Below are positions 1-64,000 of a stretch of DNA of 64,000 bases, piece by piece. Source of the DNA: Macrostomum lignano (taxonomy: Eukaryota); NCBI GenBank assembly GCA_002269645.1, contig NIVC01000046.1, forward strand, positions 267,306-331,305. The letters are read 5' to 3'. The translations under genes were made by a program, and so were the position numbers. Each line of letters opens with the position of its first letter. The stretch's first letter is position 1. The notes beneath the pieces were generated by a model. It saw only the letters and a list, made by a program, of their open reading frames with translations, did not search any database and had not been told where the DNA came from.

Positions 1-289
1 GAGCTGACTGCTCCCGATGCTGAAACAGAAGTCTTGGGGCGAAATGACTGTGAATAAAATTTACTGGTAGCTACTTGTGAGACCAATCTCTACTTGTGAT
101 GCGCTGATCTTTTTTCTAGTGAATCGGTTTTTCATTTCTCTGATATTTGCACACGAGAATAATTGAGTTGTGTGAGACAATTTCGCATTGATTCTCAAAA
201 TGCTCAACAATCTACTTGATCCTGCCTTTGTTGCCTTCCAATTACTATGATTTGTTTTACACAATTTTACAAATATTTTAATCCAAATT

Positions 290-630
290 ATCCTGATTTT
301 TCAATCTGTGCAATGAATATATTTTTAATAAATCATGTTTTATATATTCTTCTATTTTCGTTTTCAGATTAAATATATGCAATTGTGCTTATCTTTACAA
401 GCATATTTTACTGATAATATTATTTATTATTGAGTAGATGAATGAAACCAACAAGCTAAACAGTTTTTGTGTCTTTTGATTTATCGATTGTATTAATTGA
501 GCAGATTGAGTAACACTGTATACATGTAATTAGAAATTCAAATATATAGTTAATTGTAAATGTCAATGATATTATTTAGTTATTGTTAATTTCGAATAAA
601 TTCCAAGTAAAAAAAAAACGGAATTCGCAG
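290..630 (+). repeat. AT-rich dispersed repeat, copy 1 (copy 2 at ~23805-24140)
   Basis: Shares colinear blocks with 23805-24140, e.g. CCTGATTT..AATCTGTGCAATGAA..ATAAATCATGTTTT, GCATATTTTACT.ATA.TATTATTTATT, TAAATGTCA.TGAT and TTCCAAGTAAAAA. Confidence 0.7.
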
Positions 631-740
631 CTTTCTGTTACTGGAGACTGGCGTCTACATTCAGGAGAACTTTGATTACGTCATCTGTCATCCAGACTTT
701 TGGCCCAGTCTGTTGAAAGCTAGGAAACTATTGAAAACTA
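631..740 (+). CDS. MRPL1: Probable internal exon fragment of mitochondrial ribosomal protein L1 (uL1m)
   Basis: The frame starting at 632 reads FLLLETGVYIQENFDYVICHPDFWPSLLKARKLLKT. This resembles the uL1 motif FDxVIAxPDxxxxLxxLxKLL. A CAG acceptor ends at 630; no clean in-phase donor was found. Confidence 0.45.
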
Positions 741-1025
741 TACAAAAGTTACAATACAATAGTTACCAAACTATATGCCAGAGCTGTAGTTACTACCAGG
801 ATGTAACCACGTTTTGGTCGCGGGATCATGTGGGGAATTTTTCGAAATGTCCCAGATCCCCTTTGACCCACTGGGCAGAGCTGTCGGGACTGGGCCGGGT
901 CCCTGCCTGACCAGACCGACTGACTCCTGACTCAGCCACACTTGCCTTTCCGGAGCCCCTTTTTGTGCAACTCCGCCTGCCTTCCCGTTTCTCATGTTCC
1001 CCACCCCATTTATCATGTATTTCTC

Positions 1026-1800
1026 TTGACTTACTTTGACTTAGCTGCAGGGCTGTCCCGGAGGGGACACAGTGGGAAGGCGCGAGCGCCCATTCCGCTA
1101 GTCCCTGAACGGCCGACGCGTCGCTATGGACGGAGGGTTGGCGCCGCCCAGGGAGGTCCCCCAGTGTCGCCAGCAGCTATAATGCTCTCTGGAAAGGAGA
1201 GTTCAGCCCTGCGGGTGGCCCGAAGGTAGCGCATGAGCTGATTAAAGTTTTCGGGTTTGCACGCTTCAGTAATAGATGTGTGTGGCCCGAGGTAAGTGAG
1301 TCTGGCCCGCGTGAAGGCGGGACAGATGCTGACGAAATGCTCAGCGGTTTCGTCACCTGAGTTGCAGAAACTGCAGGTGGCGTTGGTGGCGTTGCCCTGC
1401 AGGTACTGGTGCCTGGAGAAGCAGCCGTGACCAGAGAGGGTCATGGTGGCAGCCCGGATGTCTCTGCGCGAGAGGCGCAAGAGAAGCTTCCGGAGCTGGT
1501 GAGAGGGCTGAGGGACAGCGCCTCTGGATTGCCTGCAGTTCGTGCGGTTCGCCCAAGTCGAGCGGTGCTGAGTCCTGATCCACGCTTTGATGCGCGAGTC
1601 GATGACACAGCCAGGAATCGGGACAAGAGGTTCGGGGCCGAGAGAGGAGCCGGAGGCACCAACTTTTGCAAGGGTGTCAGCCAACTCATTTCCTCGGATC
1701 CCCACATGCCCCGGAACCCACTTAAGGGTAATTTTGTTGGCGGAACCCAACACGTTGAGGAGTTTGATACAGTCGAGGATGTATTTCTCACGTTCCCCAT
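1026..1800 (-). mobile_element. 5'-truncated non-LTR retrotransposon 3' end (RNase H C-terminus + CCHC-like knuckle; I/R1/Loa-type group)
   Basis: ORF 1124-1753, extendable to ~1790, reads LDCIKLLNVLG..ITLKWVPGHVGIRGNELADTLAK (RNase H WVPGH..GNE.AD), then TLSGHG.F.RH and CSFC...DETAEHFV..C. A short AAGTC/AAGTA-type tail lies at ~1026-1045 on the minus strand. Confidence 0.85.
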
Positions 1801-2561
1801 CTTTTAATCGTGCATTAGCGAGTTTTCTTGCGCTTTCCCCTCCTCATCCCGTGCCTACTTAGAGTATTGTTTGTGCTCAGCGTCACCCCATCTCCTTTTA
1901 GGATCCCAATTTGTGACGCACGGTAGGTTCCTGACCCTGACACGATGACTCAAGTGATTTTCGGCGTGAGAACCAAAAATTTCTCGTCCTATCTTTGGAC
2001 TTGCTGTCAGACATTGATCTGACCCATTCGTCTATAGGACGAACCATAGATAAAGTATACATAGATTCCACCCCTACCCCCGCGGAGTGTCTAAATTGTG
2101 ACCATCACTTTATTCACTGCGCTCCTATTGGCTGGGCCACGCTATGCACATTGAGTCCACGTGTGTACATTCCCCCAACTCCGCTTTTCTATTATCTCCG
2201 CTTTAACTGTTGAAACTGGTAAGACATCCTTTCGTTCCGCGCATTAAAGTTATAAAGCTTTCTTGTGTGGAAGGGGTGAGGGAATGAAATCGAAGGTGTT
2301 GAAAGGAAGGCTTTCGCGCCAGCCAATGAGAGCACGGTGAGTTTTATGGTGGTCAAAGTTTGGACACGAGCGTGTGTACATTCTGGGCAGGGGTGGAATC
2401 TATGTATACTTTATCTATGGGACGAACCTCTGCCGGCCCGCGGTCTGTTACCGCCCAGCATCCTCAGCATCACCTGAGCTACATCAGCGCCTCGTCGCTT
2501 CAGCGCATCGCCGCTTCACTGCCTGCCTGTCCGAAGCCTACAGCCGTCCTCGGTCACTCCG

Positions 2562-2564
<3 letters not shown>

Positions 2565-2616
<52 letters not shown>
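2565..2616. repeat. (CT)n microsatellite
   Basis: Uninterrupted CT run. Confidence 0.98.
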
Positions 2617-2620
<4 letters not shown>

Positions 2621-5086
2621 AGCTGCCGGTGAGTTCCTGTACTGATACTCTAATTGACTTTGCTTATCCGGGGTTTGCTTATTTCCCATTGCTTGACTAG
2701 AGAACTGAGCCATTTGTGTACCGTACTTTGCTGTATTTTACTCATAGTGAAGCCGCCTAATTGCCTGATTATTTCGCCTAAGGGCCTAATTGTTAACGAT
2801 TACTAAACTCCTCATTTTTCACACCTTCACCATCACTTCACCCATGGCTTGCTAAGCCTTCTCCCGGGGTGGCAAAGCATAAGGAAGTTTGGGTAAGCTA
2901 ATGGCCTCTCCCCGTGCAAAGCCCGCCTGTGTGTTCGTGCTGCGGGTCCGTGTGTGCGTGCAGTAGAGGGAATTAGCGAGTCATGGCACAGAATGGCAGC
3001 AGGAAGGTTGCAACCCCATGCTGACGCGTCCCTTCGCCCTGAGCAATCTAAACTATAGCTAGTACATGTTCATCTCACACTACTCTTAGTAATTGAAGGC
3101 TCAAGTCCGCCTCATTCACAGCCACAAAGGATCCCCTGCTGAGAAATCCTCCAGATTGAGCCCAGAGTTCCCGATCATGCCCCAAGCAGAGGCCCTGTAC
3201 TCGGCTGCATGCGTCTCCCCTGTTAGCCTAAATCTCCTGGTAACCAATCCAGACGGGGCTCTAGCCTCGAGAGGTCTGGTCGTAAGATCCAGGTCACATA
3301 GAGTGGTGGCAGCCATTCGGTCACACTGTGACCGAGTGACCAATTATTGCACTTTGGCTACAGGTGGGGTCCGTGTGGGTCCTTGGCTACTTTTTAAAGG
3401 CTACTTTTCGCCGAGATATACACTACGGAGATAGGAAGTTTACATTTTTTCAGCACAAAAATTGTTATTGCTTTTGATAGGAGGCAGATCCAGTGTTCAT
3501 CTTTTGATATGTTGTGCCTTTCTTATCGCTCTATTGATATTCATATATAGCTTTCGTTCAGAAAACTAGGATTCAATGTAAACTTTTTATTCTACCTACA
3601 TTTCCTGTACCTAAAGATCATAAAAAGTATGGCACAGCTCAAATATTTTGTTTTATGAATCGATTTTATCATCTCTGTTACAAATATTGTTACACAGTCA
3701 GCTAAGGATGACAAAATAGATTCCAATGAGCTGAGCCGTGCCATTTTAATGGTCTTCATGCACAAGACATATGCAATTGTACGTAGAACAAGAAATTAAC
3801 ATTGAATCCTAATTTTCTGAACAAGCCTTCGGGCCTCAGGTCTCAGAAATAAATCAATTAGAGTCCTGGCCCCCCACTCCTGTCAGATGGTCAGCCCCAT
3901 GGTAGCTTGATCGTGTGGCGAGCAGTCTTAGGTCCTATAGCTAAGAGAGGGATAGCGAGAGACAAGCAGGGAGAATTTTGAAGGTAGAAATTAGCTAATC
4001 CGCAGACTAAGCTAACTCGCTGCCACCAGCCCGTGCGTCCTGGCTCACCACACCGGGGCTCTCGAAATCGGGCTTCCGACTAGAGGGGGCTTTGCATTTA
4101 CCTGCCAACTAGTGTCTTTTTGCTGTCAATCTCGAAGTCATAGCCGATGATAAGGGACACTGCTGGGACTAGATCGCATTGGCCATGCAGGTACAGAGGG
4201 GACTTGTGCAGGGGATTCTTGCAGTGGCGAGTCTATGGGGTAGCTACATGTACTATTACATTGCTAAATACGAGGAATTGTACTTTTGGCCTTTAACGCG
4301 CCAACCAGCCTCTCGTAGCGCTGATGATAGACTAACTCGAACTTCAGAGACCTCGCACGATTCATTACCCGAGCCGCTTGGCGAACCTAGAGTGCACAAA
4401 GTACATCTCTGGTGCCGATTCTGCACTTCTGGCAGTTTTGCTCACTGATTTGATTGATTGATCGACTGAGAACTGCTTTGCCATTGGTCCACTGTGACCG
4501 GCGCCTACTAGCTTAGCTATTCATCTGAGCCATCGGCGAACAAAGAAATAAAACCGATAAAAATAACTGTTAGATTTAACCTTCTCCTCAAATCACTTCA
4601 CACTTCAGATTGAATTGGAGTTTCAGACTACTAGAAGTATTATTGAATGACTTCTGCCTCGATTACAGCACTACTGAACAAAATGAGCAAAAGTGTGCGC
4701 CTAATTCAGCTACTGAAACAGGGGACAGATAAGGGATCACCCAATCAAGCAAGTCTAGGTAGCCCCTCACCCAACCAATCAGAAACTCAACAGCCGGAGA
4801 CCAGGAAATCCACAGTGACCGAATCGGCTTAGTGCTTCGCAGCTGTAGATTCGGGATGATGCTGACACAATCTTCGCTGATAGCTAGCAGGTGATGATCT
4901 TAACTTTGATGTTCGCTGCTGATGACCGGGGGACTCGTCCTTGATGATGATGGGGGAAGTCGCAGTCCTGGGATCAAGAAACGACGGTCGCGCTCCGGGA
5001 TGCCTCAAGCTAGGCTAAGGTCCCAGGAGGTGAGCGCAAGTCCGGAAGGTCGGAAGGTTGAGGTCCGAGTGGGCCAAAAACTCCGG

Positions 5087-5190
5087 TTTAAATAGCCGCC
5101 AACTGGACCGCAGTTTGTTATAACGGAACACGTCGATTCTGATTGGCTGAGCCGTTTTGTTAAAATGAGCGCCGAATTTTCTGATTGGCT
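5087..5190 (-). promoter_or_regulatory. Putative Pol II promoter facing left (two CCAAT boxes + TATA)
   Basis: CTGATTGGCT (reverse CCAAT) at 5139-5148 and 5181-5190, then TATTTAAA on the minus strand at 5087-5094. Confidence 0.35.
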
Positions 5191-6140
5191 AAGCTTGTCG
5201 CTACCCAGAATCACGTGACCGAGAGATCCTATCAGTTCCCACAGGGTCGTAAAGAGATGACAGGTGCGGCCATAAATCACTCAAAATCGCAACAAAATGA
5301 TTTATGACTTTTCGCGTAGGATTGACAGAAATTAATGAAAAAATATACATTAGAAAGCTCTTATTAAATAGAAAGTGAAGATAATGAAGAGAAATCGCTA
5401 ATCGCTAATCCCAAAGTACTTTTAGGGGTAAAACGTATAGCTGTCAAAGCTGTCACACGCTTGAGTGAATCCGAACAATAAGCTCTGACCTCATAAATCT
5501 TGATGGCCTGTCAAACTGATGCGAAAAAAGCTACCGCCCGCATCCTCTCAGACCATCTGGCGCCCGTTTCAACACTGAGTGAGGCGCAGGTGGCTGTCAG
5601 ACCAGCTTCGAAAGCGATGATTTATGACCCAAAAAGCAATGCCTATGTTATTATGACTACTAGTATGGCCAGACATTATATCTAGTATAGATTCTATGAC
5701 TATTCGCAGAAAAATGATAAAATGCCCACTGCCCACTGTTAGTAGGCAAGTAAGTTTAGAGCCCATGTGCTAGCGCGGGATTTGGGAAAAAGTGCGTCCT
5801 CATCACGTTGCTTTAGTTGTCCTTGGCAGAATTGCCTTACTGCTGGTTTTGCCTATAGTAGGGGCAATGACGCTCCAATTGAAGGGGATAACCTAGGAAC
5901 GAAATTGCATATATGACACCTTAATAAATATATCCAAGATATTAGGATGCAACCATGACGCAATTAAAAAGTCTTTTTACACTACTGCAAGTAGAAATGA
6001 TAATATATCTTTTCACAGACCCAAACGAAGAGTTAAACAAAATTACCCAAAAATTTTCATATCTTCGATACAGCATGCAAACAAAAATAGGACGAAAACT
6101 GACTAAAAAACTAAAAGTAAATTCGTATAATTAAAAAATA

Positions 6141-6181
6141 ATTTCAAAGCTCTCCATTTAATCCCATATATTGACAGCGCT
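6141..6181 (+). repeat. Left inverted repeat ATTTCAAAGCTCTCCATTTAATCCCATATATTGACAGCGCT
   Basis: Matches the reverse complement of 14649-14689 at 40 of 41 positions. Confidence 0.9.
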
Positions 6182-6461
6182 AGTTAGAGATGCTGAGTGT
6201 AACGGGTCAATCTGTCTACGGCATTCGTTGTCGGCTATAGTGCATCATACATGTAATTTCTGCATTTGTTACTTGATTCGGTATTTGACAGGTGTGATAA
6301 TTAGCTAAGAATGGGAATTAGGAATGTTTAGGAAATTAATAAAGCTACTGAAACTTTGAAGGGCGTAGGAAAAGAAGCAATATACTTATTTGTCATGTTT
6401 TTTTTCAATAAGATAGATGAGCGTAGTATAGTATAAGCATTTACATTGCAGCTTTACAAGA

Positions 6462-7348
6462 TTACATTTTAAAAGTACAGTTAAAGTTTTTGCATGAATA
6501 CAATTTGCTGGCTTCTGTCATGCGTTGATAAGCTTGGCAGAGCTGTTTAGAAGCGTTTTTTGGAGCCGCCTCTGCTCCGCTGGCGAATCGCCACTGGTGT
6601 AGCCACGCGCTAGAAGGAGGCTCATCAAAAAACTGCACGTGAATTTGCTTCGAGCAGAAGCTCTTGGTGCAGTTTGTTCCGCGCCGGGGTAGGCAAACCA
6701 TCGCCGGCCACCAGTTTTCTCCATCTGTTGGCCAGTAACCTAGTACAAGCGATCCAGGTTGAATTTTCTGACGCTTGGCTGCACTATCGGCTGGAGCTCG
6801 AGCTGGCGGTCGCTTTCTAGCTAGGCGACGTCCTGATCCTATGTGGACAGCGACATCAGCGGAAGCGTTGCCAGCGGCGGCATCGGCAGCGGAGGTTGAG
6901 GCGACGCCATCGCCAGCGGACGCGGAGACAACAGCGCCATCAATGTCGTTATCGCTGTTGCCGTACAGCTGGTTTACTATACCATTGAGATCCTCCGAGT
7001 TAAACGGCGAGTAGGACGGCGTCCGACAGGACGGTGTCAAGCAGCACGGCGCCAGCCACGGTGTCGCTAGGCACAGCGGCGCCAGACACGGTGGCGCCAG
7101 GCACAGCGTCGCCAGGCACAGCGCCACCAGCGGCAAGCAGGACGGGAGCAGTCGGCCGCTTTGTCTTCTTTGCCGCCGATGTCGATGCCGCTGGTTTTTT
7201 GCCATCGGCACGGCGGAGGAGCCCTGGACGCAGTCGCTGATGGGCCCGCAACCGACACGGAGTCCATGTCAGCAGACGGCGGATTTTGCATCCTATGCAG
7301 AATGCTGTCCAGGTCGTAATCTAATGGAGGAAAGATTGAAAGTAGCAA
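6462..7348 (-). CDS. PWWP-domain terminal exon preceded by a frameshifted Ala/Ser/Pro-rich linker
   Basis: KIQPGSLVLGYWPTDGENWWPAMV...IHVQFFDEPPSSAW fits the PWWP pattern (G.LV.AK..G..WWPA.V ... V.FF.....AW). The upstream linker is spread over ORFs 7067-7348, 7000-7251 and 6462-7211. Confidence 0.75.
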
Positions 7349-8741
7349 GTTTTTTAAGCGAATTCCTTTAACAAGGAGAAAAAAATTTAGAACTGACCAT
7401 CTTTTTTATTGCTAAGGGTAAATTTTTTGGTCATTTCTGACAAAATTAATAAATTTCTTTGCATTTATAGCGCATTTTAATCGTACGGGTTATTCGCAAA
7501 TTCTAATTTCCCTCAAATGCTAGCAACCATGCTGTACTCACTGTCGCCATCGATGCCGCCGGCGAGTTCGTTGGCCGCCCTCTGCAGCCGGCTGCCTTGA
7601 ATTGGAGCTTTGGCGCTCAGGATGTCCTCTTGCAGCGCTGTCGCACTCGACGCCAACTTCTTCGTTAGGTCACGTTTTTTCTTTCGCCTCTCCTTGGTCT
7701 GGCCCTGTTTGCATTTTCAGACGGGATTGCAGGTTTGATGGAGTCAGATCAGTAAAATTAATGAAAAAAATACGATATTGTTGGGCTGCGCCCTTCCAGT
7801 GCTTGTGTTTTCAGTTTTCATGCCACCCCGCCCCGTCCCCCGTCTCGCGCCCGGGCCAGGGTTTGTGAGAGGCGTAAGCCTTAACCCTGGCCTACCCCTT
7901 TCTGCACCCAGACCCCGGCGCAACTTCTGTCCAATCTAGGTGCTGACCCTACCCCCTCCCTCTTTGCCCGCCTCACCCTTGGGCTGCTCGTATTGGCTGG
8001 CTGGCTGAGAAGCCGGCTGGGCCCCAGGGTTTGGCTCGCCCTCTCCATTCTGCCCCACCCCTCCCCCCTTTTTTGTGTAAATATTATTTAAGGGCCCGCC
8101 CTAAGCGTGCTGCGCTCCACGTTTCTTTCTTTTTGTTTGTATTCTATCCCGTTCGTCGGCGTCCCTCTGCAAACCTGCTCTCTGCAAGCTAATAACTCGT
8201 GACTCCCGCAATCGCTGATTATTCTGCTTCGTGCCAATAAACGCTTCGCCAATAAACGCTTCGCGAATAAGTCTGTAAACGCAGAGGTGAGCACGTGCTT
8301 TCGTCTTTCGGGTTGCCGCGTGGGGCCGGGAGCTGGTAGGGACCTGGGACCGGTGAACACTCGCTGATCTCAGGGTGGTCGGTCCGGCGAACTCTCGCCG
8401 AGCCGAGCGAAGGGCGCGTAGGAGTAGCCGGGGTAGAGGGCTGGGACCGGGGTGTCTTAGGCGGGAGGACCCGAACCCTGACCCGTCCAGCGGCCATTAG
8501 GTCGAGACACAACAATATAATACTCGTAATGGTGTAAACTACATTCGTACATTGGTGCAAGGGCTCAAATGCGCAGCTTTAATGACTGAACCTATGTTAT
8601 ATGCAGCTATTCAGTGTATTGAATTTAGTTCTTATTCAGGACTATTTAGTTGCTAAGGCATCCAATTTTACGCTTAAAATGTAATTTTTGTCGTTTCAGA
8701 AGTCTTCTGTGACAATTATTTAGCAAATTTAGCAATTTTAC

Positions 8742-9205
8742 CTGGTAAAATTGGCGCTGCACACCTTCGTTGTGATTCTGGTGGTCAGCCATGAGCCGCT
8801 GTTCCTCCGCAGAGCAGTTCGACAGGCCCATGACTTCCAACCATTGCCGAAACTTTGAAACGGTAACGTTCTTGAGCAGTGGAGAATACCTTTCTCGATA
8901 TTGATAGAACAGTCTATCAAAGGACCCGTAAGGAAATACGAGCGTCAGGTCATCGTCCTTTGGACGCTCAGCGAAGCGCTGGGCCAGCAGCTGCATGAGC
9001 AGGTCGGCGCAGGGCGCGACGCTGGCCCAGGCCGACCCATGCTTGGCGTTGGACTTGTGACTTTGCACCTTTAACGGCTCGTTAGGTGCTTTGAGCCACC
9101 TTGAGCCGGGCGTCAGAGATTAGGCAGGTAGAGGCTACGCCTTGCCGGTTGGCATTTCCATCACCAAAACAGATAACCATGCCAACGGCCAGGTATGTCA
9201 CCGTC
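8742..9205 (-). pseudogene. Tyrosine recombinase catalytic exon (one frameshift near 9085-9110)
   Basis: Acceptor CAG ends at 9206 and donor GTAAAA starts at 8741. It reads YLAVGMVICFGDGNANRQGVA (R) / KVQSHKSNAKHGSA (K) ... NVTVSKFRQW (R) ... MADHQNHNEGVQRQFYQ (H, Y), the order of YR catalytic residues. Confidence 0.75.
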
Positions 9206-9437
9206 CTGTGAGGATGGAATTAGAGGTATTTATTTATTTAGAGGTAATTTTCTGAGCTGTCTCAGATTTCTGTAATTTCTGAGCTAATAAAATTTGCAGT
9301 GCCATTCTGAATACCAGTGCTATTTTGAATACAGTGCCATATTTATCCCAGTGCCATTTTGAATGCCAGTGTCATATTAAGCCCCATCAAACTTTTATAC
9401 CTCGGCATAAAAAGCATTGGGAAAAAATTTAACTCAC

Positions 9438-10399
9438 CTGTCCTTGGCTGATCGCGCTTCTGCCAGCACAGCGTCTTTCATCTGAAAGACTGCTGCAATC
9501 TGCTCGCCTGTGAGCAATTCTTCCTCTCGGCGGTCAACAAGCTTCGCGTAATATTCAGCCTTCGACCCCATTGAACTTGCAGACCAATATTTTGTGGACT
9601 GCCTGTACGAGGTCAGCTGTTGGTGCATCCCACCGTCTACGATCTGCTGGAAACGGCGGGTAATTTAAAAATTACCGAATTTCTCAAGTGCGGACACCAT
9701 TTGTTTTAGAATCGAGTAGGACAAACTGTTCAGGTACTCGCTGATTTTATCGCGCAGATCTTCGCTGATCAGTTGATTGAAGCTCGTAATGTCTAGACGC
9801 TGCATTAGCCGTTTGAGGTAGCAGCGGATCTCGCGGACCGTAGCCGGCTTTTTTCGTCCGCCGAGAGAGCTGGCCAGGAAGACGCAAAGTGCTTCCACGT
9901 CAACTGTCGATGGGTGCTCAGCCACTGCTACTCTGGCTGGCACTTTGGCCCTGGCTTCGATCAGTTTCTGCTCTTTCTCGGCTCGGACTACGCTAGGGTG
10001 GCTGTTTCGCTTGTGGCTGCTAAGCTGATTCGCGTTGTTCTTCCATTCGCCGCAGACTGCACACTGTAGTGCCGTCTCGGGCATCGGGCCAGCAGTTCTT
10101 TGGTGCGTATGCAGCTCAACTGCAGCTCGCAGCGCTTGCAGAGCTTTTCTCTGCAGAGCATCTGCTGGTTACTGTGCATTTACTGTGCAAACCTGTGCAG
10201 TTTCTGCTAGATTTTCTTTCGTGCTTTCTAGAACAGCTGAGTGCGCCCTTTTGATGTGTTCGCTGAATCTGGATTCTTTAATTGGCATGCAGCTGCCGAA
10301 CGGGCAAATGTATTCTTGCCCGGCCCGCGTTTTCTTTGGCTGCTGGGTGCTGGCGGGCTGCTGAATGGACGACTTTGTCCATTTCTCCCACTGCAACAA
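9438..10399 (-). pseudogene. N-terminal exons of the same YR gene: two C2H2-like zinc fingers + integrase SAM-like core-binding helices
   Basis: 10399-9665 is one frame with a single in-frame TAA (10169-10171). It contains CPFGSC..(x12)..HIKRAH, CAVC..(x12)..HKRNSH and TVREIRCYLKRLMQRL...SYSILKQMVSALEKF. Exon 9438-~9645 (..EELLTGEQI..AKDR) has a phase-2 GTGAGT donor matching the 9205 acceptor. Confidence 0.65.
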
Positions 10400-11081
10400 T
10401 TTTTCAATAAATGTTTTATCTATTGGAATTGAATTGAATTGAATTAAATAAGAATTGAAGGAATGATGCGAAATATAAATTCGAGAAATAGATTAAATAT
10501 GCAAGAAAGATGCAAGAAAATATGCTCAAAAATGGGGATGAAGTCAGTCGTCAACAATTCAAAGAGAAGATGAAATTTCATTGGTCGCAATCTTGACTCC
10601 AATATGGTGACTAATTAAAGTTTATAATTTTACATATTTGGAACTGCTTGACACGATTCTTTACAATAATGGCGCAATCATAAGTTTGGTGCAACAAATT
10701 TGCTTAGATAGATATCTTCCACCATGAACCACCTATCACTTTCACTGAGCATAGCGCAATCTTGAGCATACTCAGAGCACGTATTTGCTTTTAAACAATC
10801 GTGAAAACTGCGATTATTATCTTTAGCTCTATGGCAGAAAGGGAGACAACGAAAGGCGCTTGGTGAGAACACAGGTGGCACAATTGAGCCCAATGCCAAA
10901 ACACAAAGACGAAAAGACACGAAAGAAAACGAGTACAAAGCGAAAAAACACCGAGCACGAAGATTACGAGCATAACAACAGGAAATAAAACATTACAAAG
11001 GCAAGCAAGGACAGTAAAAGCAAAGGAACCGACGAAGAAAAAAGAAGTTAACAACACGCACAAAAACCATGAATGGCTGAG

Positions 11082-11865
11082 TTAGCAAAGCCGCTGCACC
11101 GCCTGAGCCATCTTCTTGGCAGCTCGGAAGGATAAGTCACTCTCAGGTAGGTAGCACCGAACCGCGTCGCTGCGCCAGTCACCGACAGCCTTGATCTCAT
11201 CCTCTGCCAGCTCAGCTCGAAGGCACCACGTAGCGCCGCCCCGCCGCAGGCTGTGCGCAGAGTACAGCACACCCTGGCCCTGAAGTCCAGCGCAGCGCAG
11301 GGAATTTCGGAGAAAGCGCACGAAATAGGAAGCTGACAGATTGACCCGCTTTGAGCCGCTTGACGCTGAGAAGAGCGGGGTGGACGGAGCCGAGATGCCA
11401 TTGACACGTAGGTGCCGCATCATGGCTTCAGTCGGGCAGAGTGGGTGGCCACCGGACAGTTTCGGCAGCAGCACGCGGTGCACCCGGGCTCCGAACTGGT
11501 TGGTTTTACTGTGCCTCAGGCTCAGAACCAGGCCGGATGGCACTGCTCTCAGGTCCCTTCGCTGGAGCGCTTGCACTCCTGCTGACTCGGGGAACAGGCT
11601 GGATTTGCGCAACATCGCCCACCAGCCGCACAGGATTGCCGCCCAGCATGCAACGCCTCGTGGGTCGCTATCGTGAATGGTGCGAAGAATGCGAAGCAGG
11701 TCGTCAGGTGAGAGGGCCTGAGCTCGCCGTGGTGTGCCGCTGAGGGCGCGCCTGGAGCCTCGAACCAGGAGGAGCACCAGGGGACGCTTCGTGATGTCGA
11801 CCGCGCTGGCGGATCTTAGAAAAGCAGAGATTGCGCTGAGATGTACTCGGAGGCTACTGGAGTGT
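11082..11865 (-). CDS. Ngaro-type tyrosine recombinase (N-terminus lost in the deletion)
   Basis: SLRVHLSAISAF..DITKRPLV (upstream of the called start), AMLRKSSL (R), HSKTNQFG (K), HSLRRGGAT (HxxR), GDWRSDAVRCY (W, Y): all catalytic residues present. Confidence 0.9.
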
Positions 11866-12975
11866 TCATCTTGACTCGATGACTCGGGCGTTTCAGTGAA
11901 TCGGCAGCGTTAATGAGGTCCCTCAGGAAAGGCCTCCCGTGAGGTACAACCTGCGCAGACCAGTTCAGTTTGCCAATCACCCTCCGCAGCATCCGCTTGG
12001 AAAGCCTCGGCTTCGCCAGGCAGTCTTTCAGCATCAGCTGCAGCTCTTCCAACCTTTCGGGCGGTAGCGACATCGTTCCAGCCACAGAGTCGAATCTGAT
12101 TCCCAAGAAAATCATGCACTGAGTCGGTGGCACACATTTCTCTTCGTTGATCTCAATTCCGAGGCGCACAACGAGACTCTTGAGCTCCGAATAGAAGTCC
12201 CTGCATTCAGTCAAGGAACCGCAGAAGGCGAAATCATCAATATAGGCCTCCGTGTTATTGAAACCGCGTTTGATCATCATGAGTCTGATGGCAGAGCTCA
12301 GCTTTTGAAAACAGTAGACGGAACCCGCCGCTCCGAATGGAAGCCTGGTGTCGATGAGGTAGACTGGCTCGCGGCCACCAGGAGGCAAGTACTTAATTCC
12401 GGCGAGCATCTGATCATCAGGGTGGATCCCGCACGAACGGTAGGCTTGGCTAAGGTCAACTTTACACATGTAAGAGCCGGGACGCAGTCTTCTGCTGAAG
12501 TTCGTAGCGGATGTCAGACGGAATTTTGAAGGCATTGAGTAGTAGTCGTTAACCGCGAGTCCCTCAGGCCGGCTGCAATCGTAAATGAGTCGCACTGAGG
12601 CGGATCCAGGCTTAGGAATGGCTCCCAAGGCACTGACAATCTGGGGCTTGATGCCAGTCGGGCAGCGGCGATACCGACCGCGCAGAACTTCTTTCTGGAT
12701 CTGTGCATCGGAGGAATAATAGTTCAAGGAATAATGTTCATGTTAATGTTCAAGGAAGGATGTTCAAGGAATAATAGTTTTCCAGTTCGATGTTTGGCTG
12801 GGGATCACTGCATATCTTGTTGGGTAATGCGGAATCCATGAGTTACACCAGAAATTATAAAACTGGCTTCATCTTTGGAGATATCAATTTCTTCCAATTC
12901 TTCTTTCCAGGCTTCAAGATGCATGTCACTCGGTAAGCAAAGATTTTTCATAAAACTATCGGTATTGACGAGATT
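11816..12975 (-). CDS. Ngaro-type reverse transcriptase, truncated before RNase H, with a disrupted N-terminus
   Basis: IPKPGSASVRLIYDCSRPEG.AVND, KVDLSQAYR, RLPFG, YIDDF, FLGI.FDS. The upstream piece (12790-12975) reads LEAWKEEL...FIISGVTHGFRI, the typical DIRS RT lead-in, followed by a stop and a small duplication. Confidence 0.9.
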
Positions 12976-13083
12976 TTCTAGAGTTTAGATAGCATTTTTG
13001 GTGTGGGAGTCGCTCTGAACAGCTGATTCACTAAGGGGATACGGGGGCGACTCCTGATGTTCCCGTGCCCCTGAGTCCTCGAG

Positions 13084-14160
13084 TCATTGGCGTGGAAACT
13101 CCGGATCCCCTTCGCGGTGGAAGGAGGCTTCGGAGTGGCTCTGGCCGCACCGGCGGCATCGGTGAGCAAATCGGCACTGAGCTCTGGAGCAGCCACCAGC
13201 CCGGTTGAAGTCAAAACAGATTCCCTGGCCTCCTTTTCGAGTTGCACGAGCGTTCGCCTGATCCGATTTGCCTGGCGCCATCAGGTACGCTGCCACAAGC
13301 ATAAGGTCAGATGCTGGCTGATTCCAACTCTGATTCTGCTGCTTCTGCGTGCGACACTCGTCATCGAACCGCATCACCTTCGGCCGATCAAAGCCAAGAT
13401 CGAACAATTCGCCAACCCGAGCATTAATGCGAAGATACTCAACCAGCTCCGAAACATCCACGGTTCCCGTCTCGGAAAGACGCACCAGCTTGCTGTCATG
13501 CAACATGTGAATCAGCGCGTTCGCGTTTCCAGTAATCCAGTCACCGAATGACATCGACTCAACAGCCGCTGACTTTGACTTCATACTCACGTGGCCCGAT
13601 TTATCGACTGTGGTGGCCAACCCGGCATCCTTCTGCTTACGGCTACTTAGGTGTTCCACCGGCCTGTACGCCCCTCCGGCAACTGTCCCTTCTGACTCAA
13701 GGTTGGGGCCCTCATTCAAAACCCTCTCAGAAAGGCACGACATCTCACCGGGGGGATCATTGCGTCTCCGTAAATCGCGAGCGTCAGCTTCTAGAGCGGT
13801 TTCTTGCTTGCGCAGAGTCAGGAGGCGCACCCTCTTCTCCGCGAGCTCCAGCTCCTTGTCCAGGTCGCCTCCCACAGCGCCAGTCGGGCCCCTGCCGCCG
13901 CTCCAGCCGCCTTGAGGCTCAAAGGCCGCAGCTCCACGTCCGCTGCTTTGACTGCTTCTGGAAGTGTTGTCCGTGTCTAGTTCTTTTTGCCGTGGATCAG
14001 TCGGGGCATTGAGTTCCAGTTGCGTTGCTTCGTGATGAGCAGCCAAGCGCTCCCTGAGTACTTCCTTACAGCCGTTTGCAGAGAGGCCTGCCTGTCTAAG
14101 CGCGGCCTTCAGGCCTTTCACAGTCTCGGGCATATGCACTCTGTGGTTTGAGTCAGCCAT
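13084..14160 (-). CDS. gag-like ORF1 with N-terminal SAP-like motif and C-terminal CCCH-type zinc finger
   Basis: TVKGLKAALRQAGLSANGCKEVLRERL (SAP pattern); CFDFNRAGGCSRAQCRFAHRCRRCGQSH. Confidence 0.8.
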   Translation of the reverse strand: MADSNHRVHMPETVKGLKAALRQAGLSANGCKEVLRERLAAHHEATQLELNAPTDPRQKELDTDNTSRSSQSSGRGAAAFEPQGGWSGGRGPTGAVGGDLDKELELAEKRVRLLTLRKQETALEADARDLRRRNDPPGEMSCLSERVLNEGPNLESEGTVAGGAYRPVEHLSSRKQKDAGLATTVDKSGHVSMKSKSAAVESMSFGDWITGNANALIHMLHDSKLVRLSETGTVDVSELVEYLRINARVGELFDLGFDRPKVMRFDDECRTQKQQNQSWNQPASDLMLVAAYLMAPGKSDQANARATRKGGQGICFDFNRAGGCSRAQCRFAHRCRRCGQSHSEASFHREGDPEFPRQ

Positions 14161-14648
14161 TGCTATTCAGGGGTAGCCGCGAGAACAAGAAATTCAACGC
14201 CGCGAGAACAAGCGATCTCAGCTCAAAGCGAGGCCTAAAAGGCACAGAATACGACCACCCACCCCAACGCCGCAAACCCACCCCCCACGGGTGGAGCCAA
14301 ACAACCCCTCCTAGCCAATCGCAAACGCCGGTTAGCCCACGCCGTACAAGCCGGCTAGGCAAACCGGTCATTACTCAAACTCTAGCTACGGTGGAAAGAT
14401 CGGGAAAAGCGCGAATCACACCACCAAACACACCGCTGTGCATAATACAAAACAATATATAGATAAAAAGTGGAACTCTCACAACGGGAGACCAAACCAA
14501 ACCAAAAGTAAAAGCCAAGCTAAATTGTATTTTAATAAGAGCCCTTACTAAAGAAGCTGGCGAAATATTTCTGAGCTAAACTGTCAATCATCAAGTATCA
14601 ATAAAATGTACGAGCACCGTATATTCAAACATCGATTTAAACTATGGC

Positions 14649-14689
14649 AGCGCTGTCAATATATAGGATTAAATGGAGAGCTTTGAAAT
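14649..14689 (-). repeat. Right inverted repeat
   Basis: Reverse complement of 6141-6181 with one mismatch. Confidence 0.9.
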
Positions 14690-15323
14690 GACACTCAATG
14701 GGGCTGATATACGCAGGTGCAAATAGAGTTATTTATATAGTTATTTGAATAACTATAACTTCAAATAGTTATTTGAAGGATTGTTGTTTGTCTTTTAAAG
14801 TCAAAAATGTGTCGATATTTTTCGCCTTAAAGTAGTATTATGATTTTAGCTTTATTTTTGTTGGGATAGGGAAATCTTGTGTTGTTTTATTGGTTTAAGT
14901 TTCGTCATTTTTGTTATGGGGTATATCTAGAATATATCCTCTTTTGGAACGTTGATTTTTTGCGCGTCATATTTATTTTTTAAAGGATATATTCGATTGT
15001 GTCATTTCTACATTCTGCGTCATCCAAAGGCCCGTCAGGTTGTTTACAAACCTGCTAATGTAAAATTACGTATTATTAAACTTAGCCATCGTACTATTCA
15101 TGTCTTGGTAAAAAATCGAAGTGGGAAAGACTTTACAATTCTACACTCCATCTTAAAATGTCGCATGAGTGTACTAAAATCGTCTAGACTTTAAGCGGTA
15201 CACAAACATTATCACCGCCGGTTAAAAAAATTGTCTACGCTCGTATTACAATACTGAAAAGTCGCGTCACTTTGGTGTCAAGGTCAAAGTCATTGTTCTT
15301 TTAATCGGTCGGTCTTGTTATCG

Positions 15324-18300
15324 TTAGTAGTAACCATTTTGCCGAAGCATCTTAACGGCCAATGCAGCGGCTCGTTCAACGCTCACAGAGACGATTTGTG
15401 GCTGTTTTTATGAAATAGAAAAGTTGGTCGTCATTTTTTGTGCTTTTGTCAATGAAGAATATTAAGAAACATTCTATTACTACGACGGGCAACTTACTTT
15501 TAATCTAACCAGCTGGCTTATTTTCGTTCGCAGTCGTCTGTGCGTCAAAACGCACTTTTTGTTTTTGTGAATCAGTCTCACCAGCAGTTGTTCGTCTGAG
15601 CAAAACTCCAGCAAGTCCTGCACGTCGGAGGTATCAGTTTCTAGGATTTCTTCAAACCAAGCGCTTGACTCAATGAAACTAACTGATGCATTCATTGCTA
15701 GTTTCAGAGACTTCCAGAAAGCATCAAAATTTATATAGTACCAATTTATGTACAGACATGTTACAGGGAAGAGCTCGATCAGACTCTGCGGCAGGAAATT
15801 TAAGGCCAGCTGCGTGTCATGCTCAAAACAAAACTTCCAAGCTGAGTCGCAATGTTTTATTTGCTTCCAAACTACTTCTGTATAATCCTGTTGGTCTGCT
15901 GCTTTAAACTCTAATCGAATTCCTTTACGAAGAAGTGCTTTCGATGCACCGGTACTTAATACGTGGAGAGCCTCATCAAGCTTGCCGAACTTCATATAAG
16001 ACATGACTATCAGACACTGTCGGGCAGAAAATGCATAGTCGGGAATCCTCGATGCGTCTTTCAGCAACGACTGCAGCTCATGGTCGCTAGTACAGTCATT
16101 CTTGCCCAATCTCAATAGCAAACTTCGCACTGCGTCATAAAGATCTTCGTACTGGATGTTGTCCCAGTGGATTTCCGTGCTCCTTGCTTTCATCACTGGC
16201 TGCATAAGGAACGGATGAAAGTGGAAAGAGCCGTCTGGCCTGACTGGCCGCAAATTGGCCTTGAATTCGAGAATAACGTTATGAAGATCACTAATGACTT
16301 TATTAACGACAGTAGCGATGCGTTTCTTCCCACTGTGTCCTTTCTTGAGATACAGACAGGCATTCCGTAGAAAAAAGTGATTCATCAGTTTATTTTCATC
16401 ATTTGAGTTGCAGACTAAGCAGCTGTGTAGCTTTCGTAAGGCGATTCTCGTTAGGTAAATCAAACTTTCAGGCTTCCAGTCTTTTGCTGGTGTTTCATCC
16501 AGCAGATAAAATAAGAGATTCTTAGCGTGATAAGTTTTCAACCCTTGAACTTTTGGTGAGATCACTTTCTTCACTATGAACTTTATTAGCACAAACACCT
16601 GACCTTGAATGTCATTAAGGCTTCTGAACAGTTTTCGCTCCAAAAATGTGGTGCTAACTCGCAACTGATGGCCCTCCAATCCCGGAGAGGCAGCCGTCAC
16701 TAAATGACACGGAAATTCCGGTTGCGACAGAGTGCTCTTCAAGTCTTGGAGCACAGCTGGGTCGATGTTGCTCTTCTCATACAGTGGCTGTTGAAGTAAC
16801 TCGATTGGAGGGTAACTGCAGGAGCGAACAGCCCACACGAGATCCACTGCTGGTTTCCAGTCCATTCCAAACCAGGATTGGACCGGGTTTTCAGCTGAAA
16901 AGGAAATTGGACCAAATTGAAGTGTCAATTTTTGCTAATCAAAAGACGTGTTTGCTGTAAATTGTTACTTTTTGCCCGATTGAAACAATCTTTTTTGCCT
17001 CACCTGTGTTTGGGCAGTAGACGTGTCCGTTTTGGACTTCAATGGCATAAATTCCCAAACTTTTGTCACATTCGCAAGTCTCCTCAATGTGAATTACGCG
17101 GTTTCTGTCAATAACAGTGACATCAATGTCCGAGCCATGGTCTGTCCGGCCGTCCAATCGCACCAGACTGCTTGACCAGCCCTCGGGAAAGCTGCCAACA
17201 AAGTGAATGTCGTGCTCAACAAACTCGCCAAAGTCTAGTCTGCTTCTCACTATGGACTGTGTGACTTCGGCTAATGCACTTTGTATCTTGGCTCTTTCTT
17301 GAATAAAACCGGCAGAGTTTAAAGTCGAGTGAAGGTTCTTGCTCAACGAAACTTCAAATTTGTTGCTGTCACTGCTGCAATTAGCGTATTTACATTGTAC
17401 ATTAGCACAAATAGTCAATGAAGCAACGAATATCCATAAGAATACTTACTTTGTTGCTGGATCCGTAATCGAGCTAGCCTGAGTATCAATCTTTGATGAT
17501 TGATCATCAAGCAGTTGACGCAATGCCACCACAGAATCAAGACTGCTGTAATCCGGTAGCTGATTGACAGTTGAGCTGTGTCGCATCAGTTGAACCAGAG
17601 TTTCACATTGACCTAATACGCACGCCATTACAGCAGCCGTTAATCCAGCTCTATTCTTGATACTTGGATCGCATCCTTCTTTAAGCAACTGCTGGATGAC
17701 TTCTTCTCTGCCGGCGCATGCAGCAGCATGCAACACTGACTCTTTCTCGTCGTGACGAAGTGCTTTCGGGTCGGCGCCAGCGAGAACTAGCTCAGCTATG
17801 GAGTCTGAAGAGCCGCTGTAAGCTGCTGCGCAAAGAGGTGTCACTCCTCGATTATCTGATAAATTAGGATCAGCATTCGCTTTCGAAAGCATGGCCCGTA
17901 GCAAGATTGTATATCCTTTCTGAGCTGCCAGAAGCAGGGGCGTCACATGATCAACTCTTTTTGAGTTGCTGTCCGCCCTCGATGAAAGCAGCAATTTTAC
18001 TACCTTCTCAAAGCCTTTCCCAGCCGCGATGTGCAATGCGGATGCACCAAAAGTTCGCTTAATATTGACATCAGCATGAGCTTCCGTCAGCAGCTCCACG
18101 ATAATTGAATGGTCGTGCCAAGCGGCCAGGTGTAGAGGGCTTTGTCCGTCATTGTCTTGCAAATCGACCTGCGCCATCCAATTAATGAGTAGTCTTACGG
18201 CTCCTTCCTGGCCGCGTTCGGAAGCCCAGTGAATCGCTGACCGACCAGTTGCATCCTTGGAGTCGGGATCAGCGCCTCTTTGCAGAAGCTGTTCAAGTTT

Positions 18301-18387
18301 TAGCACATTTCCATTGATTGCTGCCAGTCTTAGTAGTGATACTTCTTTGTCAATTGACGCAGGTGCATTTTTAGAAGGAATATCCAT
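15324..18387 (-). CDS. Ankyrin-repeat / Mab-21 (cGAS-like receptor, cGLR-type) nucleotidyltransferase, paralog 1; ~927 aa, 4 exons
   Basis: Exons 18387-17450, 17374-17004, 16894-15498 and 15401-15324 join in frame through GT-AG introns of phase 2, 1 and 0. About 8 ANK repeats, then FVGSFPEG...GSDIDV, PAVDLV and Mab-21 C-terminal KTYHAKNLLFYLLDETP..W and NHFF. Confidence 0.85.
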
Positions 18388-19019
18388 AATAATTTGTAAA
18401 ACACCAAGCTTTTACCTTGCAGTGTTTATTTAGAACTCCTGCGCAGTGCCAGTGCTAGCTGTTTTACGAGTATATAAATGGACAAACCAGTCCAAGTTGG
18501 CAAAAAGCCAGCATTGGCAAAACAGCAGACAGTTGAATCAATACTGGATTTTAAGATCTTGGGTTTCGCGCACAATTTGCGTGTGCAAATAATAACACGA
18601 GATCTGAACTCGATAGCAGAATACTTGGCAGTACTTGACAATAGTTTTTATGCGCTAGACGTAAACGCTGTGTTTGTCCGCGTTCGTCTTTCATGGAATA
18701 TGTAAGCTTAATTGCGGACTGTTGATTTTTCGTGAATATCAACCTTTGCACGCAGAACACTCTTCCTCTCTATGTTTTCTCGATGTTATTAGCTCGTACT
18801 CCCGATAGTGCGAATGAAATGTAGATAAGCCTTTGATAAGCAGGATTTTGCTTGCATATCTCTATGCAACAAACAATGCTAAAGATTATAGAATTAATAT
18901 TAAGAAAATTAAAGACAAAGTTTATGCCTACACAGAGCTATAAATCATTTTTTCATTAGTAATAACTTTAAATAAATTTAAAACTATTTTTTGGAAAAAT
19001 GTCATCAAACTTGACGTCG

Positions 19020-19430
19020 TTACCTATCGGATCCCATCTCTCCCAATCGCAACCCAAGTCAATCTCCATTTCCCCAAATCCCCATCCCCTATCGGATCCC
19101 ATCTCTCCGAATCCCTACTCAAGTCAATCTCCATCTCCCCAAATCCCCATTTCCTACCAGATCCCATCTCTCACAATCCCTACCCAAGTCATATTCTCAT
19201 TTCTTCAAATCCCCATCCTCAATCAGATCCCCATGTTCCCAAATCCCCATCCCCTATCAGATAAGTATGTCCCCCAAATCCTTATCTCTCCAAATCCCTA
19301 TCTTCCAAAATATCCATCCCGTATCAGATCCCCATCTTCCCAAATCCCTATCCCCAATCGGATTAAAGGATATTTAATCTCTCAAAATTCCCATAACTAT
19401 TTCCCCATATCGAAAATTTATCCCTAATAT
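19020..19430. repeat. Degenerate CCCAAATCCCC low-complexity intronic repeat
   Basis: Recurrent CCAAATCCCCAT/ATCCCATCT words directly upstream of the 19481 acceptor. Confidence 0.7.
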
Positions 19431-19481
19431 GAGGATTTACGTATCTACAAGTTTTAAGCGCTTTCTCATCCCGCACCGCAG

Positions 19482-19800
19482 ATATGGCATACCCGCTAAG
19501 CTGATCCAGGCCGGGGACCTGTCAGACCGAGCCCAGTGCCGCGTGCCCTTCGGTCTGCTGGACTGGCCCGACTACAACTTGAACGAGAACCTCTCAGCCA
19601 TTGTAACCGGCCTGTTGAATGAGAAACCAAAGAAATCCAATCGTGAATTCATCATGTCAGTCTCGGTCGCGTGTCCTCCGTCTGACGAGCTGTTCCTACT
19701 AGATTGGAAACCGTACACCATTGCGGCAGATTCTTCAAGCACTGCTGCTGACAGGGTAGCACCGGATACGGCTGATGCTGTTGCGGCTTCTGCTAGTTAA
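19482..19800 (+). CDS. MRPL1: Terminal exon of mitochondrial ribosomal protein L1 (uL1m)
   Basis: Acceptor CCGCAG ends at 19481. CRVPFGLLDWPDYNLNENLSAIVTGLLNEKPKKSNREFIMSVSVACPPSDELFLLD matches the uL1m C-terminus pattern (G.LD.....L.ENL.A......RP......FI..V....PPS.E...ID). Confidence 0.7.
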
Positions 19801-19845
19801 TTATTTACATTTTATGTATTATGGATTTTATTGCTTTTAAGGTGC

Positions 19846-22800
19846 AGTGGTATGCCCTGACTGACTGGGGGTTTAGTTTATATATGCTTGTACCATTGAG
19901 TATTTTATTCTTTAAAATACACGCGACCGCCAAGAGAAACTTCAGATTGCTTGGCCACACGAACGCCACATTGGTGGCAGTGGTGAAAAGAGAAAAGCTA
20001 CGCTCGCAACTAGAGAATGTTATACACAGTTATACAGCATTGGGCATTTCGATCCAGACGAAGATCCGCTCAACATTCAGATAAGTGGAACGACTATGTG
20101 CAGGAAGTCGAGCTGTTCATGGAAGTGCAAGGAATAGCTGACGAAAAGAAGCAAGCCACATTATTGCTTTTAGCAGGGCCGAAAATCTGAAAGTTGTTGC
20201 AAACTGTAAACTATGAACAATGGCTACGAAGCAACGAAGGAAGCGCTCAGCTCTATTCCAAGGTGCAACCAACAGCGTCCATGAGACTTACAAGCTGCTG
20301 TCAGTCAGCCAGATAGAGGGAGAACCGTTTAATACCTTCTACAGTCGTCTAAAAAGTGCAGCAAAGTACTGCAACTTACACGTCGAGTACAAGCCTGAAG
20401 GAAATGAGAGAACACAATAAAGCTCAGCTTCGAGGATCGTCTGCTACGCGATCTGATAGTCCTAAAGAGCACGTCAAAGCCGCTAAGGACTCTGCTGCTA
20501 AAGGAAAGCTCTGACCTCACCTTGAAGAAAGCAGTAGAAATCAGCAAGAATTTCGAAGCAACAAATACACAGGCTAAAGACATTGAAAAACCAACCAATG
20601 AGGCGCGCAACACAGTCAGCAAAATAAACAACAGACCAACTAGCAATCTACAGTTCAAACAGACTGGCAAGCGGACATCAACTCCAAACACCAACAAGTG
20701 CGATCGAGTCTGCTACAGATGCAACAGGACAGGCCACCGTCCTTGGGATTGCTTCGCTCGTGACATGGAATGCAAGCATGGAGACTAAATCTAAAGACAG
20801 GGAACAGAATAAACACCAGAAATATCCAGATGTTTGAGCAACCGGAACAGCAAAGTGGCAACGACGAATCGAATGGCGAAGAAATCAACACTGTCGCTAT
20901 GACTGAATCGAAGGACTCAGCAGGCACAAGAACCAAAGTGAAGATCAATGGTATTGAGAGTACAGTGCTCATTGACTCCAGATCCTCAGCAAGTTTGATC
21001 ACAGGAATCAGAAAAGGAAAGACTAGTAAGGTACGACTGACCGTTGACTTAAGAAACTCAACGAGGCAACGGAAAAGCTACAATTTCCTATCCCATCTCT
21101 GGATGATCAGCCCACAAATATGGGAGAAGCAAGCTGCTTCAGCTACATTGATGGCAAGAAAATGTTCCATCAAATTGAACTGGACAGTGAATCTAGACAT
21201 CTGACAAAGTTCTCAACAGGAATCCCTGGACAACCGCTATACAGGTACAAACGATTGCCGATGGGTTGGGTCAACTCGTCATTCTACGAGTATCTCCAAG
21301 CCTACATAACAAAAGTTTTGGCTGGTTTACAAGGACTGCTAAATATTCAGGATGATATAATTGTGTATGGACAGGACGTCAAGGAGCACAGCAACAGGCC
21401 AAAGCAGGTCTTAGCAAGGCTCGTGGAGAACGGCATGACCGTTGGAAAGGAAAAATGCAAATTTGGAATGAGTAAAGCTACTTTTATGGGATTTATTCTG
21501 ACCGAGAAAGGAATAACCATCCATGAGAATAGAACTGAAGCTATTCAAATGTTCAAACCACCATGCAATCCAAGTGAAGTTGAATCGTCTAGCACAATTT
21601 GTTGCTCGATTCGTACCAAACCTAGCAACCTTGTCGAAGCCTCTGAATGACCTCACAAAGAAAGGAAAGACCTGGGAATGGGGTCCAGAGCAAGAGACTT
21701 CTTTCAACAGCATCAAAGCACCGATCAGCTCAACAGAAACACTCGCGTACTTTGGAACAGGGCGAGAAACACAGCTGCGAGTAGATGCTAGTCCTGTCGG
21801 TCTTGGTGCGATCTTGGTTCAGCGGCAGAAAGATGGAAATCTGCAGCCAGTTTGCTATGCCAGTAGAAATCTCACAGACGTGGAGACTCGATACAGTCAA
21901 ATCGAGCGAGAAGCATTGGCAATAAAATGGTGATGCGAGAAATTTTCTCACTTTCTCAAAGGAGCAGCCGAATTCACGGTGATAACGGATCATAAACCTC
22001 TACTCGGGTGTTTTGCATCAAACTCAAAACCACCACCAAGAGTTGAGCGTTGGGCAATGAGATTGCAACCATTCAACTTTAACATAAAATATGAACCAGG
22101 CGACACCAACGAGGCAGATATTTTGTCGAGACAGCCGGTGAAAAAACCAAACGACTACCACTCGAGATTTCCTCTAGTGTTCATCATGAAGCGCACTGAA
22201 TCGAGCGACGTAGTGCGAATTCTAAAGAAAGTGATTTCACTATTTGGACCAATGAAAGAAATCGTCTCAGACAACGGAACAAATTTCTGTTCGAAAGTCG
22301 TTGACTAATACCTTAACAGTCAAGGCGTCATTCACTCGCGGATTCCGCGTCACCCAGCAGCAAATGGGAAGGTGGAAAGATTCAATGAAACATTGAACAA
22401 AGTCATCAGAAGGTCCAGAATTTTGAACGGATCAAGTTTTGAACAGGAGTTGCAAATCTTCTTGCACGCCTGCAGAACAGCGCCAATGAGAGCAACAGGA
22501 CAAAACTTCCTCAAATGAACGACCAGACAATGTATCCTTTGGTGAAGCAGAAAGATAAAAGCGCCGACTACAAAAGAAAAATGTCCAACTATGCTAATCG
22601 GAACGCTCGTGACTGCGACATCAAAACAGGTGACTCAGTAGTGATTGAAAGGGAAGCAAGGAACAAGCACGACAGCTTTTTTGGTACAGAGCAATACTAT
22701 GTAAGGAAGCGAGTCGGAGGACTGCTGATCCTGGAGAACAAAAGTGGCACAATCAAGAAGCGCCACGTTAACAAGGCCAGAAAGATATTCCCAGACTCAG

Positions 22801-23117
22801 AATCTGACGAGGCTCTGGTAACGTTTTCTGGTGGAGGAGGAATGAGCGACAGTCAGCGAGAAAAGAGGGACGCATCCGAAATACCACAGCGCGATCCAAG
22901 AACAATGCGCAGAAGTGGACTCCGACCAGACTGTACTGAGGAGGCCAATTCGTTTTCCTACAATGGACTGATTTTACTAAAGGTGGAGGGATGTGGTATC
23001 CCCAGACTGACTGTTCATTTTCATTTCTCTATGTTTGTACCATAGAGTATTTAACTCTATTATACACGCGACCGCCTGGAGAAACTTCAGATTGCTTGGC
23101 CACACACGAACACCTCA
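19846..23117 (+). mobile_element. Decayed, internally deleted Gypsy/Ty3 LTR retrotransposon (~3.3 kb)
   Basis: LTRs at 19846-19970 and 22992-23117 share TACACGCGACCGCC..GAGAAACTTCAGATTGCTTGGCCACAC. PBS TGGTGGCAGTGG at 19972; PPT AAAGGTGGAGGGA just before 22992. Fragments of gag (CYRCNRTGH knuckle), protease (LIDS), RT (YKRLPMG, IQDDII), RNase H (VDASPVGLGA, ITDHKPL) and integrase (IVSDNG, ANGKVERFN), with many stops and frameshifts. Confidence 0.92.
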
Positions 23118-23310
23118 GCATATAATACACCACACCTCACAACAGTTTTGTTATTGTACGTAGTTGATGGATTTAAATCTCAGTTGAGATTTAAGATATA
23201 GACTCAGATTAATCTCAGTCGAGATTTGAGAATAGACTAGATGAATCTCAGGTAAGATTTGAGAATAGACTCTGATAAATAGGTGATTTGAGAATAGACT
23301 CAGATACAAT

Positions 23311-23504
23311 GGGCCGTATGCAGAAAGCTTAGTCCAGACTATCTAGTCCGGACTTGGCTAGTTCAGTCTATAGTCTATGGTCTAGCTAGCCTAGTTCTGT
23401 CTATAGTAGACCGGTCTAACTTTGTGTTTCTGCATACCAAATCCTAGTCTAGACTAGCTTTTCAAGACCGGATTACCCTAGACAGAGCTTTCTGCATACG
23501 GCCC
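23311..23504. mobile_element. MITE, PIF/Harbinger-like (194 bp)
   Basis: Perfect 19-bp TIR GGGCCGTATGCAGAAAGCT (23311-23329 / 23486-23504) flanked by a 3-bp TSD AAT on both sides. Confidence 0.85.
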
Positions 23505-23804
23505 AATGCCTGGGTCTCAATCGTTCAGTTTGCGGTTACTTCAAGGTTAGTTTCTATTTTACGCGTGTATTTCAGACCGTCCGTTGGATGCCTGCTGCTA
23601 AGATAATATTTATTTTTAGAATTCAGGCGCAGATTTTCGATTGTGCTACTAACTCACTCGGAATAGTAGCAAGCGAAGCTTTCTCTTAGACGGATCGTTG
23701 CTTAAATTTTTTAGTTCTGTGTATCAAATATTAACATTAAAATATCGTTTCAGTCATATTCTAAAATTATTTGGTAAATCTTATTAATTGTTTTTTAATA
23801 CTAA

Positions 23805-24140
23805 TACCTGATTTCCTAATCTGTGCAATGAAGATCCTATTTGATAAATCATGTTTTCCCTTCTATTTGTTTTCGGATTAAATATACACACAATAGTGCC
23901 TATTTTTTACAGGCATATTTTACTAATAGTATTATTTATTAAGTTACATAAATAAAAACCAATTAGTGATAAGTTTTGATGTCATTGATTTCTTGGTTGT
24001 ATTAAATGATTTATTGAGCAAATATTTATGAACAAATTGTATAAGTAAATATTCAACTATATGTTAATTATAAATGTCACTGATTATATTATGTTAATGT
24101 CGAAAACAGTTCCAAGTAAAAATACGTAATTCACAGCAAA
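23805..24140 (+). repeat. AT-rich dispersed repeat, copy 2
   Basis: Colinear similarity to 290-630. Confidence 0.7.
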
Positions 24141-24384
24141 TTCACGGAAGGGTTGCGTGTGTACGAAATTACATGAGTAAACGATTTGTCTGATTAGTTG
24201 CAGTGATGAACATGTGTTTTGCCTTGTACGAATCGCCAATGACTGACAAATGGATTATTAATTAGTGAACTACTTGCACCATTATCAGAGGGTCTAGTTG
24301 ATGTACGAGTGCATGTCATTCTGGTTCTCTTGTGGACATTTTTGTTGTTTTACTAGTGGTGGACATTGTTCACATATGGTGGAC

Positions 24385-24915
24385 ATCTTGGATTCGCAGG
24401 TGATTGACATCATGGGGTTTACAGGTGGTGGACATTATTGAATTTTGTTCACAGGTGGTGGACATTATTGAATTGGGTTCACAGGTGGTGGACATTATTG
24501 AATTGGGTTCACAGGTGAGGGACATTATTGAATTGGGTTCACAGGTGGTGGACATTATTGAATTGGGTTCTCAGGTGAGGGACATTATTGAATTGGGTTC
24601 ACAGGTGGTGGACATTATTGAATTGGGTTCACAGGTGGTGGACATTATTGAATTGGGTTCTCAGGTGAGGGACATTATTGAATTGGGTTCACAGGTGGTG
24701 GACATTATTGAATTGGGTTCACAGGTGGTGGACATTATTGAATTGGGCTCACAGGTGGTGGACATTATTGAATTGAGTTTACAGGTGGTGGACATTATTG
24801 AATTGGGCTCACAGGTGGTGGACATTATTGAATTGAGTTTACAGGTGGTGGACATTATTGAATTGGGTTCTCAGGTGGTAGAAATTATTGATTTGGGTTC
24901 TCAGGTGGTGGACAT
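24385..24915. repeat. 30-bp minisatellite (ACAGGTGGTGGACATTATTGAATTGGGTTC)
   Basis: About 17 tandem copies. Confidence 0.95.
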
Positions 24916-25118
24916 GCCACACATCTGGGTTCAAAGGTATGTATGTATCCATATAACTTCATTCATCAATAAATTTCCCCAAGGCTGATGGAGTCAGTCA
25001 GTGCTTCCTCTCAGCTTTTTTAATGATGCCTCAATTAGAAATCGAAATCAGTCCGGAGTCTGCAGTTTGGTCACGTGACTTTCATGTTCGAACAATTGAG
25101 ATGGCTATTTTTAGCTGC

Positions 25119-27268
25119 TCACTTAATCTCCTCCAGCACCTGCAGCCCCGCCTGCAGCTCTGACTCGATATCAGCTGCCATCGCGTCCTGCTTGCGGCAG
25201 TCCTCTTGCAGGCGTTCGAGCTCGCGATCTCGCCTGGCCAATTCCGTCTCAGCTGCCTCCGCCCGCTCCAGGGCTTCCGCAAAGCGGGTCTGAGAGGCAG
25301 GTTTGGAAATTTGGAAAATTGGCTTTGATTTGAATCTGGCTTTTCTGAGAATCCGTCTTGCTTTCGCAGAAGGCCTGAGACAAATCTGTATTTCTAAGAA
25401 ACCGTCCAAATTTTCTGAGAAACCTGCCCGCTCCGTTTCTAAACAGCTTAAAAGCCGATTTTAAAAATCTCCCCTGATTCATTTCTAAGAATCTGCATGC
25501 CTTTCCGCTTAGTTTCTAAGAATTCGTTTCTCTGATACGTTTCTAAGAATCTGTCTCTCTGATACGTTTCTAAGAATCTGTCTCTCTGATACGTTTCTAA
25601 GAATCTGTCTCTCTGATACGTTTCTAAGAATCTGTCTCTCTGATACGTTTCTAAGAATCTGTCTCTCTGATACGTTTCTAGGAATCTGTCTCTCTGATAC
25701 GTTTCTAAGAATCTGTCTCTCTGATACGTTTCTAGGAATCTGTCTCTCTGATACGTTTCTAAGAATCTGCCTCTCTGATACGTTTCTAAGAATCTGTCTC
25801 TCTGATACGTTTCTAAGAATCTGTCTCTCTGATACGTTTCTAGGAATCTGTCTCTCTGATACGTTTCTAAGAATCTGTCTCTCTGATACGTTTCTAGGAA
25901 TCTGTCTCTCTGATACGTTTCTAAGAATCTGCCTCTCTGATACGTTTCTAAGAATCTGTCTCTCTGATACGTTTCTAAGAATCTGCCTCTCTGCTACGTT
26001 CATAAGAATCTGCATCTTCGATACGTTTTTAAGAATCCGCCTCCAATCGCTTTCTAGGAATCTGCCACTCCGTTTCTAAGAAGCTGCCTCTGACTCTTTT
26101 CTAAGAATCTATCTACGATTGTTTTTCTAAGAAACTGCAGCTCCAATTTTCCTAGGATTACTCATCCTTTTTTACCTTTAAAAACTCCCCAAATTATTGG
26201 TCCTATCTAATCTCAAACTTCACCTTCAGCTGAGCAGCAGCTGTGTTCTGCTCATCCTCAGCCTCCGAAGCTTTTGAGCAACGCTGCTCAAACTCCTTGA
26301 CCTGCTCCTGCTCATCGGCCAGGGTTCTGGTCAGCTCATCCAGGGTGGCCTCCGCCGCGTCAGCCTTCGCTTCCACTCTGTCCGCTTCTGCTTCCGTGGC
26401 TTTTAATCGTCGAGATTCTTCTTCTAGAAGACGACTAGACTCGTCCAGGCGATTCTTGGCTTCCTTGAGCTTGATCTCCAGTTCGTCTACCGTTGCTTCC
26501 TTGTCGATTGTTGTGGATTGGGGGGTGGAAACTCTTCGATTTATCATTCCTTTAGGAAACTCGCAACCTAAACTAAAAGAATTGTCTAAACTCCCGGTAA
26601 GAATCACCCTAATCTCCTGTAGATAATCGCCTTAATCTCCACTAGATTATTGCCCTAATCTCACCTAGAGAATCGCCATAATCTCTCTTAGAGAATCATC
26701 CTAATCTCTCCTAGAGAATCGCCCTAAACTCTCCTAAAGAATCGCACTAATCTCTCCTAAAGAATAGCCCTAATCTGACCTAGAGAATCACCCTAATCTT
26801 CACTAGAGAATCGCCCTAATCTCCCCTAGATAATCGCCCTAATCTCTCCTAGAGAATCGCTCACCTGCTCATTGCTCGCCTTCTCTCTGGAGTTTCGCTC
26901 AGTCTCGGTGAGCTCAGCCTGATCCTGAGTATCAACCAGCTGCTGCTCCGCCTCGGCCAACCGCCTGGAGGCCGTATCGATCTCTCGCTCCAGCACCGCC
27001 ACCCGCCTCTCCTGGTCCTCTCGCTCCGCGTCCAGCGCCTCGCGTTTCGATCGTTCCTCCTAATTGTTTGAGAGATGGCAGGGAGGAGCTTCTATATTAA
27101 TAGAAGAGAAAGGGAGAGAGAGAGGGAGAGAGAGGGAGAGGGAGAGAGAGAGGGAGAGAGAGAGGGAGAGAGAGAGAGAGAGTTGGTGACGGAGAGAGAG
27201 AAAAAGTTGGTGACGGAGAGAGAGAGAGAGAGAGAGAGTTGGTGACGGAGAGAGAGAAAAAGTTGGTG

Positions 27269-27352
<84 letters not shown>

Positions 27353-27582
27353 GATGACGGAGAGAGTTGATGACGGAGAGAGAGAGTTGGTAATGGAAGC
27401 GGGAGAAGAAAGCAATTTGTGAGCTCGTGAACCAAAATATTGAAAAGGAGCAACCTTAAAGTCAGCTCCAGACGAAAGCAGCTCACCTTGAGTTTAGTTC
27501 GAATCTCCTCAATTTCAGCCGTTTTATCCTCGAACTCATTTCGCATCGTCTGTACTCGATTTTTCAAATCCGCCATCGCCAT
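25119..27582 (-). CDS. Divergent short-form tropomyosin-like protein, 245 aa, 4 exons
   Basis: Exons 27582-27487, 27059-26865, 26499-26224 and 25289-25119, all phase 0 and GT-AG. Continuous coiled coil; ERRVAVLEREIDTASRRLAEAEQQL and DELEIKLKEAK match tropomyosin landmarks (NRRIQLVEEELDRAQERLA, ELQEIQLKEAK). Confidence 0.8.
25510..26035. repeat. 27-bp intronic minisatellite (TTTCTAAGAATCTGTCTCTCTGATACG)
   Basis: About 19 copies in tropomyosin intron 3. Confidence 0.95.
26605..26860. repeat. 23-bp intronic minisatellite (AATCGCCCTAATCTCTCCTAGAG)
   Basis: About 11 degenerate copies in tropomyosin intron 2. Confidence 0.9.
27105..27385. repeat. Compound (GA)n microsatellite with GTTGGTGACG spacers
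   Basis: Seen directly; lies in tropomyosin intron 1. Confidence 0.95.
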
Positions 27583-28232
27583 CTTGAGTGCTTTCTAATT
27601 TCTTTATTTCTTTCCACAAAGATTATTTGAAGAATGCAGCAGAGGATTCCGAACTTGCCAACCTGGGCTAAGGTTAGTAGAAATAGAAAATTAAAGGGCT
27701 GGGTGGTGTTCTACTAACAATATTAACCTGCGCTCTGTGCGGCTACTACCTTAGGTATTTGAATTAGAAATGCCAAGATCTGCTTCTCTCTTCCTTTCTT
27801 ACCTCCAGCAATTTTTTTCTGTGCTCTTTTCTCTCTGCTCAGTTTAGCTCTGCTGTCCGAAAGCCGGACCAAAACCCACCAGCTACGAGACCCACTCACT
27901 CTCTGACCCCTGCCTGTAACTGGGTGGGGGGGGGGCTACGCAGTTCTGTGCGCACATGGCATTAGCTTTAATCGCTGGTCTAAATGTAGCTCTCTGCAAT
28001 TCAGCAAATAAGCCCTAATATGCTCACTCGATTACTCACACACACTCTCTCTTGGTACTGTTTATGCATGCAGTTAATAAAATTCAGACTACAGCTCTAA
28101 GTTGAATCGGGTCAAGTTGTCTGTATCTTTATCAAGGTGTAAAATTCGTTTCATTCACTATCACAATTTACATTTAAAAGACAAGACTGTAAGCAAAAAG
28201 TCTTACAGATCCGATAGTGTCTGTATGGCATT

Positions 28233-28545
28233 CATTACAGTGTCTGTTACAGTGTCTGTTACAGTGTGTGTTTCAGTGTCTGTTACAGTGTCTGTTACAG
28301 TGTCTGTTACAGTGTCTTTTAATTTCTGTTACAGTGTCTGTTACAGTGTCTTTTAATTTCTGTTACAGTGCCTGCTACAGTGCCTGTTACAGTGTCTGTT
28401 ACAGTGCCTGCTACAGTGCCTGTTACAGTGTCTGTTGCAGTGTCTGTTACAGTGTCTGTTACAGTGTCTGTTAGTGTCTGTTACAGTGTCTGTTACAGTG
28501 TCTGTTACAGTGTCTGTTACAGTGTCTGTTACAGTGTCTGTTACG
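28233..28545. repeat. 12-bp minisatellite (TTACAGTGTCTG)
   Basis: Seen directly. Confidence 0.95.
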
Positions 28546-28982
28546 ACATGAATGTCGAATAAAACCAGGAGATATGTTGTCAAATGGCTAAATTTAATAA
28601 ATGGCCAAAATTTTATAATTTAAAAATCGTCTGTAGTTTATTCTTTTGATCATTACAGTTTTTTGCCGTCAACAGAATCAAATACTGGGATGCCATATCA
28701 CAGAAATGTCTACTTGTAGAAACACCAAAACAAACGTGCATTAAATTTACAAAAATTATAAAATATTGACTTCATGTCGATTTGTTTGTCAGCAGTAGAA
28801 CGAGAAGGCAGGTTGGGTTAGTGGATACAATTAAAACAAAACAACTTTTGAAGAAAGCATAAAAATTCGTGTAAAATATTTTCTTTGATTAAATTTACTA
28901 ACGTATAATCTCCGTGGATTACTGCTAATAAACACTCTAAATTATATTCTTTCATTTTAATTTTTTCAGTATTCTACGAGCG

Positions 28983-29800
28983 TATCTGACCAACTCCTGA
29001 CTGATCTTTCTGACCAACTCCTGACTGACCTATCTGACCAACTCCTGACTGACCTTTCTGACCAACTCCTGACTGACCTCTCTGACCAACTCCTGACTGA
29101 CCTATCTGACCAACTCCTGACTGACCTTTCTGACCAACTCCTGACTGACCTCTCTGACCAACTCCTGACTGACCTCTCTGACCAACTCCTGACTGACCTT
29201 TCTGACCAACTCCTGACTGACCTATCTGACCAACTCCTGACTGACCTATCTGACCAACTCCTGACTGACCTATCTGACCAACTCCTGACTGACCTAACTG
29301 ACCAACTCCTGACTGACCTTTCTGACCAACTCCTGACTGACCTATCTGACCAACTCCTGACTGACCTATCTGACCAACTCCTGACTGACCTATCTGACCA
29401 ACTCCTGACTGACCTAACTGACCAACTCCTGACTGACCTATCTGATCAACTCCTGACTGACCTAACTGATCAACTCCTGACTGACCTAACTGACCAACTC
29501 CTGACTGACCTATCTGACTAACTCCTGACTGACCTAACTGACCAACTCCTGACTGACCTATCTTTGATTTTTATATTTTCAGTATTCTACGTGCGTATTT
29601 GACCAACTCCTGACTGACCTTTCTGACCAACTCCTGACTGACCTCTCTGACCAACTCCTGACTGACCTCTCTGACCAACTCCTGACTGACCTTTCTGACC
29701 AACAACTCCTGACCTATCCGATAAACTTATGACTTATCTGACGAAATCTTGACTCATCTGACCAAATTCTGACCGACCCCACTAATTCCTGACCAACCTG
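28983..29800. repeat. 24-bp minisatellite (TCTGACCAACTCCTGACTGACCTA)
   Basis: About 30 copies, degenerating at the right end. Confidence 0.95.
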
Positions 29801-29986
29801 ACCAACTGCAGAACATATTTTCTGCAGCTTATGCATATTTTACGCAAAAAACATGCACAAAAAATTCTTATTGATATATTCGAGTTAATAAAAAGCATGT
29901 ACCTTCGGCTACACTGAAGAGTGTCAATCAAATATAAACCAATAAATGCAACTTATCGAGTGGCTCTTCTAGTTATTAACTCTCAG

Positions 29987-31561
29987 TCAGGCAAGCCTGG
30001 GCGAGCCCAGTTCACCCTCCGTGAGCTCCTTGGTCCACTCGTACAGCATCTCAGCCTCAGCTTCATCCCATTCCTCCTCATCTCCATCGTCCTCAAACAG
30101 GCTCTCGCGGCCTTCTTCGCCGCGAACTTCGCCCCCGGGTCCATCCCGCCTGAGCCAGCTGTCCTCATCATAGTTGTTGTTGTCATGGCGATGATTGTCA
30201 CCAGCAGGTTGGCTGGAGTCGCTGCCGCTGAGCAGGTACAAATCTCGCATCTTGTTGGCGCGGGACACCGCCCTGCTGGACCTGCGGCTGGTGCCGCCCG
30301 CCATGCCACCGCCTTCGGCTGCCTGCCATTTCTGCTTGCGAGCCGCCATCCGCTGCCGGTCCTCCGCAGTCAGCCTCGGAGCCTCGACCTCAGCCAGGAC
30401 CCGCAGCTGCTCCCTGCGAACCTCCTGACTGGACGGCAGGGCGGTCAGCAGCGGCAGATGACGTTGAAGTCGCTGCGTCATTCGACGAGTGGCCAAAAAG
30501 TCGAAGACGTCTCGGAAGACCGTGTGCCGCGGTGCCGCCTGACTTGTCAGCTGGCGCCAGGTGTTGGCCTGCGGGGAGGGGGGATCTGCCGAATGAATGA
30601 CACATCTGACCAACTGATGACACATCTGACCAACTGATGACACATCAGACCAACTGATGACACATCAGACCAACTGAAGACACATCTGACCAACTGATGA
30701 CACATCAGACCAACTGAAGACACATCAGACCAACTGAAGACACATCAGACCAACTGAAGACACATCTGAACAACTGAAGACACATCTGACCAAATTAAAG
30801 ACACATCTGACCAGTTTAAGACACATCTGTTCAATTTAGAGACACATCTGACCAATTTAAGACACGTTTGACCAATTTAAAGACACATCTGACCAAATTA
30901 AATACTCATCTGACCAATTTAAAGACACATCTGACCAATTTAAAGACAGATCTGACCAATTTAAAGACACATCTGACCAAATTTGAGACACATCTGACTA
31001 CAATACTACAATCCGTCTACAATATCATACCAATCACTCCTTTCACAATGGACTGTCTTGAGAACGCATCACTTACCTTTCCTCCCATGTCAGCTCCGGT
31101 CTCATCCGTGACAGCCAACAGTCTCATGAAGTCCTTCACAGTGACAACGTCAGTCTCATCAGCCACTTGATGCTGCAGTCTCATCAACTCGTCCTGCAGC
31201 ATCAGATCATAGTACTTTCTGTTGCCCATCAGCTTGGCAGACTGAGCAGCCGCATCGGTCTCTGCCCGAATCGTGCCCTTGCCAGTGACGTACTTCACCG
31301 ACAGCCGGTGTCCAGGTAGATCTTGTACAATATCCTTGGCGGAAATTCGGTGCCACCGAATCTGAATCGAATCTTCAACTGCAAAAGGTTTTGATCTTTG
31401 CTAAAGAAATCGGCCTCTTTCGGGGCGAGTTTTCTGAGAATCTCGTGAGTCAGGGAGTGCTCGGCAGCCGCGACGGTGCATTTGAGCAAGCGAAACACCT
31501 GCCGGTTTTTGTAGCCAAGCCAGGCTCGCTGGATCCTGCTGGCTGCTTGATTTCGGTTCAT
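29987..31561 (-). CDS. CXorf58-like protein (core exons; 1-nt frameshift at ~31299)
   Basis: AASRIQRAWLGYKNRQVFRLLKCTVAAAEHSLTHEILRKLAPKEA..KIRFRFGGTEFPPRILYKIYL, KYVTGK..KLMGNRKYYDLMLQDE..DVVTVKDF and NTWRQL..RRS.RA..RANKMRDLY follow human CXorf58 motifs in order. Donor GTAAGT after GGK (~31077); acceptor CCGCAG at ~30571. Upstream exons unresolved. Confidence 0.8.
30598..30998. repeat. 20/21-bp intronic minisatellite (GACACATCTGACCAACTGAT to GACACATCTGACCAATTTAAA)
   Basis: The unit drifts along the array; it fills the CXorf58-like intron. Confidence 0.92.
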
Positions 31562-32912
31562 CTCTGTCAGGGAGTTGAGGTGAGCAAATTCAGAGAATTC
31601 AATGCATTAAGGAGCAAGGCGATATTAAGTTAGCTTGGGTCGGTCGGTTGAATTTGAATTTGTTGTCACTGGTAACGGTCTGAGCAAGAGGAAGGCTTAC
31701 CAAAGTGAGGCCGACACTGCAGTACACTTGGCAGTCTGTACTCTCCGATTACTATGCACTGTACAAGTTTCGGGGCAGCAGGTGGAAAGAATGGGGGAGA
31801 GAGAGAGAGGGCCAGGCCAGACCTCTAGCTGACGCAGCTGCTAACCTCTCCCCAGTTTCAATGTACATTTCAGCTTCACGCACGTAGAATTTTAGATTTT
31901 CTCTTACTACGCGAGAGAAAACGCTGTAAATGCTACTTAATAAAGCTACGAGTAGAGTAGTTCGCAAGTTCTTTGTTTCTGTAGATTGCAGGGACAAGCA
32001 GATTGTTAGTTACTTGAAGAACTGGTAAGAAAAACTGCGATGCTTAAGAGACTCTTAAGGAAACATCTCAGCAGGTGATCTGCTTCTCAGGCTCTTAGTT
32101 AACCTGAATGTGCAATGCAGTACTGACACTTACTAATGATAGCTGAGCTCATACTGCTCTCTACTCACGATTAGACATGATGAATATCTTCCCTTGTAGT
32201 TAAACTGCTCTGGGGAGGCACAGGTTCGCGCTCTCCCGCTGAGAGCAAACTATATCAACTCTCTGGATGAGTCTCTGAAAGATGCAGGGGCAGGGACACA
32301 GCAGCCGGCAGTTGCTAGGCAGTGCTCTTGTCTCCCTCCACATCATTTCAACACGATAAATTCTACTGCGTTCTGTTTCTGCTTTTAAGCAGATAAGCAA
32401 CAAAAAATTTACGGCAAGCCAGTTGCTTACCACAATTTCGGAGAAGGCAAGACACAAAGGCATCTAAGTTTAAAGGTAAGTCCAGGAATATTCGAGGCAA
32501 AGATTTTTTTAGTGACTGCACGTGCGAACAAAATCAATCAGAATGGAATTTCAAAGAGCTTCAAGCAGTTTTGTCAGTGGCATCTACAAATTAGGGCCCA
32601 AAAGACATGAATAGCACTAAATGGGACAAAGCGACCCCATGGATTGATTCCGTGCAGCAAAGCTCTCTTCATTTGAGGATTGAATTGTAACACAAAAATG
32701 GCATCCCGGTGGGTGGTCATGCCATTCACACCCGTGAGGACCAGCCCCAAAGCACATGCCTGACGATTAAAAAGTTACAAGGTCCGTGGAAGTCAACGGA
32801 ATGAGCAGAATTGACGCCCCAGCGCTGGTTATGGGATCGTGGAGGATGTTACCGCTATGCAGACTGCCCACAACTCTTTTTCCCCAGACCGACAGACCAG
32901 ACACAGTGAGCC

Positions 32913-33548
32913 ATGGCAGACCGCGAGCCGGAGAGCAACGAGGACACCCTGCCACCAATGCAGACAGTCGGTTCTGTGGGCACCGGGAAGCCTTCCGCTG
33001 CCACGGCGTCGTCAAACTCGCAGCCGCCGGTCACCGGACGTCGCGGAACCATGACGTCCGGAGCTCTCGGACCTCGGCGCTCGATTGTTGGCGGCCTGCT
33101 GGGCCGGACCGCCCTGATGTCGCTGGGCAACCTTGCCAATAGCCGTCGGAGCAAGGCGCAGGAAATCCGCCTGGAAAACACCTACCGGATGCAGCCCAAA
33201 CAGGAGGAGCGCCTCCGCGGCTTCCGACTCAAGCCGATTCTGACCGACACCCTGACGGAGGCCCTGGCCAGCTACCAGTACGACCCCGCAACCGCCGGCC
33301 GCAGAGCCTGCGACATCGCCCAGATGATCCGGAACCGAGTGAAGGAGGCCGGCTTTGAGCGGTACAAGTTCGTCGTGTTCGTCCTGCTGCTGCAGTGCCC
33401 GAAGAAGCCGGGCGATGCCGGCGGAGCCTGTCTTGCCAGCAGGGCGCTCTGGTCGCCTGGCGAATGCGCCGACAATTGCATCGAGGCGGAGGTGGCGGGG
33501 CCAACGGCCAGAGGCCACGCTACTCTTCATGCACTCTACTATGAGTAG
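32913..33548 (+). CDS. Tctex1-domain dynein light chain (TCTEX1D/DYNLT-like), single exon, 211 aa
   Basis: LENTYRMQP...ILTDTL...YQYDP....RACDIAQMIRNRVK..GFERYKFVV..SRALW...DN....ALYYE is the Tctex-1 family signature. Confidence 0.88.
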   Translation: MADREPESNEDTLPPMQTVGSVGTGKPSAATASSNSQPPVTGRRGTMTSGALGPRRSIVGGLLGRTALMSLGNLANSRRSKAQEIRLENTYRMQPKQEERLRGFRLKPILTDTLTEALASYQYDPATAGRRACDIAQMIRNRVKEAGFERYKFVVFVLLLQCPKKPGDAGGACLASRALWSPGECADNCIEAEVAGPTARGHATLHALYYE

Positions 33549-33861
33549 GATATTAGCGTACTGTTGGAATTTTTAAATTTATTTACAGAAAGCAAAATTT
33601 TATTGATAAAATAATTATTTTTGAGGCCGAATAATAATGCTTGCAACTTCAAGTTAAAAGTACACATGCCCTTAAAGTTTAATTAACATAACTTTTCTGT
33701 GTTTTTTGTTTAAACTAAATAATTTTCTGTACATGTACACGTGTGCAAAATAAAACACTAATGTCTTAAAAAAAATTATTCAAAGATTCTGTTCGCATCT
33801 CAACGTAGGGTATTTCAAAGATTCCAAGGCTAAATTGGAAGTTGCTGAGATGCCCCGGCTC

Positions 33862-34335
33862 AATTATCGCCATTGCTACCCATTGGCGCCATTGCTATCC
33901 CATTGGCGCCATCGCTATCCCATTGGCGCCATCGCTATCCCAGGGGCGCCATTGCTATCCTATTGGCGCCATCGCTATCCCATTGGCGCCATTGCTATCC
34001 CATTGGCGCCATTGCTATCCTATTGGCGCCATCGCTATCCCATTGGCGCCATTGCTATCCCATTGGCGCCATCGCTATCCCATTGGCGCCATCGCTATCC
34101 CATTGGCGCCATCGCTATCCCATTGGCGCCATCGCTATCCCATTGGCGCCATCGCTATCCCATTGGCGCCATCGCTATCCCATTGGCGCCATCGCTATCC
34201 CAGGGGCGCCATCGCTATCCCATTGGCGCCATTGCTATCCCATTGGCGCCATCGCTATCCCATTGGCGCCATCGCTATCCCATTGGCGCCATTGCTATCC
34301 CATTGGCGCCATCGCTATCCCATTGGCGCCATCGC
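33862..34335. repeat. 20-bp minisatellite (CCCATTGGCGCCATCGCTAT)
   Basis: About 23 copies. Confidence 0.95.
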
Positions 34336-34739
34336 ACACAGCACATAGAATTCGATGATGAGATAATCCTGGGCTGCAATACACAGACCCTGCATGCTGC
34401 ACAATGACACCGGAAATAGCAAGCATTTAAACTGTGTTCACACAATTAATTCAGCGTTAAATTTTATTTTCACAAGGATCAAACGTGGCTGACGACCTGT
34501 GATAAATCTGTGACATCCGCGCACCGCGGGCTACACTGACACTTTGCACTGCAATGGTCTTATCAATTTTCTTATCTCAACGAACATAGCGCTTTCTAAC
34601 GTTCTGCCACTGTGTCATTCCTAATGCGTGAATATACAATGTTCAAAGTTTTGTTCTGAAGAACTTTTTCTAGTTTTCTTAAAGTGGAAGTCGAATAACT
34701 CTCAGACCGAGATCGGTAAGGCTCGGCATTGCCAGCAAA

Positions 34740-37669
34740 ATGAACCTGCTCCCGGAGCTGAAGAGCGCCGCCATGGACGGCAGAGTCGGCAAGGTGCGGC
34801 AGTTTCTACGGAGCAGCGTCAGTCCGGACGTCGCTGACGACCGGCAGCGGACGGCGCTGCACTGGGCAGCCGAGCGAGGCCAGTCCAGGGTGGCGAGGCT
34901 TCTCATCGAGGCCGGAGCTCAGCTGGACGCTCAGGACAGCAGCGGAGCGACCGCTCTGCACCTGGCCTCGATGCACGGTCACCGGGATGCGGTCCGGCTG
35001 CTGCTCGAGTCCGAGGCCGACACCAGCCTGGTGACGAAGTCCAGCTCCTCGGCGCTGCACCTCGCCTCGCGGAACGGCCACCTCGAAGTCGTGCAGCTGC
35101 TGAGCCAGCAGGCCGACTGCGACCAGCAGCTCGCAGACGGAGACTCGCCGGTGCACCTGGCTGCTCAGCTCGGGCAGCAGCTCGTGCTCGCTGCTCTGCT
35201 GCTGGCAGCCGCGGATCCGAGCGCCAGGAATGCGCGCGGCCAGACCCCGCTGCACTCCGCGGCTCTCCACGGCCAGCGGGCCGCCATTGAGCTGCTCGTC
35301 CGGGCGGGAGTCGCCGCCGACTCGCTGGCCTGCGACGGGTCGATGCCGCTGCACGCTGCGGCAGCGATGGGGCACGAGGCCGCTTCCCAGACTCTGCTGC
35401 AGCTCGGCTGCGGGCTCGGTGACCTCAACAAGGACGGGCTCAGCCCCGCTGCCATCGCCTGTCGCTTCGGACATCGCGAGGTCTTGCATCTGCTGCTCAA
35501 GAATGCGACTCACGCCAGAGAGCTCGGAATCCGGCACGAAGGAACAAATAGACGGCTGCAGCAGCTGATTTATGATCGTCTTATCATTGAACCTCGAGCT
35601 CACAGACTGTCGCTCAGGTCGTCTGCATTCGATGAGAGGTTGGGAGCTCGTAAATCTTGTTTTACTCAAATTTATGTTAATCATTTTTGAAATGCCGATT
35701 TCTTGTTACACAGAAGCGAGCAGGTGAGCATGCGCGACGACGAGCATCTAATCGAAGTCGAACCAGAAGACGACGGCTTCCCAGCGTGTCAAGAGAGCAG
35801 CACTAAGCTGCACAAAGCACTGAAAGATTGCGGTTTTGTTCTGAACCGAGTCAAGCTGCAATCTGCGTGCTCGGATGCTTTGCAGCATATTGTTAGAAAG
35901 CGACTGGACGCAGATGAGTACAAGGACTACCAAGTGTACATCGTCGGGAGCTACAGTGACGGCTGGTCCAACAGCCTGGTTCGACTGGACGGTCAAACTG
36001 ACGCAGACTCCGACATCGACGTCTGCCTCATAGCGATAGGCATGCTGTTTCATATCAAAGGCAGCTGCAGCTGCATCAACTGTTCATTTTTTGGAGAACG
36101 TCACGCTGAAGTGGAGTATGAGAACGGTCACGTCAAATGGGGCGAATCGCGTAAGCAAATTTACAATATTTTCGGTTTAGCGTTGCCAGAGAGTTTGCAT
36201 AACGAATGCCTAAAACCTTCACTGCAGCTTCGAATCCGTCGCAGCGGTGGGCCGGATCTGACGAGAGACCGGCAGTGGATCTGGTTTGGGCCTTCCGCTG
36301 CTGTTGCTATCCAAGAATCGAGGTGCTGCAGCCAGGGTACAAAACTTGCATTGCTCCATCAGTGCTGCAGAGCCTGAGGCAGGAGATGCTGGAGTCTCCC
36401 TGTCACCTGGTGTCGGCGGCTCCACCTGGCAAGGACGGACAACAGCTGAGGGTCAGCACCACCTTTCTGGAGCGAAGGCTGCTCAGAAGCCTCACAATCG
36501 AACAGGGACACGTGTTCCTGCTCATCAAGTTCATCATTAAGAAGGTGATTGCAGCTCGCGTGAGTGGACTGAAGACCTACATTGCCAAGACTCTGATGTT
36601 CCAGCTGCTGGATGAAACGCCCGCAGTGGACTGGCACAGTAGCCTTCTAATCCAGTTAGCGAGAAGGGCACTGCTCATGCTGTTGAACTCATTGAGAGAC
36701 ACACCAGATCCGCGTAAATGCATGAGACACTTCTTTCTCAAAGACGCTTGGGTTTGTCTGAAGAAACATCACGATGAGAAGGAAGTCATTGCGCTCGCAG
36801 TACGTAACGTAGTCGATCATCTCCCAGAAATTGTCTCGCAATACGAAAGAGTTCTGTCGCCTTTAGTGCAGGACAAAAGTTTTAATTTTCACCCGTTCCT
36901 GGTGCTGCCAATCCTGAATCCGAGGCCCGTGCCGCTGTCTTCCAGGCTGCAGTTCCACGATGTCTACGATGCGATCCGGTCAATTTTATTGAAGCTCAAT
37001 CTCGGACGCTGCCTGCTGGAGGACAAACACGAGATGCTGAAGTTGGCGAGGAGAATTCCGGAGTACGCTCGCTCTGCAAAATATTCGCTGATTGCGTTGA
37101 TTTACTTGAAGTTCGGCAAGCTGTACGCAGCGCGAAGGGTGCTGCACTCGTGTCGATATCATCAGGTTGGCCGAGTTCTGCCCCGCTTGCGTGAGCAAGC
37201 GACTGATGCAGATGCAGAACTGGCGGTGTGGGAGCACTTGGAAGGGGTCAGCTCCATTTGGAAGCTCCTGATTCAATCTGACAAGCCTTTGGCTTTCGAA
37301 TTCCTGCAAGACAGGTTAAAAGATTTTGTCTCGCTGAGCTCTGGTCAGTTTGACTGGTACTATGTGAACTTTGATGCGCTGCTCAAAAACCTGAGCATCT
37401 GGTTAGACTACGACGTCGACTTGGAGCTTTGGTTCGAAGACAACCTTCGACGCGCCAGACTTGACGTTCAAGAGCTGCTTGTGACGCTGGAACTTTGCAA
37501 TGATGACGAAATTCTTGTCCGACTGATTCACAAGCATCGGAAATTAATTTGCGGCCATCAGGAGACGAGACAGAAGGCTGAAGAGCTGATGCAGCGATTG
37601 GTAAGTGATCCTGTTTTGCGGAAATTTCAAAATTTGTGCCAGTTAGTTCTGTACTTACAGGTACCTTGA
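34740..37669 (+). CDS. Ankyrin-repeat / Mab-21 (cGLR-type) nucleotidyltransferase, paralog 2; at least 905 aa
   Basis: Exons 34740-35638, 35714-36150 and 36228-37600, with phase 2, 1 and 0 introns at the same positions as paralog 1. The last exon is either 37661-37669 or 38132-38644. About 8 ANK repeats; IVGSYSDG...DSDIDV; PAVDLV; KTYIAKTLMFQLLDETP..W; RHFF. Confidence 0.85.
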
Positions 37670-37929
37670 CTCCACCCACCAGGTCCAGTTAAAAAATCTC
37701 TGTAATTTGAGTAGCAGGTAACATCAAAGTAACATCTTTGCTAAGAGAGGTTGACAACAAATCAACCCATTGGGCTTGTCACTAAGGTCCACGAAAATCG
37801 AATGGTATTTACTATTATATTGAACATTTGGTTGTAGGCAGAACCCCATGGTAAGATGTATTTGTGTAGGAGATAGTATCTGCTCTATAGTCACAGCAAA
37901 CCAAATAAAGATTATGAAACTATACATTT

Positions 37930-38065
37930 GCAAGAGGTTGTACGCGATTGAAAGATCGGAGGCGGGGGTTCGATTCTCGACCCAATCGGAAAAAATCTGT
38001 GTCCTTGAGCAAGACACTTAAAACTCTTGCATTGCTTCCGTTCACCCAGCTGTAAAACGGGTAAA
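37930..38065 (+). mobile_element. tRNA-derived SINE with CORE-like central domain, copy 1
   Basis: B-box GGTTCGATTC (37967), then GTGTCCTTGAGCAAGACACTTAA..CACCCAGCTGTAAAACGGGTA, similar to the CORE/MIR motif CCTTGGGCAAGTCACTTAA..CTGTAAAATGGG. Confidence 0.7.
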
Positions 38066-38131
38066 ATTTAAATTGAGTGTGAGTGTTGTAATACCTAGCC
38101 TAGCAACTATCATTTACCCAATGCTTTTCAG

Positions 38132-38644
38132 CCATCACTGGCTAAAAAGAGCTCACAAAGGACTGTGCAAGCCCTGGCTTCTACCGTAGCAGATCCCGAC
38201 TGTCTCGATGAGAGAGCTGATGAAGAACCGGCAGCAAATTCAAGCTTGGTGAAGTTGCTCACCTGTTTCTCCCTGTCGCTGCTGATCTCGCTGGCAAAGC
38301 GGTCGAGACGCCGCGGATTCCGCGCGGTGTCTGAGGCGTTCCTTGAGGCAGCAATGCGGAAGCGAGCTGCCTGTCGGATTCGGGGCAGCATTTTGGGGAT
38401 TTATTTCTTTGCTAAGATTGCAATATTAAGCTCGGTGTTTGTGTTTTTACTGTTACTCCTGCTCATGGTTGCCACTGGTTATATAAAGGACTCTGAGCTG
38501 GCCTCGACCATGACCTATGTGGCTATCCTGGTCATCATGATGGCCATGATTGTGCCGGCTTGTTTGATGTGCGTCGACGCTTCCAGATCTGTTAATCGCA
38601 CGGTTGAAGCTGTGGACTCTGGCTATGAAGAGCGAGCTGGATAG
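38132..38644 (+). CDS. Open exon with 2-3 hydrophobic (transmembrane-like) segments; candidate final exon of ANK-cGLR paralog 2
   Basis: Acceptor TGCTTTTCAG ends at 38131 in phase 0. IAILSSVFVFLLLLLLMVATG and MTYVAILVIMMAMIVPACLMCV are separated by a short loop. Confidence 0.5.
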   Translation, partial: PSLAKKSSQRTVQALASTVADPDCLDERADEEPAANSSLVKLLTCFSLSLLISLAKRSRRRGFRAVSEAFLEAAMRKRAACRIRGSILGIYFFAKIAILSSVFVFLLLLLLMVATGYIKDSELASTMTYVAILVIMMAMIVPACLMCVDASRSVNRTVEAVDSGYEERAG

Positions 38645-38904
38645 TTGTGCTCAATGTTGCGGAGGGAATATCCTAGGGACAACGCACAAGCAATCTGAAT
38701 CGCATTCTAATAAATCTCTAGATTATTGAAAAGTTGCATGCAAGGTTAGCGAATTTTAAAGTACTTTTACCTGTGACACTGTTCACCTGTGCATGCGATT
38801 TTGTGGAAAATATATGCAGAGTGGAACATTTTTGTTTGAATGCATCCGCCACGTTTCTCGCTACATAAACGGTAAATCGATATTGCTCCTAATTTCAGTG
38901 CACT

Positions 38905-41900
38905 TACGTCTCATCTGACACATCTCACCTGTAATTACTACACCTCATCTGACACATCTCACCTGTACTAACTGCACCTCATCTGACACATCCCACCTGT
39001 ACTTACTGCACCTCATCTGACATATCTCACCTGCACTTACTACACCTCATCTGACACATCTCACCTGCACTTACTGCATCTCATCTGACACATCCCACCT
39101 GTACTTACTGCACCTCATCTGACACATCTCACCTGCACTTACTGCACCTCATCTGACACATCTCACCTGTACTTACTGCATCTCATCTGACACATCCCAC
39201 CTGTACTTACTGCACCTCATCTGACACATCTCACCTGTACTTACTACACCTCATCTGACACATCTCACCTGCACTTACTGCACCTCATCTGACACATCTC
39301 ACCTGCACTTACTGCACCTCATCTGACACATCTTACCTGTACTAACTGCACCTCATCTGACACATCTTACCTGTACTTACTGCACCTCATCTGACACATC
39401 TCACCTGCACTTACTGCACCTCATCTGACACATCTTACCTGTACTAACTGCACCTCATCTGACACATCTTACCTGTACTTGCTGAACCTCATCAGACACA
39501 TCTTACCTGTACTAACTGCACTTCATCTGACACATCTTACCTGTACTTGCTGTACCTCATCTGACACATCTTACCTGTACTTGCTGTACCTCATCTGACA
39601 CATCTTACCTGTACTTGCTGTACCTCATCTGACACATCTTACCTGTACTTGCTGTACCTCATCTGACACATCTTACCTGTACTTACTGCACCTCATCTGA
39701 CACATCCCACCTGTACTTACTGCACCTCATCTGACACATCTTACCTGTACTTACTGCACCTCATCTGACACATCCCACCTGTACTTACTGCACCTCATCT
39801 GACACATCCCACCTGTACTTACTGCACCTCATCTGACACATCCCACCTGTACTTACTGCACCTCATCTGACACATCCCACCTGTACTTACTGCACCTCAT
39901 CTGACACATCTCACCTGTACTAACTGCACCTCATCTGACACATCTCACCTGTACTAACTGCACCTCATCTGACACATCTTACCTGTACTTACTGCACCTC
40001 ATCTGACACATCTCACCTGTACTTACTGCACCTCATCTGACACATCCCACCTGTACTTACTGCACCTCATCTGACACATCCCACCTGTACTTACTGCACC
40101 TCATCTGACACATCTTACCTGTACTAACTGCACCTCATCTGACACATCTTACCTGTACTTACTGCACCTCATCTGACACATCTTACCTGTACTAACTGCA
40201 CCTCATCTGACACATCTTACCTGTACTTACTGCACCTCATCTGACACATCCCACCTGTACTTACTGCACCTCATCTGACACATCCCACCTGTACTTACTG
40301 CACCTCATCTGACACATCCCACCTGTACTTACTGCACCTCATCTGACACATCCCACCTGTACTTACTGCACCTCATCTGACACATCCCACCTGTACTTAC
40401 TGCACCTCATCTGACACATCTTACCTGTACTTACTGCACCTCATCTGACACATCCCACCTGTACTTACTGCACCTCATCTGACACATCTTACCTGTACTT
40501 ACTGCACCTCATCTGACACATCCCACCTGTACTTACTGCACCTCATCTGACACATCCCACCTGTACTTACTGCACCTCATCTGACACATCCCACCTGTAC
40601 TTACTGCACCTCATCTGACACATCTTACCTGTACTTACTGCACCTCATCTGACACATCCCACCTGTACTTACTGCACCTCATCTGACACATCCCACCTGT
40701 ACTTACTGCACCTCATCTGACACATCCCACCTGTACTTACTGCACCTCATCTGACACATCCCACCTGTACTTACTGCACCTCATCTGACACATCCCACCT
40801 GTACTTACTGCACCTCATCTGACACATCCCACCTGTACTTACTGCACCTCATCTGACACATCTCACCTGTACTAACTGCACCTCATCTGACACATCTCAC
40901 CTGTACTAACTGCACCTCATCTGACACATCTTACCTGTACTTACTGCACCTCATCTGACACATCTCACCTGTACTTACTGCACCTCATCTGACACATCCC
41001 ACCTGTACTTACTGCACCTCATCTGACACATCCCACCTGTACTTACTGCACCTCATCTGACACATCTTACCTGTACTAACTGCACCTCATCTGACACATC
41101 TCACCTGCACTTACTGCACCTCATCTGACACATCTTACCTGTACTAACTGCACCTCATCTGACACATCTTACCTGTACTTACTGCACCTCATCTGACACA
41201 TCCCACCTGTACTTACTGCACCTCATCTGACACATCCCACCTGTACTTACTGCACCTCATCTGACACATCCCACCTGTACTTACTGCACCTCATCTGACA
41301 CATCCCACCTGTACTTACTGCACCTCATCTGACACATCCCACCTGTACTTACTGCACCTCATCTGACACATCTTACCTGTACTTACTGCACCTCATCTGA
41401 CACATCCCACCTGTACTTACTGCACCTCATCTGACACATCCCACCTGTACTTACTGCACCTCATCTGACACATCCCACCTGTACTTACTGCACCTCATCT
41501 GACACATCCCACCTGTACTTACTGCACCTCATCTGACACATCTTACCTGTACTTACTGCACCTCATCTGACACATCCCACCTGTACTTACTGCACCTCAT
41601 CTGACACATCTTACCTGTACTAACTGCACCTCATCTGACACATCTCACCTGTACTAACTGTACCTCATCTGACACATCTTACCTGTACTTGCTGTACCTC
41701 ATCTGACACATCTCACCTGTACTTACTGCACCTCATCTGACACATCTTACCTGTACTAACTGCACCTCATCTGACACATCCCACCTGTACTTACTGCACC
41801 TCATCTGACACATCCCACCTGTACTTACTGCACCTCATCTGACACATCTTACCTGTACTTACTGCACCTCATCTGACACATCCCACCTGTACTTACTGCA

Positions 41901-44124
41901 CCTCATCTGACACATCTTACCTGTACTAACTGCACCTCATCTGACACATCTTACCTGTACTTACTGCACCTCATCTGACACATCTCACCTGTACTTACTG
42001 CACCTCATCTGACACATCCCACCTGTACTTACTGCACCTCATCTGACACATCCCACCTGTACTTACTGCACCTCATCTGACACATCTTACCTGTACTAAC
42101 TGCACCTCATCTGACACATCTTACCTGTACTTACTGCACCTCATCTGACACATCTTACCTGTACTTGCTGTGCCTCATCTGACACATCTTACCTGTACTA
42201 ACTGCACCTCATCTGACACATCTCACCTGTACTTACTGCACCTCATCTGACACATCTTACCTGTACTTGCTGTACCTCATCTGACACATCTTACCTGTAC
42301 TAACTGCACCTCATCTGACACATCTTACCTGTACTTACTGCACCTCATCTGACACATCTTACCTGTACTTGCTGTGCCTCATCTGACACATCTTACCTGT
42401 ACTAACTGCACCTCATCTGACACATCTCACCTGTACTTACTGCACCTCATCTGACACATCTTACCTGTACTTGCTGTACCTCATCTGACACATCTTACCT
42501 GTACTTGCTGTACCTCATCTGACACATCTTACCTGTACTTGCTGTACCTCATCTGACACATCTTACCTGTACTTGCTGTACCTCATCTGACACATCTTAC
42601 CTGTACTAACTGCACCTCATCTGACACATCTTACCTGTACTTACTTCACCTCATCTGACACATCTCACCTGTACTTACTGCACCTCATCTGACACATCCC
42701 ACCTGTACTTACTGCACCTCATCTGACACATCCCACCTGTACTTACTGCACCTCATCTGACACATCTTACCTGTACTAACTGCACCTCATCTGACACATC
42801 TCACCTGCACTTACTGCACCTCATCTGACACATCTTACCTGTACTAACTGCACCTCATCTGACACATCTTACCTGTACTTACTGCACCTCATCTGACACA
42901 TCCCACCTGTACTTACTGCACCTCATCTGACACATCCCACCTGTACTTACTGCACCTCATCTGACACATCCCACCTGTACTTACTGCACCTCATCTGACA
43001 CATCCCACCTGTACTTACTGCACCTCATCTGACACATCCCACCTGTACTTACTGCACCTCATCTGACACATCTTACCTGTACTTACTGCACCTCATCTGA
43101 CACATCCCACCTGTACTTACTGCACCTCATCTGACACATCCCACCTGTACTTACTGCACCTCATCTGACACATCCCACCTGTACTTACTGCACCTCATCT
43201 GACACATCCCACCTGTACTTACTGCACCTCATCTGACACATCTTACCTGTACTTACTGCACCTCATCTGACACATCCCACCTGTACTTACTGCACCTCAT
43301 CTGACACATCTTACCTGTACTTACTGCACCTCATCTGACACATCTCACCTGTACTAACTGTACCTCATCTGACACATCTTACCTGTACTTGCTGTACCTC
43401 ATCTGACACATCTCACCTGTACTTACTGCACCTCATCTGACACATCTTACCTGTACTAACTGCACCTCATCTGACACATCCCACCTGTACTTACTGCACC
43501 TCATCTGACACATCCCACCTGTACTTACTGCACCTCATCTGACACATCTTACCTGTACTTACTGCACCTCATCTGACACATCCCACCTGTACTTACTGCA
43601 CCTCATCTGACACATCTTACCTGTACTAACTGCACCTCATCTGACACATCTTACCTGTACTTACTGCACCTCATCTGACACATCTCACCTGTACTTACTG
43701 CACCTCATCTGACACATCCCACCTGTACTTACTGCACCTCATCTGACACATCCCACCTGTACTTACTGCACCTCATCTGACACATCTTACCTGTACTAAC
43801 TGCACCTCATCTGACACATCTTACCTGTACTTACTGCACCTCATCTGACACATCTTACCTGTACTTGCTGTGCCTCATCTGACACATCTTACCTGTACTA
43901 ACTGCACCTCATCTGACACATCTCACCTGTACTTACTGCACCTCATCTGACACATCTTACCTGTACTTGCTGTACCTCATCTGACACATCTTACCTGTAC
44001 TTGCTGTACCTCATCTGACACATCTTACCTGTACTTGCTGTACCTCATCTGACACATCTTACCTGTACTTGCTGTACCTCATCTGACACATCTTACCTGT
44101 ACTTGCTGTACCTCATCTGACACA
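38905..44124. repeat. 34-bp satellite array, ~5.2 kb (CACCTCATCTGACACATCYYACCTGTACTTACTG)
   Basis: About 150 copies, with an internal higher-order duplication at an offset of 1700 bp. Confidence 0.98.
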
Positions 44125-44611
44125 TGGAAAAACAAAAGCTATCATAGTTAGTTACAGATTTCAGACTGAATTACCTGTTCCAGCCAATTTCATCGGATAA
44201 ACACAACTATCTATCCCAATGCGAGCCGTTATATTTCATGCTTTTTTCAAAATGATAGAAAAATGCAATTAAAGTGCTTTACAGTAGAGCATTAAGTAAA
44301 TTAACACTAAAACTTTGGTTAAAGTGTCAAAAAGTATTTTAACTCAATTCAATCCAGTCAAAACATGAGTTACGATTAATTTTTTTGATTTTGGATACAA
44401 GTACGGAAATTAAATCTTTGCATAAATATTGAGTAAACTGCACTCACCAGAGAAGATTAGAGTAATTTTTTAAAAAAAGATTTGAAAACAGTTTTATAAT
44501 CGTGCCAGCAATGAATGATTGTTAACTAATTAATGAAAAGTAGTCATGTTGAAATAAACAGTCAGAATTTCTGCCGCACAGCAGCTGATCTTGTTTGAAA
44601 TATCGATTGAG

Positions 44612-45492
44612 TCTAGGTCAAGTGGGTCAGGGATCGGGTGGGTCAGGGGTCAAGTGAGTCAGGGATCGAGTGGGTCAGGGATCGAGTGGGTCAGGGATCA
44701 AGTGGGTCAGGGATCAAGTGGGTCAGGGATCGAGTGGGTCAGGGATCGAGTGGGTCAAGGATCAAGTGGGTCAGGGGTCAAGTGGGTCAGGGGTCAAGTG
44801 GGTCAGGGATCAAGTGGGTCAGGGGTCAAGTGGGTCAGGGGTCAAGTGGGTCGGGATCAAGTGGGTCAGGGATCAAGTGGATCAGGGATCAAGAGGGTCA
44901 GGGATCAAGAGGGTCAGTCAGGGATCAAGAGGGTCAGGGATCAAGTGGGTCATTCAGGGATCAAGAGGGTCAGGGATCAAGAGGGTCAGGGATCAAGAGG
45001 GTCAGGGATCAAGAGTATCAGTCAGGGATCAAGTGGGTCAGTCAGGGATCAAGAGGGTCAGGGATCAAGAGGGTCAGGGATCAAGAGGATCAGTCAGGGA
45101 TCAAGTGGGTCAGTCAGGGATCAAGTGGGTCAGGGATCAAGTGGGTCAGGGATCAAGTGGGTCAGGGGTCAAGTGGGTCAGGGATCAAGTGGGTTCGGGA
45201 TCAAGTGGGTCAGGGATCAAGTGGATCAGGGATCAAGAGGGTCAGTCAGGGATCAAGAGGGTCAGGGATCAAGTGGGTCATTCAGGAATCAAGTGGGTCA
45301 GTCAGGGATCAAGAGGGTCAGGGATCAAGAGGGTCAGGGATCAAGAGGGTCAGGGATCAAGAGGGTCAGGGATCAAGAGGATCAGTCAGGGATCAAGAGG
45401 GTCAGGGATCAAGAGTATCAGTCAGGGATCAAGTGGGTCAGTCAGGGATCAAGTGGGTCAGGGATCAAGTGGGTCAGGGATCAAGTGGGTCA
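44612..45492. repeat. G-rich ~16-bp minisatellite (GGGTCAGGGATCAAGT)
   Basis: Seen directly; the long ORFs here are repeat artefacts. Confidence 0.95.
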
Positions 45493-45733
45493 AAGATCTT
45501 TGAATCAAAGTCGCCAGTAACAATTATGCTTTTTACGAGCATGCAATTCAGTAAAAACCGAGTCAATAAACGAGCGTAACTACCAGTGGCCGAGGAAGAT
45601 AGGAGAGCAATGACCTCAGTGATATCAGCCATAAAAATCTGCCCCATACCGGCTTCGGCAGAAACCAAACTATCAGTAAATAATAACTCTTTGCTGCATT
45701 AGTTTTGGTTGGTTTAAAGTGAATTTGAGGTCA

Positions 45734-54615
<8,882 letters not shown>

Positions 54616-57339
54616 TCTGTCTGCTGATTGATTTACTATTAAAAAAGACTTTGATTTGAAATCGCAGAAATGGAAAAAATTACAATAAAATATTTCAGAC
54701 ATTACCAGAGAAATAACCTTCTTATTATATAAGGCCAACTAGTAACTACTAAATCCATAATTTTCTCTTAATGTTGTCATATTTTAAACAGTAATTTTTA
54801 CAAGTATCTAAACATATTTCTGTTAGGACTAAACGCGTAACAGATTCAAAATTAATATGCAAAGGAAAATTAGAGTTGAAATCTATCAATAGCTTATTTT
54901 AGCTTTGCTTCTGAATGGATGGTTTTAAAATTTCATAGAAAAATCTAGACATTTGTTCTTTCAAAAAGGAAAAAAATGCAGAAATCTTTTTTAACCTGAA
55001 TCCAGAAGAGCTTTTAGTTAGGATTTTTCTTATTATTAATATGTATAAAAATGCATTTTTTACTAAAGCTGAATGCTTCGCTCGTGTCTAACACTGTGTG
55101 TCTAAAATTGAGGAAAGCGGTCAGTACCAACTGGGCATGTCGGCATAAACAGGTATTTCTGGCAATTCTAAATGTTGAGGAAGCGCGACTACGCTATAAT
55201 AAAATCTAATTAACGTACTAGTAAGTCTTCATTCAAACTATAAAGCAATATGTTCGAAAGCCTAATAACTGCCTTTATTTAACAATAACAACTTTAGTGA
55301 ATTCACCAGTAATTTGATTTAATGGGTAGACTCCAAGCAGAGCACATTTTCAAAGGATCTATTGTTTCCACGAAAACTCTTTGAAATATCGCGCTCTGCA
55401 GACTGCGGTGAAGATTGTTTTACTTATTTAAAAGCAAACTGAGCATTTATATTTATTTTAGCATGTAGTACAGTGCAGCCATTTTTTCTTTCTAGTGGCT
55501 CAAAAACTTTATGAGCAACCGTCTTTATTTTAAGTATATTATGTTTTTGGCTAGTACCTATGTATTAGTAATATTGCAATATGACAATTATTTAGACAGT
55601 GGTTTTTATCGCTCCGTCTAAGTGGGAGTGGCGGCTATGTTAAAAAAGCGCAAAAGGACTTTTTGTTTTAAAAATAGAACATATTATCATTATGCCAGCT
55701 AAACTACTTGCTATCGAGTATATCATATTCGATATGCTTCCAAGTGTTACCTTGGCTTTTTCCTAGTGCTGGTGCTATTTTATCATATCAATATTGTTAT
55801 CATTAAAATCTTTTTAATTAATATTTCTGTTAATGCTTAAAATCTAGGGTCTAGAGATCTAGAGATCTAGAGATCTAGAGAGATCTAGAGATCTAGAGTC
55901 TATTTTCTAATGCTTAAAATCAAATAAATAGCTATTATAAAATTGTTTTGCATTATAGTATTAATGATCAGACTTATGTTTTATTAATTGAAATCTATTT
56001 AATATAAAAACTTATTCCATAAATAGCTAATAAAATTTATGGATTAATGTAGACATTTAAATCTCTTTTTAAATACTAATTTCTTAGAAAATGTAGGTAA
56101 TCTTTAGCCTATCAAGATTAGGATAAGATTGGTTAAGAAATAATATTAAGATATTAACAAATTATATTGTTTGATTTTCTGTTTGAAATTGAAACTTTTA
56201 GTAACAATTTAATGCTAAAATTTACTTAGTTATTTAAGCAATTGACCATCTTTTACCTTCATTGTAATATTTTCATTAAGGTTTTCATTTTACTTTATTT
56301 TCTTAAATATCCTATCTTAATGCCAGGAGAAAAATTTTTCTCAATTCAATAAAAATCTCTGTAAAAGTTTCTTGAACTATAAGCAATTTCAAGCATATTG
56401 TATATAGCTCTGAAAAGGCGAATTGTTATTTATCTCATTGATACCTAAGCATGACAAGAATGTTTTATGCATAGGCCTATATAAATTAATGGTTAAATAG
56501 GGTATATATGCCTTAAAATCTCTCAGCCCTTCTGTATTTTAGCTAGAGGACCCCACTTCGATGCCCATGTTTTTTGGGCTCATTACTAATGATAATAATT
56601 ACAGGAAGGATGCTGGGACACCCTGGTGCAATGCATTTGGCGACATTGTCTCACAACCAGAGCGCTGAGGCAATTCCGATGCATGCACTCGCTCACAGAG
56701 GGTGTGCAGCAGCCCTTTGACTTTTCAGAACCGTGTCACCTCTTTGGGCCAAGTTATCATGCACGAGTCCCAAATTAATGTAGCCACCCTGCACAAAATC
56801 AAAACATGGCGTCGTATGTGGCGCGAGTTCTTGAGACAGCCACAGTTTGCTTGCATGTGTGCCGTCCCGCCTGAGCCACTGAAAGGAAGGGTTGGTTATA
56901 ACGAGAAACGATGATTTATTAATGTTGCATAAAATCAGGAGAACTGGGCGCGCGTGCTGCAGCAAGTTGTTTTTAGGCTAACCTACCCAGCTATAGCAGA
57001 GCAAATATTAGAATTCAAGGCTGCCTTGGAGAGTGTCCAGAATCAGATTAAAAGAAGTATTGAGGACAAGTTGCTATGCAAACACATGTTCCCTGTGTCT
57101 CCCTATGGCCTGCTTTACTTCTATGCATTATCAGTGTAGACATATGCAAACTGTCTTGTATTACTAATCAGTCCCGTGTTGTATTACTAATTGCCATATG
57201 ATCGATATAGGCATCTGTGTAGCCGTATGCGTATTAAATTTGAGCCCCAACCCGATCTATTGAGCCTATTGATAAGATATTTGCTTTCACTAATTATACT
57301 TGGACGATTTCTGCTGGATGAAGAGAGGTCTGTATCTTG

Positions 57340-57490
57340 ACTCATGGAGGCTTAGAACCACGACTTGAAGGCCGGGGGTTCGATTCCCGATCCCACTAAA
57401 ACAATTTGTGTCCTTGTGCAAAACACTTAACTCTGCATTGCTTCAGTCCACCCAGCTGTAAAATGGGTGCCAGCATTAGCTGGGGTAATT
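57340..57490 (+). mobile_element. tRNA-derived SINE with CORE-like domain, copy 2
   Basis: GGTTCGATTC (57377), GTGTCCTTGTGCAAAACACTTAA and CACCCAGCTGTAAAATGGGTGCC; homologous to 37930-38065. Confidence 0.7.
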
Positions 57491-57914
57491 GAGGGTGTGT
57501 CTGGCGACCCCCCAGTCCTTGGAGAGTCGGCGCAATTGGCAGAATTCAAGATTGAAGTTGTTGAAGATTTTATCAAAACCAATTTCAGATTTCAGGGATT
57601 CAGCAGTCTTATTCAACTTCAATCGATTCCTTAATTCAGTGTTGCAAAGGGAGAGCTTGTTTTGACAAGATTTAAATTCATCAATTGAGGCTTTTTGTCC
57701 TTGTGAATTTATCTAGCAAATCTCATTGTAATCAGCCTTTTGTCTCTGTAGTAATTATAATCACCCAGATTTAAATGCAGCCTTTTTATAATTTTACCTT
57801 TGTATCTGGTAATTAAAATCTGTACTCGTTATTGGAGAAGCAGTTTCTCCTGATTCCTGATTGTTTTTTTTTTGTTTTGATAAGATATTTGATGAGTCTG
57901 TTTTGACTGGGTCA

Positions 57915-58510
57915 GATTAGCTATCCATTCTAATTATTACTAAAATTATTATTATAAGCGATAGATTAGCAATCCACTATAATTATTAGTAGGATGATTA
58001 TATAAGCGATAGATTAGCAATCCATTCCAACTATTAGTAGTATTATTATTATAAGCGATAGGTTAGCAATCCACTATAATTATTAGTAGGATGATTATAT
58101 AAGCGATAGATTAGCAATCCATTCCAACTATTAGTAGTATTATTATTATAAGCGATAGGTTAGCAATCCACTATAATTATTAGTAGGATTATTATTATAA
58201 GCGATAGATTAGCAATCCACTATAATTATTAGTAGGATGATTATATAAGCGATAGATTAGCAATCCATTCTAATTATTAGTAGTATTATTATTATAAGCG
58301 ATAGATTAGCAATCCATTCTAATTATTAGTAAGATTTATTATAAGCGATAGATTAGCAATCCATTCTAATTATTAGTAGTATTATTAATATAAGCGATAG
58401 ATTAGCAATCCATTCTAACTATTAGTAGGATTATTAATATAGGCGGTAGATTAGCAATCCATTCTAATTATTGGTAGGATTATTATTATAAGCAATAGAT
58501 AAGCAATCCA
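57915..58510. repeat. 48-49-bp minisatellite containing a 3' splice-site-like sequence
   Basis: Unit ATAAGCGATAGATTAGCAATCCATTCTAATTATTAGTAG(T/G)ATTATT, about 12 copies, running into the exon at 58504. Confidence 0.92.
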
Positions 58511-59865
58511 CTCCCTCAAATCCGAACTCAAAGAGCTGCCCAGCAACAGCAAATCCCAGATCAGTGAGATGTCAGACCCCCAGCTGAGGCAGCAGCTCAA
58601 TCAGCGCCAGCTCGACCTGGCCCAGCAGAAAGCACAGAAACGTATCGCAATGTCTACAGCAGTTGTTCAGCGCAACAGCTCCGCTGCCAGCATGCAGGGC
58701 TCTCGCCCCGGCAGCGCCACGGCTGGCAAAGAGAACGAAAGGTCGCCTCTGCTATTGCCGATTCTGGGCCTGAATTCTGGAGAGCGGGCTTCCCACTTTG
58801 GTGAGTAGTTTTGTTTTGTTTTGTTTTACTCCTTACCATTTTTTCTTCTCTTTGTCTTCAGTTCACTTTCCTGTTGCTGTAATCTTCCTAGGCCTTATCC
58901 TCCATTAGGTTTCTCTAATCCCCCTTTTAGATATCCTTAATCCCCTGTTCGATATCCCTAATCCCCTTTTCGATATTCCTAATCCCGTATTCGATATCCC
59001 TAATCCCCGGTTCGATATCCCTAACCCTCTATTCGATATCCCTAATCCCCTGTTCGATATCCCTAATCCCCTTTTCGATATTCCTAATCCCGTATTCGAT
59101 ATCCCTAATCCCCTTTTCGATATTCCTAATCCCGTATTCGATATCCCTAATCCCCGGTTCGATATCCCTAACCCTCTATTCGATATCCCTAATCCCCTGT
59201 TCGATATCCCTAATCCCCTGTTCGATATCCCTAATCCCCTGTTCGATATCCCTAATCCCCTGTTCGATATCCCTAATCCCCTGTTCGATATCCCTTATCC
59301 CTCAATTCTTTTGCATCCATCTCTCTAACCCCCCTTCCTAATCTTTCTAATCCCCTTTCTCTTCCCTCCAGTCCCGTTTCACCATCTCTATAATCCGATT
59401 TCCCCATCTCTCTAATCCCCTTTTCCCATCTCTCTAATCCCCTTTCCCCATATTTTCTAATCCCCTTTCCTCACCACTTCAACACAGTTTCCCTCATTCC
59501 CTATATCCTCGTTAATTAAATCTCTCTGATCCCAATTTCCTATCCGAGCCATCAGCAGTGATTACGCAATTAGAAAACTAAACTTCCCAAATCCCCATTA
59601 TCGCCTTCCAGCCTACGACGGTCCCCAAGCATTTCAAAATCCTGACGGTCCATCGCCAACGCACCAACTGGAAGCCGTGGCAGCGAAAATGAGTTCACTG
59701 GAGCTGTCCACCAGCCCCAATGCAGCTTCCTGCTCAAACAGCGTCATCAACAAGCCAGCACTTAGCGGTGCTGACAGCAACTTTAACAGTCCGCAGCATC
59801 GAATGCTCAGCAGCTCAAATGCTAGCAGTGCGAATGGAACTCCGAGAAGTGTGAGCTCACTTTAA
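58504..59865 (+). CDS. Last two exons of an unidentified gene (coiled-coil + Ser-rich tail)
   Basis: Exon 58504-58800 ends at a phase-1 GTGAGT donor. It joins in frame to the acceptor TTCCAG (59611) and exon 59612-59865 (AYDGPQAFQNPDG...SVSSL*). The family was not recognised. Confidence 0.6.
58915..59300. repeat. 21-bp intronic minisatellite (TTCGATATCCCTAATCCCCTG)
   Basis: About 18 copies. Confidence 0.92.
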
Positions 59866-59994
59866 TAATTGCCTGTCCGTGTACTCCGGTAGGGGCATTA
59901 TGCAAAGCTCGAATCTTCACACAAACTTGAAACTCCATGAATTCGAATATTCACTGATTAGATTATTCACAAACTCAAATATGCAAACTTAAAT

Positions 59995-61195
59995 ATTCAC
60001 AAACTTCACTAACTCGACTATTCACAAACTTGACTATTCACAAATTCGATTTCACAAAGTCGACTATTCACAAACTCGACTATTCACAAACTACTATTCA
60101 CAAACTCGACTATTCACAAACTTGACTATTCACAAATTCGATTTCACAAAGTCGACTATTCACAAACTCGACTATTCACAAACTCGACTATTCACAAACT
60201 CGACTATTCGCAAATTCGACTATTCACGAATTCGACTATTCACAAACTTGACTATTCACAAATTTGGACTATTCACAAACTTGACTATTCACAAATTTGA
60301 CTATTCACAAACTTGACTATTCACAAACTTGACTATTCACAAATTCGACTATTCACAAATTCGACGCTTAACAAATTTGACTATTCACAAACTTGACTAT
60401 TCACAAATTCGACTATTCACAAATTCGACGCTTAACAAATTTGACTATTCACAAACTTGACTATTCACAAACTTGACTATTCACAAATTCGACTATTCAC
60501 AAACTCGACTATTCACAAATTTGACTATTCACGAATTCGACTATTCACAAACTTGACTATTCACAAATTCGAATATTCACAAATTCGACTATTCACAAAC
60601 TTGACTATTCACAAATTTGACTATTCACGAATTCGACTATTCACAAACTTGACTATTCACAAATTTGACTATTCACAAATTTGACTATTCACAAATTCGA
60701 CTATTCACAGATGTGACTATTCACAAATTTGACTATTCACGAATTCGACTATTCACAAATTCGACTATTCACAAATTCGACTATTCACGAATTCGACTAT
60801 TCACAAATTTGACTATTCACAAACTTGACTATTCACAAATTCGACTATTCACGAATTCGACTATTCACAAATTTGACTATTCACAAACTTGACTATTCAC
60901 AAACTTGACTATTCACAAATTTGACTATTCACAAACTTGACTATTCACAAACTTGACTATTCACAAATTTTACTATTCACAAACTTGACTATTAACAAAT
61001 TCGACTATTCACAAACTTGACTATTAACAAATTCGACTATTCACAAACTTGACTATTCACAAATTTGACTATTCAGAAACTTGACTATTCACAAATTCGA
61101 CTATTCACAAATTCGACTATTCACAAATTCGATTTCACAAATTCGACTATTCACAAACTCAACTATTCACAAATTCGACTATTCACAAATTCGAA
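59995..61195. repeat. 16-bp minisatellite (GACTATTCACAAA(C/T)TT)
   Basis: About 75 copies. Confidence 0.97.
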
Positions 61196-61484
61196 TCTTC
61201 ACAATTCAAAACTTCACAAGCCCGAATCTAAGATTGCATGTATAGAATGCTTAAAGTTTTTTGTTTCAACATTTGTAGCAGCTCTTGTTTTATCTGCTTG
61301 ACTGCATGAATGACTATCTAGAATTTCGATAGTGAAAAATGAATGTATTTTGTTATATTGGAGTTGAAAATCATTATTTAGATTTAGTTCCTCTATTAGT
61401 GCTTCTTGTGTTTATATTGATTTATGCTTGTGTGTAAATATTTCACTGGCTAAGTTTGTTAGTTACTTGATTTTGGGTCAGGGT

Positions 61485-62220
61485 TGGGTTTAGTGGGTCA
61501 GCATTGGGTGTAGTGGGTCAGGGTCGGGTGTAGTGGGACAGGGTCGGGTGTAGTGGGTCAGGGTCGGGTGTAGTGGGTCAGGGTCGGGTGTAGTGGGTCA
61601 GGGTCGGGTGTAGGGGGTCAGGGTCGGGTGTAGGGGGTCAGGGTCGGGTGTAGGGGGTCAGGGTCGGGTGTAGTGGGTCAGGGTCGGGTGTAGTGGGTCA
61701 GGGTCGGGTGTAGTGGGTCAGGGTCGGGTCTAGTGGGTCAGGGTCGGGTGTAGTGGGTCAGGGTCGGGTGTAGTGGGTCAGGGTCGGGTCTAGTGGGTCA
61801 GGGTCGGGTGTAGTGGGTCAGGGTCGGGTGTAGGGGGTCAGGGTCGGGTGTATGGGGTTAGGGTCGGGTGTAGGGGGTCAGGGTCGGGTGTAGTGGGTCA
61901 GGGTCGAGTGTACTGGGTCAGGGTCGGGTGTAGTGGGTCAGGGTCGGGTGTAGTGGGTCAGGGTCGGGTGTAGTGGGTCAGGGTCGGGTGTAGGGGGTCA
62001 GGGTCGGGTGTAGGGGGTCAGGGTCGGGTGTAGTGGGTCAGGGTCGAGTGTAGTGGGTCAGGGTCGGGTGTAGGGGGTCAGAGTCGGGTGTAGTGGGTCA
62101 GGGTCGGGTGTAGGGGGTCAGGGTCGGGTGCAGTTGGTCAGGGTCGGGTGTAGTGGGTCAGGGTCGGGTGTAGTGGGTCAGAGTCGGGTGTAGTGGGACA
62201 GGGTCGGGTGTAGTGGATCA
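61485..62220. repeat. 20-bp G-rich minisatellite (GGGTCAGGGTCGGGTGTAGT)
   Basis: About 36 copies. Confidence 0.97.
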
Positions 62221-62529
62221 GGGGTACCAGTAAATTTTGAGGTCAATGTTGTGATTCAATTAGCGTACGAACCATTTTAGTCAATGAATTCAATAAACGG
62301 AACGCTTCATAAACAGACTTTCATTTCTTACAAAACTTAAAAGCATGAGCAGTCATCGGTGCGGCAGAGGAGAATGCCGGTGAGTGAGTCGGGCAATCTG
62401 GCCAAGATGGCGCACATGAGACGCTGCAAGTTAAAAACTTCCACCCGTGCGGATTTTCTGCGCGAGCAGCAGTTGCTGGAGGTGAATGCTGAAAATAGAG
62501 TGCCAGGCAAGACAAAATGGATTGTTGTG

Positions 62530-63940
62530 CAGCAGCGGGATCAGCAGAGTGAGCAGCATGAGCAGCAGAATGAGCGACAAAATGAGCAGCAGAAGCAGCA
62601 AAATGAGCAACAAGAGCAGCAGAATGAGCAGCAGAAGCAGGAAGAGCAACTGAATGAGCAGCAGAAGCAGGAAGAGCAACTGAATGAGCAGCAGAATGAG
62701 CAGCAGAAGCAGCAAGAGCAACTGAATGAGCAGCAGAATGAGCAGCAGAAGCAGCAAGAGCAACTGAATGAGCAGCAGAAGCAGCAAGAGCAGCAGAATG
62801 AGCAGCAGAAGCAGCAAAATGAGCAACAAGAGCAGCAGAAGCAGCAAAATGAGCAACAAGAGCAGCAGAAGCAGCAAAATGAGCAACAAGAGCAGCAGAA
62901 TGAGCAGCAGAATGTGCAGCAGAAGCAGCAAAAGCAACCGAATGAGCAGCAGAAGCAGCAAGAGCAGCAGAATGAGCAGCAGAAGCAGCAAGAGCAACTA
63001 AATGAGCAGCAGAAGCAGCAAGAGCAGCAGAATGAGCAAAAAAATGAACAGCAGAAGCAAAAGCAGCAAGAGCAGCAGCAGAAGCAGCACAACCAGCACT
63101 AAAAGCAGTAGAATGGGCGGTAGGAGCAGCAAAATAAATATATCAACTAAATTTTAAGCATTTTTGGGCGAAAGAGAAGAGAAGTAGAATGAAAGAGAAT
63201 GAGCAGGGAGAAGAGAGGTAGATAAGAGATAAGAGAGGTATATAGTTATAGAAGAGAGGTAGGTGGCAAAAAATGGCAGAAGCAGCAAAGCAGCAGAATG
63301 AGCATCAGAGCAGCAAAAACAACAAAGCAGCAAAAGCAGCAGAATGAGCACCAGGAGCAGCAAAAGCAGCAGAATGAGCACCAGAAGCATCAAAAGCAGC
63401 AGAAACGGCAAAAGCAGCAGACTGAGCATCAGGAGCAGCAAAAATGGCAAAAGCAGCAAAGCAGCAGAATGAGCATCAAAAGCCGCAAAAAACAAAAGCA
63501 GCAAAAACGGCAGAATGAGCATCAGAGCAGCAAAAATGGCAAAAGCAGCAGACTGAGCATCAGGAGCAGCAAAAATGGCAAAAGCAGCAGACTGAGCATC
63601 AGGAGCAGCAAAAACAGCAAAAGCAGCAAAAGCAGCAGAATGAGCATCAAAAGCAGCAAAAACGGCAAAAGCAGCAGACTGAGCATCAGGAGCAGCAAAA
63701 ATGGCAAAAGCAGCAGACTGAGCATCAGGAGCAGCAAAAACAGCAAAAGCAGCAAAAGCAGCAGAATGAGCATCAGAGCAGCAAAAATGGCAAAAGCAGC
63801 AAAAGCAGCAGAATTAGCATCAGAGCAGCAAAAACGGCAAAAGCAGCAGAATGAGCACCAGGAGCAGCAAAATGAACAGCAGAATAAGCACCGGGAGCAG
63901 CAGGAGCAGCTAAAGGAAGCAAAACAAAAGCAGCAGTAGC
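62530..63940. repeat. Degenerate CAG/GAG/AAG-rich low-complexity tract (two blocks)
   Basis: GAGCAGCAGAATGAG/CAAAAGCAG words; open frames occur on both strands. Confidence 0.9.
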
Positions 63941-64000
63941 AGCCGCCCAATGAGCTGCGCAATCGCACCTAAGCTGGCTCACAAGAGACGCCGCAAGCTG

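Follow-up and report, generated by a model that had tools for sequence, protein, structure and literature searches.

A disabled flatworm gene resembling a tyrosine recombinase, its probable PWWP tail and its intact mobile relatives

The stretch of Macrostomum lignano DNA analysed here (the window, 64 kb) carries on its minus strand a set of exon pieces that an earlier note, made from the sequence alone, had read as a spliced tyrosine-recombinase (YR) gene with two C2H2-like zinc fingers and a probable PWWP tail, belonging to a candidate Crypton-like element. The locus raises the question of what this gene is: whether its enzyme is a tyrosine recombinase, whether it comes from a mobile element of a known kind and whether the PWWP domain is part of it. 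All of the exon pieces were found again where they had been placed or close by (Table 1). The phase-2 intron proposed between coding piece 2 and the catalytic exon is bounded by a GTGAGT donor at the end of piece 2 (intron start 9437) and a cacag acceptor (intron end 9206), and the open exon expected at ~7542-7710 lies at 7704-7542. A G+C-rich insert inside intron 2 (~7790-8560) gave no match to tRNA or Rfam, and the linker of the last exon is acidic and of low complexity, with 15-nt tandem repeats at 7018-7133.

Table 1. Features of the recombinase-like gene and its surroundings, in window positions
Feature	Position	Strand	Remarks
Coding piece 1, zinc finger 1 (C-x-C/H…H-x4-H)	10172..10390	-	preceded by acceptor-like ttgttgcag; closed by in-frame TAA 10171-10169
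Finger 1 motif (CPFGSC…H…H)	10306-10289	-	
Coding piece 2, zinc finger 2 (C-x2-C-x12-H-x4-H) and helical core-binding-like ('SAM-like') N-domain	9438..10168	-	
Finger 2 motif (CAVCG…H…H)	10063-10049	-	
Intron 1	9206..9437	-	232 nt, GTGAGT…cacag, phase 2
Tyrosine-recombinase-like catalytic exon	8742..9205	-	GNANR, SHKSN, SKFR, H-x3-V-x-R-Q-F-Y
GNANRQG (putative Arg I)	9159-9139	-	
SHKSN (putative Lys)	9062-9048	-	
SKFRQ (putative Arg II)	8858-8844	-	
HQNHNEGVQRQFYQ (putative His, Tyr)	8783-8742	-	donor CAG/GTAAAA directly after
Intron 2	7705..8741	-	1037 nt, phase 0
Exon with C-terminal helix and basic stretch (GQTKERRKKKRDL…)	7542..7704	-	in phase 0, out phase 1
Intron 3	7321..7541	-	221 nt, GTGAGT…cattag, phase 1
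Last exon: linker, NLS-like KRPPARAPADSAAKRQK, PWWP domain (~6516-6728)	6462..7320	-	ended by TAA 6464-6462
41-nt inverted repeat, right arm	6141..6181	.	40/41 matched; ~280 nt downstream of PWWP stop codon
41-nt inverted repeat, left arm	14649..14689	.	~490 nt upstream of DIRS-like gag ORF
DIRS/Ngaro-like retroelement	11082..14160	-	same strand, directly upstream of recombinase gene
DIRS-like gag-like ORF with SAP motif	13084-14160	-	
DIRS-like RT	11816-12727	-	RVT_1 39 bits
DIRS-like classical YR, HSLRRGG…Y	11082-11777	-	Pfam E 0.15
Uninterrupted paralogue of the repeat hosting the family-B insertion at L003	3823..5806	-	empty site ~5239-5244

The gene is present once in the window and is damaged. 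Two in-frame stops interrupt it (10171-10169, and 9667-9665 inside coding piece 2), one frameshift near 9085-9100 in the catalytic exon exposes a TAA at 9084-9082, and the last exon has at least one further frameshift between ~7225 and 7067. No ATG in frame with finger 1 was found, the ATG at 10382 being in a different frame. The single stop listed earlier has to be corrected to two. With two stops and at least two frameshifts, the window copy is a dead pseudogene.

An exhaustive HMMER search of 1.84 billion representatives yielded 10 homologue clusters (E 1.5e-27 to 5.9e-11) whose alignments span residues 18-462 of the query, and all ten have a common layout of two fingers, a helical N-domain and the motifs GNAxRPD, HKT, xYR and H-x3-VAxQxY. 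Against a family HMM from which the window row had been left out, catalytic exon 8742..9205 scored 97.9 bits. Since the window motifs fall on the equal conserved positions of this independently recovered protein family, they are, on this sequence comparison, not the product of chance. K, R, H and Y are kept in all seven full-length sequences of the family alignment, window copy included, and an Arg is nearly invariant in the alignment. In this order, GNAxR, HKT, xYR and H-x3-VAxQxY would supply the catalytic Arg I, Lys, Arg II, and His and Tyr. The HxxR motif lacks its His, the position three before the putative Arg II being T, S or R (NTAYR, VSKFR, VRTYR). In finger 1, H48 and H53 are invariant in a 13-sequence family alignment, and in one homologue this finger reaches 22.8 bits against the U11-48K CHHC finger (threshold 21.1). 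In finger 2, C102, C105, H118 and H123 do not vary within the family and conform to the classical C2H2 ligand pattern (C-x2-4-C-x12-H-x3-5-H); Pfam zf-C2H2 models stayed below threshold on the window protein. The family was recovered from Macrostomum flatworms and from a small number of contigs of environmental or read-archive origin, and the window copy forms a third, divergent family, with a single copy at hand, beside two M. lignano families designated A and B.

Sequence profiles do not identify the enzyme. Pfam Phage_integrase (PF00589) and DUF3504 (PF12012) were absent from the window protein and all homologues, the one exception among the sequence searches was Phage_int_SAM_1 at E 0.48, and the family profile matched none of the PDB sequences. 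With hhalign, the family gave Prob <1% (E 0.1-0.8) against Crypton A/I/F/S, DIRS and prokaryotic YRs, and Prob 0.1-0.5% (E 0.11-0.59) against the Crypton groups alone, whose sequences came from an OCR'd supplement, with a possible loss of sensitivity; in control comparisons, known YR groups detected each other at Prob 43-99%. The comparison with Crypton groups that the earlier note had proposed thus matched none of them, and by sequence the family has no recognisable membership in any described Crypton group.

In an AlphaFold model of the core (pLDDT 83.7), the N-domain part is all-helical, and lambda integrase is the top structural match of the whole core. When the model of the catalytic domain (pLDDT 82.8, pTM 0.80) was searched against BFVD, integrases, tyrosine recombinases and VLF-1 made up the majority of the top 40 and of the named matches, with integrase matches at prob 0.8-1.0 and a best match at E 0.013, prob 1.00 and TMq 0.45-0.50. 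Matches of the YR/topoisomerase IB type in the PDB (Tn1549 integrase, variola topoisomerase IB, archaeal Xer at TMq 0.47, YopR) were found at E 0.5-3, mixed with unrelated sigma-factor matches of similar E-value. With Foldseek E-values of only 0.01-0.5 and TM-scores of at most 0.50, the models point consistently, if modestly, to a catalytic domain of the tyrosine-recombinase/type IB topoisomerase fold. The recombinase identity claimed earlier is therefore carried by the fold and by the R-K-R-H-Y set of a conserved family, and not by sequence profiles or the HxxR His; of the HHpred/Foldseek-type comparisons, Phage_integrase gave no sequence match, whereas structural matches to integrases and matches to PWWP (below) were obtained.

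The lack of significant sequence or profile similarity to YR groups, Foldseek E-values no better than 0.013 and the missing HxxR His would all suit a family that is not a recombinase, in which R/K/R/H/Y and the weak fold matches arose by coincidence and the units carrying the gene are trans-mobilised or segmental duplications. We consider this very unlikely, given the predominance of integrases among the BFVD matches, the agreement of the order of secondary-structure elements and of conserved residues in the model with a YR catalytic domain, and the presence of this gene alone in the mobile units of M. lignano described next.

Families A (loci L001, L002 and L005) and B (L003 and L004) have their genes in units of 7.5–10.5 kb, in which no other long ORF and no RT or gag was seen. 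Within each family, the copies share 99.2-99.8% identity and the same sharp ends and are surrounded by unrelated genes, and the ORF (750 or 1134-1143 codons) is intact in all five copies. The ends of family A read flank/CCAT…GCC/(cc)cat (slashes mark the borders), with CCAT flanking the three copies; its inverted arms are imperfect and long terminal inverted repeats were not seen. Those of family B read flank/CCCC-TATAG-GCACGTTTATGAC … GTCATAAACGTGC-CCCC/flank, with CCCC flanking the two copies and subterminal inverted arms of 13-14 nt. The window itself holds an empty-site paralogue of the repeat into which the L003 copy is inserted, with a single CCC between the flanks that it shares with that insertion. 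The 4-bp flanking repeats look like target microhomology rather than a true duplication; conceivably, in both families, an unrecognised transposase with a preferred target could instead have made them as a 4-bp TSD. Mobile elements that lack RT and are bordered by 4-bp repeats qualify as Cryptons in the operational sense, and the relatives behave in this way. The earlier description as Crypton-like accordingly holds in this operational sense, but not as descent from a described Crypton group.

Cryptons (CryptonA/F/I/S; Goodwin 2003; Kojima & Jurka 2011, PMC3212892; summarised in PMC13465315) resemble the new family in having a YR-type enzyme and no reverse transcriptase, in the frequent introns of their genes and in a movement proposed to proceed via a circle. 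They share 4-bp direct flanking repeats resembling target microhomology with the M. lignano relatives, and the CCAT of family A is complementary to four bases of the CryptonS TATGG termini. Unlike Cryptons, whose groups detect each other, the new family has a catalytic domain that escapes PF00589, PF12012 and profile-profile comparison; it also lacks the conserved HxxR His, bears two N-terminal zinc fingers and, in the window copy, has a probable PWWP tail. Furthermore, inverted arms of 13-14 nt occur in family B and a 41-nt inverted repeat at the window copy, whereas animal Cryptons have been reported to have no terminal repeats.

If joined, the family B ends would read GTCATAAACGTGC-(6-8 nt spacer with CCCC crossover)-GCACGTTTATGAC, so that a short asymmetric spacer would separate two inverted arms of 13-14 nt, an arrangement that resembles loxP and FRT. 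The predicted catalytic fold matches integrases. Such asymmetric ends suit a recombination site and not DDE-type TIRs, which argues further against a family without recombinase activity. In contrast to loxP and FRT, this site is deduced from chromosomal ends and not seen in a circle; in contrast to Cre and Flp, the target shares only ~4 bp with the element, and sequence similarity to either enzyme is absent.

Instead of a transposon copy, the window gene could be a pseudogene whose parent was a host gene that arose by domestication, as ZMYM, KCTD1 and QRICH1 did from Cryptons. Domestication of Cryptons is well documented (PMC3212892), and introns, regulatory-looking domains (fingers and PWWP) and the single copy within 64 kb are what it would predict. 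We find this most improbable: all five proposed catalytic residues are kept, whereas domesticated DUF3504 genes have mostly lost theirs (PMC3212892), the gene has many stops and frameshifts, its relatives are multi-copy and 99% identical at unrelated loci, and it is placed among other repeats within an inverted-repeat pair.

The WWPA-type PWWP exon is a genuine one: the domain (PF00855) scores 28.7 bits against a gathering threshold of 25.6 (E 2e-6), matches the solved MSH6 PWWP at E 4.3e-7 and those of NSD2/3 at 1e-4 to 4e-5, and its aromatic positions GYWP, NWWP and VQFF line up with the same domain of MSH6. NWWPA occupies 6716-6702 within ORF 6462-7211, and the overlap of this ORF with the last exon is ~145 nt. 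The splice path from the recombinase to this domain, which the earlier note had left unproven, is compatible in phase throughout, donor 8742 (phase 0) fitting acceptor 7704 (phase 0) and donor 7542 (phase 1) fitting acceptor 7320 (phase 1). Its first step is also backed by homology, as the score against the family HMM rose by 9.3 bits, from 97.9 to 107.2, when exon 7542..7704 was added, whereas read-through of the donor gave only 98.5, and we therefore count this exon to the recombinase gene. However, the frame that enters the last exon is not that of the PWWP, and at least one indel is needed to pass between them. Most likely, the window copy ended in a PWWP reached via two phase-compatible introns, and the domain would then have lain within the recombinase ORF.

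This frame change also raises the possibility that the recombinase-like gene is a transposon remnant and the PWWP a separate host-gene exon or fragment (of MSH6 or NSD type, for example) or a captured fragment, a possibility that we take seriously but hold to be unlikely. A PWWP is absent from all 10 homologue clusters, the closest solved relatives of the domain are the host proteins MSH6, NSD2 and NSD3, and the G+C-rich repeat at 7067-7211 is open in all three frames, so frame continuity there weighs little. On the other hand, the PWWP shares strand and order with the recombinase gene, two canonical phase-matched introns run into the exon that bears it, and the intermediate exon is part of the recombinase gene by homology. 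Disabling lesions are similarly dense in the upstream part of the gene, and the one ORF scanned downstream shows no MutS- or SET-type coding sequence; instead, a stop follows 30 codons past the domain, and then the inverted-repeat arm and other repeats. The 41-nt inverted repeat moreover surrounds the recombinase gene and the PWWP together.

As the tail of the recombinase gene, the probable PWWP appears to be without precedent in Cryptons; no paper was found joining PWWP and Crypton terms, and a survey of reader-TE fusions highlighted Chromo and PHD but not PWWP (bioRxiv 10.1101/2021.11.30.470311). The closest parallels are the chromodomains of chromoviral integrases and the partnership of the LEDGF/p75 PWWP with lentiviral integrase, in which a reader of methylated histone tails is coupled to an integrating enzyme; here that part would fall to a PWWP like those of MSH6 and NSD. 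In those systems the reader is joined to a DDE integrase or supplied by a host cofactor, whereas here the putative reader would be fused to a tyrosine recombinase, in an arrangement reconstructed from a damaged copy. The domain is predicted to bind H3K36-methylated nucleosomes and, by analogy, might target chromatin.

The earlier note had overlooked a DIRS-like gag-RT-YR set upstream of the gene and an enclosing 41-nt inverted repeat. The repeat is not a chance one (two matches in 0/100 shuffles, both edges sharp), and its arms bound an 8.5-kb unit comprising the DIRS-like retroelement and the whole recombinase/PWWP gene. DIRS/Ngaro elements resemble the new family as eukaryotic mobile elements using a tyrosine recombinase, but the M. 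lignano units of the new family have neither RT nor gag, and in sequence the window recombinase shows no relationship to the DIRS-like YR next to it (E 0.6) or to the DIRS profile.

Inverted terminal repeats are the defining feature of DIRS1-type elements. The 8.5-kb unit may be a DIRS-type retrotransposon with 41-nt terminal repeats, in the 3' region of which the finger/recombinase/PWWP gene was nested later or is carried as cargo, and we regard this as a real possibility, if somewhat short of probable. Just inside the left arm come gag, RT and a classical YR, all on one strand, no other inverted or direct terminal repeats were found for the DIRS-like part, and long terminal inverted repeats are absent from family A. 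Conversely, neither an internal complementary region nor a partial third copy of the 41-nt repeat was found, the terminal inverted repeats of a DIRS element would be short at 41 nt, the retroelement showed no RNase H, and inverted arms near the ends do occur in family B. In the structural counterpart of this arrangement, the 41-nt repeats would delimit the new element, and the DIRS-like part would be nested within it.

We conclude that the locus is probably a dead copy, with introns, of the only gene in a YR DNA transposon from a small, apparently undescribed lineage. Intact relatives suggest, by analogy, that the family's protein catalyses movement through a circular intermediate. On excision, the ends of their element would be joined in a circle, giving a lox/FRT-like site in which inverted arms border a short spacer; the circle would recombine with an identical 4-bp target (CCAT or CCCC), and integration would leave the tetranucleotide on both sides with no true target-site duplication, a route that has been proposed for Cryptons. 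The PWWP of the window copy, if functional, could tether the recombinase to methylated nucleosomes. A bolder reading, which we hold to be doubtful, is that the family constitutes a new superfamily of eukaryotic YR DNA transposons, non-Crypton by descent, intact in M. lignano and with lox-like ends, at least one lineage of which gained a PWWP. If both the superfamily and the PWWP reading were true, this would be the first self-contained chromatin-guided YR transposase, steering into transcribed, H3K36-methylated chromatin.

All of the exon pieces that the earlier note had assigned to a spliced, Crypton-like tyrosine recombinase (YR) gene with a PWWP tail were found on the minus strand of the window, including the phase-2 intron placed before the catalytic exon. 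This copy of the gene is dead. It has no ATG in frame with finger 1, a frameshift lies near 9085-9100, and at least one further frameshift is required in the last exon between its opening frame and the PWWP frame. Such frameshifts had been proposed together with a single stop, but two in-frame TAA codons are present (10171-10169 and 9667-9665); for the first of these, a 42-nt intron was considered as an alternative. At about 9090, a 31-nt 'intron' was rejected in favour of the frameshift, since the latter reading agrees with homologue length. Within intron 2, a G+C-rich block (7790-8560) has the appearance of a separate insertion; tRNA and Rfam scans gave no match to it, and no second copy was seen in the rest of the window or in the fetched M. 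lignano loci.

Coordinates of the window gene, its surroundings and the related M. lignano elements (window positions unless a locus is named)
Feature	Position	Strand	Remarks
Recombinase/PWWP gene, all pieces	10390-6462	-	conceptual reading of exons
Zinc finger 1	10306-10289	-	CPFGSC…H…H
Zinc finger 2	10063-10049	-	classical C-x2-C-x12-H-x4-H
Helical stretch up to GTGAGT donor	last exon base 9438	-	
Intron	9437-9206	-	232 nt, phase 2
Catalytic-looking exon	9205-8742	-	GNANR, SHKSN, SKFR, HQNHNEGVQRQFY; 3' end CAG/GTAAAA
Intron 2	8741-7705	-	1037 nt
Exon	7704-7542	-	163 nt
Intron	7541-7321	-	221 nt
Last exon	7320-6462	-	PWWP domain inside
DIRS/Ngaro-like gag-RT-YR	14160-11082	-	directly upstream of window gene
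41-nt inverted repeat arms	6141-6181 and 14649-14689		40/41 matched, sharp edges, 8.5 kb apart
Uninterrupted paralogue of family B-bearing repeat	3823-5806; L003 6614-7205 + 16590-17982		83-90% identity
ORF with RNase H C-terminal match	1124-1753	-	26.6 bits
Ankyrin-repeat and Mab-21-like ORFs	15480-18387, 34740-35690		interspersed with arrays
Minisatellite, 34-bp unit	38910-44125		×153
Minisatellite, 21-bp unit	49419-51593		×104
(TAGA)n	52982-54018		
Family A copies	three loci		beside Miff gene; inside UQ_con gene; inside TRAM_LAG1 gene
Family B copies	two loci		

HMMER, run exhaustively against 1.84 billion representatives, returned 10 clusters of homologues of the window protein (E 1.5e-27 to 5.9e-11), all with the same layout and with invariant finger ligands. 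The GNAxRPD, HKT, xYR and H-x3-VAxQxY motifs are strikingly conserved across these homologues, so that the catalytic residues originally picked out by eye coincide with the conserved positions of the family. Since a homologue on a read-archive contig carries introns immediately before HKT and after YRKFIET, introns are common in the family. Neither the recombinase part nor the PWWP had a homologue in word-indexed protein searches, an alignment search returned solely P0006 (a recombinase-like M. lignano relative), and two scans of JGI metagenomes yielded no relatives.

The YR identity proposed for the gene was not recovered by sequence profiles. Pfam Phage_integrase and DUF3504 matched neither the window protein nor any homologue nor the catalytic alignment, no PDB sequence matched by phmmer with the window protein or by profile, and BLASTP against the YR of the neighbouring DIRS-like element was negative. 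Using alignments of Crypton A/I/F/S, DIRS and bacterial YRs rebuilt from the supplement of PMC3212892, none of the Crypton, DIRS or prokaryotic YR groups matched the new family by hhalign (Prob <1%), whereas the known groups, as positive control, matched one another at Prob 43-99%. Because a whole-core model gave weak matches to PDB structures, probably owing to the orientation of its two domains, the catalytic domain was modelled alone (AlphaFold, pLDDT 82.8, pTM 0.80). The BFVD matches to this model were for the most part integrases, Tyr recombinases and VLF-1, the best at E 0.013 and prob 1.00 (TMq <=0.50); its YR and topoisomerase IB matches in the PDB (Tn1549 integrase, variola topoisomerase IB and archaeal Xer) were interleaved with unrelated sigma-factor matches of similar E-values. 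Our reading is that the protein truly has the YR fold, in a very divergent form, and that by descent it belongs to no described Crypton group.

YR-using DNA transposons are few and poorly understood in eukaryotes and, to our knowledge, no Crypton has been reconstituted biochemically. The likeness of the new elements to Cryptons is functional, in that they are RT-free, of YR type and intron-containing, with 4-bp microhomology repeats. Unlike Cryptons, they encode two N-terminal fingers and a recombinase invisible to the Pfam and profile searches tried, they have lost the conserved His of HxxR, the ends of family B bear inverted arms, and the window gene has a probable PWWP tail. In the literature, with Repbase and Dfam outside the comparison, we found no description of the new family or of any Crypton-PWWP combination.

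The PWWP domain itself is real: its Pfam score is 28.7 bits (cut-off 25.6), and it matches the solved MSH6 PWWP at E 4e-7. The splice path leading to it from the recombinase, which the earlier note had left unproven, holds in part. Donor 8742 and acceptor 7704 are both in phase 0, and with a family HMM from which the window sequence was left out, the score rose from 97.9 to 107.2 bits when the exon that follows was added, compared with 98.5 bits for read-through of the donor; as this exon also aligns with the C-terminal helix of the family, it belongs to the recombinase gene. Its GTGAGT donor agrees in phase with acceptor 7320 (phase 1 at both). However, the PWWP frame is reached only through a frameshift: the opening frame of the last exon extends over 93 codons and is overlapped, in a different frame, by the PWWP ORF (7211-6462). 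Within the overlap lie 15-nt tandem repeats and a T-run, at which a single-base indel would produce the observed stop, and lesions are about as dense toward the PWWP as in the upstream part of the gene. None of the 10 homologue clusters carries a PWWP. We regard a recombinase-PWWP fusion in the window gene as reasonably likely.

Both the gene and the DIRS-like element upstream of it lie between the arms of the 41-nt inverted repeat, which was reproduced in 0 of 100 shuffles. In the DIRS-like element, the gag-like ORF contains a SAP motif, the RT scores 39 bits with RVT_1, and the YR is of the classical kind (HSLRRGG…Y). The N-terminal region of pol has a stop as well as a short tandem repeat (12722-12780), and no RNase H is recognisable. 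Neither sub-element has terminal repeats of its own, inverted or direct, and the search for an internal complementary region was likewise negative. We slightly favour the arms being the inverted terminal repeats of the DIRS-like element, with the new element nested in its 3' part, over their being the ends of the new element with the DIRS-like part nested inside, an order that is read from one copy. Under both nestings the PWWP lies within a mobile unit, which argues against its being a host exon. The 41-mer is absent from the fetched M. lignano loci, and when the window was searched for further copies of its element, nothing but the 41-nt repeat came up. The inner part of the arm, CC[C/T]ATATATTGACAG, is loosely similar to the family B end (CCCTATAG…TATGACAG). 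Elsewhere, minisatellite arrays are dense across 24415-63872, and the ORF with the RNase H match is probably part of another retroelement.

Two of the homologues are M. lignano hypothetical proteins, and their loci were found to hold two related families, A and B. Across 7.5-10.5 kb the copies of each are 99.2-99.8% identical with sharp, identical ends, and all five retain ORFs of 750 or 1134-1143 codons, with no further long ORF or RT inside. The lineage is intact and apparently recently mobile in this flatworm. Tandem arrays occur within the elements, with ~445-bp, partly coding units in family A (10787-13132 of L001, a family A locus) and ~80- and ~190-bp units in family B (13398-14361 and 15001-15984 of L003, a family B locus), and the number of units varies between copies. 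The first exon of family A (L001 9810-10120) encodes an N-terminal segment of 64 residues, MAHRHKTRVLVYWQDQ…GAFVMYNDENGKSWIGCVGK, which is rich in beta structure and has the look of a small SH3- or Tudor-like barrel; examined as a possible Tudor- or PWWP-like reader, it matched nothing in Pfam or among PDB sequences. Were it a reader of the Royal family, the segment would be a counterpart of the PWWP of the window gene.

Family A has CCAT in both of its flanks, and the ends of family B read flank/CCCC-TATAG-GCACGTTTATGAC … GTCATAAACGTGC-CCCC/flank. An empty site is present in the window: 3823-5239 shares 90% identity with the right flank of the L003 insertion and 5244-5806 shares 83% with its left flank, and the two stretches adjoin with just one CCC in between. 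This paralogue also ties the window to Macrostomum or a near relative. These flanks and the empty site fit recombination at 4-bp identity, as has been proposed for Cryptons (summary in PMC13465315). Family A and B units would leave as a circle and then recombine with a 4-bp identical target (CCAT or CCCC). In such a circle, the joined ends of family B would form 13-14-nt inverted arms flanking a 6-8-nt spacer, resembling loxP/FRT, with …GTCATAAACGTGCCCCTATAGGCACGTTTATGAC… as the predicted junction.

The window locus itself is dead, yet it leads to an intact lineage in M. lignano. In this transgenic-friendly animal, intact, near-identical copies with precise ends, a candidate lox-like site of stated sequence and an available empty site make the circle-and-recombine model directly testable. 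The divergence of the recombinase hides it from the Pfam and profile searches tried, so that similar elements in other genomes may escape domain-based annotation. If the PWWP fusion is true, the idea of an enzyme-borne chromatin reader would extend from DDE integrases to tyrosine recombinases.
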